IMG/VR virus record: IMGVR_UViG_3300020204_000005
Length of the DNA stretch: 64,000 bases
DNA from: a virus
Strand: one strand, 5' to 3'
Positions 1-64,000 of the stretch are shown piece by piece; within the stretch, counting starts at the first letter, position 1; every line of letters starts with the position of its first letter. The position numbers and the translations under genes were made by a program. Under the pieces are notes generated by a model, which had not been told where the DNA came from, did not search any database, and saw nothing but the letters and a program-made list of their open reading frames with translations.

Positions 1-210
1 TATATACCAAATATTACAATAACCAATATAAGTATTACTGACGCTTCCTTAGAGGAAGAAAATAAAGGAACTTTCATTAATGCAAACGGAGATAGAGAAT
101 TTGTGGTCCCTGGCATTGGTGAGAAAGAACATACCGCTAAAATTAAAATTGATTATACCATCACGGCATCGGCATTTAATCCGAGTGATTTTGTAATTAT
201 TAATATATAA
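1..210 (+). CDS. 3' part of baseplate wedge gp25/GPW-like protein (truncated by window start)
   Basis: Frame 1 is open from base 1 to TAA 208-210 (YIPNITITNISI...AKIKIDYTI...VIINI) and lies directly upstream of the gp6-like gene; C-terminal pattern is gp25-like. Confidence 0.6.
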   Translation, partial: YIPNITITNISITDASLEEENKGTFINANGDREFVVPGIGEKEHTAKIKIDYTITASAFNPSDFVIINI

Positions 211-216
211 TATATC

Positions 217-2055
217 ATGGCAAATAAAAAGATTTCTTATACAACTAGAGATTTCCAACAGATAAGAACTGAGTTAATAAATTTTACAAGATTATATTAT
301 CCTGAACTTATTGATAATTTTAACGACGCTTCGGTTTTCTCCGCTTTATTGGATTTAAATGCTGCGGTAACGGATAACTTACAATTCAATATTGATAGAA
401 GTATACAAGAAACCGTATTACAATATGCACAACAAAGGTCATCAGTATTTAATATTGCAAGAACATACGGACTTAAAGTTCCTGGCCAAAGACCTTCAGT
501 TGCTCTTGTTGATTTTTCGATAACAGTACCCGCATTTGGTGATAAAGAAGATTTAAGATATTGTGGTATATTAAGAAGAGGGGCTCAAGTTAACGGTGCA
601 GGTCAAGTATTTGAAACAGTTTATGATATTGATTTTTCATCACCAATCAATGCCGAAGGATACCCAAATAGACTTAAAATACCTAATTTCGATTCAAATA
701 ATAAGTTATTAAATTATACAATTGTTAAAAGAGAAACAGTTGTAAATGGGGTTACCAAAGTATTCAAAAGAACCATAACCGCAAACGATGTTAAACCATT
801 CTTTGAATTATTTTTACCTGAAAAGAATGTTTTAGGTGTTACAAGTGTTTTATTAAAAGATGGTACTCAATATGCAAATATACCATCACCACAAGAATTT
901 TTAGGTAATGATAATAGATGGTATGAAGTAAAGGCTCTTGTTGAAGATAGAGTCTTTGTTGAAGACCCAACTAAAGTTTCTGACCAACCTGGTATTAAAG
1001 TTGGTAAATACTTAACAACAAGTGATAAATTTATAACTGAATACACACCTGAAGGATTTTTAAGAATGACTTTTGGTGGTGGTAGTCAATCCGCAGATGA
1101 ACAATTAAGGGAATTTGCAAGGAACGGGTTAAAACTTGATTTGTATAAATATTCCAACAACTTTGCATTAGGTAGTGTATTAAAACCAAACTCAACGTTA
1201 TTTGTCCAATATAGAATTGGTGGAGGTTCAGGAAGTAATTTAGGTATCAATGTAATTACTCAAGTAGGTACGGTTTCATTTTTTGTTAACGGTCCTTCAG
1301 CTTCTGTTAACACAAATGTGGTTAATTCATTATCGTGTAATAATGTTACTGCAGCAATTGGTGGAGCACCCGCACCGACTACTGAAGAAGTAAGAAATTT
1401 AGTGACATTTAACTTTTCAGCACAAAACAGGGCGGTAACTGTTAATGACTATGATTCGATTATAAGAACAATGCCGTCCCAATTTGGAGCACCCGCTAAA
1501 GTTGCGATTACCGAAGAAAATAATAAGATAAAAATAAAAATGTTGTCTTTTGACGAGTCAGGTAATTTAACTGAGATAGTATCTAACACACTTAAAAATA
1601 ATATCGCTAATTACCTTTCAAATTACAGAATGTTAAATGATTACATTTCAGTTGAAAGTGCAAATGTTATTGATTTATCAATGAACATTGATGTGGTATT
1701 AGATAATAGTCAAACACAAGGGGCTTTAATTGCTCAAATTGTAAATTTAGTTACTGAATATTTTTCACCTTCAAATAGACAGATGGGTAGTAATGTTTAT
1801 ATATCGGAAATTAGAAGACAAATACAATCACAAAATGGTGTGATATCAGTATCTGATATCCAAGTATTTAATAAGGTTGGAGGACAATATTCTTCATCTC
1901 AAACATCTCAAGGATATATTGATGACGAAACAAAACAAATTGGTTTAGTCGATGATACAATTTTTGCAGAACCTAGTCAAACATATCAAGTTAGATACTC
2001 TGGTAAAGATATTAATGTGAGAATTAAAAACCTTTCTACAGTTAATTTTTCTTGA
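217..2055 (+). CDS. Baseplate wedge subunit (T4 gp6 / baseplate J-like)
   Basis: N-terminal YTTRDFQQIRTEL, SIQET..YAQQRSSVFNIARTYG, YRIGGG..SN, and QNRAVTVNDY motifs typical of gp6-like wedge proteins. Confidence 0.85.
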   Translation: MANKKISYTTRDFQQIRTELINFTRLYYPELIDNFNDASVFSALLDLNAAVTDNLQFNIDRSIQETVLQYAQQRSSVFNIARTYGLKVPGQRPSVALVDFSITVPAFGDKEDLRYCGILRRGAQVNGAGQVFETVYDIDFSSPINAEGYPNRLKIPNFDSNNKLLNYTIVKRETVVNGVTKVFKRTITANDVKPFFELFLPEKNVLGVTSVLLKDGTQYANIPSPQEFLGNDNRWYEVKALVEDRVFVEDPTKVSDQPGIKVGKYLTTSDKFITEYTPEGFLRMTFGGGSQSADEQLREFARNGLKLDLYKYSNNFALGSVLKPNSTLFVQYRIGGGSGSNLGINVITQVGTVSFFVNGPSASVNTNVVNSLSCNNVTAAIGGAPAPTTEEVRNLVTFNFSAQNRAVTVNDYDSIIRTMPSQFGAPAKVAITEENNKIKIKMLSFDESGNLTEIVSNTLKNNIANYLSNYRMLNDYISVESANVIDLSMNIDVVLDNSQTQGALIAQIVNLVTEYFSPSNRQMGSNVYISEIRRQIQSQNGVISVSDIQVFNKVGGQYSSSQTSQGYIDDETKQIGLVDDTIFAEPSQTYQVRYSGKDINVRIKNLSTVNFS

Positions 2056-2106
2056 TAATTTATTTTATTAATTTCTAAATTATCATTTTGAAAATGGTAT
2101 ATAAAC

Positions 2107-2113
2107 TATTTAT
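2107..2113 (+). promoter_or_regulatory. TATTTAT putative late-promoter motif
   Basis: The same heptamer recurs about 5-45 nt upstream of many structural or late genes (e.g. 2107, 21113c, 22594c, 23645, 26063c, 28864, 32201, 37877, 42217, 48227, 54212, 59762, 62702c, 63165). Confidence 0.6.
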
Positions 2114-2128
2114 CAAAAAAGATTAGGA

Positions 2129-5100
2129 ATGTCAAATTCATATAGAATAAGAACCGAAGTAGGTGTAGATAAATCATTAAAGGTATTACTTGAACAAGAA
2201 TATGAATATCTTGAGATATTATCCCTAAAGGTTTTACAAAGTCAAATTTATACAAGACAATGCTCAGATTATGGTGTAATCATAGGTAGGGTAACCGCTA
2301 ATAATGGGTTTGGAATACCAAATGCTAAAGTTTCAGTATTCATACCTTTATCCCCTGAAGATGAAAACAATCCTATAATAAGTGAATTATACCCTTATAA
2401 ATCTTTAAGTGACACAAATGAAGATGGGTATCGATATAATCTCCTACCTTATAAACAACAACATAGTGGTCATAGCCCGACAGGTACTTTCTTTGATAGA
2501 GAAGATGTCCTAACAAACCCTACATTCATTGAGGTTTACGATAAGTATTATAAATATACCGCTAAAACAAATGATAGTGGTGACTACATGATATTTGGAG
2601 TTCCATTAGGAGAACAAACAATACATGTTGATGTTGATTTATCCGATATAGGAGAATTCTCATTATCACCCCAAGATTTAGTCAGAACAGGAGCGGCAAC
2701 TGAAGCTCAAGTTGCGGGGACACAGTTCAAAACGTCATCAAACCTAAATTCATTACCACAAATTATTTCAATTAATAGAGTTGTTGAAGTAGAACCTCTT
2801 TGGGGACAACCTGAAGTATGTAGTTTAGGTATTATCAGAAGCGATTTCGATTTAACAAGTGAAGCAAATATTGATATAACACCCACCGCAATTTTTATGG
2901 GGTCAATAGTATCAACAGTTGATAATCATACACAAAAAAGAAATTGTAAACCTAAAAATAGACATGGTAATTTATGTAGTTTAGTTGCGGGTCCTGGTGA
3001 AATATTAGTAATTAGACAAACTATACAACAAGATGTTAATGGTAGACCTGTTTTAGAGACATTTGATTTAGAACAGGGGGGGCAAGTGATTGATGAAAAC
3101 GGTACATGGTTAATTGATGTACCTATGAATTTGGATTATTATATAACCAATGAATTTGGTGAAAAAGTATTATCAAATGACCCTGAGAAAGGAGTACCAA
3201 CAAGAGGTAAATACAGATTTAAAGTTAAATGGGCACAATCACCTACATTATCGGAACCTGTTAAAAGAGGTTATTTTTTAGTACCTAACATAAAAGAGCA
3301 TGGATGGGTTATTAATGGTGGGAATAGAATCGACCCTTTAACTAATGGGTCCGCATCACCGTCAGATACTTTAGAGGCTATTAAATCGTATTCGTTTAGT
3401 TTAGATTGGAATGACTACCCTGATATACAAGGTGCTATTAATTGTGAAGACACCTTTTATGATATGCAATATAATAAGGTATATACGGTATCACAATTAA
3501 TAGACCAATATAGAAAAGGATATATACCTAGTAAAGTGATTGGGGTCAAACACATTCTTGATGATGTATGCGAGAGCGAAAACGTTAAATTTCCAACAAA
3601 CGACGCTTTCTTAAGATTTGATTTAATATACTTATTATTTACAATAATGATGTATATATTTAAACCAACTTTATACCAATTATTAGTAATTGTACACGTT
3701 TTAGCATTTTTAATAAAATTCATTTTAGGTCCTATATTAGCAATTGTTGTTGCAGTTGTTTTTTTGATAGTCATATTAGTATGTAATTTCATTAATGGTA
3801 TTATTTGGGTTATAAATTTATTTGCGAATGTTAATAAATTGGATTGCCCCACTATTCAAGACCTGCAAGAACTAATTGTTAAATTACTTAATTTATGGAA
3901 GTTATTTACAAAAATAAATTTACCTAACTTATCTTATAGTGATTGTGAATTATGTAACTGTAAAGAACCTGATAGTGTTGAAAATAACGCTACAAGCCCA
4001 TCACCAACTAATATAGATTCCGAATCCATTATTAATAATTCAGGAATAAATTCCTATTTAACGAATTATTTAGATAGTAGTAAATATACCGCAAACCAAG
4101 GATTTTCTTACCCAAGTGCTTTTGAAAGTATTATGGCAGGTGCTAGTTTTGATGGTTCAGGGCCTAAAACTTATACACCCCAAATGACTAAATATGGTAA
4201 TGATAATGGTGATGACAGACATTTGTTTACGAGTAGTTTAACTTTAGCTGAGAGAATTAATCTATTCAATAACAAAGCTAAATATTTTAATGATGGTGGG
4301 GGGACTAATCCTGGAGGAGGGTTTAATAGAATTAAAGTAACTTTCCAAACACAACTTAATAATCCTATAGTAAAGTATCATTATGACAACGTTATTGTGG
4401 TCTCAATTAAAGATACTAAACTATCAGAAATGCAGGCAGGTCAGATAGTCACATTCCAAAATCCAGAACTTTCTGCAGACGTTAATTTAACAGGGTATAC
4501 TCAATTAAATCAATTTGCAACCAAAAGTATTACAGGAACTTCAATTAACGACAATGGTCAAATTACAGTATATTATTCGGACCCATCTGATTTAAATGGT
4601 TCGTCATCACCATTGTCAGTGTTATATGATATTGAACAAGACCCTGATGATGCTACATATGCAAAATTTGGAATGGATATCGAATATTTCCAAGTCATAA
4701 CCGCTATGACTTATAGTAATTTTAGCTCATTATGTACCCCAAACCCATTATCTTTAAGAGATAGATATTTGTTTAATAATATGAGATTTGAATATCTTAA
4801 ATCGGTAACTAATTGTTGGTATGATGATTATTATCAAAACCCATTACAATCTTACGATAATTATGAAAATCAAGTTATAACATTTTTGGTTAGAGGTGTT
4901 GACCCTTATAGTACAAGAAAACAAAATTCATATGATTTAAGTAGATTATTTGGATACACATCATGGGGAATACCTGGGTTAACTGTAACAGGTGATTATA
5001 AATTAAATCACCCTATAAGAGGAGGTGTTAAATCAGTTAAACATAGTATGATAAGTGATGTAACATTAACCGACAGTAATAATTATAATTTATATTATGA

Positions 5101-7222
5101 TTCATTTCACTTCCTACCTGAATCTAACCCATCAAACGCAGGGTTTAGTGGGTTTACCTCTACATTACCAAGTTATTACTCTAGACTTGACGCTTCTGAT
5201 TTATCTTTTACACCTTTAGGTGCGTTATCATTAAATAATGTTTGTTCTTCAGGTCCTTTTGGGTATAATGTTGCAAGTATAAGACCTTTTAATACAATTA
5301 TATCTAATGGTAATGGATTTTTACTTGAATGGGATGTTGTCGTTCCATTTGTTTTTCCTCCGAACTGTACTGAGATTAGAACCGCAACACAAAATAGTTA
5401 CCCTAACGATAACAAAGGTTATTTTGTTAATGAAATTGTTGAGGGTGGTTCGGCTATGTTACAGAGAGTTAAAGTTCAATTTGGTGTAGGAACCTACGCA
5501 AATGGATATTCATACGCACCTAAATACGCGACAGTTCCTTACGGATATAATAATTTAGGTATTAATGGTAACCAAATTATTATGAGGTCGGATAGATTAC
5601 CGACATCAACAAGTACAAAAGAAACCTCCAATAATAGTTTTGCATTACAGATGAATCCTAATTTTGCGGTTTATTTAGTTTCAGATGACGGGTCAGTACC
5701 TGTTAATAATGAATCAACACAACCATCAACTTCAACAGGAGCGAACCAAGATAGTAGTGAAGATAATGATGGTAATAAAGTGTTAGATTCATTTAATTGC
5801 CCTCAAATGGTTCCTCTTGGTTGTTATTATGGGGCAACACCTGGTTGTGGTAATTCGTTCACACCCACAGAAATTGACATACAACCTGATAATGATGGGT
5901 GTTATTATAATGGTATAAACGGTGAAAAAATAATGGTTAATGGTTGTTATGTTACAGTAACAAGTATATTTTTATCTTTACCCAAAGATTTTAAAATATT
6001 AACTGAATGGTCCTCAAGATTATTAATTACATTTGGCGCTTGTAGAGACGTTTGGTCTCAAATGTTCACTAATAATTGGATTAATGGTACGTTATACGCA
6101 TTTGCATTTAAGAATGATAGATTCTTTACAGGTCCAACCGACACACCTGCAAATTCACCATATAGTTTATATTGTAGAGATACAGTTTATTTGCATCCAA
6201 CTACTTTAAACTTTTATTATAGGTCAAGTCCTTGGGATGGTAATAGTTTTATTGGGGCTCAACCTCCAACACCTCTTTTTGGAGGTAGTTACGGAGGAAA
6301 TGATAAAAACCTAAGATTTCCAACAACAATGTTAGATATGGGACCTAGAACACAATACTTACAAGAATTAATAATGTCAGATGATTTTGATGGTTATGTA
6401 GTAAATAAATTAGGACCAACAACGTATACTGATGTTTCTGAAATATTGAATTTATTCATCATTAGTCGACTATCTAATACTAGTTTCTTATCACAATTAT
6501 TTGGGACTTCAGGAGCAAATATATTAAGTTATTTTAACGGAAGGACTAAATTTATGGTTGACGCCGACTACGCACAAACAGTTTCTGTAAGTTCAGAATT
6601 AGGTGTTGCAGAATTTAATTCAGAAAATTACCCCCAACTTACATGTGCTCAAGACCCTATTTATTTTAATGGTGGTAATGCTACTGATGGTATTATAGGT
6701 GTTTTCTTTTCATCAGACACACAAGTTAGAGATTTTATAACCCCTAAAAGAACAATTATTGTTGAAGATGCTATGGTAACTGATGATTGTGCGTTTGGTA
6801 ACTTTAAAGTCTTTTCACAAACTGTCCCATTCTACCAATGGAACATTAAACAAAACCCTGACCAAGATAGTATTTTTGGTTCACAAGGTAATGAATGGTA
6901 TACGACACCTTTAGGTAGTAGTTTTTATAGTAACAAATACCAATCAATGGATAGATTAGAGCAGACTTCAAGATATATGAGAACAAATACAAGTAGTTTT
7001 ATTAAAGATTTTAAAGGGTATATTTATTCATACAATACTTCCACAGGACAATATAACCCAAATCATGATTCGGTACAACCTAATTCAACACCTTACAGTT
7101 CATCAGAAAGAATATTTACAGTTGGGGCACCTTTCCACTTCTATTTTGGTCTTAAAAAAGGAAAAACCGCATTTGACAGATTTGCAACTAAATGGATTAA
7201 AACTGATATAATTACAGATTAA
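2129..7222 (+). CDS. Large (1697 aa) baseplate/tail-associated structural protein with internal hydrophobic segment
   Basis: Long ORF in baseplate operon; N-terminal beta-sandwich-like GVIIGRV..NAKVSVF; ~75-aa hydrophobic stretch at ~3611-3833. Confidence 0.6.
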   Translation: MSNSYRIRTEVGVDKSLKVLLEQEYEYLEILSLKVLQSQIYTRQCSDYGVIIGRVTANNGFGIPNAKVSVFIPLSPEDENNPIISELYPYKSLSDTNEDGYRYNLLPYKQQHSGHSPTGTFFDREDVLTNPTFIEVYDKYYKYTAKTNDSGDYMIFGVPLGEQTIHVDVDLSDIGEFSLSPQDLVRTGAATEAQVAGTQFKTSSNLNSLPQIISINRVVEVEPLWGQPEVCSLGIIRSDFDLTSEANIDITPTAIFMGSIVSTVDNHTQKRNCKPKNRHGNLCSLVAGPGEILVIRQTIQQDVNGRPVLETFDLEQGGQVIDENGTWLIDVPMNLDYYITNEFGEKVLSNDPEKGVPTRGKYRFKVKWAQSPTLSEPVKRGYFLVPNIKEHGWVINGGNRIDPLTNGSASPSDTLEAIKSYSFSLDWNDYPDIQGAINCEDTFYDMQYNKVYTVSQLIDQYRKGYIPSKVIGVKHILDDVCESENVKFPTNDAFLRFDLIYLLFTIMMYIFKPTLYQLLVIVHVLAFLIKFILGPILAIVVAVVFLIVILVCNFINGIIWVINLFANVNKLDCPTIQDLQELIVKLLNLWKLFTKINLPNLSYSDCELCNCKEPDSVENNATSPSPTNIDSESIINNSGINSYLTNYLDSSKYTANQGFSYPSAFESIMAGASFDGSGPKTYTPQMTKYGNDNGDDRHLFTSSLTLAERINLFNNKAKYFNDGGGTNPGGGFNRIKVTFQTQLNNPIVKYHYDNVIVVSIKDTKLSEMQAGQIVTFQNPELSADVNLTGYTQLNQFATKSITGTSINDNGQITVYYSDPSDLNGSSSPLSVLYDIEQDPDDATYAKFGMDIEYFQVITAMTYSNFSSLCTPNPLSLRDRYLFNNMRFEYLKSVTNCWYDDYYQNPLQSYDNYENQVITFLVRGVDPYSTRKQNSYDLSRLFGYTSWGIPGLTVTGDYKLNHPIRGGVKSVKHSMISDVTLTDSNNYNLYYDSFHFLPESNPSNAGFSGFTSTLPSYYSRLDASDLSFTPLGALSLNNVCSSGPFGYNVASIRPFNTIISNGNGFLLEWDVVVPFVFPPNCTEIRTATQNSYPNDNKGYFVNEIVEGGSAMLQRVKVQFGVGTYANGYSYAPKYATVPYGYNNLGINGNQIIMRSDRLPTSTSTKETSNNSFALQMNPNFAVYLVSDDGSVPVNNESTQPSTSTGANQDSSEDNDGNKVLDSFNCPQMVPLGCYYGATPGCGNSFTPTEIDIQPDNDGCYYNGINGEKIMVNGCYVTVTSIFLSLPKDFKILTEWSSRLLITFGACRDVWSQMFTNNWINGTLYAFAFKNDRFFTGPTDTPANSPYSLYCRDTVYLHPTTLNFYYRSSPWDGNSFIGAQPPTPLFGGSYGGNDKNLRFPTTMLDMGPRTQYLQELIMSDDFDGYVVNKLGPTTYTDVSEILNLFIISRLSNTSFLSQLFGTSGANILSYFNGRTKFMVDADYAQTVSVSSELGVAEFNSENYPQLTCAQDPIYFNGGNATDGIIGVFFSSDTQVRDFITPKRTIIVEDAMVTDDCAFGNFKVFSQTVPFYQWNIKQNPDQDSIFGSQGNEWYTTPLGSSFYSNKYQSMDRLEQTSRYMRTNTSSFIKDFKGYIYSYNTSTGQYNPNHDSVQPNSTPYSSSERIFTVGAPFHFYFGLKKGKTAFDRFATKWIKTDIITD

Positions 7223-7223
7223 T

Positions 7224-9011
7224 ATGGGTAATAGAAATGATTTACGAGTGGTTTTAGGGTCTTTGAGATATAAGTCAGCACCTAACACAAACTTATTTTT
7301 TCAAGTACCACTTAAACAAACTTTTAAAGAAAATACTGAATTTGATAGAAGTATTGATGTTGATTTGGAACAAGTATTTAATAATGAACGACAAGAATCA
7401 GATATTTTTAGACCTACCGCAAAATTTTCATTATTATTTAAAAATTCATATTCAGGTTTTACAAATTATCCACCATTTGAAAATAATTTATATTATCTTA
7501 ATTCACAAGAAGCGGCAATTGCTCAATGTTTAAATGGTAATCCTGATGCGATAAGTTGGACAGGACTACCCCAATATAACGAATTTGATTTTGTTAGGAA
7601 TGATTATAATGTACCTGGTTATACACAATTACCTGATGAACATATAATCTTCACACCTAAAAGTGCTTCGAGTTATAATTGGAATTTTTTTGTTAGTTAT
7701 CCATATGAAAATGATTACACTAAACAATTAAAGGCCGTTGATTTTAAAACAAACATTACGTTAAATTGGATAGTTGGTGATGGTATACCGTTTATAATTG
7801 AAAAAGTCGACAATGGAGGATTGGGACAAATATCTTTTAGATGTCCTATTAAACATGGATTATCAGTAGGGGAATTTGTTAAATTAAGTTTATCTTATAA
7901 TGGAGATGATTTATTCCAAGTGAATTCATTAGGAGCTCAAACTTATGGAAGTGAAGAGTATGTATTTAATATTGTAGATGTTGGATACACTAGTGTTTTT
8001 AATAATAATGTGACTGGCACGGCAAAGAGAGTTATACTAGGTGACAGTGAAACAGACACGATATCTGAATATTATGTTAGAAGACATAAAATATTAACAA
8101 ATTCTGAAAATGCAGTTGTAAGTAAGGCGGGATTTGAACAAAGTATTTTTGGGGAGACTAAAAAATTTGAGAGTAGTGGTTTTACCCCGAATCAAGTATC
8201 AAGAGTCTCTATTAAAGAAGGTTCACAATCATATACCTTATCATTTAATAAAGATATTAAAATAAATCCTTTAAGAGATAATCAAAAAAGACCATTAACA
8301 GAATTATTTTTTACTGTTATATGGAAAGGTTTTTTCGGATGGACCTTTGGGTTACCAAATGGTAATGGAGGTTTTAACGGATTAAAAGAAGGGTGGGAAT
8401 TTAACCTACCTTTAAACTCGACAGGACAACCAAATAGTTGGTGGAGTAACTCAAATTCGGACTCCGATGTTAACATACCACTTGGGGTTTACAACACTGC
8501 TCAAGGGTTACCACCATACGTGTCACCATCATTCAACGGGTTTACATATATTGATTCATTAAAGGAAGATGATATAATAGACGGAGATGTTTGTGAATGG
8601 AGTAATTATGACCAAAAAGAGAGAGTTATTTCAAAAATTTACCATAAGATAAAATTTAACCCTTTTGTATTTTCTATAGGAGGAAATCCCGCAAATCAAT
8701 TTGGTTATTACTATCAACCTCATCATGGAGTTACGATTAGAGTATTCTCAGATTATATCGAAGATGGGGACCCCCAAAATGTTGTAGGTATTCCTGATTA
8801 TTCTTATTTCTCAACAACTAAAAATTTATTTATATGGAGAGATTTATATCCATATGGTTATATTGATAGTTCTTTTAACGGTGTTAATTATCCATTTTTA
8901 AACGGTGTTCATTATCCATTTAACAATAATATATTCAGAATAATACCTGAAGGAACTAATTATAATGAACAGACCATAATAGCAGAACCATTAATTGACG
9001 ATTGTGAGTAA
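7224..9011 (+). CDS. Putative virion structural protein (595 aa)
   Basis: Tightly packed ORF in structural operon; aromatic/Asn/Gly-rich. Confidence 0.55.
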   Translation: MGNRNDLRVVLGSLRYKSAPNTNLFFQVPLKQTFKENTEFDRSIDVDLEQVFNNERQESDIFRPTAKFSLLFKNSYSGFTNYPPFENNLYYLNSQEAAIAQCLNGNPDAISWTGLPQYNEFDFVRNDYNVPGYTQLPDEHIIFTPKSASSYNWNFFVSYPYENDYTKQLKAVDFKTNITLNWIVGDGIPFIIEKVDNGGLGQISFRCPIKHGLSVGEFVKLSLSYNGDDLFQVNSLGAQTYGSEEYVFNIVDVGYTSVFNNNVTGTAKRVILGDSETDTISEYYVRRHKILTNSENAVVSKAGFEQSIFGETKKFESSGFTPNQVSRVSIKEGSQSYTLSFNKDIKINPLRDNQKRPLTELFFTVIWKGFFGWTFGLPNGNGGFNGLKEGWEFNLPLNSTGQPNSWWSNSNSDSDVNIPLGVYNTAQGLPPYVSPSFNGFTYIDSLKEDDIIDGDVCEWSNYDQKERVISKIYHKIKFNPFVFSIGGNPANQFGYYYQPHHGVTIRVFSDYIEDGDPQNVVGIPDYSYFSTTKNLFIWRDLYPYGYIDSSFNGVNYPFLNGVHYPFNNNIFRIIPEGTNYNEQTIIAEPLIDDCE

Positions 9012-9810
9012 TAAATTTTTATTTACCATACCTAACGATACTAAAGGGATTCAAATTCCTATAGAAATGAAATGGGATTTTTATGGTAGAACTGATAGTA
9101 TTGAGTTATATGAGGATGATGTTTTAACAACAATCATAGGGGTTGCTGATGATTTTGAAGTAGTTAGATTTTCACATAACTCCTATGGTAATAATCAAGA
9201 GACTAAATTAGGATACGAGTTTTATTTTTATGATGGACCACCACCAACAAACCAAAGCGTTTTAACATCCACAGTTACTGATTGGAAAAATAGTTATTTA
9301 TCTGAAGGATTTACAGGTGATGAAATTTATTATTATACCAAACCATTCACAAAATCATTTTTTAAATTAGATTTTTATGATACTAACGATACAGTTACAC
9401 AAACTAATTATTTTAGTGTGATTATACCCGTTCAGCAAGGAGAAACTGAAAGTGTTAGTATTTCACCCTTATTTCCTAACGTTAATATTAAAAAACCAAA
9501 ATATTCATTAGATTTTGTTGGTGATAAAGAAGGTTTCTTTTTGTATTGGTTAGTGAATACAGAATTTTTAAACATCAACACCTTTTACATGTCGGCTAAA
9601 TTTTTTGATGGTAAACTAGGGGTTTTTGTTAGAATGATGAACGAACCACAATCATCATTACCTAATAAATTTGTATTTGATTCTCCGAGGTATTTTTTTA
9701 ATAAAGTTGTTTTAGATTATAACACTAAAACATATGAAATATTTGATTATTTAAACAACCGTATAGGTGCGGGAACACCAATAAAATGGTATGAATATAT
9801 TAACCCTTAA
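9004..9810 (+). CDS. Putative structural protein; probable GTG start at 9004
   Basis: The ORF track starts at TTG 8995; in-frame GTG at 9004 overlaps the previous stop. Confidence 0.55.
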   Translation: MSNKFLFTIPNDTKGIQIPIEMKWDFYGRTDSIELYEDDVLTTIIGVADDFEVVRFSHNSYGNNQETKLGYEFYFYDGPPPTNQSVLTSTVTDWKNSYLSEGFTGDEIYYYTKPFTKSFFKLDFYDTNDTVTQTNYFSVIIPVQQGETESVSISPLFPNVNIKKPKYSLDFVGDKEGFFLYWLVNTEFLNINTFYMSAKFFDGKLGVFVRMMNEPQSSLPNKFVFDSPRYFFNKVVLDYNTKTYEIFDYLNNRIGAGTPIKWYEYINP

Positions 9811-10997
9811 TGGACGAAAGATATTATAGTATAAGAATATCACCTGAAGTAATTAATGGTGATTTATTTTTACATTCATATGATGCGGGTAACTCAGAAC
9901 CAGACCCTAACGACCCTTGTTGTGAAATTGTAACATCAACAACAACTTTAAATTTTACAGGTCTTACTTACGTGTATTCATCGATGACCCAAGTAGTTAG
10001 TGGAGGTACTGATGGAAGTTCGTTATTAACGGGACTAACTGTCCCTGTGTTTTTAACCGAAACGACTGTTGATGTTGGTTATTATTCTGTTTTTGATGGT
10101 ATGGTATTACAAAAAGATACCATGACTAATTTTTTATTTTCGGCATCGACATTTTCACCATATACCTATTATTTTTATAATACTTCAGATACTGAATTTA
10201 AAAAATATTTACAATTTGCAACATATAAAGTGGATTGGGGAGATGGAACGCCAATTGATTTAATTACAACAACCGCACCCAATTTTTATAGTCATACTTA
10301 TGCTCAAGATGGTGAATTCACAATAACTTTTTCAGGAATGAGTCCTTGGGGAACAAATATTGTTGAAAAAACAGTCTATGTCCCATTCACAGGAGTTACA
10401 GTACCTAACCCAAATGGAACCGCGTATTTTTTACCTGCGGGAGGTAGTTGGTCAGGAACACCTTTAATGTATGATTATTTATTTACGGGAGATTCAAATT
10501 GTGATGTTTATGACCAATCAAGTTATAACTATACCACTGTACCATTTTTAATTTCTGGGTATACCACATCTACGATGACTGATTTACAACAATACGGTAG
10601 TAAATTTAATCCGATGATGTTTAATGGTAAATATAAAATAGGTGTACAAGTTACAGGAACATCTGGTAGTATTGGGACTTTTTGGGGTCCATCTTTAGAT
10701 AATACTTATACTGCCTATACAATAAATGATATTGATTATTATGATTATAGTGATGGTACTACAGTATTCATGACTTATTCATCAGGTATGACACCTGATA
10801 TGATAGTCTGTTCAGCAATTACAAAAAATGAGGTATTATTGAACGTAATTGATGAAGCAGAAATACAAACTAATGTATTTATAGAAAGAGGTAAAAACTC
10901 GGCATTAGAACGAATCCAAAGGTTAGGAGAAGTTGATAATGTGGGGGACCTTGAAAAATATGGATACAAATTTTTTAATGTAAAAAATACAGGATAA
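9810..10997 (+). CDS. Putative structural protein with PKD-like domain
   Basis: VDWGDG...SHTY...G.FTITF is a PKD-like signature; start overlaps upstream stop (TAATG). Confidence 0.6.
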   Translation: MDERYYSIRISPEVINGDLFLHSYDAGNSEPDPNDPCCEIVTSTTTLNFTGLTYVYSSMTQVVSGGTDGSSLLTGLTVPVFLTETTVDVGYYSVFDGMVLQKDTMTNFLFSASTFSPYTYYFYNTSDTEFKKYLQFATYKVDWGDGTPIDLITTTAPNFYSHTYAQDGEFTITFSGMSPWGTNIVEKTVYVPFTGVTVPNPNGTAYFLPAGGSWSGTPLMYDYLFTGDSNCDVYDQSSYNYTTVPFLISGYTTSTMTDLQQYGSKFNPMMFNGKYKIGVQVTGTSGSIGTFWGPSLDNTYTAYTINDIDYYDYSDGTTVFMTYSSGMTPDMIVCSAITKNEVLLNVIDEAEIQTNVFIERGKNSALERIQRLGEVDNVGDLEKYGYKFFNVKNTG

Positions 10998-10998
10998 T

Positions 10999-11904
10999 AT
11001 GGCAACAGGAACTTACGGTACAATAAGACCAGCGGACGTTTCCCCCGAAGATGTTGAGATAATTTTAAATTATACCCCATCAAGAGATGAAACTAATAAT
11101 TTTGTATTAACTAAACTTGATGCGAAAACATTATTAAGACCTTATTTTAATAATGATAGTACTGGGGGTTCCTCAGTAGAAGTGTTAGGTGGTTTATATA
11201 ATTTAACATTACCTTCAGACCAATTTAATAAATTAGGGATTTATACTCTTTATATTAGACCTGCTCAAATCAGGACAACTATTTTGGATTGTGGGGTATT
11301 ATCATCATTACCTAATGTTAGAGGTTTAGTAATTGATTTAAATTCAGTACCTTCTGAATATAGAAATAAATTTATAAATCAAGGGTTAGTTGGATTTAGA
11401 ATTGAATATCTTAATACCGATGGGTCTAAGATACCTAATTTTTTTAGAATCATCACATCATCATTTTTTTGTGAACCCGTTGTTCAAAATTTAACCAACA
11501 CATCGCAAAAAGCTATAAGATATAGATACACCGAAAATAATACTAATTTAGTATTCTGTACTTTATCACCATCATCTGCACCAACAAACAAACCAAACGC
11601 AATACCTTTTATTGGACAACCAAATCAAAGTATTGTAATATCTAATACATTCTTCAATCCAATAACATTAGATGTTGAAGTTGCGGAACATGACTTCTCA
11701 ACGTTGGCAATTGCATTGTTTGGAAACCAAACTAAGTCTATCGATGACGGTATTTACACGATGTACGACACTCAAAATAACATCTATAGACAATACAATC
11801 TATATGAAATTAGAGACCAATTTAACGAGTTATTATTTGAGGTTAGACAAGATAGAGGTGATAATATTGATTTTAGTAAAAACTTTACAAATATAACACA
11901 ATAA
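10999..11904 (+). CDS. Putative structural protein (301 aa)
   Basis: Coupled ORF in structural operon. Confidence 0.55.
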   Translation: MATGTYGTIRPADVSPEDVEIILNYTPSRDETNNFVLTKLDAKTLLRPYFNNDSTGGSSVEVLGGLYNLTLPSDQFNKLGIYTLYIRPAQIRTTILDCGVLSSLPNVRGLVIDLNSVPSEYRNKFINQGLVGFRIEYLNTDGSKIPNFFRIITSSFFCEPVVQNLTNTSQKAIRYRYTENNTNLVFCTLSPSSAPTNKPNAIPFIGQPNQSIVISNTFFNPITLDVEVAEHDFSTLAIALFGNQTKSIDDGIYTMYDTQNNIYRQYNLYEIRDQFNELLFEVRQDRGDNIDFSKNFTNITQ

Positions 11905-14900
11905 TGGCGATTAAAAAATATACTTGCCCTCCACAATCCGCAACAGGGGCGGGAACTTTTTCAGATGACTTAGTTGGATTACAATTAGTTGCTGGAGGAG
12001 GTTTAACGCAAGGAAATTTTGAATTCGTTACGTCAACGTCTGAAAAGACTAATAGGAATTTTATTACAGGTGTTTTTTCTGACCCTATCAATTTAGAATC
12101 GATAGGTATTAATAGTATTGAACAATCTAAAACTATTTTAGAAAAAAACTTTAAAGTCTATCCAAATTTTGATTTAACCCAAGTTAATAATTTTACACTA
12201 TATGGGTCAATGGTCAAAAGAATGTCGGCATCCGCAACTAAAATTATTAGTTTTTTCCCCGCAGCTATCGAATCGACCTTCATGGGTATAAATTATATTA
12301 CAGGAGTAACCGCAAATAATATAGTTTATAGTGAATTAAATGACTCAACAACATTTGATTTAGATATTGCAAGATTAAGAAATCCATTCGATGTTGATTT
12401 TACCAATAACTCAACAAGAAATTTAGAACTTAAAGAAATACAAGTTTCTCCTTTAAGAGATATGAAAATACAATACGCTAAGTATTCTTTATTTTTTAAT
12501 GATGGTGAATATAAAGTTATAAATATAGTACCGACAGATAGTTTAAGTAATGGTATTTTAACATTAACTGTTAGTGGAGACCCTTTTTCAGGTGAAACTG
12601 TTGTTTTTGATAATTTAGTTATACGTCCTAATGACCTTGAAGTTAATAGTGTTTTTAAAGAAGTTTTTGATGAGGTTGAACAGTTCTTATTAAATAGGAA
12701 TGTTAGCCCAAAGTATACATCAACATTTAATATACCAAGAGAAGCTGAAGATGGTAGTTATTATATTGAATCACTTAATCTTACATGGCCATTATATGGT
12801 ACATGGAATATCGATATTTTAACAAAGGCTTTTGAAAGTTACATTATATCGTTAAATGATGTTAGTGAATCTTTTGACGGATATAAAACAAATTTAATTT
12901 CTAGGTTTTTAACAACAGGTGCATTTAAAGAGTTTGATACGATAGGTCAAAAAATGGAAAAAGTTCTACAAATTTATGGTAGAAGTTTTGACGAAACTAA
13001 AAAATATATAACCGCATTGTCATTTATGACATCGGTTAATTATAATGTTGGTAATGATATACCATCACAATTATTAAAAAATTTAGCACAAACTTTAGGT
13101 TGGACAACTAATATGTCCCCAATTTCTAACGAAGAGTTGTTGTCATCAGTTTTTGGAAAAACAAAACAAGATAAAAGTAACTTTACAGGAATATCTCAAC
13201 CACAAACACCCGATGAATTAAATTACCAATACTTTAGAAATTTAATTTTAAATTCCGCATTTTTATTTAAGTCTAAAGGAACTAGGAAATCAATTGAAAT
13301 ATTATTAAGACTTATTGGAGCTCCAGAAGCATTAATTGAATTTAATGAATATGTTTATTTAGCGGACCAAAAAATAAATTTATCTCAATTTAATGAACAA
13401 TATATACAAATATCTGGAGGTACTTACATCGAATTTACCCCAATATTAGACCCAACAGACATCTATTCAATTTTTGGAAATCAATACACAGGGTTTACGA
13501 CAAGCGCAACTATAAAAGATGTGAATGTAAGTTTAGATGATTACCCGATGGACGAATTCGGGTACCCATATTCACCTCCAGATACCGAAGATTACTTTTT
13601 CCAAAAAGGTAGTGGATGGTTTGAACAAACACCACAACATAGGGCACCTGAAGAAGTTAACCTAACTAATAGTGTGTTTGTGGGAAATAACCCAAATTAT
13701 CAAACAATGTTATTACCGTATTCATATGGACAAGAATATTTAAATAGATTTAGAAAATTCCCATTTATGAATTTAGGGTATCAATTAACACCTACAATTG
13801 ATAATAATAAAAGTTGGGTGGATAATGAAGTTGGTATTAGAACTAATCTTGATGGTAATTTTAATGCTAGATATTTTGTAGAAGATGATAGATTAGTACT
13901 AAATGTTAAGAATGTTGATTTATTTTTAAATCCTGCTCAAGGGTTGGTTTATGATGTATGGGTAATGTCTAGAGAATTTAACTACCCAATACCAAATCAA
14001 GGATTAAATTATATCCCACCAACATACTGTGACCCTAAACCATATAGTCCGTACCCTGGAAGAGGAGGTGTTGATTGGACGGAAATTGTACCATTACCAA
14101 AAAGAAAAACATTTTTTGAATTCGCTCAAACTTTTTGGTATAATATGATTAATGTGAGAAATCGACAATATGCCACAAACGGAAAAACAGGAGGTTACCC
14201 AACACTCGATTCAATATATTGGAAGTATTTAGAATCTCAACAAACTATCAATATTCCAAACGATAATTTTACATACAAAACAATGATGGATTATGTGAAT
14301 GGATTGGGGGATTATTGGATTAGGTTAGTTGAGCAAATGATACCTGCAACAACTATTTGGAATACGGGTGTTAAATTAGAGAATTCTATATTCCATAGAC
14401 AAAAATTTGTTTGGAGAAGACAAGAAGGGTGTCAATTAATACCTATACCATGTAAACCATGTTCATTAATAAATAACATATTTACATATGACTGCCCAAT
14501 CGAAAGTGTAGAATGTGCAATATATCCTTGGGTTAACAACCCACAAATTCAAACTTTAAATGCGGTTTTAGGAAATGTTTTAAATTCGTATTTAACTACT
14601 AATGGTTATACATTAAATGATTGTGATTTTAATGGTATGACAACTAAATGGTTTGTTGATATTAGAGTTGACGATACCGTGGTTGTAAGTTATCCATTCT
14701 TTAGTGGTGTTGGTTATAGTAGCCCATCATATAGTTCACCAACTGTTGACATGTGGGATGATGCGTTAAGTAACGCTTTGGATTCTTTAAAAGATTATGG
14801 ATTTGATTATTATTTAACAAATGAAGATACGGTTGTTGTTTATAATCAAGTATGTTCAGTTTCTGAACAAGGTATCAATTTTAAATTGAATATAGGGATA

Positions 14901-14924
14901 AACTTTGAAATATTATGTAATTAA
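11904..14924 (+). CDS. Baseplate/tail protein (1006 aa) with gp7/tail-P2-I-like central domain
   Basis: DIPSQLLKNLAQTLGW ... LFKSKGTRKSIEILLRLIG resembles the tail protein I / gp7 KGT motif. Confidence 0.6.
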   Translation: MAIKKYTCPPQSATGAGTFSDDLVGLQLVAGGGLTQGNFEFVTSTSEKTNRNFITGVFSDPINLESIGINSIEQSKTILEKNFKVYPNFDLTQVNNFTLYGSMVKRMSASATKIISFFPAAIESTFMGINYITGVTANNIVYSELNDSTTFDLDIARLRNPFDVDFTNNSTRNLELKEIQVSPLRDMKIQYAKYSLFFNDGEYKVINIVPTDSLSNGILTLTVSGDPFSGETVVFDNLVIRPNDLEVNSVFKEVFDEVEQFLLNRNVSPKYTSTFNIPREAEDGSYYIESLNLTWPLYGTWNIDILTKAFESYIISLNDVSESFDGYKTNLISRFLTTGAFKEFDTIGQKMEKVLQIYGRSFDETKKYITALSFMTSVNYNVGNDIPSQLLKNLAQTLGWTTNMSPISNEELLSSVFGKTKQDKSNFTGISQPQTPDELNYQYFRNLILNSAFLFKSKGTRKSIEILLRLIGAPEALIEFNEYVYLADQKINLSQFNEQYIQISGGTYIEFTPILDPTDIYSIFGNQYTGFTTSATIKDVNVSLDDYPMDEFGYPYSPPDTEDYFFQKGSGWFEQTPQHRAPEEVNLTNSVFVGNNPNYQTMLLPYSYGQEYLNRFRKFPFMNLGYQLTPTIDNNKSWVDNEVGIRTNLDGNFNARYFVEDDRLVLNVKNVDLFLNPAQGLVYDVWVMSREFNYPIPNQGLNYIPPTYCDPKPYSPYPGRGGVDWTEIVPLPKRKTFFEFAQTFWYNMINVRNRQYATNGKTGGYPTLDSIYWKYLESQQTINIPNDNFTYKTMMDYVNGLGDYWIRLVEQMIPATTIWNTGVKLENSIFHRQKFVWRRQEGCQLIPIPCKPCSLINNIFTYDCPIESVECAIYPWVNNPQIQTLNAVLGNVLNSYLTTNGYTLNDCDFNGMTTKWFVDIRVDDTVVVSYPFFSGVGYSSPSYSSPTVDMWDDALSNALDSLKDYGFDYYLTNEDTVVVYNQVCSVSEQGINFKLNIGINFEILCN

Positions 14925-17851
14925 TGTGTGATTTAAATGTATCTATTGCGGGTATAACAGGTGATTGTTTTAATACTGATTCAGGTGCTTTTACAATATC
15001 TATTAACGGTACGGCACCTGACTATACAGTTGATTGGATAAACCCTCCTTATGGAACAATTCCATTAGGACCTGGAGTTGTTGGATACACTATAGATAAT
15101 TTATCTGCAGGTACCTATACATTTGACATAATAGACAGTTGTTTACCCGATAATAATTACCAAACAATTAATGTTAATGTTTCATCAGGGACTTGTGTGA
15201 GTTTAACAGGTGTTGAGAACACAAGTTGTGGTTTAAATAATGGTAGTTTAACCGCAACAACAACAACACAGTATAACACCGCAAAATTCTATCTTTATGA
15301 TACGACTATTGGATATATAACATCCGCAACATCATTAAATAATTTTTATGTGTTTGACAATTTAGGTGCAGGAACATATTATGTTGTTGGAGATGACGGG
15401 GGCGGTTGTACAGGTAAATCAGAAACTTGTATAATAATGAATTCAAATGAACTTAGTGTTGGTTTATTCATAGTTAACGCTTCATCTTGTGCGCCAAATA
15501 CAGGAGCTATTTATGTTACAGGAGTTACAGGTACACCACCATATACTTATTCATGGAGCCCTGGAGGGCAAACTACCAATTCAATAACAGGACTAACAGT
15601 AGGTAATTACATTTTAACTGTTACAGACTCTGAAGGATGTATACAAAGTTCGGGAATTACAATTACCGCAAAACCACCTGTTGGTTTGGTCGATATTTCA
15701 TTTGTTAACCCTACTTGTTTTGCTTCTGATGGTGAAGTTAGTTTAATAGTTTCAGGAGGAACCGCACCATTCCAATATGTAGGGTCGAATGGACACATTG
15801 ATACTACATTTAGTAACACTAATACATTTTATAATATTCCTGCGGGACCATTTACAGTAGTAGTTAAAGATGCGGGTAATTGTAGTTTTACTGCAACGAC
15901 TACATTGTTAACACCTGGAGGGTTAAATGTCACATCAGTTAATGTAACCAATTCAACATGCAGTGGGAATGGAGGTAAAATTGATGTTAATATTTTTGGA
16001 GGTTCGCCACCATATACATATACTTTAACGGACTCATTAAGTAATAATACAGTGGTAAACGGGAATTTTACTAGTTGGTCTTTTAATGGTCTTTCTTCAG
16101 GTAGTTATATTTTAACAATTTCAGATTCAGGACCTTGCGATTTTGTGGGTACATATATAGTTAATAATAATGAATTATTTGAATTAACAGTTGAAACAAC
16201 AGGTACGACATGTAATCAAGAAGATGGTTCGGTATTACTATCAATTACCCCAGGAGGTACCCCACCATTCCACTATGAAATTGATGGTTATTCAGACTTC
16301 TCAAATAATTTAGAATTTTTATATGAAAATCTACCAAGTGGTAACTATGTTGCAACAGTTACCGATGCTAATTATTGCCAACAAGAATTACCATTTACAA
16401 TTGTAGGCTCAAGTACCGTAGATTTTCTTTTAATTGGTACTGATTCATTAAATGGTAGTAATGGAACCATAAGCGCATTAATTACAAATGGTACACCACC
16501 ATTTACATTAACTTGGAGTCCAAATGTTAACGGTCAAACGGGTACTGAAATCGACACTCTTAGTGCTGGAACATATACTTTAACTGTTGTTGATAATAAT
16601 GGATGTAGTAAAACAAGAACAATTACAATAAATGGGTTTAATAAATTATCTTCATATCAAGTTTATAATATTTGTGATGAAGACTTTTTTAACACAGGTC
16701 AAACAGGTAGGAAAGGACCTCAAGAAATGTTAACTGAAGGATTCCATGATTTAACAAGTGGAGACACTAACTGTATTTTAAATAGAGCTATTTTCACAGT
16801 AAAAACAATTATTAATGGGGATTTAAAAGAACAATCATTTTATACAGGGGCAACACTATCAGATTTCCCATCAGATAATGAATTTTATGATGTTGTGGAA
16901 AGTTTACTTTTAACTTATAATATCATTGGTGAAATTGTGATTGACGCGGTTAAAAATACATTAACAATTGAAAGCGTATGTGACGTAACAATCGAAACTT
17001 TAGACGCAACTGTTAAAGTTGAGTTGGACATATCTTATGATATTAGTTGTGAAACTTGTGAAACTCAAACACCAACACCAACACCTACAGCAACGCCTAC
17101 ACCTACTCCGACGCCAACAATATCAGTCTCAGCATGTACTGTAATTTACGTTGTTGAAAATAATGATATATACGCATATGACCTATCATCAAATGTTAGT
17201 ACATTGTTACCGGTCCCGTCAAACGTTAGTAACGTTGATATTGCACACACGGATAGTAAATTATGGGTAAACAATAATTTTATGGTAAGGGAATGGGATA
17301 TAACATTAAGCCCATTTAGTGCAACATTCAATAGAGATATAACATTCCCATTTACAGTAGGTAATGGTTTAGGGGTCATCGATAATCAAACACTTATAAC
17401 AACAAATGAATCATCCCCTCAATCAGTTTATGAGATGGATATTACAACCACAACTGCGGTTGATACATTTAAATTTAACTTACCACCAACACATTTAGTT
17501 GCCGGAGATATAATGTTAACAACAACCAATAAACTTTTAGTTACCACCGCGGAAAGTCCAAACATATATCTATTACAATATGATTATTTAACGGGTGTTT
17601 TAGAGTTAACAATAACTCTAAACCCAACTGTTGGTGGTGGTCCTTGGGGTATCTTCGAGGAATTTGGTAATATTTATATCACCGATTCATTGGGGCGTAT
17701 CTATAATGTGGATACGTCAAGTCCGTATAACATTACTTTAATTAACTCCACAGGTAACTTAATATATGGAGCATCTCAATCACCAGTATGTTTAACGACT
17801 GATTTTACAACTCCAACCCCAACCCCAAGTATTACTCCTACCTTAACTTAA
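14924..17851 (+). CDS. SprB-repeat, Cys-rich putative tail fibre/adhesin with PT linkers and C-terminal beta-propeller-like domain
   Basis: Multiple G.I...GGTPPY.Y.W...GL..G.Y..TVTD..GC units; (TP)n tracts at 17069-17119 and 17807-17848. Confidence 0.7.
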   Translation: MCDLNVSIAGITGDCFNTDSGAFTISINGTAPDYTVDWINPPYGTIPLGPGVVGYTIDNLSAGTYTFDIIDSCLPDNNYQTINVNVSSGTCVSLTGVENTSCGLNNGSLTATTTTQYNTAKFYLYDTTIGYITSATSLNNFYVFDNLGAGTYYVVGDDGGGCTGKSETCIIMNSNELSVGLFIVNASSCAPNTGAIYVTGVTGTPPYTYSWSPGGQTTNSITGLTVGNYILTVTDSEGCIQSSGITITAKPPVGLVDISFVNPTCFASDGEVSLIVSGGTAPFQYVGSNGHIDTTFSNTNTFYNIPAGPFTVVVKDAGNCSFTATTTLLTPGGLNVTSVNVTNSTCSGNGGKIDVNIFGGSPPYTYTLTDSLSNNTVVNGNFTSWSFNGLSSGSYILTISDSGPCDFVGTYIVNNNELFELTVETTGTTCNQEDGSVLLSITPGGTPPFHYEIDGYSDFSNNLEFLYENLPSGNYVATVTDANYCQQELPFTIVGSSTVDFLLIGTDSLNGSNGTISALITNGTPPFTLTWSPNVNGQTGTEIDTLSAGTYTLTVVDNNGCSKTRTITINGFNKLSSYQVYNICDEDFFNTGQTGRKGPQEMLTEGFHDLTSGDTNCILNRAIFTVKTIINGDLKEQSFYTGATLSDFPSDNEFYDVVESLLLTYNIIGEIVIDAVKNTLTIESVCDVTIETLDATVKVELDISYDISCETCETQTPTPTPTATPTPTPTPTISVSACTVIYVVENNDIYAYDLSSNVSTLLPVPSNVSNVDIAHTDSKLWVNNNFMVREWDITLSPFSATFNRDITFPFTVGNGLGVIDNQTLITTNESSPQSVYEMDITTTTAVDTFKFNLPPTHLVAGDIMLTTTNKLLVTTAESPNIYLLQYDYLTGVLELTITLNPTVGGGPWGIFEEFGNIYITDSLGRIYNVDTSSPYNITLINSTGNLIYGASQSPVCLTTDFTTPTPTPSITPTLT

Positions 17852-17925
17852 ATGTATGGTGTTTCGGTAATCAAATATTAATCAGTAATACTACTAAATT
17901 TTTAGAATTAACTAATAGTTAAAAA

Positions 17926-17953
17926 AAAATATCGTCTAAAAAGACGATATTTT
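17926..17953. terminator. Bidirectional intrinsic terminator between convergent operons
   Basis: AAAATATCGTCT-AAAA-AGACGATATTTT, a perfect 12-bp inverted repeat. Confidence 0.75.
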
Positions 17954-17977
17954 AAATAATCGGTATTTTGAACGATA

Positions 17978-18577
17978 TTACCAAATTTTTTCCTGATTCA
18001 TATAACCTAATACACAACAGTACGCATCGGTCATATCAAAATTCTCTTTTTTTAACGTATTATTTTTAGTATAGACCCAAGTAATTTGAGGTTCTCGTTC
18101 TGCAACCAAATCCCATATAATTTGTTTTTTGTCACAATCTTTTGGGTACCCACCGAACAGTACAAATTTACCTTTATCATTTTGTTGAATTAAATTAGGA
18201 AAGGCAGATTTTCTAGAATTATAAGTCGAGACGTACTCAGGAATAATACCCAAAATATCGTATATTTCTTTAGTTATTAGGGTATTAAACCTCATTAAAG
18301 TCTGAATGGTATAAACATTATTACTATTCATTAAAGGTTCCTCAATCACAACTTTAGTTATACCTAAATTTTTATATTGAAGTAATTTACTTCTAAAAAT
18401 TTCACTTTTTAGAATTAATTCTTTAATTTTATTATCTTGTTTAGGTTTAGGTATAGGTGATACATGGGTTAATTCCAACAACTCTCTTGACTCGATGTCA
18501 AATAATGCCCAACCAATGGTTTTGGTCGACACGTCTAACCCCAATACTTTTGGAGTATTCTCGATAGATTTTTTCAT
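17978..18577 (-). CDS. ruvC: RuvC-like Holliday junction resolvase
   Basis: VLGLDVST..IGWA, VVIEEP and DMTDAY catalytic motifs; ATG at 18577 (track uses TTG 18589). Confidence 0.8.
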   Translation of the reverse strand: MKKSIENTPKVLGLDVSTKTIGWALFDIESRELLELTHVSPIPKPKQDNKIKELILKSEIFRSKLLQYKNLGITKVVIEEPLMNSNNVYTIQTLMRFNTLITKEIYDILGIIPEYVSTYNSRKSAFPNLIQQNDKGKFVLFGGYPKDCDKKQIIWDLVAEREPQITWVYTKNNTLKKENFDMTDAYCCVLGYMNQEKIW

Positions 18578-18578
18578 A

Positions 18579-21107
18579 TTAAATGTCAAATTTAATCAAA
18601 AACTGCTGAATACCTTGTCTTAAAACAGGGGACTGCATTTTTGATATAATCATAAGATTTTTGTTAGAATCGTAAAGTCCAATTTCAGTTAAATACGAAG
18701 GTTTACCTTGTACCCATGTTGGATTTGATGTTGCTTGAAATTCAGCCTGACTCAAATTTATCTTATATCTCATCTCATAAATTGTTGCTTGAATGTCAGT
18801 TTCTAATGAACCGTAGAAATAATATTCATCACCAAAATTTAATGATGTACCTGTATAACCAACGGGTGTTAATGGTATATAATTATTTAAGTTGTATGTT
18901 GGAGCGTCCTCATATAATTCATTTGTAATTACAAATGTCGTACTTGTTAACGATTCTTCAGTGATATAACCATTAACCATCATACTTGAGATTTGGTCTG
19001 TAAAATCAATTATCTTCCACTCAGAAGAGTTTGGTCTTCCTGTACCATCTACTTTTTGACAAATAATTTCAAATTTATCGGCGTAGAATCCTGATACAAC
19101 ATCACATCCCACAGGACAAGTTGTTGTTGTCGTAGTAAATGGGTCAAAAGTAGTCGTTGTCGTAGTAAATGGGTCAAACGTGGTAGTGGTTGTTGTTGGA
19201 CTATATTCAGGTCTCAAACAAGGGAACTCAGCACCAAATCTAACCGCCACATTTTGAGATGGTTGTGGGTTACAATCAATATTAGGGCCTTGCATTACTG
19301 TGTAATAGTTACAATGTAATGAGTTTGTAAATACTGAAGTATTACTTAGTCTATAAGTAACGTGCATATATTGTGTATTACCCGTTAAAACACCTGTTAA
19401 AGAATTACTATCATTACCACAAGTATTAGGTGTGACTAATGAAGTCTTAGGAGCGGGTAACGTCCAATTCCTATTTGATTTATAAGACATTGCCGCGATA
19501 ACTTCCTCATCGTCAATAATGACAAGTTTAGAATCAGGAAATACTTTACCAATTCTATTAGGTAAGTTATTTGTATTTCTATGAGTATCCCATAAATGAT
19601 AGTATCTAATACCTGGGGAATTCATATCACTATTTTTAGTTGATTGTAAGTACTCAACTTTAAATAAATCTAAATCCTCAAATTCAGGTGGGTCAACCCA
19701 AAAAGTTTCACCAAAACAACATTCAGGATTTTTATGCCACATCAACCAAGGAATGTGTAATTTAAAGTTTCTTGCTTGACCCGTAGTATCTGAAGGGTTT
19801 GACACATCAAACGGCTCAAACGCAAATTTTTCACCATAGAAGAAATCTATAGTTTGATTTGTATAATGAATAACCGCAATTGCTTTTTGTTCTTCAGGAG
19901 TTACGATTACTTTATCACCTAATGAATCATAATGGTACACTGAACTAGTGTTAGTTTGACCACTACTTGAAGCATAACCAAAGTATTCTTTAGTACCAAG
20001 ATATTGTCTTGAACCAAAGTTGGTATAATCTTTACTAATCGATGAGAAAAGACCTGCAGGGTTTTCAGACCAAGGAATATTCATATTCCAAACTTTAACA
20101 TCAAACTCATCAGTATAACAAACAGATTCATAGTTAATAACATTATCCCTCCAATGAGGACGAGGAGTTATCGAATCATACATGGTTTGCATATTTGGTG
20201 GATATACAATCATTCTTGCATAACAATCAGAAGATAAATTTGAAAAATCAGGTGTTGGTCTATCTAATGTAAATTCACCCAAACATATTGATGTTATTTT
20301 ATAAGTTAACATTGAATAACAACTACTAATAGGTGTTAAACAATCTGGCGGTGGTGGTGGGGGACAAGCTCTACTTGGGGTAGGTGTTGGACAGAATGTT
20401 GCAGATGGAGTTGGGGTAGGTGTAGGTGTCTCACAAGTAAATGACGCTGATGGGGTAGGTGATGGTGTTGGAGTTAGAGTATTATTACTTGCAGTTATAC
20501 TTGGAGTAACCGTCATTGTTGGAGTTGGAGATGGTGTTGGGACATTTGAACATGTATTATTATATAAACCATTACCATCATAAAATATCGTAACAATGTC
20601 ACCTACCGCAGGTTCTCTGAATGAAACACCATTAGAAACTAAAATTGGTGTTATAACATTGGTACCGTTTAAACTATTCATTCTTACTGAATAGTTTGCG
20701 TTGATAGCATATAAATCGTTAGTTATTGCACTCCATGAAGTAGTTTCGGCAGTTGTATTACCTGTGAAGAAACCTCTCATGGCGGCTCTGTTATAAACAG
20801 GACTAACTATTGAATCCATAAAAGGAACACCATATGTGTTGCCTGTAGAACCATCTACATAATATGGGTATTTAATATTTTCTTTATTTGATTGAGGAGA
20901 CCCGCTAGAATTTTGAGCATTGAAGTTTGGCTCAAGAATCGTGGTATCAAATTGATTATAGGACACTGGTAATGTGTTATACGAAACTTCACTATCACCT
21001 ATTTGAAAATAAGAAATATTAAAATTACCTTGTGATAATTTTTGTCTTCCTGTATCAGTTAATCTTGTATTAATTAACCCCGATGTATTTTTAATAATGT
21101 ATCCCAT
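18579..21107 (-). CDS. Tail-fibre attachment/collar-like structural protein with PT and T-rich linkers
   Basis: N-terminal LTDTGRQKL..G.FNISYFQIGDSE and C-terminal LTEIGLYD..KNLMIISK resemble tail-collar fibre domains; internal (PT)n and TTTTTTFDPF repeats. Confidence 0.65.
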   Translation of the reverse strand: MGYIIKNTSGLINTRLTDTGRQKLSQGNFNISYFQIGDSEVSYNTLPVSYNQFDTTILEPNFNAQNSSGSPQSNKENIKYPYYVDGSTGNTYGVPFMDSIVSPVYNRAAMRGFFTGNTTAETTSWSAITNDLYAINANYSVRMNSLNGTNVITPILVSNGVSFREPAVGDIVTIFYDGNGLYNNTCSNVPTPSPTPTMTVTPSITASNNTLTPTPSPTPSASFTCETPTPTPTPSATFCPTPTPSRACPPPPPPDCLTPISSCYSMLTYKITSICLGEFTLDRPTPDFSNLSSDCYARMIVYPPNMQTMYDSITPRPHWRDNVINYESVCYTDEFDVKVWNMNIPWSENPAGLFSSISKDYTNFGSRQYLGTKEYFGYASSSGQTNTSSVYHYDSLGDKVIVTPEEQKAIAVIHYTNQTIDFFYGEKFAFEPFDVSNPSDTTGQARNFKLHIPWLMWHKNPECCFGETFWVDPPEFEDLDLFKVEYLQSTKNSDMNSPGIRYYHLWDTHRNTNNLPNRIGKVFPDSKLVIIDDEEVIAAMSYKSNRNWTLPAPKTSLVTPNTCGNDSNSLTGVLTGNTQYMHVTYRLSNTSVFTNSLHCNYYTVMQGPNIDCNPQPSQNVAVRFGAEFPCLRPEYSPTTTTTTFDPFTTTTTTFDPFTTTTTTCPVGCDVVSGFYADKFEIICQKVDGTGRPNSSEWKIIDFTDQISSMMVNGYITEESLTSTTFVITNELYEDAPTYNLNNYIPLTPVGYTGTSLNFGDEYYFYGSLETDIQATIYEMRYKINLSQAEFQATSNPTWVQGKPSYLTEIGLYDSNKNLMIISKMQSPVLRQGIQQFLIKFDI
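19126..19178 (-). repeat. 30-bp-period tandem repeat encoding TTTTTTFDPF x2
   Basis: GTTGTCGTAGTAAATGGGTCAAA occurs at 19126 and 19156. Confidence 0.85.
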
Positions 21108-21133
21108 TGATTATAAATATTCTTATTTAATTT

Positions 21134-22564
21134 TTATGACGTTATAATTGAACAACAACCACAACCGTAAATTTTTAAGTTTGATAAATTATATGTTTCA
21201 TCACTTGTACCAACATAACAATTAACAAATTCATTTCTATTTACACTTGTTATTGTTCTAATTTTAAAATCACTTGTGTTATCTATAGTAATTGAATCCC
21301 ACACTTCATTTAATGAAGTTAACCAAACATTTTCCGATTGACAACCTGCAACTGTATTAATAATACTATCATCGTTTGTTGAAGATGAGGACGGTGGAAT
21401 TATATTGATACCATCAATAGTTAATGAGGTCTTGGTATTAAAAGTGGCGGAATCTTCATTAGGTGAAGATTTAGATAAGTTTAAATGACTCAATTTAAAG
21501 TTAATACTTGTACCATCAGGTAAATCAGGTGTTATTGATAATGTTGTCGTGTACTCTTTAGTTAATAATGTACTATTTGCTTGTAGTGTTTTAGGTAGGG
21601 TAACTAATTTAACGTTATAAGTGGTTGGAGGTGATGGAGGATTTAACGTTATATTATTACTAACAGTAAATCCTTCAGAATCACTAACAACAACATTGTA
21701 GGAACCTGAACATAAATTACTGAACATTGGTATATTTCTATATGTCAAACCACCATTAATCGAATATGAATATGGAGGGTAACCACCACTTGATTTAATT
21801 GTTAAACCACCATCACATCCACATATTGTTTGGTTTTTAGTAATTAAAACATTCATAGGTTGGACCGAATCTTCTGATTCTGCCGAGAATCTACCATTTG
21901 GAATCCTTACTATTTGATTACAGTTACCTTCATAAACTATTACAGTACCTGTAGCGCCAATAATAAACCAACTACCATAAATTGGTGGGTAAGTAGGATT
22001 TGAATTAAATATTGTATAAGTTGTTGGAGTTGAAGCCGATAACTTCCATTGTAAAAGAGTTGAGTCCCAATATATTACTTGTGTTGAGTCATTAGAAATC
22101 CAAGAAGGTTTAGAATTAAATAAACCGTTAGGTGAAAAATTAGTTTGAGTTTCTACATAAGAACCTTGTTTAAGTATATTTGTTGTCATACAAAGTTGAT
22201 ACTCAATATAAGGAGTTGTAGGTGTTGGGGTCGGTGTGGGGGAAGGTGTTGGTGTTGAACCTGTTAAAATACATTTTGTATTTGCGGTAAAATCGCCATA
22301 AGAATCAATAACTGTTGCTTCATAAACACCTGCAGTTAAATTGTATATAACGGGTGAAATGTTACCGTTATTCCAGCTTATATAATATGGAGGAGTTCCT
22401 CCCGTTATTGTTAAATAAATCGAACCATCGGATGATGATGGAGAAGGATGAGTAAGATTACACTCAACACCCATAGGGAATAAAGTGATTGGTTCACATT
22501 CATTTGTGAACTCAGGTATTATTGGTTTAGGTGTAGGAGTTGGTCCTAAAAAAGGATAAGTCAT
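21134..22564 (-). CDS. SprB-repeat putative virion protein with PT linker
   Basis: DGSIYLTITGGTPPYYISW and GGYPPYSYSINGG..Y..NLCSGSY.VVVSD repeats; TPTPSPTPTPTPTTP linker. Confidence 0.65.
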   Translation of the reverse strand: MTYPFLGPTPTPKPIIPEFTNECEPITLFPMGVECNLTHPSPSSSDGSIYLTITGGTPPYYISWNNGNISPVIYNLTAGVYEATVIDSYGDFTANTKCILTGSTPTPSPTPTPTPTTPYIEYQLCMTTNILKQGSYVETQTNFSPNGLFNSKPSWISNDSTQVIYWDSTLLQWKLSASTPTTYTIFNSNPTYPPIYGSWFIIGATGTVIVYEGNCNQIVRIPNGRFSAESEDSVQPMNVLITKNQTICGCDGGLTIKSSGGYPPYSYSINGGLTYRNIPMFSNLCSGSYNVVVSDSEGFTVSNNITLNPPSPPTTYNVKLVTLPKTLQANSTLLTKEYTTTLSITPDLPDGTSINFKLSHLNLSKSSPNEDSATFNTKTSLTIDGINIIPPSSSSTNDDSIINTVAGCQSENVWLTSLNEVWDSITIDNTSDFKIRTITSVNRNEFVNCYVGTSDETYNLSNLKIYGCGCCSIITS

Positions 22565-22603
22565 GAACTTAAATATTTTCTTTTAGTTTTTTAATAAATA
22601 CAT

Positions 22604-23584
22604 TTATTCCTGAAATTTTATAACCCTTTTCATAATATCAATATATTTTCTTGTGGCACTTGTGGACTCAATGTACTCAAAAAAGTCAATGTTTGATTTT
22701 AACATTTCCAATGGATTAATGTTAATGTAATCACCTTTGAAAAATTTTTTATCTTTTAGGTCGTTGGTCACACCTGCCATATGTAATATTGGGTGTTTTT
22801 CATAAGTACTGATTGAGTCAGTTGCCCAAGAAAAACTTAAATCACTAACTACTTTAGTTTCTAAACCAAAATACCAAAGGTTCCATAACAGAGACCACAT
22901 CTCCGCAGTCCAAAATTGTATTTCACCTGGGCTAATTGGATACCTTTTTTGAAAATCTAACATTTGGTCATATAGAGGAGCACAATCGTAGTATATTTTA
23001 AACCATAGTTCCCATGGAGTGTTTTTAATAATGTATTGACCACCACCTGAATTAGGTTGGTTCTTTTTTACCTCATCAATAGTAATACCTATTACATCAA
23101 CCATTTCTTGTAAAAGTTGATTTTCTCCACAATCAGGATGTTGATTTTCGTATCTATCGCAACAACTAACAATATAATCATAACCTATATAACCAATGGT
23201 ATCTGAAAGATATATTGTGTCATCACTAAGTAATTTATCAAAATCAGGAAGTTCTCTAAAAATAATGTCAGCATCGTGTAAGAAAAAACACCTACCAAAT
23301 TCAGGGTTTTGTTCCAACCATTTATAAATTAAAAAAGGTTTTATACTTGGGATATAATGTTTTCTTTGTCTATCATCTAAATAATGGTGGATATTAATAC
23401 CCAATTCTTTGAGTTTTAAAGAATCTTCAGTAGGTTCTGTATTACCTTGAACCATACCAAATATCACATGAATTTTATTTGGGTCAATACCTAAATCTAT
23501 AAAGTTTTGAGTATAAACTCTAACTTGCCAATGAAAATATGGAACGTCAGGTTGTGCCGTTACAAATACTAAGTTTTCTTTCAT
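22604..23584 (-). CDS. GT-A fold glycosyltransferase resembling plant peptidyl-serine galactosyltransferase / Hyp-arabinosyltransferase (GT96/GT95)
   Basis: DxD motif HDADIIFR; YFHWQ, YIPSIKP..W, GGG and WTAEMW align in order with SERGT1 motifs as I recall them (YFDWQ, YPAINKP..W, DADMIIR, WISEMY). Confidence 0.65.
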   Translation of the reverse strand: MKENLVFVTAQPDVPYFHWQVRVYTQNFIDLGIDPNKIHVIFGMVQGNTEPTEDSLKLKELGINIHHYLDDRQRKHYIPSIKPFLIYKWLEQNPEFGRCFFLHDADIIFRELPDFDKLLSDDTIYLSDTIGYIGYDYIVSCCDRYENQHPDCGENQLLQEMVDVIGITIDEVKKNQPNSGGGQYIIKNTPWELWFKIYYDCAPLYDQMLDFQKRYPISPGEIQFWTAEMWSLLWNLWYFGLETKVVSDLSFSWATDSISTYEKHPILHMAGVTNDLKDKKFFKGDYININPLEMLKSNIDFFEYIESTSATRKYIDIMKRVIKFQE

Positions 23585-23656
23585 AACACTATTTGAAATT
23601 AAATATAGAAAACAATAATTTGTAATAAATGCTATTTTGGGTAATATTTATTGTAT

Positions 23657-23833
23657 ATGAAGTTACTTAAAACAATATCAAAATTAGTCGTAGAATCACA
23701 ACGTGCTTATGATGAAGCATGTGAAAAAGGTGTTAGTGAAAAAGAATTGGATAGACTTGAAAAAAATTTAAGAGAGACTAGACTATTAATGAAACTATAC
23801 GATAATGTGGGTAAAACTAACCCTAAAGACTAA
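23657..23833 (+). CDS. Small late protein with capsid-targeting-like N-terminus
   Basis: TATTTAT at 23645; ATG 23657; MKLLKTISKLVVES. Confidence 0.55.
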   Translation: MKLLKTISKLVVESQRAYDEACEKGVSEKELDRLEKNLRETRLLMKLYDNVGKTNPKD

Positions 23834-23907
23834 TCAAATCCCCTTTAACAATAAACCACATTTAGTATTTGTCCTAATGTCGTAAGGACCTGTACCTGTC
23901 GCACCAG

Positions 23908-24177
23908 TTAAGTAATAAGTGTTGGTGTTGGAGTTATAGGAAGTGAGTTACATGGTACAGTTTTAAAAGTAATACATCCTTCTGAAAGAGAAACCAATTT
24001 GATACCTACTTCAGGAATATTATTAAAAATTGAAGGTAATGGTGAAATAACAACAGGAGGCCCCACACTTGTATTTATAGTTGCGACTAATACACATTGT
24101 CCACCATATGAATTACAAACATAAACTTCATATGGAAAATTAGAACCTATTATAGATGTAATATCGATACCATTCAT
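23908..24177 (-). CDS. Small Cys-containing beta protein, paralog of 25834-26052
   Basis: IDITSIIG..PYEVYVC...QCVLVATIN versus ITINDVTG..PCNVYLC...MCVYIDTIN. Confidence 0.6.
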   Translation of the reverse strand: MNGIDITSIIGSNFPYEVYVCNSYGGQCVLVATINTSVGPPVVISPLPSIFNNIPEVGIKLVSLSEGCITFKTVPCNSLPITPTPTLIT

Positions 24178-24183
24178 AAATTA

Positions 24184-25833
24184 CTAATTATATGATAAAC
24201 AAGTTTCACAATCAGTATATAATGTTGGAGTCACAACACTTGAAAAATAGTTACCTGTGTAGTTTATAATATTTGAACCTGGTGGAAGTGAAGGATAGTT
24301 CGGGTAAACCCCATAAAAAGTCCAACAGTTACCATCATTACCATAGAACGTTTTAGATGAATCTAATGAAGGTCCTGGAAAATTTTGAATTAAGTATTGA
24401 TTTATTGTTTTTTTTGTATTTTTACCAAGTTCTTTAGAGGATGAAAACTCAACTGTAGTTTTTTTACAATTAAGGTAAACGTAAAATTGTTGAGGTAATG
24501 AAGGAGTTGGTGTCAAAGTAGGAGTTGGTGTTAAAGTAGGAGTTGGTGTCATACTAGGTGTTGGACTCGGTTCAGGATAACATTCAACACACTGACCTAA
24601 ATTGAAGTAACCCACAGGACCTTCAGTTAAAATAATTTCAGTCACACCAATACTTTCAGGATTAACACCTACATATGAAATACATTTAGAAACACCATCG
24701 ACAGTTGCTTTGAATATCATATATTCCTCTAAAGTATCACCTGATGGTGTAGGTACTGACATAGTGGTGTAATACATCATACCATTAATACAATCTTGGA
24801 ATTGTTTACTAACAGGACAAGAAAGGTCACCCTCAATTGTTGTGAAAAAAACATCACCTGTTATGTTACAAGGTCTATTTATTATTCTTGTTGGTGTTGG
24901 AGTGGGTGTTGGTGTTGGTGTTGAGGTTGGAGTAATGCCAACAATAACCGCATCTACATCTATGTTAGCACATGTTAAGTTAGTTGCGGTAGGGGTAGGG
25001 GTAGGTGTTAAAGTTGACGTTGGAGTTGGAGTAGGACTAATAGAAACATCACAATCAAAAATTGCGGTAAAATCAAAAACCTCACAATAAGTTGTTGTTG
25101 TAGTAGTTGGAGGGCAAACACCTGAAGAGAAAAATTCTTCACATAAATCAGGACATTCTGAAAAACAAGGTGACTTACCTGATAGGAGACACATACCACC
25201 TAAAGATGTTGATAAACACCATTGTTTGTTACCTATTGAATAGTAAATATAATAGTTGTTTGAACTTCCCGTCCAATATAGTTGTGAATTATAAGTACCC
25301 GCACTGTAGTAAGTACTGTCAAAAATTGTATCGGTTCCACTTATACAATATATTTCCTCACACACAGGAGGGACTGAACAAGGGAATGAAGTAATACAAG
25401 AGTTACAGTCAAGATATGAAGTACCCAACCTAAAATTATCTGAGGAAAAAATTGTGTAATAAGGTAAAGCTGATGTATAACCTGAATTAACAATTCGATA
25501 ACAACCATTTAATTCATTGTTAGGGTTTGAAGATGATATTATATCTGTAAAATAAAGAGTATCGCCTAACCCAAAATTTACTGAATCCCTTCGAGAAATT
25601 GCAATGGCGAATGTTTCGCCACTACAACAACCCGAAAATTCTAAAACAGGAATTTCTTTTTCTATTAAGGTTACTACAATATCTACTGATGGTGATGTTA
25701 TAGTTCCCGCCGCGTTAATGTAATAATATAATGAAGGTTCTAGGTCAAAAACTTTAACCGAAGATAAAATATCTGTGAATGTAAAACCAACATAAGTTGA
25801 TGGTCCCGTATTTTGAATTTGATATATCGGCAT
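24184..25833 (-). CDS. Cys-rich multidomain putative virion protein with three (PT)n linkers
   Basis: PT tracts at about 24502-24572, 24889-24935 and 24986-25034; many Cys. Confidence 0.65.
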   Translation of the reverse strand: MPIYQIQNTGPSTYVGFTFTDILSSVKVFDLEPSLYYYINAAGTITSPSVDIVVTLIEKEIPVLEFSGCCSGETFAIAISRRDSVNFGLGDTLYFTDIISSSNPNNELNGCYRIVNSGYTSALPYYTIFSSDNFRLGTSYLDCNSCITSFPCSVPPVCEEIYCISGTDTIFDSTYYSAGTYNSQLYWTGSSNNYYIYYSIGNKQWCLSTSLGGMCLLSGKSPCFSECPDLCEEFFSSGVCPPTTTTTTYCEVFDFTAIFDCDVSISPTPTPTSTLTPTPTPTATNLTCANIDVDAVIVGITPTSTPTPTPTPTPTRIINRPCNITGDVFFTTIEGDLSCPVSKQFQDCINGMMYYTTMSVPTPSGDTLEEYMIFKATVDGVSKCISYVGVNPESIGVTEIILTEGPVGYFNLGQCVECYPEPSPTPSMTPTPTLTPTPTLTPTPSLPQQFYVYLNCKKTTVEFSSSKELGKNTKKTINQYLIQNFPGPSLDSSKTFYGNDGNCWTFYGVYPNYPSLPPGSNIINYTGNYFSSVVTPTLYTDCETCLSYN

Positions 25834-26052
25834 TTATAATAAACTTAAATTTTTAATTATTTCACAATTATTATCGTCAACTATTTTTAAATTGTAACTA
25901 GTTTGACCGTCAACGGATGGTGGTACAAAAAAATCATATGGAAAAGAATTTATCGTATCGATATAAACACACATAGTAATTGGGTTATCACATAGATAAA
26001 CATTACACGGGGTTACCCCTGTCACATCATTTATTGTTATTTGTGTTGGCAT
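25834..26052 (-). CDS. Small Cys-containing beta protein, paralog of 23908-24177
   Basis: ATAAATA (TATTTAT on minus strand) at 26063-26069; shared motif with the 89-aa ORF. Confidence 0.6.
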   Translation of the reverse strand: MPTQITINDVTGVTPCNVYLCDNPITMCVYIDTINSFPYDFFVPPSVDGQTSYNLKIVDDNNCEIIKNLSLL

Positions 26053-26127
26053 TCTTTTTTAGATAAATATAATGACCCCTGAAAACTTGTGAAGATTGAT
26101 TATTTTAATATTATATCTTATTTTTAA

Positions 26128-27030
26128 GTGATGTCAGACGATGCAGAAATTTTAGTAGAATTATTACGAGAAGTCCTTGGTGATGAAAAACAACATTACG
26201 AAAATAAAGGACAGATTGCTTTTGACTGCCCCGTTTGTGATGATGGTAGGAATAAAGGAAATCTTGAAATTAATTATTTTTCACATGTGTATAAATGTTG
26301 GGCATGTGGAGATGTAAACGATACTCACGGACCTTTAGGTAAGTTGTTCGACACATATGGTAATAAGAAACAAAAAAAAGTTTATAAAGTTCTACAACCT
26401 GAAGAGTTTAAACCTAAAGAAAAGAGAGTTAAAAAATTAACATTACCACCAAATTTCACAACTTTTAAAGATTCCTCCCCTGTATATCCCGTTAGAAAAC
26501 AGGCATATAATTATCTTAAAAATAGAGGTATTGACGATGAAATAATTGAAAAATATGGTATTGGATTTTGTGATACGGGAACACATGCTAGTAGAATAAT
26601 TGTACCATCCTACAACAAAAACGGGGAGTTAAATTATTACATCGCAAGAAGTTGGATACCAAACACTAAATCAAAATACAAAAACCCTGAAGCCGAAAAA
26701 GACAAAATAATCTTCAACGAGAATTTAATAGATTGGAAAAAAGATATTTACTTAGTTGAAGGTGTTTTTGATGGTTTCTTTTTACCAAATAGCGTCCCGA
26801 TGTTAGGTAAACACATGTCACAACTTTTATTTGAAACCATTTATAAAAAATGTAAAAAAAATATAATAATTTCTTTAGATGGTGATGCGTGGGATGATGC
26901 GGTTAAACTATATAACGATTTAAATGGTGGTGAATTATATGGTAGAATTAAAATAGTTAAATTACCAAAAGATAAAGATGTCTGTGATTTAAGAGGACAA
27001 ATAAATGAGTATTATTACAATATGAGATGA
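26128..27030 (+). CDS. dnaG: DNA primase (Zn finger + TOPRIM)
   Basis: CPVC..CWAC Zn finger; YLKNRGI, RIIVP, KYKNP, LVEGVFD and LDGDA. Confidence 0.85.
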   Translation: MMSDDAEILVELLREVLGDEKQHYENKGQIAFDCPVCDDGRNKGNLEINYFSHVYKCWACGDVNDTHGPLGKLFDTYGNKKQKKVYKVLQPEEFKPKEKRVKKLTLPPNFTTFKDSSPVYPVRKQAYNYLKNRGIDDEIIEKYGIGFCDTGTHASRIIVPSYNKNGELNYYIARSWIPNTKSKYKNPEAEKDKIIFNENLIDWKKDIYLVEGVFDGFFLPNSVPMLGKHMSQLLFETIYKKCKKNIIISLDGDAWDDAVKLYNDLNGGELYGRIKIVKLPKDKDVCDLRGQINEYYYNMR

Positions 27031-27884
27031 ATTTATACGAAATAAGAGATGAAATTAACGAAATAATAAAGAAAAAACAAGAAGAATTACAATTAACTTT
27101 CGTTGAAGATACCCACACTTATACAATGGCCGATAAGGAAGGGAAATTAAGGTCAGATTGGCCCTCAGTATCAAAAGTTATGAAACTTTTTTACACCGAG
27201 TTTGATTCAAATGGAATTGCCGAAAAGAAAGCCGATGGAGACCCAATTGAGAAAGAGAGATTATTAAAAGAGTGGGCCGACGCTGGAACATACTCGACTA
27301 ATATGGGGTCAAGAGTTCACTACTTTTTAGAGAAAAAGTCAGTTGAAATGTTTGGTTTAAATAAGGAAGTTAGGGAACCTATATTTGAAGTTGATTTTAC
27401 GCAAATATTAAAAGGTGATTCGATGATTTCCGCGGGTAATGAATACCTTGAGTTAATGGAAGAACGAGGAGGAATATTACTTGACACCGAAATAGTATTA
27501 GGGAGTAATGAATTAGGATATGTAGGTCAACCTGATAAGAAATGGTTATTCTTTAATAAAGAAAAAACTGAAGTTGGGATAGTTGTTACAGATTGGAAAA
27601 CAAATAAAAAGAAGAATTTTGAGGCGAACCACTTTACCAAAAAAATGAAATATCCATTTAATAATTTAGATGATACCGCACTTGGTCACTATTTTACACA
27701 ATTACCTCTTTATGCTAAGTTATTTTTGAATATGTTAAAAGGTAGTAAATATGAAAATATTAAGGTATATGGATGTATTGTTGTACACCTAAGTGATGAA
27801 GGTCAGTATGAAGAGTACCGAGTACCTAAAGAAGTTATGAATACTATTATGAATATGGATATGAGTAAGTATTTGACAAAATAA
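27027..27884 (+). CDS. PD-(D/E)XK exonuclease (RecB/Cas4-like, no Fe-S cysteines)
   Basis: GSRVH, E..GQPD, DWKT and QL.LY motifs. Confidence 0.75.
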   Translation: MNLYEIRDEINEIIKKKQEELQLTFVEDTHTYTMADKEGKLRSDWPSVSKVMKLFYTEFDSNGIAEKKADGDPIEKERLLKEWADAGTYSTNMGSRVHYFLEKKSVEMFGLNKEVREPIFEVDFTQILKGDSMISAGNEYLELMEERGGILLDTEIVLGSNELGYVGQPDKKWLFFNKEKTEVGIVVTDWKTNKKKNFEANHFTKKMKYPFNNLDDTALGHYFTQLPLYAKLFLNMLKGSKYENIKVYGCIVVHLSDEGQYEEYRVPKEVMNTIMNMDMSKYLTK

Positions 27885-27906
27885 ACTAAATAAATTATAT
27901 TTTAAC

Positions 27907-27996
27907 ATGGAAAGTAATATAACATTATCGTGGTGGTACAACACAACTTGGGACGACAAAACCATAAAATTTACAGTCAACTACACACTAAAATGA
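27907..27996 (+). CDS. Small ORF (29 aa) missed by track
   Basis: MESNITLSWWYNTTWDDKTIKFTVNYTLK; its stop overlaps the next ATG (ATGA 27993-27996). Confidence 0.5.
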   Translation: MESNITLSWWYNTTWDDKTIKFTVNYTLK

Positions 27997-28256
27997 AAAT
28001 CAGATTAGAAAAAACTTATCGTTGTTATGAACTTTATGGTGATATTGAAATCAACACTGAAGAGTATCCCGAATTTGAAGGTAAAAGTGAAGAAGAGATT
28101 TTACAATACCTTAATGAAAATATGTATGAGTTCGAACTTAAAAATGGTTCAGAACCAAACTTAATTGACCAATTTGAATTTACAAGAGAAATGAAAAAAC
28201 AAAATTATTTCGATGAAGATTATAAAATACATAAAATAAATGAATATGGAAGATAA
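27993..28256 (+). CDS. Hypothetical acidic protein
   Basis: ATG 27993 is in frame with track ORF 27930..28256. Confidence 0.55.
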   Translation: MKIRLEKTYRCYELYGDIEINTEEYPEFEGKSEEEILQYLNENMYEFELKNGSEPNLIDQFEFTREMKKQNYFDEDYKIHKINEYGR

Positions 28257-28464
28257 TATTATTAGGCCTAAAATTGATTTAAAACAACAAGAAACGATTA
28301 TTTGTGAGAAATGTGGTAGCAAATTCTTTAGAGAAGTCGTGTTAATTAAAAAAGTACCTAAATTATTGACAGGTAGTTCTGAAGACACATTAGTGCCTTT
28401 CCCAACCTATATGTGTAACGATTGCGGACACGTTAATAAAGACTTTGAATTATTTGATAAATAA
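28240..28464 (+). CDS. Small Zn-ribbon protein
   Basis: CEKC...CNDC. Confidence 0.65.
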   Translation: MNMEDNIIRPKIDLKQQETIICEKCGSKFFREVVLIKKVPKLLTGSSEDTLVPFPTYMCNDCGHVNKDFELFDK

Positions 28465-28610
28465 TGGAAATTGGTAAAATGACAATTAGTGAGGTATATC
28501 CTCATCTAAAATCAATAGCGTTATCATACGGATTAAAACTTAATCGGGTTAAAGACTTTAAATTTGCAAGAATCATTTTAGTTAATTTATATTCAAGAGA
28601 ATTAGTATGA
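28464..28610 (+). CDS. Small ORF (48 aa) missed by track
   Basis: MEIGKMTISEVYPHLK...; TAATG overlap upstream and ATGA overlap downstream. Confidence 0.6.
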   Translation: MEIGKMTISEVYPHLKSIALSYGLKLNRVKDFKFARIILVNLYSRELV

Positions 28611-28840
28611 CATACAAAGAATTTTATATTTGGTTAGAAGGTTTTATGACTAACAGAAGTTGGACAGTCATCCAACAAAAAGATATTGAAACCATTCAAG
28701 AAAAAATGAAAAAGGTTAAAGAAGAACCAGATTTTGATATTAATAAATGGAAACGTTTATCTAAAATTTCTTCATTACCTATAACTATAAATCCTGATGA
28801 TAATGACGAACTAGGAATACCACCAAAAATTGTAATGTAA
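28607..28840 (+). CDS. Hypothetical protein
   Basis: Translationally coupled ORF; MTYKEFYIWLEGF. Confidence 0.55.
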   Translation: MTYKEFYIWLEGFMTNRSWTVIQQKDIETIQEKMKKVKEEPDFDINKWKRLSKISSLPITINPDDNDELGIPPKIVM

Positions 28841-28889
28841 AATGTGTTTTTTTTTTATTGATATATTTATTAATAAAAATATAAAAATT

Positions 28890-29207
28890 ATGAAAAGAAT
28901 TATAAGATTAACTGAATCAGACCTTGCAAGAATTGTAAAGAGAGTAATTATGGAACAAGACACAACCGTTTATATGATTGATGGTCTATCTTGGACTCAC
29001 ATTGGTACAGATACGATTGGTCCAGAATATAATTACAATGGAAAATTTGCCGACGTTCAAATGAAAAACGTACCTAAACAAGGTGAAAAAGCATTATCTG
29101 ATAAAACTTGGACTGTTGGGTGTAACGGGAGTGTAGTACCTGCGCCGACATCAGGGAAAGATAAATTACAAAAAATAGCATTAAAAAGCCTTTCTTGTAA
29201 ATCATAA
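28890..29207 (+). CDS. Late protein with KRIIRLTESDL..IVKRVI.EQ N-terminal module
   Basis: TATTTAT at 28864; ATG 28890. Confidence 0.65.
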   Translation: MKRIIRLTESDLARIVKRVIMEQDTTVYMIDGLSWTHIGTDTIGPEYNYNGKFADVQMKNVPKQGEKALSDKTWTVGCNGSVVPAPTSGKDKLQKIALKSLSCKS

Positions 29208-29212
29208 AGGTT

Positions 29213-29653
29213 CTATTCACAATTTAGAATCTTCATATTTTTTGAAAAATATCCAAAAGTTAATAACTCATCTTTATCATAATAAAAATAGTTTATCTTT
29301 GTTGGTGAATTTTCATTTAAGTAAATTTTGTATTCTGCTGAAGATTGTGTTTCTGTTTTTTTGTCTACATCAAAAACAATAAAATCATAATTAATTTCTT
29401 TTTTTATTATATTATATTTAAACACGCTTCTATTATAATATATTGTTATAGTGTTAAGATTTAAATCTAAATCATAAAGAGTATAGTAGTCAATTTCAGA
29501 ATAAAAAATAACTGAACTGTCCTCAATAGGATTGACGGTATCAAAAAATTTGGGTGACTGATAAAAAGTTACACTATCAATAGAAAATAAAATTCTACTC
29601 TGAGATAAAAACTCATTACTTAAAATGATAAAAATCAAAAATAAATTTTTCAT
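29213..29653 (-). CDS. Hypothetical protein with hydrophobic N-terminus (possibly exported)
   Basis: MKNLFLIFIILS. Confidence 0.45.
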   Translation of the reverse strand: MKNLFLIFIILSNEFLSQSRILFSIDSVTFYQSPKFFDTVNPIEDSSVIFYSEIDYYTLYDLDLNLNTITIYYNRSVFKYNIIKKEINYDFIVFDVDKKTETQSSAEYKIYLNENSPTKINYFYYDKDELLTFGYFSKNMKILNCE

Positions 29654-29759
29654 GTGATTAAGTTTTAATATTTCTACAAATATACAACTTTTATTTTTAA
29701 TATTAATTTAAATGTGGGTTTTTTGTTAATTGACATTTTAATAAAATTCGACTATATTT

Positions 29760-30545
29760 TTGTCTATGATAAAAAAGTTAGTACACTTTTCTGATTTACA
29801 CATAAGGTTGTTTAAAGACCACGAACTTTACCGAAGTATCTTAAACAATATGTTTAATCAGTTTAAAGAAATTGCCCCTGATAGAATAGTTTTTACTGGT
29901 GATTTAGTCCATTCTAAAAATCAAATGACTCCTGAACTTATTGAGTTTGTTGCTTGGACATTAACTGAGTGCTCAAAAATTGCTAAAACAGTTCTTATTA
30001 TTGGTAATCATGATTTCCTTGAAAATAATATGTCAAGATTGGATGCTTTAACACCAATAATTGATTCATTACAAGATGATAATATAGTTTATTTAAAAAA
30101 CAGGGGAGTATATGAAGACCAAAATATTGATTGGGTTGTTTACTCATTAATGGACCACAACATCCCACCTGATATTGAAAAATCAGATAGGGTTAAAATA
30201 GGGTTATTCCATGGACCTGTACAAGGATTGACAACTGATATAGGTTATAAATTTGATACGGGATTTGAGAGTGACAAGTTTGTGGGATGTGATTTGGTTC
30301 TTTGTGGTGACATTCATAAAAGACAAGTTTTTAATATCCCTGAAGGTAAGAAAGCTTATATGGTTGGTTCGACAATTCAACAAAACTACGGAGAGACATT
30401 AAAAAAACATGGATATGGAATCTATGACGTATCTAAAGACAAATACGAGTTTGTTGACTTGGAAAACCCAAAACCATTTCTGGCATTTAAAATAAAGTCA
30501 TTTGACGACATAATAAACGGAACTGAAAAACTTGCGAACGCATAA
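29760..30545 (+). CDS. Metallophosphoesterase, gp47/SbcD/Mre11-like recombination nuclease
   Basis: SDLH, GDLVH, GNHD and GDIH motifs; a gp46-like gene lies downstream. Confidence 0.85.
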   Translation: MSMIKKLVHFSDLHIRLFKDHELYRSILNNMFNQFKEIAPDRIVFTGDLVHSKNQMTPELIEFVAWTLTECSKIAKTVLIIGNHDFLENNMSRLDALTPIIDSLQDDNIVYLKNRGVYEDQNIDWVVYSLMDHNIPPDIEKSDRVKIGLFHGPVQGLTTDIGYKFDTGFESDKFVGCDLVLCGDIHKRQVFNIPEGKKAYMVGSTIQQNYGETLKKHGYGIYDVSKDKYEFVDLENPKPFLAFKIKSFDDIINGTEKLANA

Positions 30546-31426
30546 TGAGAACTGAGTTAACCATTGGACAAACATCACTGTTACCATTAAACATAGACGG
30601 GTTTACCATATGGGGTAAGGCTGAGTTTATGAACCCATCAGGTTCTGTTAAAGATAGACCAATTTACAACATACTTAAAAGTGGTTTTGATGATGGTTTA
30701 TTAAATAAGGGCGATACTGTTGTTGAGGCAACTAGTGGTAACGCAGGTATTTCATTTGCTATGTTATGTGTTCAGATGGGTCTTAAATGTGTAATTGTGA
30801 TGCCATCTAACATGAGTGATGAACGTAAAAAGATTTTAAAGTTTTACGGAGCAGAACTTATTGAAGTTGGACCTGGCGACTTTGATGGAGCGATAAAATT
30901 AAGAGATGAGTTAGCAATCAAGAATGGATGGTTTAATGGAAACCAATTCGATAACCCTAAAAATTTGGAATCTCACTACATGGGGACGGGTGTTGAATTG
31001 ATGTATCAATGTAGGTGTAATGGTATTAACCCATCAGCATTCATTGCTGGTACTGGTACAGGTGGAACTCTTATGGGTGCTGGTAGAATGTTGTCAGAAC
31101 AATTTTTTGACTTACAAATAGTTGCGGTGGAGCCAGCAGAATCACCTGTAATGAGCGGTGGAGAACCAAGGTTACACGGAATTCAAGGTATCGGAGACGG
31201 GTCAAAGTTTATGGTTGATTTAAATTTTGTTGACAAGATTATTACGGTGTCAACTCAAGAAGCTACTAATATGGCTTTACGATTAGCCAAAGAGTTTGGG
31301 ATTTTTGTCGGGATTAGTGCAGGGGCAAATGTATCAGGTTCTTTAAAGTATTGTCAAGAAACTGGTAGAGATAATGTAATTACAATTCTTTGTGACAGAG
31401 GTGAACGATATCTAACTTGTATGTAA
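30545..31426 (+). CDS. cysK: Cysteine synthase (O-acetylserine sulfhydrylase)
   Basis: KAEFMNPSGSVKDR (PLP lysine), EATSGNAG, GTGTGGT and H.IQGIG. Confidence 0.9.
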   Translation: MRTELTIGQTSLLPLNIDGFTIWGKAEFMNPSGSVKDRPIYNILKSGFDDGLLNKGDTVVEATSGNAGISFAMLCVQMGLKCVIVMPSNMSDERKKILKFYGAELIEVGPGDFDGAIKLRDELAIKNGWFNGNQFDNPKNLESHYMGTGVELMYQCRCNGINPSAFIAGTGTGGTLMGAGRMLSEQFFDLQIVAVEPAESPVMSGGEPRLHGIQGIGDGSKFMVDLNFVDKIITVSTQEATNMALRLAKEFGIFVGISAGANVSGSLKYCQETGRDNVITILCDRGERYLTCM

Positions 31427-31427
31427 T

Positions 31428-32162
31428 ATGTATTCAATCGAAGTTAAAAACAATAAAGAGATTTATGAGTTCTGTATGCTTAACAGCATTACGGATATTA
31501 ACAAGTTCATTCAAGATTGTTTCAAACAAGGATTTGATGTTAAAAAATATGGTCTTTTAGGAGAAACACTTAATGAGGGTGAAAAAGACTTAAAAATAGA
31601 CGGGGAAGAAGAAAAACACATAATAAAAGAAGTTATTGTTGAAAAACGAGTGGAAATACCTATTGAAGTTACTAAAGAGGTTGAAAAAATAATTGAGGTT
31701 CCTGTTGAAATTATCAAGGAAGTTGTAGTTGAAAAAGAGGTAATTAAGGAAGTTCCTGTTGAGAAAGTTGTCACAAAAATTGAATATATTAGTGACAAAA
31801 CAACAGAAGATGAACTTGGTGGAATAATTGCCAAGTTGGAAGAAAATATTTTCCATTTAAAACAAGAATTAGATTCTGAACGGAAAAATTTTTCCATTAA
31901 AACAGAAGAAATGGAAAATATTTTCCAAAATGAAATGTCTAAAAATACTGAAGAGTTAGACAAACTTAGACGTAATTTAGACATTAATGTCGATGAAAAT
32001 AAAGTAAAAATGTTAAGTGAGACTTTACAAAAATTGAAAAAAGAAACAATCGACAAAGATAAAAAAATAGAAGAGTTAACTAACAAACTAAACAGTTTGC
32101 AGAGTAACATAAATAAAGGTGCGGTTTTTATGAAATCGTCAAATATTAGTCAAAATTTATAA
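31428..32162 (+). CDS. Coiled-coil protein with V/E/K-rich (VEKEV/EVPV) repeats
   Basis: KEVIVEKRVEIPIEVTKEVEKIIEVPVEIIKEVVVEKEVIKEVPVEK. Confidence 0.6.
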   Translation: MYSIEVKNNKEIYEFCMLNSITDINKFIQDCFKQGFDVKKYGLLGETLNEGEKDLKIDGEEEKHIIKEVIVEKRVEIPIEVTKEVEKIIEVPVEIIKEVVVEKEVIKEVPVEKVVTKIEYISDKTTEDELGGIIAKLEENIFHLKQELDSERKNFSIKTEEMENIFQNEMSKNTEELDKLRRNLDINVDENKVKMLSETLQKLKKETIDKDKKIEELTNKLNSLQSNINKGAVFMKSSNISQNL

Positions 32163-32218
32163 ATTTTTTTAGAACATATCATACATTTTTAATTTAGAAA
32201 TATTTATAATAAAAAAAT

Positions 32219-32947
32219 ATGAAAAAATGTAAAAAATGTAATATAATTAAAGATTTATTTGAATTTGGTATTAATAAAAATAAATCAGACGGTAGGTCAA
32301 TATATTGTAAGGAATGTGAAAGGTTAAGAGGTGTTGATTATAGAAATAAACACAGAGATAAAGTTAATCAATCATCTAAAAATTATAGAAAAAATAATCC
32401 TGAAAAATATAAAGAAAGTATTAATAAATATTTGGAAAAACATCCTGAGATGTTATCTAAAAACAGATTAATTCTTTATCGTAAAAATGAGGAATTTAAG
32501 AAAAAAGAAAAAATAAAAAGAAAGGAATGGTATTTAAAAAATATTGATAGTATTCGTGAAAAAAGTAAAAAATATTATCATGAAAATAAAAAAGTTTTAA
32601 GAGAAAAAAATAACGTATATAAATCTTTAAAACTAAAAATCGACCCTTTAGAACGCCTCGAAAAGAATCTTAGAGATAGGATTAGAGAATATTTAACAGG
32701 GGAAAATAAAAGTAAAAGAACTTTTGAAATTATAGGTCTTGATAAAGAAAAATTTAAATCCTATATTGAAAGTAAATTTAAAGAAGGAATGTCGTGGGAA
32801 AATTATGGGGAGTGGCATTTAGACCACATAAAACCATTATACCTTTCTGAAAATGAAGAAGATTTAGTTAAACTAAATCATTACACTAACCTCCAACCAT
32901 TATGGGCCGAGGATAATATTAAAAAAAATATAAAATATGACAACTAA
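32219..32947 (+). mobile_element. Free-standing HNH homing endonuclease
   Basis: N-terminal CKKC/CKEC; C-terminal WHLDHIKP...LNHYTNLQPLW..DN; own TATTTAT at 32201. Confidence 0.8.
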
Positions 32948-33290
32948 CATTTTAACATGGTTCATTTTAAGTTACGGATTAATGAACATTATGGTATTCT
33001 CCTCAATATTTGAAGGGGTTAGAACTTTTTTTAATAAATGGGGGGATAATGAATACGCCCTATTTAGACCTGTTGGGCAATTTATTTCTGAGATTTTATC
33101 GTGTCCGATGTGTTTTGGGTTTCATGGAGGATGGTTTTTATCACTAACTATTTTTTCACCGACATTTATGTTATATGAAACTCCATTATGGATTAGTTGG
33201 TTTTTTGACGGAATAATTTCGTCAGGGTCAGTGTGGGCGATAAATGCAATTATAGAATGGTTTGAAGAAAATAGACCAACAAAATTGTAA
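32937..33290 (+). CDS. Membrane protein (DUF1360-like)
   Basis: Hydrophobic helices with L.CPMC.GFH.GW. Confidence 0.6.
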   Translation: MTTNILTWFILSYGLMNIMVFSSIFEGVRTFFNKWGDNEYALFRPVGQFISEILSCPMCFGFHGGWFLSLTIFSPTFMLYETPLWISWFFDGIISSGSVWAINAIIEWFEENRPTKL

Positions 33291-33294
33291 TAGT

Positions 33295-33810
33295 ATGCCA
33301 AAGTTAATGGATTTTATAGAAAAACAAATTCAGAGTAAAAAAGAGCAAAGATGGGTAATACCTTCTGAAGACCTTTTTGCACTCTTCGAATCAATGGGTA
33401 TAATGGATGAGCATGATACTTTAATGGATATACTTGAATACTTGGAAGAAAATAAAATTGATATTAATTTTAAGAGTGAAGCCCAAGACGTTACTTTTAG
33501 AAAATTCAAATCAATTGAACAATCTTATAAAATAAGAAAAGTGTTAGGTGTTAAGAAAGATGAGATTAAAAAACACATCAACAAAGTAATGAATACTAAA
33601 GTGTATCTTGACGACGCTTATTTCAAGACGTTTATGACTGATGATGAGGAAGTTATCACAGAACTTAAAAAGGATATACCATCCTTTGATAAGGATTTAG
33701 AAAATTTACAAAGTAAGATTGATAAGGAAAGGACTGACCAAATGATTAGACAAATTGAAAAAAATCCCATTGACCAAAACGTAATTGACATCATAAGAAA
33801 TAATATGTAA
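33295..33810 (+). CDS. Hypothetical protein
   Basis: ATG 33295 is in frame with the track ORF. Confidence 0.5.
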   Translation: MPKLMDFIEKQIQSKKEQRWVIPSEDLFALFESMGIMDEHDTLMDILEYLEENKIDINFKSEAQDVTFRKFKSIEQSYKIRKVLGVKKDEIKKHINKVMNTKVYLDDAYFKTFMTDDEEVITELKKDIPSFDKDLENLQSKIDKERTDQMIRQIEKNPIDQNVIDIIRNNM

Positions 33811-33827
33811 ATTTAAATAAAAAATTT

Positions 33828-34094
33828 ATGCCACAATCAAGAAAACGAGGGGGTAAAAAATCCCACAACAAAAGAGTAAAAGATAGAAACCAAAAATTGG
33901 AAATGGAACGTAAAAAAATGAATAAGTTGTATTCTGAAATGATGGAACAAAAATTAAAAGAGTTTACGGATAAATTTTCAGGTTTAACTGAAAATGAAGA
34001 ATTAAACGCTGAAAATATTACTGACGTAGTAGTGGAAGAATCAACCCAAGAAGAAAAACCAACTGAAGACCAAATTTCTAAGTTAGAAAAATAA
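33828..34094 (+). CDS. Hypothetical protein, basic N-terminus / acidic C-terminus
   Basis: MPQSRKRGGKKSHNKR. Confidence 0.55.
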   Translation: MPQSRKRGGKKSHNKRVKDRNQKLEMERKKMNKLYSEMMEQKLKEFTDKFSGLTENEELNAENITDVVVEESTQEEKPTEDQISKLEK

Positions 34095-34095
34095 A

Positions 34096-36468
34096 ATGGA
34101 TTTATTTAATCCACCTGTAAATTTTAATTACAAAATAATGATAAAAGAATTGGATTTTACCAATTTGGACAACCCATATCTACAAGTGATATGGGAAGAC
34201 CATGCTGAAAATTTCACCCAAGAAAAAATTAAAAGTGTTAGACATTACTTCCAAAAGAAGTACAACACGACAAATGTTAATGTTATAACCAAAACTAAAG
34301 TTTCGGAAGATGTTACTCACAATGTTGATATATCATTTAATATCTTGGATAAAAATTATCAGGTAGAACTTGTTAAATCTTATCTTGAAAACAAATCACA
34401 AAAAAACATTATTGATGATGTTTCAAACTTGGACAACATTGTTGATAATAAACTATTGGCTAATGAAACTGACGTAACACCATTCAAAAGATGGTTCATT
34501 AAAAACATAGAGTTTTCAAATTTCCTTTCATACGGAGAAAACCAAAGAATTGATTTTGATAAATGTAACGGTATTTCAGTTGTTGAATCAAATCCACCAA
34601 ATTTTGGAGGAAAAACAGTATTAAGTGTTGACTTACTACTATTCTTATTCTTTAATGAAACAACTAAAACAAGTAAAGCTGAGGAAATATTCAATAGATT
34701 TACAGATAAGAATAAAGTACACGTTAAAGGTGAGATTGTAATTGACGGTGAAGAATATATTATTGTTAGGAACATTGAAAGAAAGAAATCTAAAAGTGGG
34801 GATTGGAATGTAAAAACAGAATTAGACTTCTTCAAAAAGTTATCCGATGGTAGTTTACAAAATTTTACAGGGGAACAACGTAGAGAAACTGAATCATTCA
34901 TTAAAACATCCATAGGTTCTAAAGACGACTTCTTAATGACAATATTAACTACCGCAACTAATTTAGAAGATTTGATTGACTCTAAACCAACTGCAAGAGG
35001 TCAGGTACTTTCTAGGTTCATGGGATTGGATTTCTTAAAAAAGAAAGAAGAAGTTGGTAAAGAAATATATAGTGAATTCTCCAAATCAATGTTATCAAAC
35101 GTATATAGTAGTGAAAAACTTAAGACTGATAACGAAACATACTCTGAACAAATTAAAAGTTTTGATGAGAACAACATGACCCAACAAACTAATTTAATTG
35201 ACGTTCAAAATAGGATAATAAAAGGACAGGAATACCGAGACAACCTACTCAAAAGTAAACATACTGATATTGATAAAGAGATTAGTTTGTTATCACCTGA
35301 TAAAGTTTTAGGTGAAATAGAATATTTTAAAACGCAAAAAAAAGGTGTTGAAAATCAATTATCATTGATAAATGTTATTGAACCATCTGAGTTTTACCAT
35401 GAGGACAAACACGATGAGGTCAAAGAACAATATAATGAGATTTACAAAAAAATTATTCAAGTTGATACCGAGATTTCATCAATTAATAAGTTAAAGTCTG
35501 AAGTAGAGGGTGGAATCAAGTGTGAACACTGTGGTATTGAGTTAATGAACGCAGCAATCACAAATGCTAAAATTGCGGAACTTGACGGACTTATCGTGCA
35601 AAAGACCACAAAAACGATTGTTATGCAGGATTTATCCTACAAAGAACAAAGTTTTGTTAAGTTAAAAAAAGAGTTTGATGAGTACGAAAAAAATAAGTTA
35701 ATCAAAGAAAAATATGAACTTAGTATTGAAAGTTTTGACTTGAAAATAAAAGGGCTTGAAGAAAAACTCTCAAAGTATAATGAATTACAGGATAAGATTT
35801 CTGCAAATGAAAAACTCGAGACACAGATAATAAAAGCGGGTTTAAGAATTGATGAGTTGGAAGCTGAGAAAAATTCTATAACAAGAAAAATTGATAGTAA
35901 CAATTATCAAATTTCTTCGTATAAAGAAAAGATAGAACAAAATAATATTAAGATTAAAAAGATTTCTGAAGAATCTGAGAAAGAAAAGATATATAAAACA
36001 TACCTTGAGATTTATGGTAAAAATGGGATTTCTAAAATGATTATGAAAACCATGATGCCATTAATTAATTCAGAACTACAAAGATTGTTGGAAGATAGTT
36101 CTCACTTTAGATTAGAAATTAGAATCAACGATAAAAATGAAGTAGAATTTATTATGATTGATAATAATACCCAAGTTGAAAAATTAATGTCGTCAGGTTC
36201 AGGATATGAAAGAACAATTGCCTCACTAGCGTTGAGAGCGGTCCTAAGTAAAATATGTTCATTACCTAAACCTAACATTATTGTATTTGATGAAGTATTT
36301 GGTAAAATATCAAACGATAATTTAGAAATGGTTTCAGAATTCTTTATTAAAATTAAAGAATATTTTGAGAAAATTTTTGTTATCACCCATAACCCATTGG
36401 TATCCAATTGGTCGGATAATGTAATTAAAATACGTAAAGAAAATAATATAAGTTTTGTCACCCAGTAA
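34096..36468 (+). CDS. SMC-like ATPase, gp46/SbcC/Rad50 recombination subunit
   Basis: NFLSYGE, Walker A variant SNPPNFGGKT, CEHC Zn hook, signature SSGSGYE, Walker B FDEVFG and ITH. Confidence 0.9.
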   Translation: MDLFNPPVNFNYKIMIKELDFTNLDNPYLQVIWEDHAENFTQEKIKSVRHYFQKKYNTTNVNVITKTKVSEDVTHNVDISFNILDKNYQVELVKSYLENKSQKNIIDDVSNLDNIVDNKLLANETDVTPFKRWFIKNIEFSNFLSYGENQRIDFDKCNGISVVESNPPNFGGKTVLSVDLLLFLFFNETTKTSKAEEIFNRFTDKNKVHVKGEIVIDGEEYIIVRNIERKKSKSGDWNVKTELDFFKKLSDGSLQNFTGEQRRETESFIKTSIGSKDDFLMTILTTATNLEDLIDSKPTARGQVLSRFMGLDFLKKKEEVGKEIYSEFSKSMLSNVYSSEKLKTDNETYSEQIKSFDENNMTQQTNLIDVQNRIIKGQEYRDNLLKSKHTDIDKEISLLSPDKVLGEIEYFKTQKKGVENQLSLINVIEPSEFYHEDKHDEVKEQYNEIYKKIIQVDTEISSINKLKSEVEGGIKCEHCGIELMNAAITNAKIAELDGLIVQKTTKTIVMQDLSYKEQSFVKLKKEFDEYEKNKLIKEKYELSIESFDLKIKGLEEKLSKYNELQDKISANEKLETQIIKAGLRIDELEAEKNSITRKIDSNNYQISSYKEKIEQNNIKIKKISEESEKEKIYKTYLEIYGKNGISKMIMKTMMPLINSELQRLLEDSSHFRLEIRINDKNEVEFIMIDNNTQVEKLMSSGSGYERTIASLALRAVLSKICSLPKPNIIVFDEVFGKISNDNLEMVSEFFIKIKEYFEKIFVITHNPLVSNWSDNVIKIRKENNISFVTQ

Positions 36469-36499
36469 TTTGTAGATTCAAAAAGGTTTATTAAATTTG
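36469..36499 (+). promoter_or_regulatory. Bacteroidota-type sigma70 promoter
   Basis: TTTG (36469) - 19 nt - TAAATTTG (36492), upstream of 36522. Confidence 0.65.
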
Positions 36500-36521
36500 T
36501 AAAACAATTAGTTTATAGTTT

Positions 36522-37058
36522 ATGGAATACATTTTATTCGTTTTCGCAACACACAAAAATCAAGGAGCGTTTGTTAAAGTCTTAGCTGAAGATATAGTAT
36601 CGGTAGTTGGTAAATCAGATATTAAATATTATTACGGACCTGAATCATCAATATTTGTATTTAAAACATTTGATGAGGAACAAAAGATACACGACTACTT
36701 TTCAATGGTATTGGGAGATTCAGGTATAGTTTATTTCCTTATCAGACATGAACCTGACAAAATGTCATATTGGTTAGACCCAAAAATCGAGAATCACTTG
36801 TTTAATACTGACAATCCTTCCAAAGAAGACACAAATACTTTAGAAGAACAATTAGAGGTACAAAAATTGTTTTTTGGGGATTTGGAAGAAGAAACAGACA
36901 TGGTATTAACCGAATCTGAAGAAGATGATTTATTAAAAATCAAAAAAAATAAGAAAAAAGAAATTACTTTTGATGAATTATTTGATAAAATAGCGGATTA
37001 TGGTTATGAATCACTATCATCATACGAAAAAGAATTGTTAAAAAAATATACAAAATAA
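36522..37058 (+). CDS. Hypothetical protein
   Basis: ORF directly upstream of the sigma factor; C-terminal DELFDKI...GYESLS.YEK. Confidence 0.55.
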   Translation: MEYILFVFATHKNQGAFVKVLAEDIVSVVGKSDIKYYYGPESSIFVFKTFDEEQKIHDYFSMVLGDSGIVYFLIRHEPDKMSYWLDPKIENHLFNTDNPSKEDTNTLEEQLEVQKLFFGDLEEETDMVLTESEEDDLLKIKKNKKKEITFDELFDKIADYGYESLSSYEKELLKKYTK

Positions 37059-37059
37059 T

Positions 37060-37860
37060 ATGAAGGAAAAAAACTCAGGGATTCCTATTAATCAGGAAGA
37101 AATACAACATTATCTGAAAGATATAAGAAAGATTAAGGTTATGACACCTGAAAGGGAGAGAGAATTAGCTAAACTAATGAAGTCAGGTAATTTGACATCT
37201 CGACAAGTAGAATCTATTCACAAAGAATTACTTGAAGGTAATCTTAGATTTGTGATTACAGTTGCAAAACAGTATCAAAATCAAGGTCTTGATTTTCCTG
37301 ACTTAATTGCTGAAGGTAATCTTGGGTTGATGAAAGCAATCAAAAATTTTGATTGGGGTAAAGACCTTAGATTTATCTCATATGCGGTTTGGTGGGTAAA
37401 ACAATCTATTTTACAATCATTGAATGATAATGCAAGGACAATCAGACTCCCTGTAAATGTAATCCAAGATTTACATCGAGCTAAGAAAGAAGTTGAAAGT
37501 AACGGAGGTAGTTTAGACGACAAATTTTTAAATCTACCATCAACCATTGATTTGGATATGAACATCAACGATGAATTCGACACTCTATTGGACATAATCA
37601 AGAATGATGATGCAGATATGCCTGACGGAGTTTTCAATAGTAAAGATATGTTAAAAACCCAACTTATGGTATTACTTAATAGTTTAGATGAAAGAGAACG
37701 AGTTATTATCGAGGATTACTTTGGTTTTACAGGGACCCCTAGAACTCTTGAAGAAATTGGTGGTGATTTTAAACTTACCAAAGAAAGGGTTAGACAGATT
37801 AAAGAAAAAGCCCTCAGAAAATTGAGGAACGATGGGTCGATATTATTCGACTATATGTAA
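37060..37860 (+). CDS. RNA polymerase sigma70-family factor (RpoD/RpoS-like, no region 1.1)
   Basis: NLRFVITVAKQY, DLIAEGNLGL.KA..FD, FISYAVWW and TLEEIG..F.LTKERVRQI. Confidence 0.92.
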   Translation: MKEKNSGIPINQEEIQHYLKDIRKIKVMTPERERELAKLMKSGNLTSRQVESIHKELLEGNLRFVITVAKQYQNQGLDFPDLIAEGNLGLMKAIKNFDWGKDLRFISYAVWWVKQSILQSLNDNARTIRLPVNVIQDLHRAKKEVESNGGSLDDKFLNLPSTIDLDMNINDEFDTLLDIIKNDDADMPDGVFNSKDMLKTQLMVLLNSLDERERVIIEDYFGFTGTPRTLEEIGGDFKLTKERVRQIKEKALRKLRNDGSILFDYM

Positions 37861-37866
37861 AAAAAG

Positions 37867-37900
37867 AAAAACCTTCTATTTATTATGATAGAAGGTTTTT
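37867..37900 (+). terminator. Intrinsic terminator after sigma gene, overlapping TATTTAT
   Basis: AAAAACCTTCTAT/ATAGAAGGTTTTT, a 13-bp stem. Confidence 0.75.
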
Positions 37901-37922
37901 TAATTTTATAAAAAATATTATT

Positions 37923-38252
37923 ATGAAAAAATTTATTGAATTTATTAAAAAATATAGAATACATATTCTATCAACTTTATTATTTATATTCTTTTTTAGG
38001 TCTTGTATAAAATCAGGAGAAGTTAGAAAATTTGAAAAAAATGAGACTAAACAAACAGAAATGGTTGATAGTTTAACTAAAATTATAAATGGTCAAAAAG
38101 ACACTATTAAAAATATATCTGAGGTAATTAGGATTGAAAAAATTAAAGTACATACTGAGTACGATAATTATATCTCAAGTAAAGATAGAGGTGAACAATT
38201 AATGCAGTTACATATGGTTGTTAAAAAAAATATTAAAGAATTACAAAAATGA
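37923..38252 (+). CDS. N-terminal TM + coiled-coil protein (spanin-like candidate)
   Basis: ILSTLLFIFFF followed by a coiled coil; near the amidase. Confidence 0.45.
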   Translation: MKKFIEFIKKYRIHILSTLLFIFFFRSCIKSGEVRKFEKNETKQTEMVDSLTKIINGQKDTIKNISEVIRIEKIKVHTEYDNYISSKDRGEQLMQLHMVVKKNIKELQK

Positions 38253-39028
38253 AGAAAATTTGGGAATGGATAAAGAATAATCCTAATAGGACTATGTTCT
38301 TAGTCCCTATAATTTTAGTTGCAGTGATTTCAATTTCCCATGTGGTCTCTTGGTATAATATCGCAAATCCACTAAGTTGGGCAATTTATCTTTCAATAGC
38401 GATTGAAGTAGGGGCAATGACCGCTCTTGTTGCTGCAACTAATAAAATTAGAGGTGGTGTTTGGTTTATGTTTGGATTAGTAACGTTTATTCAAATGATA
38501 GGTAATATATTCTTCTCATATAAAGAGATTGACCCTAATGGGGATTTATTTAAATCTTGGGTGGAATTAACAAGTCCTGTTTGGGAAATGATTGGTTCTG
38601 ACCCTTCAGATATTCCTGCTATGAAAAGATGGTTAGCTTTCTTAGAAGGTGGTTTATTACCAATAATATCATTAACCTCACTACATTTTTTTGTAAAATA
38701 TGAAGATGAAACTAAAAAAATATCTGAAGATATTGTAGAAGAATTAGAAGAAGAACCTAAATCTGATTTGAAGAAAGAATCTGAAAAAGTATGGAAAAAA
38801 GTTAATGAACTTAAAGAAGAAGGTAAACTACCCACAAATCCAACAGAAGAAGAAATCGAGGAAGAACCAAGTGCATTGGCGTTTACACCTTACCATGTTG
38901 AAGAAGATATTATTGAAGATGATAAAATTTTAAGTGACGATTTAGTCGAGGCTTATTTATTTCCTTCCAAAACCGAAGAAAATAAAGAAGACAGAGTTAG
39001 AAGATTAACTTACACAAAAAAAGTTTAA
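38249..39028 (+). CDS. Multi-pass membrane protein with acidic tail (holin/antiholin candidate)
   Basis: About four hydrophobic helices in the first 150 aa; directly upstream of the amidase. Confidence 0.5.
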   Translation: MKKIWEWIKNNPNRTMFLVPIILVAVISISHVVSWYNIANPLSWAIYLSIAIEVGAMTALVAATNKIRGGVWFMFGLVTFIQMIGNIFFSYKEIDPNGDLFKSWVELTSPVWEMIGSDPSDIPAMKRWLAFLEGGLLPIISLTSLHFFVKYEDETKKISEDIVEELEEEPKSDLKKESEKVWKKVNELKEEGKLPTNPTEEEIEEEPSALAFTPYHVEEDIIEDDKILSDDLVEAYLFPSKTEENKEDRVRRLTYTKKV

Positions 39029-39055
39029 CCTAATAAACTTCAAATTAGTTATGGA

Positions 39056-39661
39056 ATGTTTGATGTTGAAAAGTATGGAGAGTTTAAATCTTTAGGAAAA
39101 AATAAAAAAAAGTCACAAATAATATTGATACATACATCAAGAAATGTTGAGAATTATTTACAATCCTTAAAATACCGATACAACGGAAAATTTAAGAAAA
39201 TCCCAAATTATATAGTAACCAAAAATGGTAAGGTACTACAATTGTTAAATAACAATGAGTACTCAGAAATATTCCCTAAAGAGAGTATTAACAAGAACTC
39301 TATTGTGATTTCTTTAGAAAATTTAGGTTGGTTACAAAAAGAACCTCTAAAAGATTATTACGTTAACTGGATTGGTGATATTTATAAAGGTAAAGCTTTT
39401 GAAAAAAAGTGGAGAGACTATTTTTTTTGGGACCCGTACACTGAAGAACAGATAACCTCAACTGTTGAATTAATTAAAAAATTGTTTGAGGAAACAGGGA
39501 TTAAAAAGAATATTATCGGACATAATACAAAAATAAACGGAGTTGAGAAATACGAAGGAGTGACAACTAGAAGTAATTATGATTCAATTTTTACTGACGT
39601 TAGTCCCTCATTCAGTTTTGAAAATTTTATAAAAGAAGTTGACAATGAACAATTCACATGA
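39056..39661 (+). CDS. N-acetylmuramoyl-L-alanine amidase (Amidase_2), putative endolysin
   Basis: IILIHT, Y.V.K.GKV.QL, SIVISLEN, PYTEEQ and IIGH. Confidence 0.75.
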   Translation: MFDVEKYGEFKSLGKNKKKSQIILIHTSRNVENYLQSLKYRYNGKFKKIPNYIVTKNGKVLQLLNNNEYSEIFPKESINKNSIVISLENLGWLQKEPLKDYYVNWIGDIYKGKAFEKKWRDYFFWDPYTEEQITSTVELIKKLFEETGIKKNIIGHNTKINGVEKYEGVTTRSNYDSIFTDVSPSFSFENFIKEVDNEQFT

Positions 39662-40280
39662 TGAAATAAAAAGATTATTAAAAGCGTCAAGAAATCTATT
39701 GGATAACGGTAATTCATTGTTCGAAAATAATGACATAAAGAAACAATATGGAATTATTACAGAACAAGAATATGAGACTGCTGATATAACTAAGAAAATA
39801 AACATAGGTAAATCCATCGAAGATTCTATCGATAAAGATGAGGAGGAGTACGAAACTGCGGATGATGTTGATGGAGATGTGGAAATTGAGAAAAAAGACG
39901 AAAAAAAACAAGCGTACAGAATCTCGGGGGGTATTTTAGTACTTCATGGTAGAGATAAAACAGAACTTGAATTAACAACCGATGAAAAAATTGCTTTCCA
40001 AGAAACTATGGATGAGTTTGTTACTGACGTTTCTGATTTAGTTGATTTTAATAAACTTAACGTATATCAAAATAATGTTGAGTGGTCAGGTAAGATTATA
40101 GATTATGACATTGAATTTATGTATACAATCGGTGAAGATAGTGGAATCTACATAAATGGGGATATGATAAAAACTGACAAGGAATTTATTGAAATGATTA
40201 CCAAATTACAAAAATATTACGAAAAATTTAAATCTAAATGGGCTAAGATATTAGCATCAAGAAAAAAAACAAAACAATAA
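39645..40280 (+). CDS. Hypothetical acidic late protein
   Basis: ATG 39645; GIITEQ possible processing site. Confidence 0.55.
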   Translation: MNNSHDEIKRLLKASRNLLDNGNSLFENNDIKKQYGIITEQEYETADITKKINIGKSIEDSIDKDEEEYETADDVDGDVEIEKKDEKKQAYRISGGILVLHGRDKTELELTTDEKIAFQETMDEFVTDVSDLVDFNKLNVYQNNVEWSGKIIDYDIEFMYTIGEDSGIYINGDMIKTDKEFIEMITKLQKYYEKFKSKWAKILASRKKTKQ

Positions 40281-40645
40281 TGAAAGAGTTTTTAAAAGAA
40301 TTTTTTATTAGAAATTATAAAAATATTATTTTAACACTATTAGGGGTTTTATTAGTTTATTTATTAGTTAGAACTTTCACACCAACACCAGATAACTCAG
40401 AATTAATTAAATATAAATTAGAACATTTAAATAAAGAGATTAATTCAATAATGGAACAAAGAAAAAAAATTGATGAATCCATTAATCTTTATAATGAGAA
40501 AATTAGAAAAATAGACTCAACGATATCTAAAATAAAAATAGAGAAAAGTGTCGTTAATAATTTTTACGAAATAAAAGAAGGTAAACTTAGTAAATCAACC
40601 GCAAGGGAAATCGATAGTTTACTTAGAGCAAGATATAAATATTAA
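40280..40645 (+). CDS. TM + coiled-coil protein (i-spanin-like candidate)
   Basis: IILTLLGVLLVYLLV followed by heptads. Confidence 0.45.
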   Translation: MKEFLKEFFIRNYKNIILTLLGVLLVYLLVRTFTPTPDNSELIKYKLEHLNKEINSIMEQRKKIDESINLYNEKIRKIDSTISKIKIEKSVVNNFYEIKEGKLSKSTAREIDSLLRARYKY

Positions 40646-40646
40646 A

Positions 40647-41081
40647 ATGAAAACTTTGTTAATAACACTATTACTTTCTATTTCCACATTTGGTTTTACA
40701 CAAACTAATAAAAATAGTACAACACCAAATAATAAGATTGACACAACAAAACTTTGTTTTCCTGTTGAAGTGGGCAGACAGATTTTAATTGATTTAAATG
40801 ATTGTGATAGAACTGAAGAAATTTTAAAATTAACTGAAAAAGAAGTTCTTCAGTTAAATAATAAAATAATCCAAAAAGATAATGTCATTGGGTCCTTGAA
40901 TTTAAAGGATAGTTTATCTTCCGTAGTTATGGTTAAGACTGAGGAAAAATTTAAAATTGTTTATGATGAAAATGAGAAATTAAGAAAAGATATCAAGACA
41001 ATGAAAACAAAACACACAATTATTGAATCCGTTACCGCTTTTTTTGCGGCGACATTAGTTTATATAATAGCATTTAAATAA
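40647..41081 (+). CDS. Signal-peptide coiled-coil protein with C-terminal TM
   Basis: MKTLLITLLLSISTFGF; C-terminal VTAFFAATLVYIIAF. Confidence 0.5.
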   Translation: MKTLLITLLLSISTFGFTQTNKNSTTPNNKIDTTKLCFPVEVGRQILIDLNDCDRTEEILKLTEKEVLQLNNKIIQKDNVIGSLNLKDSLSSVVMVKTEEKFKIVYDENEKLRKDIKTMKTKHTIIESVTAFFAATLVYIIAFK

Positions 41082-41326
41082 TGGCATTAAGCGCGTCAGA
41101 TAAGAGAGAAATTGAAACTTTAATTAAGAAGGAAGTTAAAGATTTTATTGGTAGTAATACAATGAAACAGTATGAAGATAAAATCATAGACATAATGGCT
41201 AAGGAACTTAGAAGAGGTAAATTAGAAACTGAGGCTAAAGAACTTGTAATACGAATATTTACGGAGTTCTATGAGTACATGTGGACCCAAAGAAGTACTT
41301 GGTCACCAAGACTAAGAAGAGCATAA
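41081..41326 (+). CDS. Hypothetical protein
   Basis: Coupled ORF with TAATG at both ends. Confidence 0.55.
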   Translation: MALSASDKREIETLIKKEVKDFIGSNTMKQYEDKIIDIMAKELRRGKLETEAKELVIRIFTEFYEYMWTQRSTWSPRLRRA

Positions 41327-42213
41327 TGATTAACGAAGAAGAATCAAAAATAGGGAAAGCGTTAAGAAACGCTATGGGTAATGAATTTGGTGCCTTATCG
41401 TCACAAATGAGTGGTACCGAGTTTTTAACTTCGGCTAATAGTATGTTAAAAGGAATCCAAGAGGATGACGACATTGAAGAAGAGTGGTCAGAAAAATACA
41501 AGAAAAGTATTGATTGTAACAACCCCAAAGGATTCTCTCAAAAAGCACATTGTCAAGGTAGAAAGAAAAAAAGTGAAAACAAAGAAGCGACTGGGTCAGG
41601 TTCGGCAGGAGGGTTTACCTCACCACTGTTTTCAATTAACAAAAAACAATTAGAGGAGATAGGTAAGGATATATATAATGAAAATTTTGAAGCTCCAAAA
41701 TTAACAATGTTCTCCGATGAAGCACCCAAAAAAATAACTAATAAAAAGAATGATATTATCAAAAAAACTTTTAAGAAAAGTGATGTTGATAAGATTATAA
41801 ACTCTAAAAAATTAAAAACCCCAATAGGAAAGATAAGTTCAATGAAACCTATAATGGGAGAGAATGAAGAACCTACCGAAGAAATTAAAAAGGTTGAAGC
41901 AACTGAAGCCACAGGTTCAGGTTCTGCAGGGTCGTATGTAACTCCTGCGGCTTGGGCTAAGTCAATGAAAAAGAAAGATTGGAGAGGTAAGTCAAAAACA
42001 CAAATACCAGGGGGTAAGTTTGTTCAAGTTAAAAAGAAATGTAAAAAATTCCCATATTGTAATCAAGGTGATATTAAGGCTTTAACATTGACAAATGAGA
42101 ATGAAGACCTACTTGAGGTAATCAAAAACGTTAGTCGTAAACAAGGTATTAATGAAGATATGCTTAAGAATATCATATTTTATGAATACCAAAAATACAA
42201 ATCCAATAAATAA
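41326..42213 (+). CDS. Putative head-internal protein with repeated EATGSGSAG modules
   Basis: ATG 41326; WSEKYKKSIDCNNPKGFSQKAHCQG motif; EATGSGSAG occurs twice. Confidence 0.55.
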   Translation: MINEEESKIGKALRNAMGNEFGALSSQMSGTEFLTSANSMLKGIQEDDDIEEEWSEKYKKSIDCNNPKGFSQKAHCQGRKKKSENKEATGSGSAGGFTSPLFSINKKQLEEIGKDIYNENFEAPKLTMFSDEAPKKITNKKNDIIKKTFKKSDVDKIINSKKLKTPIGKISSMKPIMGENEEPTEEIKKVEATEATGSGSAGSYVTPAAWAKSMKKKDWRGKSKTQIPGGKFVQVKKKCKKFPYCNQGDIKALTLTNENEDLLEVIKNVSRKQGINEDMLKNIIFYEYQKYKSNK

Positions 42214-42237
42214 AGATATTTATTAAATAAAAAAGAA

Positions 42238-43806
42238 ATGAAAAAAGTTAATAATCAATACATCGATAGATTAGTGAAAAAATTCATTAACGAGAATATA
42301 CACGAAAAGGCCGATGATATCATGTCACAAATTAATGAATTAGGTGGTATGGAAGATAACCACCCTAAGTTTGGTAAACTTAATATTGCTAAGATGTCTG
42401 ACAAAGAACTTGAATATTTATTAAAACAACCTATGGATGACATTGAGATTGAAAGAGATGACGAAGAAGAATATGATGAAGAACCATTATATGAGGTTGA
42501 ATTGAGTGAATCAGATGTTTGTGAATGTGGTTCAGGAACTATGGTTTCTGAAGGTATGTGTATGGAATGTGGTTTACCTAAAATGGATGAAGGTATTTAT
42601 GATGTTGCAGAACCATTTGGTGATGAAGAACAATCTTTCGATTATATTGAGGAATATGACGATATTGATTTTGATTTTGAAGAGGATTTTGAGGAAGAAA
42701 AAGATGATGAAACCATGAGAAGTCGTTTCTTTGATAAAGAAGATGAAGAAAATGAATGGGACTCTGAAGAGGAAGAAGAGGAGAATTCCGCATTTTGTAA
42801 ATATCAAAAACAAATGTTTGGACCTAATGATGAAAGATATAGAGAGAAATGTACAGGTAAGTCAGCAAATAGAGACTTGGCTTCTATGAAGATGAATATG
42901 AATGAAAAACTTCATGGTAGACAAAGAAACCTTGATAAAAACCATAATGGTAGAATCGATGCTGAAGACTTTAGAATGTTAAGAAAAGGAAACAAAAGAC
43001 ACATGGATGAAACTGACATGGAAGAAGGTAATGCTTTCACAGGGGCTTTAGATAATGCAAGAGAGGAAGGAAGAAAATCATTCAAAGTCGGTGGTAAAAC
43101 TCTACCTGTTAGAAAAGAATCGGTTAAACTTACTGAGTCAGAAATAGTTAATTTAATTGAAAATATTATATTGGAAAAAGAATCTAAAGGTTTGAAGAAT
43201 TTAGCAAAACCTAAAGGAATGGCCGAATATGAAAGAGCTTATAAAGGTTCGGGTAAAGAAAATAAAGATTATCTTGCATCGGTAACTAAAAAGATGAAAG
43301 ACTATTTAAAAGATGGTTCGGAAGGAGAATATGAAACAAACCCTAAGAATTTCCCTATGAGTAATGGAGACTTGAAAAAAAGTAAAATTAAAGGGTTTAA
43401 CATGAGTGATGAAGGACAAGAGTTTATCGATGATTACCTAAGACCAGGTCAAGAAAACATTAGTTACGATGAAATACACCCAAGTGATGAGTGGATGGAT
43501 GAAATCATTGCGGGGTCTTCTAAAACAGGTAACAGTGATGAGTATGCTAATTCAGTTAAAACTGATGTTAATAAAAAAATACTTAAAAAACAAAAAGCAC
43601 ATAAATTAGATATCTTATCTAAAAAAGCGGCTAATAAATCACCACAACCTATCTTTGCGACAAAAGATAAGAAACCTGGATATTCAGATGGTGATGGTGT
43701 TAGATTGACCACTACCGAAAGTAACAATCCTAAAAAAGAAAAAATATTAAATGAAGAATTTAATAGGATAAGTGAACTTATGAAATATAATCGTAACACT
43801 CAATAA
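42238..43806 (+). CDS. Putative head-internal acidic protein with EF-hand-like loop
   Basis: TATTTAT at 42217; FINE, KLTESEIVNLIENIILE and ILNEE; DKNHNGRIDAEDF. Confidence 0.6.
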   Translation: MKKVNNQYIDRLVKKFINENIHEKADDIMSQINELGGMEDNHPKFGKLNIAKMSDKELEYLLKQPMDDIEIERDDEEEYDEEPLYEVELSESDVCECGSGTMVSEGMCMECGLPKMDEGIYDVAEPFGDEEQSFDYIEEYDDIDFDFEEDFEEEKDDETMRSRFFDKEDEENEWDSEEEEEENSAFCKYQKQMFGPNDERYREKCTGKSANRDLASMKMNMNEKLHGRQRNLDKNHNGRIDAEDFRMLRKGNKRHMDETDMEEGNAFTGALDNAREEGRKSFKVGGKTLPVRKESVKLTESEIVNLIENIILEKESKGLKNLAKPKGMAEYERAYKGSGKENKDYLASVTKKMKDYLKDGSEGEYETNPKNFPMSNGDLKKSKIKGFNMSDEGQEFIDDYLRPGQENISYDEIHPSDEWMDEIIAGSSKTGNSDEYANSVKTDVNKKILKKQKAHKLDILSKKAANKSPQPIFATKDKKPGYSDGDGVRLTTTESNNPKKEKILNEEFNRISELMKYNRNTQ

Positions 43807-43855
43807 TTCACAATTACATATTAGTTATTATATTTTCTCCATAAGAAACAATCTT

Positions 43856-44323
43856 ATGGAGAATTTTTTTAATTACGTAACAAAGCCATTACCCCCTGAA
43901 GACGTTGACATATGGTTCAAGGGTAATAATATAATTCCTGAAAAATTGGAGTTATATTCAGATTTTAGCCATTCTTTAAATCTTTTAATCATTAACACTT
44001 ATTTGGGTGAACAACCTCAGTCAAATGAAACTAAGATTACATTAACTCAGGAAGACAACATAAAACATTTTGAATGGTGTTGGGACAAACAAATCGATAA
44101 TTTTAAAAAAGAAGGTATTTCGTTTGAGAAACGAGGAGAACACTTTGATTATTTCAAATCGTTTTTTGATGAAATATTTTACAATCAAAAAGAAGAAAAG
44201 ATTAGAAAATCTATTGAAGGTTTTTTTAATGATTTATTTGACATGAAAAAACCATTTACAAAATCAGATTTAGATATGGTCTCAACAATTTATAAAATGT
44301 TGGATAAAAACATGACAATATAA
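43856..44323 (+). CDS. Hypothetical protein
   Basis: 155-aa ORF with a plausible start. Confidence 0.55.
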   Translation: MENFFNYVTKPLPPEDVDIWFKGNNIIPEKLELYSDFSHSLNLLIINTYLGEQPQSNETKITLTQEDNIKHFEWCWDKQIDNFKKEGISFEKRGEHFDYFKSFFDEIFYNQKEEKIRKSIEGFFNDLFDMKKPFTKSDLDMVSTIYKMLDKNMTI

Positions 44324-44403
44324 AAAAAACGGTTCTAGTATTTACATTAGAACAAAAAAAATTAACTTTTATAGTAATAAAATATAAACAATTTTTTAAA
44401 AAA

Positions 44404-44586
44404 ATGGAAACTTTAGAAAAAATCAAATCATTGAATGAAGAACTATCGGTAGACGTAACAAAATTTTCAAAAGGTAATAAGAGTGCTGGTACAAGAGCTA
44501 GAAAAGTTGCTCAAGAACTTAAAGGTTTGTTACAAAAGTTGAGAAGTGAAATCTTAGATGGAAGAAAAAAAACTGATAATGAATAA
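44404..44586 (+). CDS. Histone H1-like protein Hc1 family
   Basis: KF.KGNKSAGTRARK...ELK.L...LR matches the Hc1 core (GNKAAGTRARK). Confidence 0.8.
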   Translation: METLEKIKSLNEELSVDVTKFSKGNKSAGTRARKVAQELKGLLQKLRSEILDGRKKTDNE

Positions 44587-44767
44587 TTTAAATACAATAT
44601 TTTTATTCCTTTTTATATTTTCAGTTTTAACCGTTGTTAGAACGGTTTTTAGGTTTGTAAGAGCCCTATCACAAAATCCACCTAAACCCTTGGAGTTTGG
44701 TGATAGGGAGCTTATATTTTTGGGAATTACAGTTTCATACTGTTTAACATATATAATATCCGCATAA
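44579..44767 (+). CDS. Small two-TM membrane protein
   Basis: Two hydrophobic helices; ATG 44579. Confidence 0.55.
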   Translation: MNNLNTIFLFLFIFSVLTVVRTVFRFVRALSQNPPKPLEFGDRELIFLGITVSYCLTYIISA

Positions 44768-44769
44768 CT

Positions 44770-45216
44770 ATGAGTCTATATAAAGAATTTTCTACTTTAT
44801 TCCCATATCTACAATCAGTTAGAAAGATAAAAAATTATCTAACTTTCGATGTAAGTTTTCCTAACACATGGAAATTACCTAAACGATTCGTAGATGAGAG
44901 TAAAGTGGTTGAACAACAATCGCAAATACCAAATGAAAGACTATTTTCATTTGTTTCTCAGATAGAAGAAAAAGACATTGAGACATTGAGTCAAAATATC
45001 CAAAGCATTATAAAACATAATTTGGACAGAGAAGAAAAAGAAAAATTATTCCAAACTAAGGTGGAAGAATTAAAAGGTCTCTTTGAAAAGACTAATTTGA
45101 ATTATCTTAAACAATTAAAATTTGACATTAAAACCACTAAAATTCAATTAGAAGACGATGAAGAAGAAGTCAGAACAACAACTGGATTGGTTAATGAGAG
45201 AGATGGCCAAGGATAA
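44770..45216 (+). CDS. Hypothetical protein
   Basis: Coupled ORF. Confidence 0.55.
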   Translation: MSLYKEFSTLFPYLQSVRKIKNYLTFDVSFPNTWKLPKRFVDESKVVEQQSQIPNERLFSFVSQIEEKDIETLSQNIQSIIKHNLDREEKEKLFQTKVEELKGLFEKTNLNYLKQLKFDIKTTKIQLEDDEEEVRTTTGLVNERDGQG

Positions 45217-45349
45217 AATCGAATTGGAGAAAGAAAAAAACGATTTTATTAAAAAAATAAAAAAAATGAATAAGGAAGAATTGCTTCCTAAAAAACCTGA
45301 AAAATTAAGTTTATGGAGACGGCTAAGGATGATGTTAATGGGTTACTAA
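45158..45349 (+). CDS. Small basic hypothetical protein
   Basis: Track ORF in co-directional cluster; true start uncertain. Confidence 0.4.
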   Translation: MKKKSEQQLDWLMREMAKDKIELEKEKNDFIKKIKKMNKEELLPKKPEKLSLWRRLRMMLMGY

Positions 45350-45564
45350 CCAAGTTTGCGATACTCTCAACATCGTTATCAGAAATATACCCTAATGGAA
45401 AATCTGTTGTAGTTTTTTCATTAAATAAAGAAGACTTTGAATTTACAAAGGCTCAAGTTAGTAACTTCGATAAAAATAATACTCAATTTAAAGTTGAGAT
45501 ATCAGGGATTGAATTTATTTTTTTAAGGGATGAGTTGTTGAATGTCTCTGAAGATAATTCTTAG
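45313..45564 (+). CDS. Hypothetical protein
   Basis: Track ORF. Confidence 0.45.
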   Translation: METAKDDVNGLLTKFAILSTSLSEIYPNGKSVVVFSLNKEDFEFTKAQVSNFDKNNTQFKVEISGIEFIFLRDELLNVSEDNS

Positions 45565-46168
45565 AAAAACCTTTCCTAACTAAAATATCGTATATATATT
45601 TCCTTTGATTAGTTGAATAATCTTTAACTAATAAACAATCAATCCTCCTCTCATTTTTAAATTTTTCTGTTAGCGTATCAATAAACCTATCAGAATCGTC
45701 CAAACTCTTAAACGTGAATAATTTAAAATCATCATCAATTTGCAACACAATTTTATTATTCAACTTGGAAATTAATTTATAACCATCTTTTTTTAGATAG
45801 GTTTTAATAAAAGTATCAGTATTTATTTTCTTACCTGTTGAGTAATCCACAAAATTCTCCTCTATTAAATACGGAGACACTTTTGATATTTTAAAATCAG
45901 AATCATCTAAATCTACTTTAATCTGTCGGCCAAATTCATCCTTAGTAAATAAATGTTCCGAAGGACCTTTTTTACGTTCTAAAAGAGCTATTTCATAAGA
46001 TGATATATAACCGTTTTCATACCCTATAGGAAATAACACATCATCACTCCTTTTCAATAAATCATTATAAAACTCGTTCGCTTTTTTATATGTTTTGAAT
46101 TTATTGATTATTTTCTTTTTTACTTTATTTTTAAAAAGAACTATGATATAGTTTTGTGTGTGTTCCAT
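45515..46168 (-). CDS. Hypothetical protein (late motif upstream)
   Basis: ATAAATA at 46195-46205; ATG 46168 preferred. Confidence 0.55.
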   Translation of the reverse strand: MEHTQNYIIVLFKNKVKKKIINKFKTYKKANEFYNDLLKRSDDVLFPIGYENGYISSYEIALLERKKGPSEHLFTKDEFGRQIKVDLDDSDFKISKVSPYLIEENFVDYSTGKKINTDTFIKTYLKKDGYKLISKLNNKIVLQIDDDFKLFTFKSLDDSDRFIDTLTEKFKNERRIDCLLVKDYSTNQRKYIYDILVRKGFSKNYLQRHSTTHPLKK

Positions 46169-46211
46169 CACATATAACATAATATAATTTGATTATAAAT
46201 AAATATTGTAA

Positions 46212-47147
46212 ATGAATCAGGATAATTTCTATCAGACACTTGGAGTTAATGAAAATGCGACACAAGATGAAATAAAAAAGGCATATCGTAAATTAGCGGT
46301 TGAACATCATCCAGATAAAGGAGGGTCGGAAGAAACTTTTAAAAAAATATCTGAAGCTTATGATACTTTGGGAGACCAAAATAAAAGGACTCAGTATGAT
46401 AACAGTAGACGTAATCCTTTTGGTGGGATGGGAGGTTCATCTTTTGATGATTTATTCGGTACGTTTTACACTAATAGAAAAAGAACCGTTCCTGATAAAA
46501 TTATCGATATTGAAATAGGGACTTTAGAATCATTTAATTCATCAGATAAAGTAATTAACTACCAAAGGAAACACGCTTGTGATAGTTGTAATGGGTCTGG
46601 TGGTGATAAGATTACTTGTGGTACTTGTAATGGTATTGGGTTTACGGTTGTTACGATGGGTACAGGTTTATTTACACAACAATTTAGACAACCTTGCAAC
46701 ACATGTAGAGGTATGGGAGAAGTGTTTAAAACCAAATGTGGAACTTGTCATGGAGAAGGGACTAAATCAGATTTTGAAAGTTTGAAAATAAAATTACCAC
46801 ATGGTGTTGATGATGGACAATTTTTTAAAATGCAAGGTAAGGGAGATTATCACCATGGAATGTATGGTAATTTAGTTATACGAGTTAAAGTTATTCCTGA
46901 AGAAAATTTCGAAAAAGTTGGAAACGATTTAATTTATAATGCGTTCTTAACTTTAAATGATTTAAATGAAATTGGGTTTAATTTACCTCACCCTTCAGGT
47001 GATTTGTTTATTAAGTTACCCGAAGATTTCGACACGTCTAAACCCTTGAGAGTTAAATCCAAAGGATTTAGAGGTCAAAATGGTAATGGTGACCTTTTCA
47101 TTAAATTATTTGTTAAATATAAAAGAGAATTAAATATTAGCAAATAA
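46212..47147 (+). CDS. dnaJ: DnaJ chaperone (J domain with HPD, CxxCxGxG repeats, C-terminal domain)
   Basis: [24 protein letters not shown]; four CxxCxGxG repeats. Confidence 0.92.
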
Positions 47148-47282
47148 TAATTTAAATAATTGAATGGTACCGTAAATTGATGTGAATAGGATATAAAATG
47201 ATAAAACTACCATTATCCAATGAGTTCCACTCAAACCTTTTTTCTTACATTTTTTACAACCGACTTCGTTTTCCATAGACAT
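47130..47282 (-). CDS. Small membrane protein with CxxC (50 aa), missed by track
   Basis: [50 protein letters not shown]. Confidence 0.6.
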
Positions 47283-47375
47283 GTTTTTTTTAAATATACT
47301 CACTATTAAATATAATGTAAAATAAATTACTTGGTGACACTTCCTTTTAAATAAAAAAAATCTTATACTTGAATT

Positions 47376-48218
47376 ATGTTATCTTATATTGGTGGAAAAA
47401 GTAAAATAGGAAAGTGGATAGTCCCTTTCTATGATAAAAATATGGAGACATACCTTGAGACTTTTGGAGGGATGTTTTGGTGTTTTTTCAATATGGATTT
47501 GAAGGGATACCCGAATCTAAATAAAGTTGTCTATAATGACTTTAACCCTCTAAATTACAACCTATTCAAGTGTGTTCAAAACCCACAGGAATTGTTAAGA
47601 GCAATTAACTCAATTGAGTGTCAACAACAAGGTATTGATATTACACCATTACATCTAAAAGAACAATTCATCAGGTTTCAGACTGAAGTTTTTAATGAAG
47701 GTTTCAGCGTAGAACCTGGTGATTATGAAACCGCTGCAAAATATGTTTATATTCTAACACAAGTTTTTAGTGGGTCTAAACCTGAAACATCATCATATAT
47801 AGACCTTAAGGGTAAGTATAAATCAAAATATTTAACATTTAGAGATAAATTATCTAAACCTGATTGGATTGACCACTTCTTAAAAATAACGGATGTTGAG
47901 AATATGGATTTTGTGGATGTGATTAAAAAGTATGATTCTGAATCGACTTATGTTTATTTAGACCCTCCTTATTGGAAAACTGAGAATTATTATTCTAATC
48001 ATGATTTTGATAGAGACGACCATGAAAGAATAGCAAATACTTTAAAAGAGATTAAAGGTAAATTCTCATTATCTTATTATGATTTCCCTTTATTATCCGA
48101 ATGGTTCCCTAAAAATGAATACATATGGGAAACAAAACAATTTGCAAAAGCCGCGGCTGCAAAGAAAGGTGAAAAACAAAATATGGGAGAGGAAATATTA
48201 ATTATGAATTATTTATAA
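47376..48218 (+). CDS. D12-class N6-adenine DNA methyltransferase
   Basis: SYIGGKS, VVYNDFN and VYLDPPY; motif I variant ETFGGMFW. Confidence 0.85.
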   Translation: MLSYIGGKSKIGKWIVPFYDKNMETYLETFGGMFWCFFNMDLKGYPNLNKVVYNDFNPLNYNLFKCVQNPQELLRAINSIECQQQGIDITPLHLKEQFIRFQTEVFNEGFSVEPGDYETAAKYVYILTQVFSGSKPETSSYIDLKGKYKSKYLTFRDKLSKPDWIDHFLKITDVENMDFVDVIKKYDSESTYVYLDPPYWKTENYYSNHDFDRDDHERIANTLKEIKGKFSLSYYDFPLLSEWFPKNEYIWETKQFAKAAAAKKGEKQNMGEEILIMNYL

Positions 48219-48248
48219 AGACTGAATATTTATTATAAAAACCTAGAA

Positions 48249-49634
48249 ATGAAAATTACTTCACTTTTATCTAAACTTATTGTTGAACAAACTAGGTTCC
48301 AAGTAGTTTACGACAAATATACCAAGCCAAATCCTAAAGCATTGGAAAAGAATAAGAAGGCTCAAGGTATTATGGATTTTGACACTTTAAAAAATATTAT
48401 ATTTGCGGACCCAACAACTAAAGCACCTGAAAATTTTAATATTGAAGGAGCATCAGTTAATGATATGGAATCCGTTAAAGTTGGTAAATATGTACAATGG
48501 TTACTCAAAAATTTCGCCAGTCCTAAACAAAATGAATTAGACCTTCCTGAAAATTTACCATTAGATTTTGCAAGTCGTGAGTTTAAAAACGCTATTGCTG
48601 AATATCGAAGATTATATATGGAAGATTTATATAAGACGACTGACGATTTAAAAAAGTTTGAAAGAGCAAAACAATACCTACCTCAAGACCAAAGAGATAT
48701 TAACAAGTTCACACCAAGAACTTTGTTTGACACCATTAAAGATTTCCAAATACCTGAAAAGAAAAGAGCTGAATTAGAGAAAAAAGAAGCAAAAAAATCA
48801 AGAGAAGGATTTAATCATGCTGGTGGAGAGATTTTATTTGAAGGACCTAATTGGACTTTAATTAAAGTTGAAGACCGAGGCCAAGTTGGTAGAGACGCGG
48901 CTATTTGGTATGGAGGTTTCCATGAGTATGACCAAGGAGAATCAAGATGGTGTACGTCATCACCAGGTTTAACATATTTCAATGGATATATTAAAGATGG
49001 ACCATTATATGTAGTTTTCCCAAATGATGATAAAGGTCAAGTTGGTAAAAAAACAGGTTTACCGTTGGAAAGATATCAATTCCATTTCCCATCTAGCCAA
49101 TTTATGGATAGACATGATAGAGGGATTAATTTGGTTGAGTATCTGAATGGACCGATGTCAGAACTTAAAGAATTCTTTAAACCTGAGTTTGCAAAAGGTT
49201 TAGTAACTAAGGGAACTAATAAAGTTGAAATCAACTATCCTGAAAGTTCTGCTGGTAAATTCGTAGCATTATATGGATTTGATGAGTTATTTGAAAGTTT
49301 ACCTGACAATATTGAACACTTATTAATCAATAATAAATCTAAAGAAGACATTGCTTTAGACGTACCTGAATCACTTGGTAGATTTACACAATGTACGGCA
49401 TTACTTTTCCAAAACTTAATTAAGAGTTTACCTGAAAGTATTGGTAAAATGAAAAATCTTAATTTCTTAGCAATACCTGGTAACAAACATTTAGTGAGTT
49501 TACCTGAGTCAATTGCAGATATTGAAGGTTTGGCATTCATTAACTTAAAGGAAAGTAATCCTAACGTAAAAATACCTGAAAGACTACAAGAAAAGTTAAG
49601 TGATGAAGGTAACGGGTTTTATTATGTAGGTTAA
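48249..49634 (+). CDS. Putative packaged protein with RWCT domain and C-terminal leucine-rich repeats
   Basis: TATTTAT at 48227; MKITSLLSKLIVEQ; SRWCTS..GPLY..YQFHF; LPESIGKMKNL and LPESIADI LRRs. Confidence 0.65.
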   Translation: MKITSLLSKLIVEQTRFQVVYDKYTKPNPKALEKNKKAQGIMDFDTLKNIIFADPTTKAPENFNIEGASVNDMESVKVGKYVQWLLKNFASPKQNELDLPENLPLDFASREFKNAIAEYRRLYMEDLYKTTDDLKKFERAKQYLPQDQRDINKFTPRTLFDTIKDFQIPEKKRAELEKKEAKKSREGFNHAGGEILFEGPNWTLIKVEDRGQVGRDAAIWYGGFHEYDQGESRWCTSSPGLTYFNGYIKDGPLYVVFPNDDKGQVGKKTGLPLERYQFHFPSSQFMDRHDRGINLVEYLNGPMSELKEFFKPEFAKGLVTKGTNKVEINYPESSAGKFVALYGFDELFESLPDNIEHLLINNKSKEDIALDVPESLGRFTQCTALLFQNLIKSLPESIGKMKNLNFLAIPGNKHLVSLPESIADIEGLAFINLKESNPNVKIPERLQEKLSDEGNGFYYVG

Positions 49635-49663
49635 TTTTATTATCTTTGTAATAAAGTTAAATT

Positions 49664-49951
49664 ATGAAAAATATTGAAGTTGAATTATATCTTAATCAAT
49701 TTGTAAATTTTTTTGATAAAAATCCTAATGACTTAATTGATTTAATTGGTGACTCATTAAAGGAGGATTTTTATAAAAAGGTTGAAGAAACTTGTTATAA
49801 AAACATTGAGAACGGTGATGAGGTTTCTCTAACTCAAAAACAAATAATTGATATTGTTGTCGAATTAAATAAAGAATCTTTTGAAAAGATTGAATCTAAA
49901 GTTATCGGGGTCTTCCAAAAAACAAAATACGGAACATTTTCTCTAAATTAA
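49664..49951 (+). CDS. Hypothetical protein
   Basis: TATCTTTG at 49641 upstream. Confidence 0.55.
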   Translation: MKNIEVELYLNQFVNFFDKNPNDLIDLIGDSLKEDFYKKVEETCYKNIENGDEVSLTQKQIIDIVVELNKESFEKIESKVIGVFQKTKYGTFSLN

Positions 49952-49982
49952 TTTGTTTTAATGATTTTTTGTTATATCTTTG
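49952..49982 (+). promoter_or_regulatory. Bacteroidota-type sigma70 promoter
   Basis: TTTG (49952) - 19 nt - TATCTTTG (49975), upstream of 50005. Confidence 0.7.
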
Positions 49983-50004
49983 TAGACACAAATAAGATAT
50001 AACT

Positions 50005-50760
50005 ATGATGACATTAGAACAGATTAAACAAAACACCCCTTCAGTATTCGCAACCTCACCTTCTAACAAGATGTCCAATAAGTACGTTTTCGTACCAACT
50101 TTGGATATTCTTGATAATTTTCAAAGAGAAGGGTGGAATGTATCTTCCGCAAAACAAACAGGAAAAGGAATTCACTCAGTCCATGAACTTAGACTTAGAA
50201 ATGGTGAACTACCTAAAGTTGGTGACTCATTAGTTGAAGCAATCATCAGAAACTCTCATAATGGTTATGCAACACTTTCAGTTAGTGCTGGACTACACAG
50301 ATTGGTATGTAGTAATGGATTGACAGTACCAACATCTTTAGCAGAATCATTTAACGTTAAACACCAAAGATTTGATTTGGACGATGTTAAACGATTAACA
50401 GAATCTTTCGCGGGTAAATTACCTATCATACAGGATTCAGTTGGTCGAATGATGGGTAAAGAATTATCTGATAAAGAAAGAATTGATTTTATTAAACAAG
50501 CAATAAATCTTAGATGGAAATCAGGTCACGTACCAACAACTCTTGACGTTATGTCAATCGTTCACCCAAGACGTGAAGAAGACATGGGTAAAGACGTTTG
50601 GACAACGTTCAACGTAATTCAAGAGAACTTCGTAAAAGGAGGTTTGAAATATACTACTGACAAAGGTAGAAAAACTGAACTTAGAGGTTTAAAAAGTATT
50701 ATGGCGGTTAGTCAAGTTAATACTAAACTTTGGGAACTCGCAGATACTTACTCATATTAA
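50005..50760 (+). CDS. DUF932/DUF945 family protein
   Basis: SVFA..PS..S.KYVFVPT, NSHNG...AG..RLVCSNGL and W..FNVIQEN. Confidence 0.8.
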   Translation: MMTLEQIKQNTPSVFATSPSNKMSNKYVFVPTLDILDNFQREGWNVSSAKQTGKGIHSVHELRLRNGELPKVGDSLVEAIIRNSHNGYATLSVSAGLHRLVCSNGLTVPTSLAESFNVKHQRFDLDDVKRLTESFAGKLPIIQDSVGRMMGKELSDKERIDFIKQAINLRWKSGHVPTTLDVMSIVHPRREEDMGKDVWTTFNVIQENFVKGGLKYTTDKGRKTELRGLKSIMAVSQVNTKLWELADTYSY

Positions 50761-50766
50761 AATAAC

Positions 50767-50790
50767 GGGGGAATCATTTTCCCCCTATTT
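50767..50790 (+). terminator. Intrinsic terminator
   Basis: GGGGGAA-TCATT-TTCCCCC-TATTT. Confidence 0.65.
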
Positions 50791-50800
50791 CACATTATTT

Positions 50801-52489
50801 ATGGAGGAATTATTTAAATTTAGACACGACAGATATATTGTAACTGAACATGATTCGTACTGTAAACTTGAGGACGATACCGATGAGATTTTAGGTATTA
50901 AAATAGATAAAAGTACCTACAAGAACTACTTCCAATTCAAGACGGAACATAGTAATGAAGAGTCATATCTTAAAAATTACGCCAATCCTTTATGTAGTGT
51001 TTACCACACTAGAGTCAGTGTAATTGTTACTAAAACAGATGATAAGACGTGTATAAAATTATTTAGATATCATAGAAATAGAAACGTTGGTAAAAAGTAT
51101 TTTAAGGTACAAACTGACGTGACGTACTTAACCTATAATTTTAAAACAAATTCTTTATATTATGGAGGTATAACCAATTACCATTTAAAACGTAAATTTA
51201 GAAAGAAAGTAAGTAGAAATTCATTTAACACTGACCCTGTTAATAGAATGAAGTCATTAATTAACTCTGAATTATCTAACATTCTTAATAGAAATCCCGA
51301 ACTGTTGATTAATAAGGGAGAAACCGTTCAAAAAATTTTCAGTACCTTCTTTAATTCTTCACTGGAATTTGAGAACTATTCTAATATGTCACACGAATAT
51401 ATTTTATATAAAATGTATTTGGATAAGAATGACATTAAAACACCTAATAATTGGGGCGTATTCATGTTGTCACATCCTCACCCGAAGAAGAAAGATTTTG
51501 TTAAATATAAAATGAAGTTTATAGATACCTTCATGGGTTTATATGGGCTCAAAGGAGATAAAATAAAAAAAGTATTACACAGGGTTGAAAAATTTAATGG
51601 GCCAGGGTTTTTAAATAGTACCTTCGACTTATTTGGTAAGGACTTTATAATGTCTCAACCTGAAAAGATTCTTATTAGTATTCTAGAAAGTAATTATCAC
51701 CATAGTGGGTGGAAGGAAGATTTATTCCAAAGTAAAAAAGAAAAATACAACTCATTTGAAGTCTTTAAATTAATGTTAAAGGGTGAGATTGACAGTCATA
51801 CATTTTATGACCATTTAAGTATGATTCGTAATCTAAGAAGATTTGAAAGTGTTCGGTGGGAATCAAATGATTATCAGACATTTATGGACGAACACTTCAA
51901 CGTATCAGAACGTTTAGGGTTTTACAATAATGGAGACTTTACCAGGTTTTATAATGAAGAATTTGTTGATAAAGTTCAAGAAGTTGTGGATGAAACTTAT
52001 TACCCTGTAGTTTTAACAACGTCAAGGGAATATAATGTGGAATCCCATCTTCAGTCAAATTGTGTTAAAGGGTATATTAATAGAGCAGGTTCATTTATTA
52101 TCTCACTTAGAAATGGGTCTGACGATTCTAAAGAAAGAGCAACAATTGAATATCAGATTAAGTTAGAAAATGAAAAGGTTAGATTGAAGAGAGTTCAAAC
52201 ACTCGGAAGATTTAACCACCAACTTGACGAATCATGGAATAGACCGATATTATTATTGGATATCCGAATTGAAAAATTGGTTAATGAAAAACTATTTGAT
52301 TTACCCAAAGTAGAGTTAAAGGTTGGTTATAAAACATTTAACTCAGGTAGTAGATTCACTGAGGAAATCGGGATGATGAACTTCCAATACGGACCTTATT
52401 TAAAGTGGGACGATGAACGAATTACAAACGTAAGTGCCCGTAATACTATTGAGCCTTTACAATTATTTGGTGAAGAATTAAATTTTTAA
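50801..52489 (+). CDS. PcfJ-like domain protein
   Basis: ES..Q.NCV.GY ... RATIEY ... Q.LGRFN C-terminal pattern. Confidence 0.7.
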   Translation: MEELFKFRHDRYIVTEHDSYCKLEDDTDEILGIKIDKSTYKNYFQFKTEHSNEESYLKNYANPLCSVYHTRVSVIVTKTDDKTCIKLFRYHRNRNVGKKYFKVQTDVTYLTYNFKTNSLYYGGITNYHLKRKFRKKVSRNSFNTDPVNRMKSLINSELSNILNRNPELLINKGETVQKIFSTFFNSSLEFENYSNMSHEYILYKMYLDKNDIKTPNNWGVFMLSHPHPKKKDFVKYKMKFIDTFMGLYGLKGDKIKKVLHRVEKFNGPGFLNSTFDLFGKDFIMSQPEKILISILESNYHHSGWKEDLFQSKKEKYNSFEVFKLMLKGEIDSHTFYDHLSMIRNLRRFESVRWESNDYQTFMDEHFNVSERLGFYNNGDFTRFYNEEFVDKVQEVVDETYYPVVLTTSREYNVESHLQSNCVKGYINRAGSFIISLRNGSDDSKERATIEYQIKLENEKVRLKRVQTLGRFNHQLDESWNRPILLLDIRIEKLVNEKLFDLPKVELKVGYKTFNSGSRFTEEIGMMNFQYGPYLKWDDERITNVSARNTIEPLQLFGEELNF

Positions 52490-52490
52490 T

Positions 52491-52829
52491 ATGGAAAAAA
52501 TACCCACACATTGTATTGATATTTTTGTTAAAACCTTTGATGAATATCCAAGTGTCATTGAGATACCCATCCCATTAAAAAATGAAGGTATTATTAAAAA
52601 TATCGATAAATTAATTGGTAAATCAGAATTAATTTGGACACACATCCATAAGGCAGTTCCAGTATTTGGTGGGGATAAAATAAACGATGATATTACTCAG
52701 TTACTTATGTATGATAAATCTGGGATTATGTTATATGTTCATAACAATACTAAGATATTTATATTCACGACAGTAAATAGATTAAATGTTACAGAATTTA
52801 CTGTTAATAATATCTTAAAAACAAAATAA
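52491..52829 (+). CDS. Hypothetical protein
   Basis: Coupled ORF. Confidence 0.5.
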   Translation: MEKIPTHCIDIFVKTFDEYPSVIEIPIPLKNEGIIKNIDKLIGKSELIWTHIHKAVPVFGGDKINDDITQLLMYDKSGIMLYVHNNTKIFIFTTVNRLNVTEFTVNNILKTK

Positions 52830-52832
52830 ATT

Positions 52833-53141
52833 ATGGAAATTACACAAAAAGAATTAAGAGAAAAAATCGATAACGGTGAAAAAATGATTGTTGATTTTTG
52901 GGCACCTTGGTGCGGACCATGTAAAATGATGAAACCTATATTTGAAAGAGTTGCTGAAACATCAGATGTACCGATGTATACAATAAATGTTGATGAGAAT
53001 AGAGAACTAGCTATTGAGTTAGGAGTTAGAGCAATCCCAACAATCAAGACCTTTAATGAAGGTAATGAAGTGTCAAGTAAAGCAGGACTGTTACAAGAGT
53101 CTCAATTAAAAGATTTGATTAATACATTAACAAATGGATAA
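52833..53141 (+). CDS. trxA: Thioredoxin
   Basis: VDFWAPWCGPCK and VRAIPT. Confidence 0.92.
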   Translation: MEITQKELREKIDNGEKMIVDFWAPWCGPCKMMKPIFERVAETSDVPMYTINVDENRELAIELGVRAIPTIKTFNEGNEVSSKAGLLQESQLKDLINTLTNG

Positions 53142-53421
53142 TAAATTAGTAGTAGTATACACCATGAAAGGTTGTCCTTGGTGTGAAGTGTTTAAAACAC
53201 AATTAAAAGAAAGTAATGTGGAGTTTCACGAAAGAGACATCGATGACTACGAAGAAGAATTTAATTTATTTGCTGAAATAACTGGTAGTGATTATGTTCC
53301 TGCGTTTATGTTAGTGGAAGATACTGAAGATGAAGAACCTGTTCCGCAATTATATGCACCACAAGTGAATTATGAAAATATAGAAGAAGGTGTAGGTATC
53401 ATTAAGGATTTTATTCTTTAA
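53134..53421 (+). CDS. Glutaredoxin-like protein
   Basis: VYTMKGCPWC and YVP. Confidence 0.8.
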   Translation: MDNKLVVVYTMKGCPWCEVFKTQLKESNVEFHERDIDDYEEEFNLFAEITGSDYVPAFMLVEDTEDEEPVPQLYAPQVNYENIEEGVGIIKDFIL

Positions 53422-53424
53422 ATA

Positions 53425-53949
53425 ATGAATTTAAGTTTTTCTAAAAAAGGAGTACGACATGAACCAATAAATAATTGGTTACTACCTGATGGAACTATAA
53501 TTGCAATATATCAAGGTAGTAGAGGGGGTAATCCTGATTTAGATTTCATTGTTAAATATAAAAATGGTAAGAATAGATTAAGAACCCCATCACATACTCA
53601 TTGGATTGTTGATTTAATTATTAAATCTGAATACGCTCCTTATGAAGTTAAAAATTTTGTTTCTGAATGGTTTGAATTATATGACTTAATAGAACCGTTT
53701 AAAACTAAAGATGAAATGAAGTCTTATAATTTTTTATATTATGAATACTTTGTAGAAAAGTATGAAACAATAACTAATGTAGGTCCACTAAAAATCGAGT
53801 TTTTATGTTCACTTTTAGAATTATTCATAAAATGTGAAAAACAAACTGAAGGGGCCTTTATGTTTAAAAAATTACTTGAATTGGTAATCGAATATTGTGA
53901 CGGGGAAAAAGATTTTTATCAGATAGTGTCACATTCTAAGAGAGTATAA
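53425..53949 (+). CDS. Hypothetical protein
   Basis: 174-aa ORF. Confidence 0.55.
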   Translation: MNLSFSKKGVRHEPINNWLLPDGTIIAIYQGSRGGNPDLDFIVKYKNGKNRLRTPSHTHWIVDLIIKSEYAPYEVKNFVSEWFELYDLIEPFKTKDEMKSYNFLYYEYFVEKYETITNVGPLKIEFLCSLLELFIKCEKQTEGAFMFKKLLELVIEYCDGEKDFYQIVSHSKRV

Positions 53950-53951
53950 AT

Positions 53952-53982
53952 AAAAAAAGGGCTCAAATTGAACCCTTTTTTT
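53952..53982. terminator. Bidirectional terminator
   Basis: AAAAAAAGGG..TCA/TGA..CCCTTTTTTT between convergent genes. Confidence 0.65.
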
Positions 53983-54124
53983 ATTTCTTGTTGTAATACT
54001 TCTCAACAACCTTTTTAATAGATTCTTGAATGTTTGGTGATTTAACTTGTTCTTTAGCAGGTTGAGCACTTTGTGATGGTTGTTGTGCCGCCTGATTTCC
54101 TTTGTTTTTACAACCGCATCCCAT
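53981..54124 (-). CDS. Small MGCGCK protein (47 aa)
   Basis: ATG 54124; ATAAATA at 54156. Confidence 0.6.
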   Translation of the reverse strand: MGCGCKNKGNQAAQQPSQSAQPAKEQVKSPNIQESIKKVVEKYYNKK

Positions 54125-54222
54125 ATTTAAGTTTTTTAATAGGTTTATTATACCAATAAATATCACCCAAATTGATTTAATAGTAAACAATACCTTATTT
54201 ATTTTTTAGGGTATTTATAATT

Positions 54223-55614
54223 ATGAATCGTAGAATTTTTTTATCGGAAAATAAAATGAATAGATTGTTAGGGTTGATAAGAGAACAATCCGAGGAAGAA
54301 TATTATAAAATATCCCCTGAAGAATATAAAGAACTTTTAAAACTTTCAGGTTACCATGGACAAGGGATTAGTAGATTACCTAAGTTTCAGGGTAAACCAT
54401 TATGGATAACGGGAGATTTAGATGTTTCAAATACACCCATGGACTCATTGGGTAATGTAAAATATGTTGATGGTAGTCTTAGTATTAGTAGGACCAAAAT
54501 CTCTAATATTGATGGTATTACAGTTAGAAAACATGTTTGGGATAGTGATTCCCCAATAGAAGCAAAAAGATTAGCGGCGGAACTTAGAGAAAAAAGGTCT
54601 GAGGGTAATCGTAGACGACTTGGTAATATATGGGACCCTGAAGATACTGACGATGAAGGTATAAAAGCTAACGCACTTTTTAAATTTTTAGTTGATAACG
54701 GAGATGTTGAAGTTTTGAATAATGAAGATAAGGAAAAATTAAAAGAGTTGAATACTGAACTTGAAAGACTTGAAAACGAAGAAGAATATACTGAGGAAAT
54801 TGAGGAAAGAATATCTGAAATTGAAGATGAGATATCAGACCTTGGTGAAGATGAAGGAGATGTTTACGATTTAAATCCAATGAGATGGACGCATTATGGA
54901 TTAACAACCTTTGAGGTTTTATTACCAGGGTTTAAAAATAATGAATACACTGTTGGTACTTCGGAAGAGATGGATGACGCAGCTTTAAAATATGCTAAAA
55001 ATTATATTGATGACGTAGGAATGGATGGATTCAGAAACCATTTTGTTGAAAATTATATAGATGAGGATTATCTAAGAGATTATATAAGGGAATGGTATGA
55101 AGATGATATTTGGCAAAATCCTGAAGTTTATTTTAATGACGATGATTTTGAATTAACTGCAGAACAAGAAAGAAGAATTAGTAAACTTGAAAATTATATT
55201 TCCGAACTTGAGGATTATATTTCAGACCTTGAAGAAAAACAAAATGAGGCTTACGATGAATTAGAGGACCCTGAAGAATATGACAAAAAGTATTACGAAA
55301 TCCAAAAAATGATTGACGAAGTTGAGGAAAAAAAGGATAAGGCTCAAGATGAGTTAGATAGTATTGAACCAGATGATGAACCAAGTCAAGATATGGTAGA
55401 TGATAAATTGGAAGGTATTGTAAATAGATACATGAGAGACCCTATGAATTTTATTAAAGTACATAGTTTAAATTTGGAAAATTTTGTGGATGAGGATGAA
55501 TTAGCTCAAGGATTGGTTGACGAGGATGGATGGGGAGTTATGAATGGAAATGATGGTACTTATGATGAAGTAGAATTTGATGGGGAAATTTACTATATTA
55601 TGAAAGTGAGTTAA
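54223..55614 (+). CDS. Highly acidic putative packaged protein with short LRR-like segment
   Basis: TATTTAT at 54212; IFLSE..LLGLIREQ; GDLDVSNT..SLGNVKYVDGSL. Confidence 0.6.
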   Translation: MNRRIFLSENKMNRLLGLIREQSEEEYYKISPEEYKELLKLSGYHGQGISRLPKFQGKPLWITGDLDVSNTPMDSLGNVKYVDGSLSISRTKISNIDGITVRKHVWDSDSPIEAKRLAAELREKRSEGNRRRLGNIWDPEDTDDEGIKANALFKFLVDNGDVEVLNNEDKEKLKELNTELERLENEEEYTEEIEERISEIEDEISDLGEDEGDVYDLNPMRWTHYGLTTFEVLLPGFKNNEYTVGTSEEMDDAALKYAKNYIDDVGMDGFRNHFVENYIDEDYLRDYIREWYEDDIWQNPEVYFNDDDFELTAEQERRISKLENYISELEDYISDLEEKQNEAYDELEDPEEYDKKYYEIQKMIDEVEEKKDKAQDELDSIEPDDEPSQDMVDDKLEGIVNRYMRDPMNFIKVHSLNLENFVDEDELAQGLVDEDGWGVMNGNDGTYDEVEFDGEIYYIMKVS

Positions 55615-55660
55615 CCACCTATTCATTTTTAAAAAAACTTTATCTATATTTTAAGTAGTT

Positions 55661-56443
55661 ATGACAAGGAAAAATAAAATAAAGTTTGTAATGGATACCG
55701 ATTGGTTGTTCAACGGAATTATAGACTCAGAACAAAAACAATATATTTTATTGGATTACTTTCAAAAGTTAAATAAAGATTTAGAACAAATGAAAGTTTA
55801 TCCGATGTTTACAGAACTTTCATTACATTTAGGTAACATCCAAACACTTATTAATCAAGATAAAATTTTATACTCTGAAAAAAAGTTATCATCATTTGAT
55901 GATGAATATATTTTATCTGATTTAAAATTAAAAGACATACCTGTACTTGCGGATGATGAATACGATGAGTACCGAAAAATACTTAAATTCAGTCACCCAA
56001 GACTACAAGACTATTTTGGTATTACAAAATCAGTGTGGTCAATAGTTTATGATTCCATCACCGTAAATTTAAAGAAAAACAAATCTAATATAGATTCCAA
56101 AATGGGATTCTTTTATTATCAAGCTAAAGAAAAATTATATATTTGGAGATATAATATTAGAAAACAAAAAAAAGAAGATACCCAACCAAAAACATTTTTA
56201 AAATTAATCTATGAAAGTGACAATTCGGATTTGACACCTACTGATATTATTCTTAACTTTTTAAGTAAAGATATTAAAGTTAAAAGTCACAAGTATCCTG
56301 TATTTGAAGTGTTATGTAATGAAATTTTTCCTCTTGAAGAAACTCTAATACCAATCTTTAAAAGAAAAATAATGAGTTACATAACCCAAACAATTAAAAA
56401 AGAAAGTAACAAAGTAAAAAAATTATTACCTAATGGGGTTTAA
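55661..56443 (+). CDS. Conserved hypothetical protein (DW...IDSEQKQYILLDY)
   Basis: 260-aa ORF; resembles a Bacteroidota hypothetical family as I recall it. Confidence 0.55.
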   Translation: MTRKNKIKFVMDTDWLFNGIIDSEQKQYILLDYFQKLNKDLEQMKVYPMFTELSLHLGNIQTLINQDKILYSEKKLSSFDDEYILSDLKLKDIPVLADDEYDEYRKILKFSHPRLQDYFGITKSVWSIVYDSITVNLKKNKSNIDSKMGFFYYQAKEKLYIWRYNIRKQKKEDTQPKTFLKLIYESDNSDLTPTDIILNFLSKDIKVKSHKYPVFEVLCNEIFPLEETLIPIFKRKIMSYITQTIKKESNKVKKLLPNGV

Positions 56444-56636
56444 TAAAAGGTTTATAAAATTTGAAAATATTTTAAATAGGTTAGAAAATAACGAACCTTT
56501 AAGTAATTACTTTTCCGCAGATGCTTTATTCTTAACTGACAAAAAATCTAAAAAAATACTTGACCTACACAATCAAGGTGTAGAAGATTCTATTATATTA
56601 AAAATTATAAAAAATGGAGAACTCGACAAAAATTAA
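56433..56636 (+). CDS. Small hypothetical protein
   Basis: Coupled ORF. Confidence 0.5.
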   Translation: MGFNKRFIKFENILNRLENNEPLSNYFSADALFLTDKKSKKILDLHNQGVEDSIILKIIKNGELDKN

Positions 56637-56805
56637 AAAAATGTTGTCTAAATTAAGACAACCATTGGGTATTGATTATATATCCAAAAATCTTTTAAAT
56701 GTGAGTGAGAATGTGGCGAAAAATATTTTAGATGAATTAGTTGAAGACGATATATTAATTAAAGTCGATAATGAATATCGAGTAAAAGGAAGTAAAAAAT
56801 TATAA
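56614..56805 (+). CDS. Small winged-helix-like protein
   Basis: IDYISK...A..ILDELVEDDIL. Confidence 0.45.
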   Translation: MENSTKIKKMLSKLRQPLGIDYISKNLLNVSENVAKNILDELVEDDILIKVDNEYRVKGSKKL

Positions 56806-56807
56806 AT

Positions 56808-57923
56808 ATGACAAAAATAGAGTATATTTGGCTTGATGGTTATACACCAGAACCAAATTTGAGAAGTAAAATTAAAGTAAGTAATATTGACGTTACAGAT
56901 TTCACATCAATCCCTGAATGGAATTTTGATGGTTCTTCTACCTTACAGGCTGAAGGTGATAAATCAGATTGTATTCTAAAACCTGTGAGAATGTATCGTG
57001 AAGTAGGTTGTGTTGATAGGGTTTATGTATTATGTGAAGTAATGAATTCTGACGGAACACCGCATGAAACAAATCAAAGAGCTAAATTGGGTGAGGAAGA
57101 TAGAGACATGTGGTTTGGGTTTGAACAAGAGTACTTTATACGAGAATTGGGAGGACAAATATTAGGACATACTAAAGGTTTTATTGAACCACAAGGTAAA
57201 TATTATTGTGGTGTTGGACATAATGTAATAGGTAGAAATATTGTTGAAGAACATATGGATTTATGTTTAAGTATGGGTATAAATATAACAGGTGTAAATG
57301 CTGAAGTTGCTTTAGGTCAATGGGAATACCAAGTATTCTCACAAGGTAAATTAAAAGCTGGGGACGACCTATGGATGTCAAGATATTTAATGGAAAAACT
57401 TTCAGAAAAATACGGTTATTGGATTGAATATCACCCTAAACCATTGAGAATCGGAGAATGGAACGGGTCAGGGCTCCACACTAATTTTTCAACACACAAA
57501 ATGAGAAATGAGGGTGGGGAAAAGTATTTCAATTCTTTATTTAATGCTTTAGAATCACGAAGAGATACTCACATTGAAGTTTATGGTTCCGATAATGATT
57601 TAAGGTTAACAGGTAAATATGAAACACAATCAATTAATAAATTTAGTTGGGGTGTAAGTGATAGAGGAGCCTCAATACGAGTACCATTATCAACCGCTAA
57701 AGAATGGAAAGGTTATATTGAAGATAGAAGACCTGCATCAAATGCAAATCCTTACGAAATTATAAAAGTTATTTCTGACACCATTGATATGGCAAATGAA
57801 CTTGATGAAACAGTTCAAAATATGTTTAGTAATGTAAGTGTTAAAAATTTTGATGAGGTTGCAAAGAAATATAATGGTATTCTTACAAGTGAGGAATTAT
57901 TGAACGAATATAAAGAAGATTAA
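56808..57923 (+). CDS. glnII: Glutamine synthetase type II
   Basis: EYIWLDG..LRSK, W.FDGSST, FEQEY, NAEVALGQWEYQ, WNGSG.HTNFS and GYIEDRRPASN. Confidence 0.92.
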   Translation: MTKIEYIWLDGYTPEPNLRSKIKVSNIDVTDFTSIPEWNFDGSSTLQAEGDKSDCILKPVRMYREVGCVDRVYVLCEVMNSDGTPHETNQRAKLGEEDRDMWFGFEQEYFIRELGGQILGHTKGFIEPQGKYYCGVGHNVIGRNIVEEHMDLCLSMGINITGVNAEVALGQWEYQVFSQGKLKAGDDLWMSRYLMEKLSEKYGYWIEYHPKPLRIGEWNGSGLHTNFSTHKMRNEGGEKYFNSLFNALESRRDTHIEVYGSDNDLRLTGKYETQSINKFSWGVSDRGASIRVPLSTAKEWKGYIEDRRPASNANPYEIIKVISDTIDMANELDETVQNMFSNVSVKNFDEVAKKYNGILTSEELLNEYKED

Positions 57924-57924
57924 A

Positions 57925-58143
57925 ATGAGTGAACAAGTAAATCATCCAGAACATTATGGAGGAGAATCAAACCCATATGAAGCCATTAAAGTGATTGATG
58001 CTTGGGACTTGGGGTTCAGTTTGGGAAATACCGTAAAGTATATCTCAAGAGCGGGGAAAAAAGATTCTGATAAAGAACTTCAGGACCTTAAAAAAGCTCT
58101 TTGGTATTTAAATCATCATATTGAAACATTGGAAAATAAATGA
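57925..58143 (+). CDS. DUF3310 (SaV-like) protein
   Basis: VNHP.HY, GN.VKYI.RAGKK and DLKKA.WYL. Confidence 0.85.
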   Translation: MSEQVNHPEHYGGESNPYEAIKVIDAWDLGFSLGNTVKYISRAGKKDSDKELQDLKKALWYLNHHIETLENK

Positions 58144-58790
58144 AAATTATTTATTTTTTATTAATCTTATTTTTAACTTCTTGTGTTGAATTAATTGATG
58201 ATTTAAAAATAAATTTAGATGGGTCTGGGACTTTTAAATATACATTAAATCTAAGCTCAAGTAAGACTAAAGTAAGTTCGATATTAGCTTTAGATAGTTT
58301 AAATGGTAAAAAAGTTTTAAGTAAAACAGACATACAAGAAAAAATCTTAAATTTTAAAAAGTCGTTAATACAACAAGAAGGAATAACCAATGTGGTAATA
58401 ACGGAAGATTATGAGAATTATATATTCAAAATACTGATAGATTTTAAAAATGTTGAGGATTTAGAAAAAGGATTGAAAACATCAATTAATAAATTGTATG
58501 AGTTCAAACAATATAATCACGATTGGATATCATTTAAAGATAAAACTTTAGTAAGGGATTTGCCTAATTTTTATGATGTTATAACAACTGATTTTATAGG
58601 GTTAGACATTGATAAATTAAAAACAGGTAGTTATACTTCTATAACAAGATTTAATACAACTATTAATAATTTTGAAAACAAAAATTGTATAAAATCTAAG
58701 ACAAATACCGCTTTAATGATAAAAGTAACCCCTGATATTGTTTTTAATAATACTAAAATTTTTAATAACAGTATAACTTTAGATAAATGA
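58140..58790 (+). CDS. Putative lipoprotein
   Basis: Lipobox LTSC followed by ..INLDGSGT. Confidence 0.65.
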   Translation: MKIIYFLLILFLTSCVELIDDLKINLDGSGTFKYTLNLSSSKTKVSSILALDSLNGKKVLSKTDIQEKILNFKKSLIQQEGITNVVITEDYENYIFKILIDFKNVEDLEKGLKTSINKLYEFKQYNHDWISFKDKTLVRDLPNFYDVITTDFIGLDIDKLKTGSYTSITRFNTTINNFENKNCIKSKTNTALMIKVTPDIVFNNTKIFNNSITLDK

Positions 58791-58882
58791 AAAAAATATT
58801 AAAAAAAATTAATGATTATTTTTCTTATATAAGAAAAGAAAAAATTAATGCAATGGTTCATTGCGGACGGGGATTTAATTAA
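58787..58882 (+). CDS. Small ORF (31 aa) missed by track
   Basis: MKKILKKINDYFSYIRKEKINAMVHCGRGFN; ATGA overlap upstream. Confidence 0.5.
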   Translation: MKKILKKINDYFSYIRKEKINAMVHCGRGFN

Positions 58883-58886
58883 GAAT

Positions 58887-59738
58887 ATGATAGAAACTGA
58901 AAAAATAATAAATGGTGACTGTGTTGAGGTTATGAAAACATTACCAGAATCATCAGTCGACCTTGTTGTTACTAGTTGTCCTTATGGTGTTGGTATTGAT
59001 TATGATGTTCATAATGATGATGTTGAATTTGAAGATTATAAAATCTTTAGTCGTGATTGGTTATCTCAGGTATATCGGGTATTAAAAGACGATGGAAGAA
59101 TTGCGTTAAACATTCCCTACGAAATTAACAGACAAAAGAAAGGTGGGAGAATATTTTTCGTATCTGAGATGTGGCAAATTATGAAAGAGATTGGATATGG
59201 TTTCTTCGGTATTGTTGACCTTGAAGAAGAGTCCCCACATAGAAGTAAAACCACTGCATGGGGTTCATGGATGTCACCATCAAGTCCTTATATTTATAAC
59301 CCAAAAGAATGTGTTATTTTAGCTTATAAAAAATACCACATTAAAAAAGTTAAAGGTGAACCACAATGGAAAGGTCAAATAACCGATGTTGAACAACCTG
59401 ACGGAACTACAAAAAAGAAAGTTATATATGAAGAAACAGATAAAAAAGAATTTATTCAACTTGTGTATGGTCAGTGGAATTATTTTGCTGACACTAGGTC
59501 ACTCACCAAGGCTACTTTCTCCATGGACATACCAACCAAAGCGATTAAAATATTGTCCTACAAGAACGATATAGTTTTGGACCCGTTTGTTGGTAGTGGA
59601 ACTAGTTTAGTAGCTGCTCAAATACTTGATAGAAGATGGTTAGGTATTGAATTGTCACCCGACTATTGTAAAGTAGCTGAATCAAGAGTTAATTTATTTA
59701 AGACGTTAGAACAAATAAAAGAAATCCCACAATTATAA
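58887..59738 (+). CDS. Beta-class N4C/N6A DNA methyltransferase
   Basis: IINGDC, VTSCPY (SPPY variant), VLKDDG and IVLDPFVGSGT; start 58887 preferred over 58848. Confidence 0.85.
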   Translation: MIETEKIINGDCVEVMKTLPESSVDLVVTSCPYGVGIDYDVHNDDVEFEDYKIFSRDWLSQVYRVLKDDGRIALNIPYEINRQKKGGRIFFVSEMWQIMKEIGYGFFGIVDLEEESPHRSKTTAWGSWMSPSSPYIYNPKECVILAYKKYHIKKVKGEPQWKGQITDVEQPDGTTKKKVIYEETDKKEFIQLVYGQWNYFADTRSLTKATFSMDIPTKAIKILSYKNDIVLDPFVGSGTSLVAAQILDRRWLGIELSPDYCKVAESRVNLFKTLEQIKEIPQL

Positions 59739-59750
59739 GTGGGATTTTTG
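59722..59750 (+). terminator. Intrinsic terminator
   Basis: AAATCCCAC-N8-GTGGGATTT-TT. Confidence 0.7.
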
Positions 59751-59785
59751 ATTTATGTAGGTATTTATATTAAAAACATTTTCTA

Positions 59786-60955
59786 ATGAATAATGCTTAT
59801 ATAAATGAATCTGAATTTAGAGAGAAGTTAGTCCAAATTTATAAAGAGGAACAACTTAACTATATTAATGAAAAATGGGAAAAATTATCAGGTAAAGATA
59901 GAACTTTTGTTATTGAAACTTTAAAGTCTCTTTTTCCTGAAAAATCATATCTTTTGAAAGAATCAAGATGGTATAACACTGTAGGTGATATTGTCGGTAT
60001 TTTCGACCCTACAGGTATAGTGGACCTTGTAAACGGTATAAGTTATTGGAGACAAGGGGATAAATTATTCGCAATATTATCTTGGATATCGGTTTTACCT
60101 GTGTTAGGTGATTTAATAGCTAAACCAGTTGTTGGTTCTTTAAAACTTGGGGGTGATGCGGTTAAAGCATTTAGAACTGCGTCAGCAGTTGGAGACGCGG
60201 CTAAAGTTGCAGAAACTGCAAAAGCTGCGGGAGGACCAATATCAAAATTAGTATCCTCAACACCTAAATGGGGTACTACTTTATTAAGTAAACTTGGTAC
60301 AAGTGGGAAAGCGTCGGGCTCAATGATGAAAGGAGTCACAGATTACGTTAAAGTTTTTGACGACGCTGGTAAGTTAATGAAAAACAAGCAAAAAGTTAAA
60401 AGTGCGGTCGAATTTAGCAAGGACGCGATAAAACTTGGTAAAGGATTTAAAGATGCTAGTAAGATAGGAAAAGGAGTTTCAGGGGCTAAAACATTGGCAG
60501 CAGCTGAAAAGGCACAGTTAGGTGTTTTAACAAAACAAAACCCTGTTAGAATATTCAGAGATTATGGTACGGGTAAAAATAGTTGGTTATCGTTTATGAA
60601 ATCTGATGCTAGTTTATGGTCTAAATTACAAGCGGGAGTACCAAGAATTTTCGGAGGAAATCCCGCTACCAGGTCACTTATGAGAAGAACTAAGTTTTAT
60701 GCTGGTTTTTTAGATTGGTTAGGGGTTGGTAATTTTGTAGGGCCTGAAGAAATTGAAAATGCCGTGGGAGGTGCTGACGAAGCAAATAAATTATATTCAG
60801 AATACGCTCAATTACCCCAAGCCCAAAGACTTTGGGCTGATGATATGGGAGGTAATGTGGCTCCTCCACCATCAACTATCATGTCACCACCAACACAATC
60901 ATCAAGCGGAGGAGGTATTGACCCCGTGTCTATATTAACAAAATTATTTATTTAA
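59786..60955 (+). CDS. Putative packaged protein with pre-toxin-TG-like hydrophobic hairpin
   Basis: TATTTAT at 59762; YINES/YINEK/LLKES; DIVGIFDPTGIVDLVNGISY..GDKLFAILSWISVLPVLGD. Confidence 0.55.
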   Translation: MNNAYINESEFREKLVQIYKEEQLNYINEKWEKLSGKDRTFVIETLKSLFPEKSYLLKESRWYNTVGDIVGIFDPTGIVDLVNGISYWRQGDKLFAILSWISVLPVLGDLIAKPVVGSLKLGGDAVKAFRTASAVGDAAKVAETAKAAGGPISKLVSSTPKWGTTLLSKLGTSGKASGSMMKGVTDYVKVFDDAGKLMKNKQKVKSAVEFSKDAIKLGKGFKDASKIGKGVSGAKTLAAAEKAQLGVLTKQNPVRIFRDYGTGKNSWLSFMKSDASLWSKLQAGVPRIFGGNPATRSLMRRTKFYAGFLDWLGVGNFVGPEEIENAVGGADEANKLYSEYAQLPQAQRLWADDMGGNVAPPPSTIMSPPTQSSSGGGIDPVSILTKLFI

Positions 60956-60962
60956 CTATATA

Positions 60963-62369
60963 GTGAAAAGACTTATCAAAGAGAGTGGTTTAAGGGACAT
61001 TAGAAAATTAGCTAGAAGATACCCTAAAGCCGAAATATACTTTCACCAAGATTTAGATGGAGTTGCCACGGCAATCGCTATGAAACATTACTTAGAAAGT
61101 AATGGTATTAATGTTATTGATACTCACGTAATCCAATATGGGGATAAAGAATTTGCCGTAAAAAAAAATGATGCGACTGGTGATGTGATGCCTGTTTTAG
61201 TGGATTTCGCCCATGGTAAACCAATGTTTGTTATACATACAGACCACCATGATAGACAAGCAGGTGCTGAAGACACCAAGTCAACATCTTTTAGACAATC
61301 AAGGTCAAATGTTGAAACCATTTCACAAGTAGTTTCACCAAAAGAAATCTTCTCAAGTGACGACTTATTGTTAATATCTACTGTGGATTCGGCAAATTAT
61401 GCGGCTAATAAAATAAGTGTTGACGAGGTTATCAATTATCTTTTCAGATTAGATAAAGAAAAAGGATTACAAAAAAATAAAATGGCTTTAGGGTTAGTTG
61501 CAAATAAATTATTATTGGCGTTTAAAAACAAACCAGGTTTCCTTGAAGAACTTGTAATGACCACAACACCATCAATCATGAACCTACTTCAAAACATAAA
61601 AAGAATTATGGTTGAAAAGGGTTACGTAGGGCAAGAACAGTTACAAAAAAACAAAGAAGGATATATCCAACAGATGAAATCACACCCTAATGTTAAAGTT
61701 ATGGGTAATGTTATCGTACAATACGGTGGTGGTAGTACAATGGTACCAGGTTCTTATGATAGGTACACACCATTTAAAAATAATCCTGAAGCTGATTTTT
61801 TAGTTATCGCTTGGCCTTTAGGTTTAGTACAAGCGTCTTGCAACCCATTTAAGGAAGATAGAGAATTGAAAGGTGTTAATTTAGGTGAGATGGGTCAAGA
61901 AGTTTTATCTAAATGGGAGTCACAACTTAAAAGAAGAGATATACCATTATCAACTATAAAATGGGTTTCTGAATTTTCTAAAGAATTTGGTGGACATTCC
62001 GTTGGTTTTACTTTTAAAGATTTTGTTGCTATCTACGGAAATGATTTTAAAACCATGGAAAATGGTAAACAAAAATTAAAGGATATTGGAGAAATGATGA
62101 ACCAACCATTTACATCTTTAAGTGAAGAAGAAAAAGAGATGTTGGATAATATTACTGTAACCGCTTGGGATGTTATTCAGGCCAATAGTGGAGGACACAA
62201 GTGTATTACGAATATTTCAGGTTTAAATTATATGGGTAGAAGTAAAAGACCACCTGCCAACAAATACAAATATAACCCTGATTCTGACGACGCTCCATAT
62301 GTAAAATTTACCAAAATGGTTCAGAGTGAATTTGTTAGAGTTTTGGAGGATAAAATTAAAAATGGATAG
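60963..62369 (+). CDS. DHH-family phosphoesterase
   Basis: HQDLDG, VDFAH, TDHH and C-terminal GGH; GTG start MKRLIKES. Confidence 0.75.
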   Translation: MKRLIKESGLRDIRKLARRYPKAEIYFHQDLDGVATAIAMKHYLESNGINVIDTHVIQYGDKEFAVKKNDATGDVMPVLVDFAHGKPMFVIHTDHHDRQAGAEDTKSTSFRQSRSNVETISQVVSPKEIFSSDDLLLISTVDSANYAANKISVDEVINYLFRLDKEKGLQKNKMALGLVANKLLLAFKNKPGFLEELVMTTTPSIMNLLQNIKRIMVEKGYVGQEQLQKNKEGYIQQMKSHPNVKVMGNVIVQYGGGSTMVPGSYDRYTPFKNNPEADFLVIAWPLGLVQASCNPFKEDRELKGVNLGEMGQEVLSKWESQLKRRDIPLSTIKWVSEFSKEFGGHSVGFTFKDFVAIYGNDFKTMENGKQKLKDIGEMMNQPFTSLSEEEKEMLDNITVTAWDVIQANSGGHKCITNISGLNYMGRSKRPPANKYKYNPDSDDAPYVKFTKMVQSEFVRVLEDKIKNG

Positions 62370-62697
62370 TATCACCAATATTGATATATAGACTTTTACA
62401 AGTACCTCCCTTAACCTCCAATATCGTATCACCCTCACCACAAAAATTATCACATTCTTCAGTTTTACATGGAGGACAATTATGATGTATTTCGGTTATT
62501 TTATTACCATTAATAAAAATGATATCTAAAGGTATAATACAGTTCTTCATCCAAAAACAATGTTGACCTTCATTCATTAAGAACAACATACCATTAAATG
62601 TTGAATTAAATTTACGACCCATCATCCCTTTTTGAGTGTCTTTTTGTGAAAAGACTGTTTTGATTTTAAATGTATTATTTTTTATCTTTAATCTCAT
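62356..62697 (-). CDS. DUF192 family protein
   Basis: KGMM.R..GMLF, FWMKN..IPLDIIF and LEV.GG. Confidence 0.85.
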   Translation of the reverse strand: MRLKIKNNTFKIKTVFSQKDTQKGMMGRKFNSTFNGMLFLMNEGQHCFWMKNCIIPLDIIFINGNKITEIHHNCPPCKTEECDNFCGEGDTILEVKGGTCKSLYINIGDTIHF

Positions 62698-62722
62698 AAT
62701 TATAAATATACCAACTATTGTA

Positions 62723-63139
62723 ATGAATCAACCTAAGAGATATGCAGGGATAATTGTTAAATGCGGGGACGAAGTTCTCATGTGTCAACGTAATTATGAA
62801 GGTGATATGTCAGGACAATGGTCTATACCTTGTGGGAATGTTGAAGATAGTGAAAATGCAATGGTCGGTGCTAAAAGAGAGTTTTTTGAAGAGACAGGTC
62901 ATAAACTTAAAGACAAAATCAAACTTGTTGGGTTTATGAATGGTAAGACTAAAGGTAAAAATGATTCTGAAGGGTTATTTTACGTTTTTCTTTATAATTC
63001 TGACAAAAAATTAATACCTGATTTAGAAAATGCTCAAGATGGGGACGAACACATCGATTACGGGTATTTCAAGTTAGATAAACTCCCAATCAAATCAAAT
63101 ACCCAGTTACATGGTATTATTGAAAAAATTTTAAAATAA
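62723..63139 (+). CDS. NUDIX hydrolase
   Basis: Nudix box CGNVEDSENAMVGAKREFFEETG; ATG 62723 preferred. Confidence 0.85.
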   Translation: MNQPKRYAGIIVKCGDEVLMCQRNYEGDMSGQWSIPCGNVEDSENAMVGAKREFFEETGHKLKDKIKLVGFMNGKTKGKNDSEGLFYVFLYNSDKKLIPDLENAQDGDEHIDYGYFKLDKLPIKSNTQLHGIIEKILK

Positions 63140-63177
63140 ATTATATTTTTTAATAATATTGATATATTTATATCTTA

Positions 63178-63254
63178 CATAGCCCCAACAACCCCTTTCT
63201 TTAAGTTGGTAGTAATTAACCCTAACAAATTTAGCCATTTGTTAGGGTTTTTTG
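63178..63254 (+). ncRNA. Candidate small late non-coding RNA
   Basis: TATTTAT at 63165; no ORF; CCAAC/GTTGG stem, then a 13-bp terminator; ends approximate. Confidence 0.35.
63218..63254 (+). terminator. Strong intrinsic terminator
   Basis: AACCCTAACAAAT-TTAGCC-ATTTGTTAGGGTT-TTTT. Confidence 0.8.
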
Positions 63255-63278
63255 TTTTTATTTCGTATATTTGCTCCT

Positions 63279-63710
63279 ATGGGTAAAGTTTATATTGAAA
63301 ATAGGAAAGTAAGATTTGAATATCACATATTAGAAACTTATACTGCTGGTATCGTTCTACAAGGGACCGAGATAAAGTCCATTAGAAACGGTAAGATATC
63401 CATGAACGACTCATTCTGTTATTTTAATAATGGGGAATTATTTGTTAAAAATATCCTCATATCTGAAACTAAAGATGCTTTTACTCACAATGCAAAAAGA
63501 GATAGAAAACTTTTGTTAAAAAAGAAAGAATTAAATCGATTGAGTAATAATTTGGTGAAAGGTTTTACTATTTTACCATATAAAGTTTTTATGAATGATA
63601 AAGGTTTGGTTAAAGTTGAAATAGTGTTAGGTAGAGGTAAAAAACTATACGATAAAAGAGAAACAATTAAAGAAAGAGATATATATAGAGAACTTAAAAA
63701 AGAATATTAA
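63279..63710 (+). CDS. smpB: SsrA-binding protein
   Basis: ENRK.RFEYHILE.Y.AGIVL.GTEIKSIR, RDRKLLL.KKE and GRGKKLYDKRE; TATATTTG at 63266. Confidence 0.92.
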   Translation: MGKVYIENRKVRFEYHILETYTAGIVLQGTEIKSIRNGKISMNDSFCYFNNGELFVKNILISETKDAFTHNAKRDRKLLLKKKELNRLSNNLVKGFTILPYKVFMNDKGLVKVEIVLGRGKKLYDKRETIKERDIYRELKKEY

Positions 63711-63711
63711 T

Positions 63712-64000
63712 ATGGAAAAACAAATTAGTGCCGTAGAATGGTTATTTGCTAACCTAAATATTTCAAAATCCACCCGCTATATCAATATTGAAGTATTTGA
63801 ACAAGCCAAAGCAAAAGAGAGAGTTCAAAAGGCAGAGGAATACCTAAAAGGATTCAAAGATGGTAAAGAATATCAGATAAAATTAGATGAATTAACCTTT
63901 GGTTCAAGTAAACAAATTATGAGTACAGATATTCCAATTACCAATAAAGACAAAGAAGAATTGAATAAAATATTAAACAGAATACAAATGAATTTAACCT
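63712..64000 (+). CDS. Partial hypothetical protein (AVEWL / FEQAK family of Bacteroidota phages), truncated by window end
   Basis: MEKQISAVEWL...VFEQAKAKE; open to the window end. Confidence 0.55.
   Translation, partial: MEKQISAVEWLFANLNISKSTRYINIEVFEQAKAKERVQKAEEYLKGFKDGKEYQIKLDELTFGSSKQIMSTDIPITNKDKEELNKILNRIQMNLT

Follow-up and report, generated by a model that had tools for sequence, protein, structure and literature searches.

A putative HPAT-like glycosyltransferase of a freshwater phage and the poly-threonine runs on particle proteins that are its probable acceptors

Gene layout around the glycosyltransferase ORF

The DNA analysed here is a 64-kb stretch (the window) of the roughly 295-kb genome of a large, uncultured freshwater phage, in which an unannotated sugar-adding enzyme sits among fibre-like proteins. 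The enzyme is encoded at 22604..23584 on the minus strand and is predicted from its phrog_4417 profile match, AF2 fold and DxD motif to be a cytoplasmic GT-A glycosyltransferase of 326 aa. An 89-aa ORF ending in PITPTPTLIT (23908..24177, minus strand) lies between it and the gene for a Cys-rich protein of 549 aa (24184..25833, minus strand), which has a PPTTTTTT run at 25090-25113 and PT linkers at 24889-25038 and 24553-24570. On the other side is the gene for a 476-aa protein with SprB/Ig-like repeats (21134..22564, minus strand; Pfam SprB, 1.7e-9) and one PT linker (22211-22258); this protein varies in size among relatives and gave a weak match to a Hoc-like head-decoration family (phrog_2973, E 4e-4). 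It is followed by the gene for a conserved phage protein of 842 aa (18579..21107, minus strand), which is the strongest acceptor candidate that the window offers. The PT/PS linker of this protein, an interdomain (Pro-Thr/Ser)n tract with Pro6, is encoded at 20346..20540, and its three Thr6 runs, the proposed O-glycosylation sites, occupy residues 636-663 (SPTTTTTT..TTTTTT..TTTTTT; 19119..19202), both on the minus strand. The last gene of the minus-strand block encodes a RuvC-like Holliday junction resolvase (17978..18589; phrog_159, E 3.7e-8), after which there is a terminator-like hairpin (17953-17926). A fourth tract-bearing protein, of 975 aa with five SprB repeats (14924..17851, plus strand; Pfam SprB, 5e-25), has a PT linker at 17069-17119 and a PT tail at 17807-17830. 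Its gene closes a plus-strand baseplate/fibre operon that opens with a gp6-like baseplate wedge gene at 217-2055.

When 56 ORFs were scanned for runs of P, T or S of at least 6 residues, long tracts were found solely in the 975-, 842-, 476- and 549-aa proteins, the four large neighbours in which the original prediction had placed them; the only other runs were two 6-mers in a 1697-aa ORF (2129-7222). P and T together make up 20-23% of the four tract proteins, compared with 3-18% of the other window ORFs. All four are putative virion proteins, to judge from the context of their operons, from SprB/Ig-like repeats and from weak matches in PHROG. Since the Thr runs are encoded by mixed ACA, ACC, ACT and ACG codons, they are not DNA slippage repeats, and the positions of the tracts are conserved among relatives at 58-95% identity. 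In the 842-aa protein, the Thr positions are nearly invariant in 43 homologues. No cultured-phage homologue was found for this protein or for a 1006-aa protein, an Atlas search with the 842-aa protein returned only virus-only hypothetical clusters, and its AF2 model, built with the 43 homologues, was too poor for structure search (pLDDT 45.6). A megablast comparison of the 12-kb region with cultured phages gave no match.

The enzyme had been placed in a minus-strand late block. The enzyme and the 842-, 476- and 549-aa ORFs are indeed on the minus strand; the 975-aa ORF is on the plus strand, and the designation "late" gains nothing from the T4 late-promoter motif, which is not enriched in the window (23 observed versus 18 +/- 4.7 expected). 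A promoter and terminator scan of the window stayed at chance level, save for the hairpin after the resolvase gene. The search for accessory genes that the original prediction had proposed, as run on the window, found neither a prolyl hydroxylase nor a sugar-nucleotide gene, nor was there a second glycosyltransferase gene; no 2OG/P4H gene was present among the scanned ORFs of the window, and no hypermodified-base genes were seen in it. With no prolyl hydroxylase in the window, hydroxyproline is therefore an unlikely acceptor.

Family and fold of the enzyme

The 326-aa protein gives a full-length HMM match to phrog_4417, a phage family of uncharacterised function (E 1.2e-71), with residues 7-321 aligned to profile positions 3-291 of 293. 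All the motifs first noted in the ORF (YFHWQ, YIPSIKP..W, HDADIIFR, GGG and WTAEMW) are present and in the order given. The DxD corresponds to D104/D106, which probably bind metal. D106 and H268 are invariant and D104 nearly so in 53 homologues; in 116 more distant homologues D104, D106 and the C-terminal H268 are each at least 90% conserved, and K283 is invariant or nearly so across both sets. Domain fusions in the family have almost exclusively glycosyltransferase partners (GT2, GT6, GT7C, GT11, GT25 and GT29), which argues that the family belongs to glycan building; radical-SAM fusions also occur. A literature search found no paper on the enzyme family or on phage poly-Thr tags.

The AF2 model of the enzyme (pLDDT 97.6) is fully globular, with no membrane segment and no N-terminal anchor. 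It consists of a single Rossmann-like alpha/beta/alpha domain that can be superposed on solved GT-A enzymes, and the 235 PDB chains that match it in Foldseek at E <= 0.001 (best E 2e-7) are all GT-A. The high-confidence GT-A fold, the conserved DxD and the C-terminal His thus agree with the initial description of the ORF as a DxD glycosyltransferase. The nearest solved folds are those of retaining GT8/GT24 enzymes, with 224-245 of the 326 residues aligned at 8-14% identity: glycogenin (Z 14.9, 224 aa aligned), Skp1 alpha-GalT (Z 14.2), LgtC (Z 14.1), UGGT (Z 13.7) and the SRRP transferase GlyE (Z 12.9). This resemblance is by fold only, the GT8 HMM (PF01501) giving no Pfam match. The chlorovirus PBCV-1 protein A64R matched at Z 10.9, and the weaker neighbours by fold and by Pfam include GlcNAc-1-phosphotransferase and Stealth-type proteins. 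Searches of PDB sequences, whether started from the protein or from a profile, produced nothing useful.

A GT-A-like fold is predicted for GT95 (PMC8476585), a family related to GT96 (PMC8012813). On predicted models, the nearest named family of the phage enzyme by structure is plant and algal HPAT (GT95, PF23452). The comparison with GT95 structures, suggested at the outset as a check, gave a TM of 0.72 (by query), with 291 aa aligned, between the predicted models of the enzyme and of a Chlorophyta cluster, 99% of which is PF23452 HPAT; of the 30 named Atlas clusters that are nearest in language-model features, 18 carry HPAT. The PF23452 HMM, for which the curated cut-off is 23.9 bits, found no match to the 326-aa protein at E <= 0.1 and only weak matches in its family (5/169, comprising 2/53 and 3/116; E 0.046-0.09). 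Its zero matches in five phage genomes that carry the enzyme have little weight, as control genomes gave zero likewise. Because the sequence score is under the Pfam cut-off, the enzyme is described here as HPAT-like and not as an HPAT member. The kinship to GT95 that had been proposed therefore holds for predicted structure and language-model features and does not extend to PF23452 membership by sequence: the enzyme is remotely related to plant and algal HPAT.

Two other identities were considered and rejected. Against a T4-type DNA glucosyltransferase stand the different fold class and the lack of coupling to base-modification genes, and against a serotype-converting transferase the missing membrane partner and the placement of the gene in a structural module.

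Co-variation of the enzyme with threonine runs

Tract-bearing ORFs just downstream of the enzyme gene are kept in 78 of 80 relatives of the window phage. Thr runs of at least 5 residues are present in the 842-aa homologue in 34/37 relatives with the enzyme (GT+) and in 0/8 without it (GT-); for the latter, whole contigs were searched, alongside positive controls, to confirm that the enzyme gene is absent. In contrast, the (Pro-Thr)n linkers of the same protein are kept in all 8 GT- relatives. This makes the poly-Thr runs, and not the PT linkers that the original prediction had favoured, the likely acceptors. One GT+ clade (L222, L225 and L239) has an 842-aa homologue without a Thr run; in L239, a Ser/Thr-rich ORF adjoins the enzyme gene.

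The enzyme gene was also found within the structural module in five unrelated lineages of cultured phages, both lytic and temperate. In Chryseobacterium phage MA9V-3, the Enterococcus phages phiFL1A and VPE25, Lacticaseibacillus phage iLp84, Staphylococcus phage SA2 and phiCTP1, the proteins that bear poly-Thr tails (capsid, tail tube, portal or a neighbouring protein) are encoded next to the enzyme gene. Among close relatives, enzyme and tail are present or absent together, with 0 discordant cases in about 115 loci; many loci are near-copies, so that Fisher p-values make the association look stronger than it is. The counts are 12 GT+/tail+ versus 15 GT-/tail- for the phiFL tail tube, 36 versus 33 for the iLp84 capsid, 4 versus 1 for the VPE25 group and 5 versus 8 for the phiCTP1 group; SA2 versus L193 is a further concordant comparison. 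Independent contrasts on trees numbered 3 (4) and 1 (4), all concordant, and over all lineages they came to about 8 well-supported ones, or up to 13 on all branches. Capsid and tail-tube Thr tails that are encoded several genes apart are gained or lost together with the enzyme, so that insertion of a single cassette cannot account for the pairing. The tags in Firmicutes phages are pure Thr/Ser runs rather than PT repeats, though a Pro usually stands in front of the Thr runs of iLp84 and SA2. The co-occurrence across phage genomes that had been put forward as a check is thus strongly positive in independent lineages, for poly-Thr runs and not for PT linkers.

Five cellular homologues of the enzyme, of 580 aa, lie in glycocin-like peptide clusters and not in wall or LPS loci. 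These clusters contain GG-leader precursor peptides rich in Cys and in Ser/Thr, C39/ABC exporters and thiol-disulfide oxidoreductases.

Proposed function and comparison with known systems

In five unrelated phage groups as well as here, the enzyme and the Thr runs come and go together, and we therefore consider it probable that the enzyme sugar-coats the virus particle by O-glycosylating poly-Thr runs on particle proteins. The product of ORF 22604-23584 would be a soluble, metal-dependent GT-A glycosyltransferase of phrog_4417; its most likely action is to modify Thr runs before or during assembly, working in the cytoplasm with a nucleotide sugar from the host. In the window, the sites would be all three Thr6 runs in the 842-aa protein together with PPTTTTTT in the 549-aa protein. 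We infer the transfer to Thr, the donor sugar and the location of these acceptors on the particle. The outcome would be a dense mucin-like sugar patch, which may shield the particle, keep it soluble, protect it from proteases or help it adhere. As for the (Pro-Thr)n linkers, they probably just join domains, whether or not they too are modified.

Co-variation shows coupling and not chemistry, and the product could be something other than a simple O-glycan, such as a sugar-phosphate or a non-sugar group, or the enzyme, in the role of an assembly factor or chaperone, could simply bind the Thr tags. The GlcNAc-1-phosphotransferase and Stealth-type neighbours and the radical-SAM fusions point in this direction, but the conserved DxD, His and Lys are those that GT-A enzymes using nucleotide sugars typically have, true glycosyltransferases acting on protein or glycan hydroxyls provide the nearest folds, and nearly all fusion partners are glycosyltransferases; we regard such a product as unlikely. 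Even less readily can we accept that the target is a wall polymer or O-antigen (for superinfection exclusion or serotype conversion) or phage DNA, with the Thr runs as unrelated linkers or tags on a shared mobile cassette. In the window itself, nothing ties the enzyme directly to an acceptor, and the best-known tasks of phage glycosyltransferases are to glucosylate DNA and to convert serotypes (PMC12619734). However, the gene lies inside structural modules of lytic and temperate phages alike, distant capsid and tail-tube tails appear and vanish with it, the window lacks hypermodified-base genes, the modelled enzyme is globular without a membrane segment, and the cellular homologues belong to peptide clusters.

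An extensin-style arrangement, with the (Pro-Thr/Ser)n linkers as main acceptors forming stiff glycosylated stalks, would suit the abundance of such linkers in exactly the four neighbour proteins, the Pro that usually precedes the Thr runs of iLp84 and SA2, and the action of HPAT and SGT1 on Pro/Hyp-rich repeats (PMC8012813). It is nevertheless improbable in our judgement, given that the GT- relatives retain these linkers and are devoid of Thr runs, that the Firmicutes tags are pure Thr/Ser and that the window holds no prolyl hydroxylase.

On the preferred reading, O-glycosylation of poly-Thr runs, we lean with some reserve towards a broader one. The HPAT-like GT-A enzyme and short poly-Thr glyco-tags may form a portable module that gives a mucin-like coat to capsids, tail tubes and fibres of very different phages; the same family would glycosylate ribosomal peptides in Bacteroidota and be a prokaryotic and viral counterpart of plant GT95/GT96. 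The phages concerned range from small temperate siphophages whose hosts are lactic acid bacteria, enterococci, staphylococci or clostridia to Bacteroidota phages of about 300 kb.

To our knowledge, glycosylation of the phage particle is documented only for a few actinobacteriophages, in which it alters antibody recognition. If our reading is correct, sugar-coated virions are common, extend to enterococcal, staphylococcal and lactobacillal phages (of interest in therapy or as a dairy nuisance) and to abundant freshwater jumbo phages, and can be predicted from sequence alone wherever both the enzyme and Thr runs are present. The small module, which is found in cultured phages with tractable hosts, would then offer a simple gene-encoded tag by which O-glycosylation in bacteria could be directed to chosen sites, and the poorly understood plant GT95/GT96 enzymes would have a microbial relative.

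Virion glycosylation in the mycobacteriophages Che8, Corndog and Myrna was reportedly described by Freeman et al. in 2023 (Cell Host Microbe). As far as we know, the enzyme family used there is different from phrog_4417. In both systems, phage glycosyltransferases are encoded with structural genes, and the mycobacteriophages carry their acceptor sites on C-terminal extensions of the capsid and tail-tube subunits, exactly where the poly-Thr tails of the Firmicutes phages with the present enzyme family lie. The cultured phages have the glycosyltransferase in or by the structural genes and putative dedicated acceptor tags on particle proteins; in the window, the adjacency of enzyme and tract genes holds and the acceptors are putative particle proteins. 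Unlike the mycobacteriophage system, which is summarised elsewhere (PMC12619734; PMC12894461), the present one is predicted from gene sequences, has an HPAT-like phrog_4417 enzyme and a plain poly-Thr tag, and has hosts among Bacillota and Bacteroidota; the Thr runs of the window, moreover, are internal to large fibre-like proteins.

Like HPAT (GT95) and SGT1/SERGT1 (peptidyl-serine alpha-galactosyltransferase, GT96), the phage enzyme is proposed to add the first sugar to low-complexity segments rich in Pro, Ser or Thr. HPAT is a type II Golgi membrane protein whose hydroxyproline acceptor requires prolyl 4-hydroxylase, whereas the phage enzyme has no membrane anchor or Golgi context and no prolyl hydroxylase in the window, and its acceptor is probably Thr. 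With the GT8/GT24 enzymes (glycogenin, LgtC, the UGGT catalytic domain, Skp1 alpha-galactosyltransferase and GlyE) it shares the DxD and the C-terminal His, but it lacks a Pfam GT8 match. Several enzymes of this type are cytoplasmic protein glycosyltransferases, and streptococcal GlyE glycosylates Ser-rich repeats before export. The clusters of the cellular homologues, with their precursors, exporters and oxidoreductases, resemble those for glycocin biosynthesis (sublancin SunS, glycocin F GccA), for which the transferases known to us are GT2 enzymes; the phage enzymes lack the second glycosyltransferase domain of the 580-aa cellular homologues. Finally, A64R of PBCV-1 is a viral GT-A enzyme whose substrate, glycosylated in the cytoplasm, is the capsid protein of the same virus. 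The phage enzyme is likewise virus-encoded and GT-A, and is proposed to act on its own particle proteins, but A64R concerns N-linked-type glycans on the capsid of a eukaryotic virus, and its fold match is much more distant than those of the GT8/GT24 enzymes.

Family and fold of the putative glycosyltransferase

The 326-aa product of the ORF at 22604-23584(-) had no Pfam match and was matched end to end by phrog_4417 (E 1e-71), whose function is unknown. We count 1445 proteins in the family (90% clusters, E <= 0.001), with 822 cluster representatives at 50% identity. An AlphaFold2 model built from 53 homologues had a pLDDT of 97.6, and Foldseek and an independent VIA search of this model both placed it in the GT-A class. 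Among solved structures, retaining GT8/GT24-type enzymes scored best (glycogenin, Z 14.9; Skp1 alpha-GalT, 14.2; LgtC, 14.1; UGGT, 13.7; GlyE, 12.9), several of which are cytoplasmic protein glycosyltransferases; the chlorovirus capsid transferase A64R matched at Z 10.9. Residues D104xD106, H268 and K283 are conserved family-wide. With this fold and these conserved residues, the protein is almost certainly a glycosyltransferase, as originally predicted, and the assignment appears settled as far as sequence analysis can go. Longer relatives carry the enzyme domain fused to GT2, GT6, GT7C, GT11, GT25 or GT29, radical-SAM/SPASM, or discoidin domains. Fusions of ~660 aa to radical-SAM and SPASM domains (P0273-P0283) are found on phage-sized contigs of up to 299 kb.

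A likeness to plant SERGT (GT96) and HPAT (GT95) had been put forward in the original prediction. According to published work, GT95 and GT96 are relatives (PMC8012813), and GT95 is expected to have a GT-A-like fold (PMC8476585). The best named predicted-structure match was an algal cluster, 99% PF23452 HPAT (plus ShK domains), with TM 0.72 over 291 of the 326 residues; no PDB entry aligned over as many. Of the 30 named clusters closest in language-model features, 18 contain PF23452, on 10-58% of their members. The PF23452 HMM matched 5 of 169 family members, at E 0.046-0.09 only, although no other family was hit in two or more of the 53 short members; it did not match the window's protein, and a targeted run on five phage genomes gave no match. 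The proposed likeness thus finds genuine, though limited, support, present in predicted structure and features and slight in HMM matches, and we regard the predicted protein as HPAT-like rather than as an HPAT member. Since the ORFs of the 64-kb window revealed neither a prolyl hydroxylase nor a sugar-nucleotide gene nor another transferase, a Hyp-arabinosylation pathway seems unlikely in this phage, and the donor sugar would have to be host-derived.

Threonine runs in phages with and without the enzyme

Homologues at 33-39% identity occur in 77 cultured phages, and co-occurrence was examined in six lineages. In Enterococcus phiFL1A the enzyme gene lies directly 3' of the tail-tube gene, whose product has a C-terminus of ~21 Thr/Ser; gp45, in the capsid position (the first large ORF downstream of the scaffold gene) and annotated only as 'conserved hypothetical protein', has C-terminal poly-Thr stretches (Thr runs). 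Lactobacillus iLp84 has Thr tails on its major head protein and tail tube, and a small (P-T7)n ORF just 5' of the enzyme gene. Such tails are carried by the tail tube of Enterococcus VPE25, Staphylococcus SA2 and Clostridium phiCTP1, as well as by portal, decoration or protease-region proteins of these phages, and Chryseobacterium MA9V-3 has Thr/Ser tracts of 23-42 residues in two ORFs upstream of the enzyme. Thr-tailed or Thr/Ser-tract proteins were near the enzyme in all six lineages, a positive outcome of the decisive co-occurrence check called for in the original prediction. In SA2, the tail-tube gene shares its 3' end with an out-of-frame 90-aa ORF (L085:9658-9930) that is rich in P-T7 repeats and immediately precedes the enzyme gene; through a frameshift, this ORF might lengthen the tail-tube protein and supply extra tags.

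Close relatives of the tagged proteins were fetched with the tag left out of the query. The enzyme was scored per locus with an HMM built from the alignment of its homologues (A1), and a tail was defined as a C-terminal Thr/Ser run of at least 5 residues, at least 4 of them Thr. For the phiFL tail tube, 12 loci had both enzyme and tail and 15 had neither; the corresponding counts were 36 and 33 for the iLp84 capsid (bodies 94-100% identical), 4 and 1 for VPE25, and 5 and 8 for phiCTP1. SA2 itself has both, and its 88% identical relative L193 has neither. No evaluable locus in these five sets was discordant. Because many loci are near-copies, independent contrasts were counted on trees from which the tag columns had been left out. 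The phiFL set gave 3 well-supported contrasts (4 in all) and iLp84 1 (4), all concordant; with one each from VPE25, SA2 and phiCTP1 and 1 (2) from the window's lineage, the total reaches ~8 contrasts with support, or as many as 13 when every contrast is counted, and 0 against. Insertion of a single cassette would be insufficient to explain this pattern, since in the phiFL and iLp84 sets capsid and tail-tube tails, several conserved genes apart, both switch with the enzyme. Functional coupling of the enzyme to Thr runs is very likely.

In the window, long [PTS] tracts were confined, among 56 ORFs scanned, to four large ORFs around the enzyme gene, of 975 aa (14924-17851(+)), 842 aa (18579-21107(-)), 476 aa (21134-22564(-)) and 549 aa (24184-25833(-)). 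The enzyme does lie amid tract-bearing ORFs as described, but the 975-aa ORF is on the plus strand and not in the minus-strand block. Tract-bearing ORFs are immediately downstream of the enzyme in 78 of 80 IMG/VR relatives (enzyme identity 58-92%). Thr codons are mixed within the runs, and the runs of the 842-aa protein are at the same place in 43 homologues of 58-95% identity. The original prediction took another tract type, the (Pro-Thr)n interdomain (PT) linkers, as the enzyme's partner. A search baited with the neighbouring 1006-aa protein gave eight relatives with the same gene order and no enzyme gene at the locus; for five of these the enzyme was absent from the whole contig (60-215 kb), the same search being positive in two controls. 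Their homologues of the 842-aa protein (56-59% identical) keep the linker and lack any Thr run of at least 5 residues, whereas 34 of the 37 relatives that carry the enzyme do have such runs. In the tree, relatives lacking the enzyme fall into two clades nested among its carriers. This alters the original reading: the enzyme-linked feature is the poly-Thr run, and the PT linkers persist independently of the enzyme. The three enzyme-bearing exceptions (L222, L225 and L239) form one clade with a divergent enzyme (~55% identity) and an 842-aa homologue without Thr runs. In L239 (15243-17291), the only member looked at, the enzyme gene is directly preceded by a Ser/Thr-rich 339-aa ORF, and this clade may have switched acceptor.

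Gene layout and phage lineage

The phage DNA is AT-rich (GC ~30%). A plus-strand operon (217 to 17851) opens with the gene for a gp6-like baseplate wedge protein (phrog_219, E 3e-26; 217-2055(+)), followed by several very large ORFs. Five consecutive large ORFs on this strand (1697, 595, 271, 395 and 301 aa; 2129-14924) and the 1006-aa ORF had no Pfam or PHROG match; the latter, the only one of them used as query, was 58-92% identical across 79 IMG/VR loci. The minus-strand block (25833 down to 17978) encodes proteins of 549, 89, 326, 476 and 842 aa and a RuvC-like resolvase, and ends at a putative hairpin terminator. It had been called late; a scan for the T4 late-promoter motif gave no support for this. 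The 323-nt gap 5' of the enzyme gene (23585-23907) has no convincing ORF; the product of the adjoining 89-aa ORF (23908-24177), with a PT tail at its C-terminus, corresponds to the N-terminal part of a 343-aa protein of the relative L217. Beyond the block are replication genes (primase, exonuclease, SbcCD and others). The window also encodes a PLP-dependent enzyme (30545-31426), sigma-70 factor (37060-37860), Amidase_2 lysin (39056-39661), full DnaJ (46212-47147), Dam methylase (47376-48218), DUF932 (50005-50760), glutamine-synthetase-like protein (56808-57923), N4/N6 methylase (58848-59738) and NUDIX protein (62636-63139), as well as SprB repeats, which are typical of Bacteroidota. CheckV completeness of relatives' contigs (215 kb, 73%; 121 kb, 41%) implies genomes of ~295 kb. 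This size, the gene content and the freshwater relatives are as expected for the freshwater 'moraphage' lineage (PMC12619734), of which the phage may be a member.

Proposed mechanism and known systems

In the mechanism that we propose, a soluble Mn/Mg-dependent GT-A enzyme would transfer sugar from a host UDP- or GDP-sugar to the hydroxyls of Thr in poly-Thr runs that particle proteins expose soon after their synthesis. Such direct O-glycosylation of the Thr runs is probable. As no second transferase was found in the window, each Thr in this phage would probably receive a single sugar, whereas phages whose enzyme has a fused second domain probably build a longer glycan. Speculatively, the benefit might lie in protection against antibodies or host defences, in better solubility or resistance to proteases, or in adhesion to polysaccharide.

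Virion glycosylation on C-terminal acceptor tails is already known, Freeman et al. having reportedly described it in 2023 for mycobacteriophages (work cited by PMC12619734 and PMC12894461). For this enzyme family and for poly-Thr tags we found no published precedent in the literature searched, which covered few of the subscription journals. The window contributes two points, a contrast within one lineage that tells Thr runs apart from PT linkers, and the setting of cellular homologues in peptide clusters. In five cellular homologues (Chitinophagaceae, Dyadobacter), each 580 aa long, the enzyme domain is fused to a Glyco_transf_7C domain, and all five sit in peptide-natural-product (RiPP-like) clusters on Bacteroidota chromosomes (L292:5527-15008; L293:2562-12793; L295:308-10816; L296:2300-10875; L297:5955-12537). 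The precursors have a GG leader, 66-90 aa and cores rich in Cys and Ser/Thr, with six tandem copies in L296; other cluster genes encode C39 peptidase/ABC exporters, VKOR-thioredoxin proteins, LanC-like proteins and a radical-SAM enzyme. This setting gives another indication that the family may act on polypeptides. The layout resembles that of glycocin clusters, but with a non-GT2 transferase.
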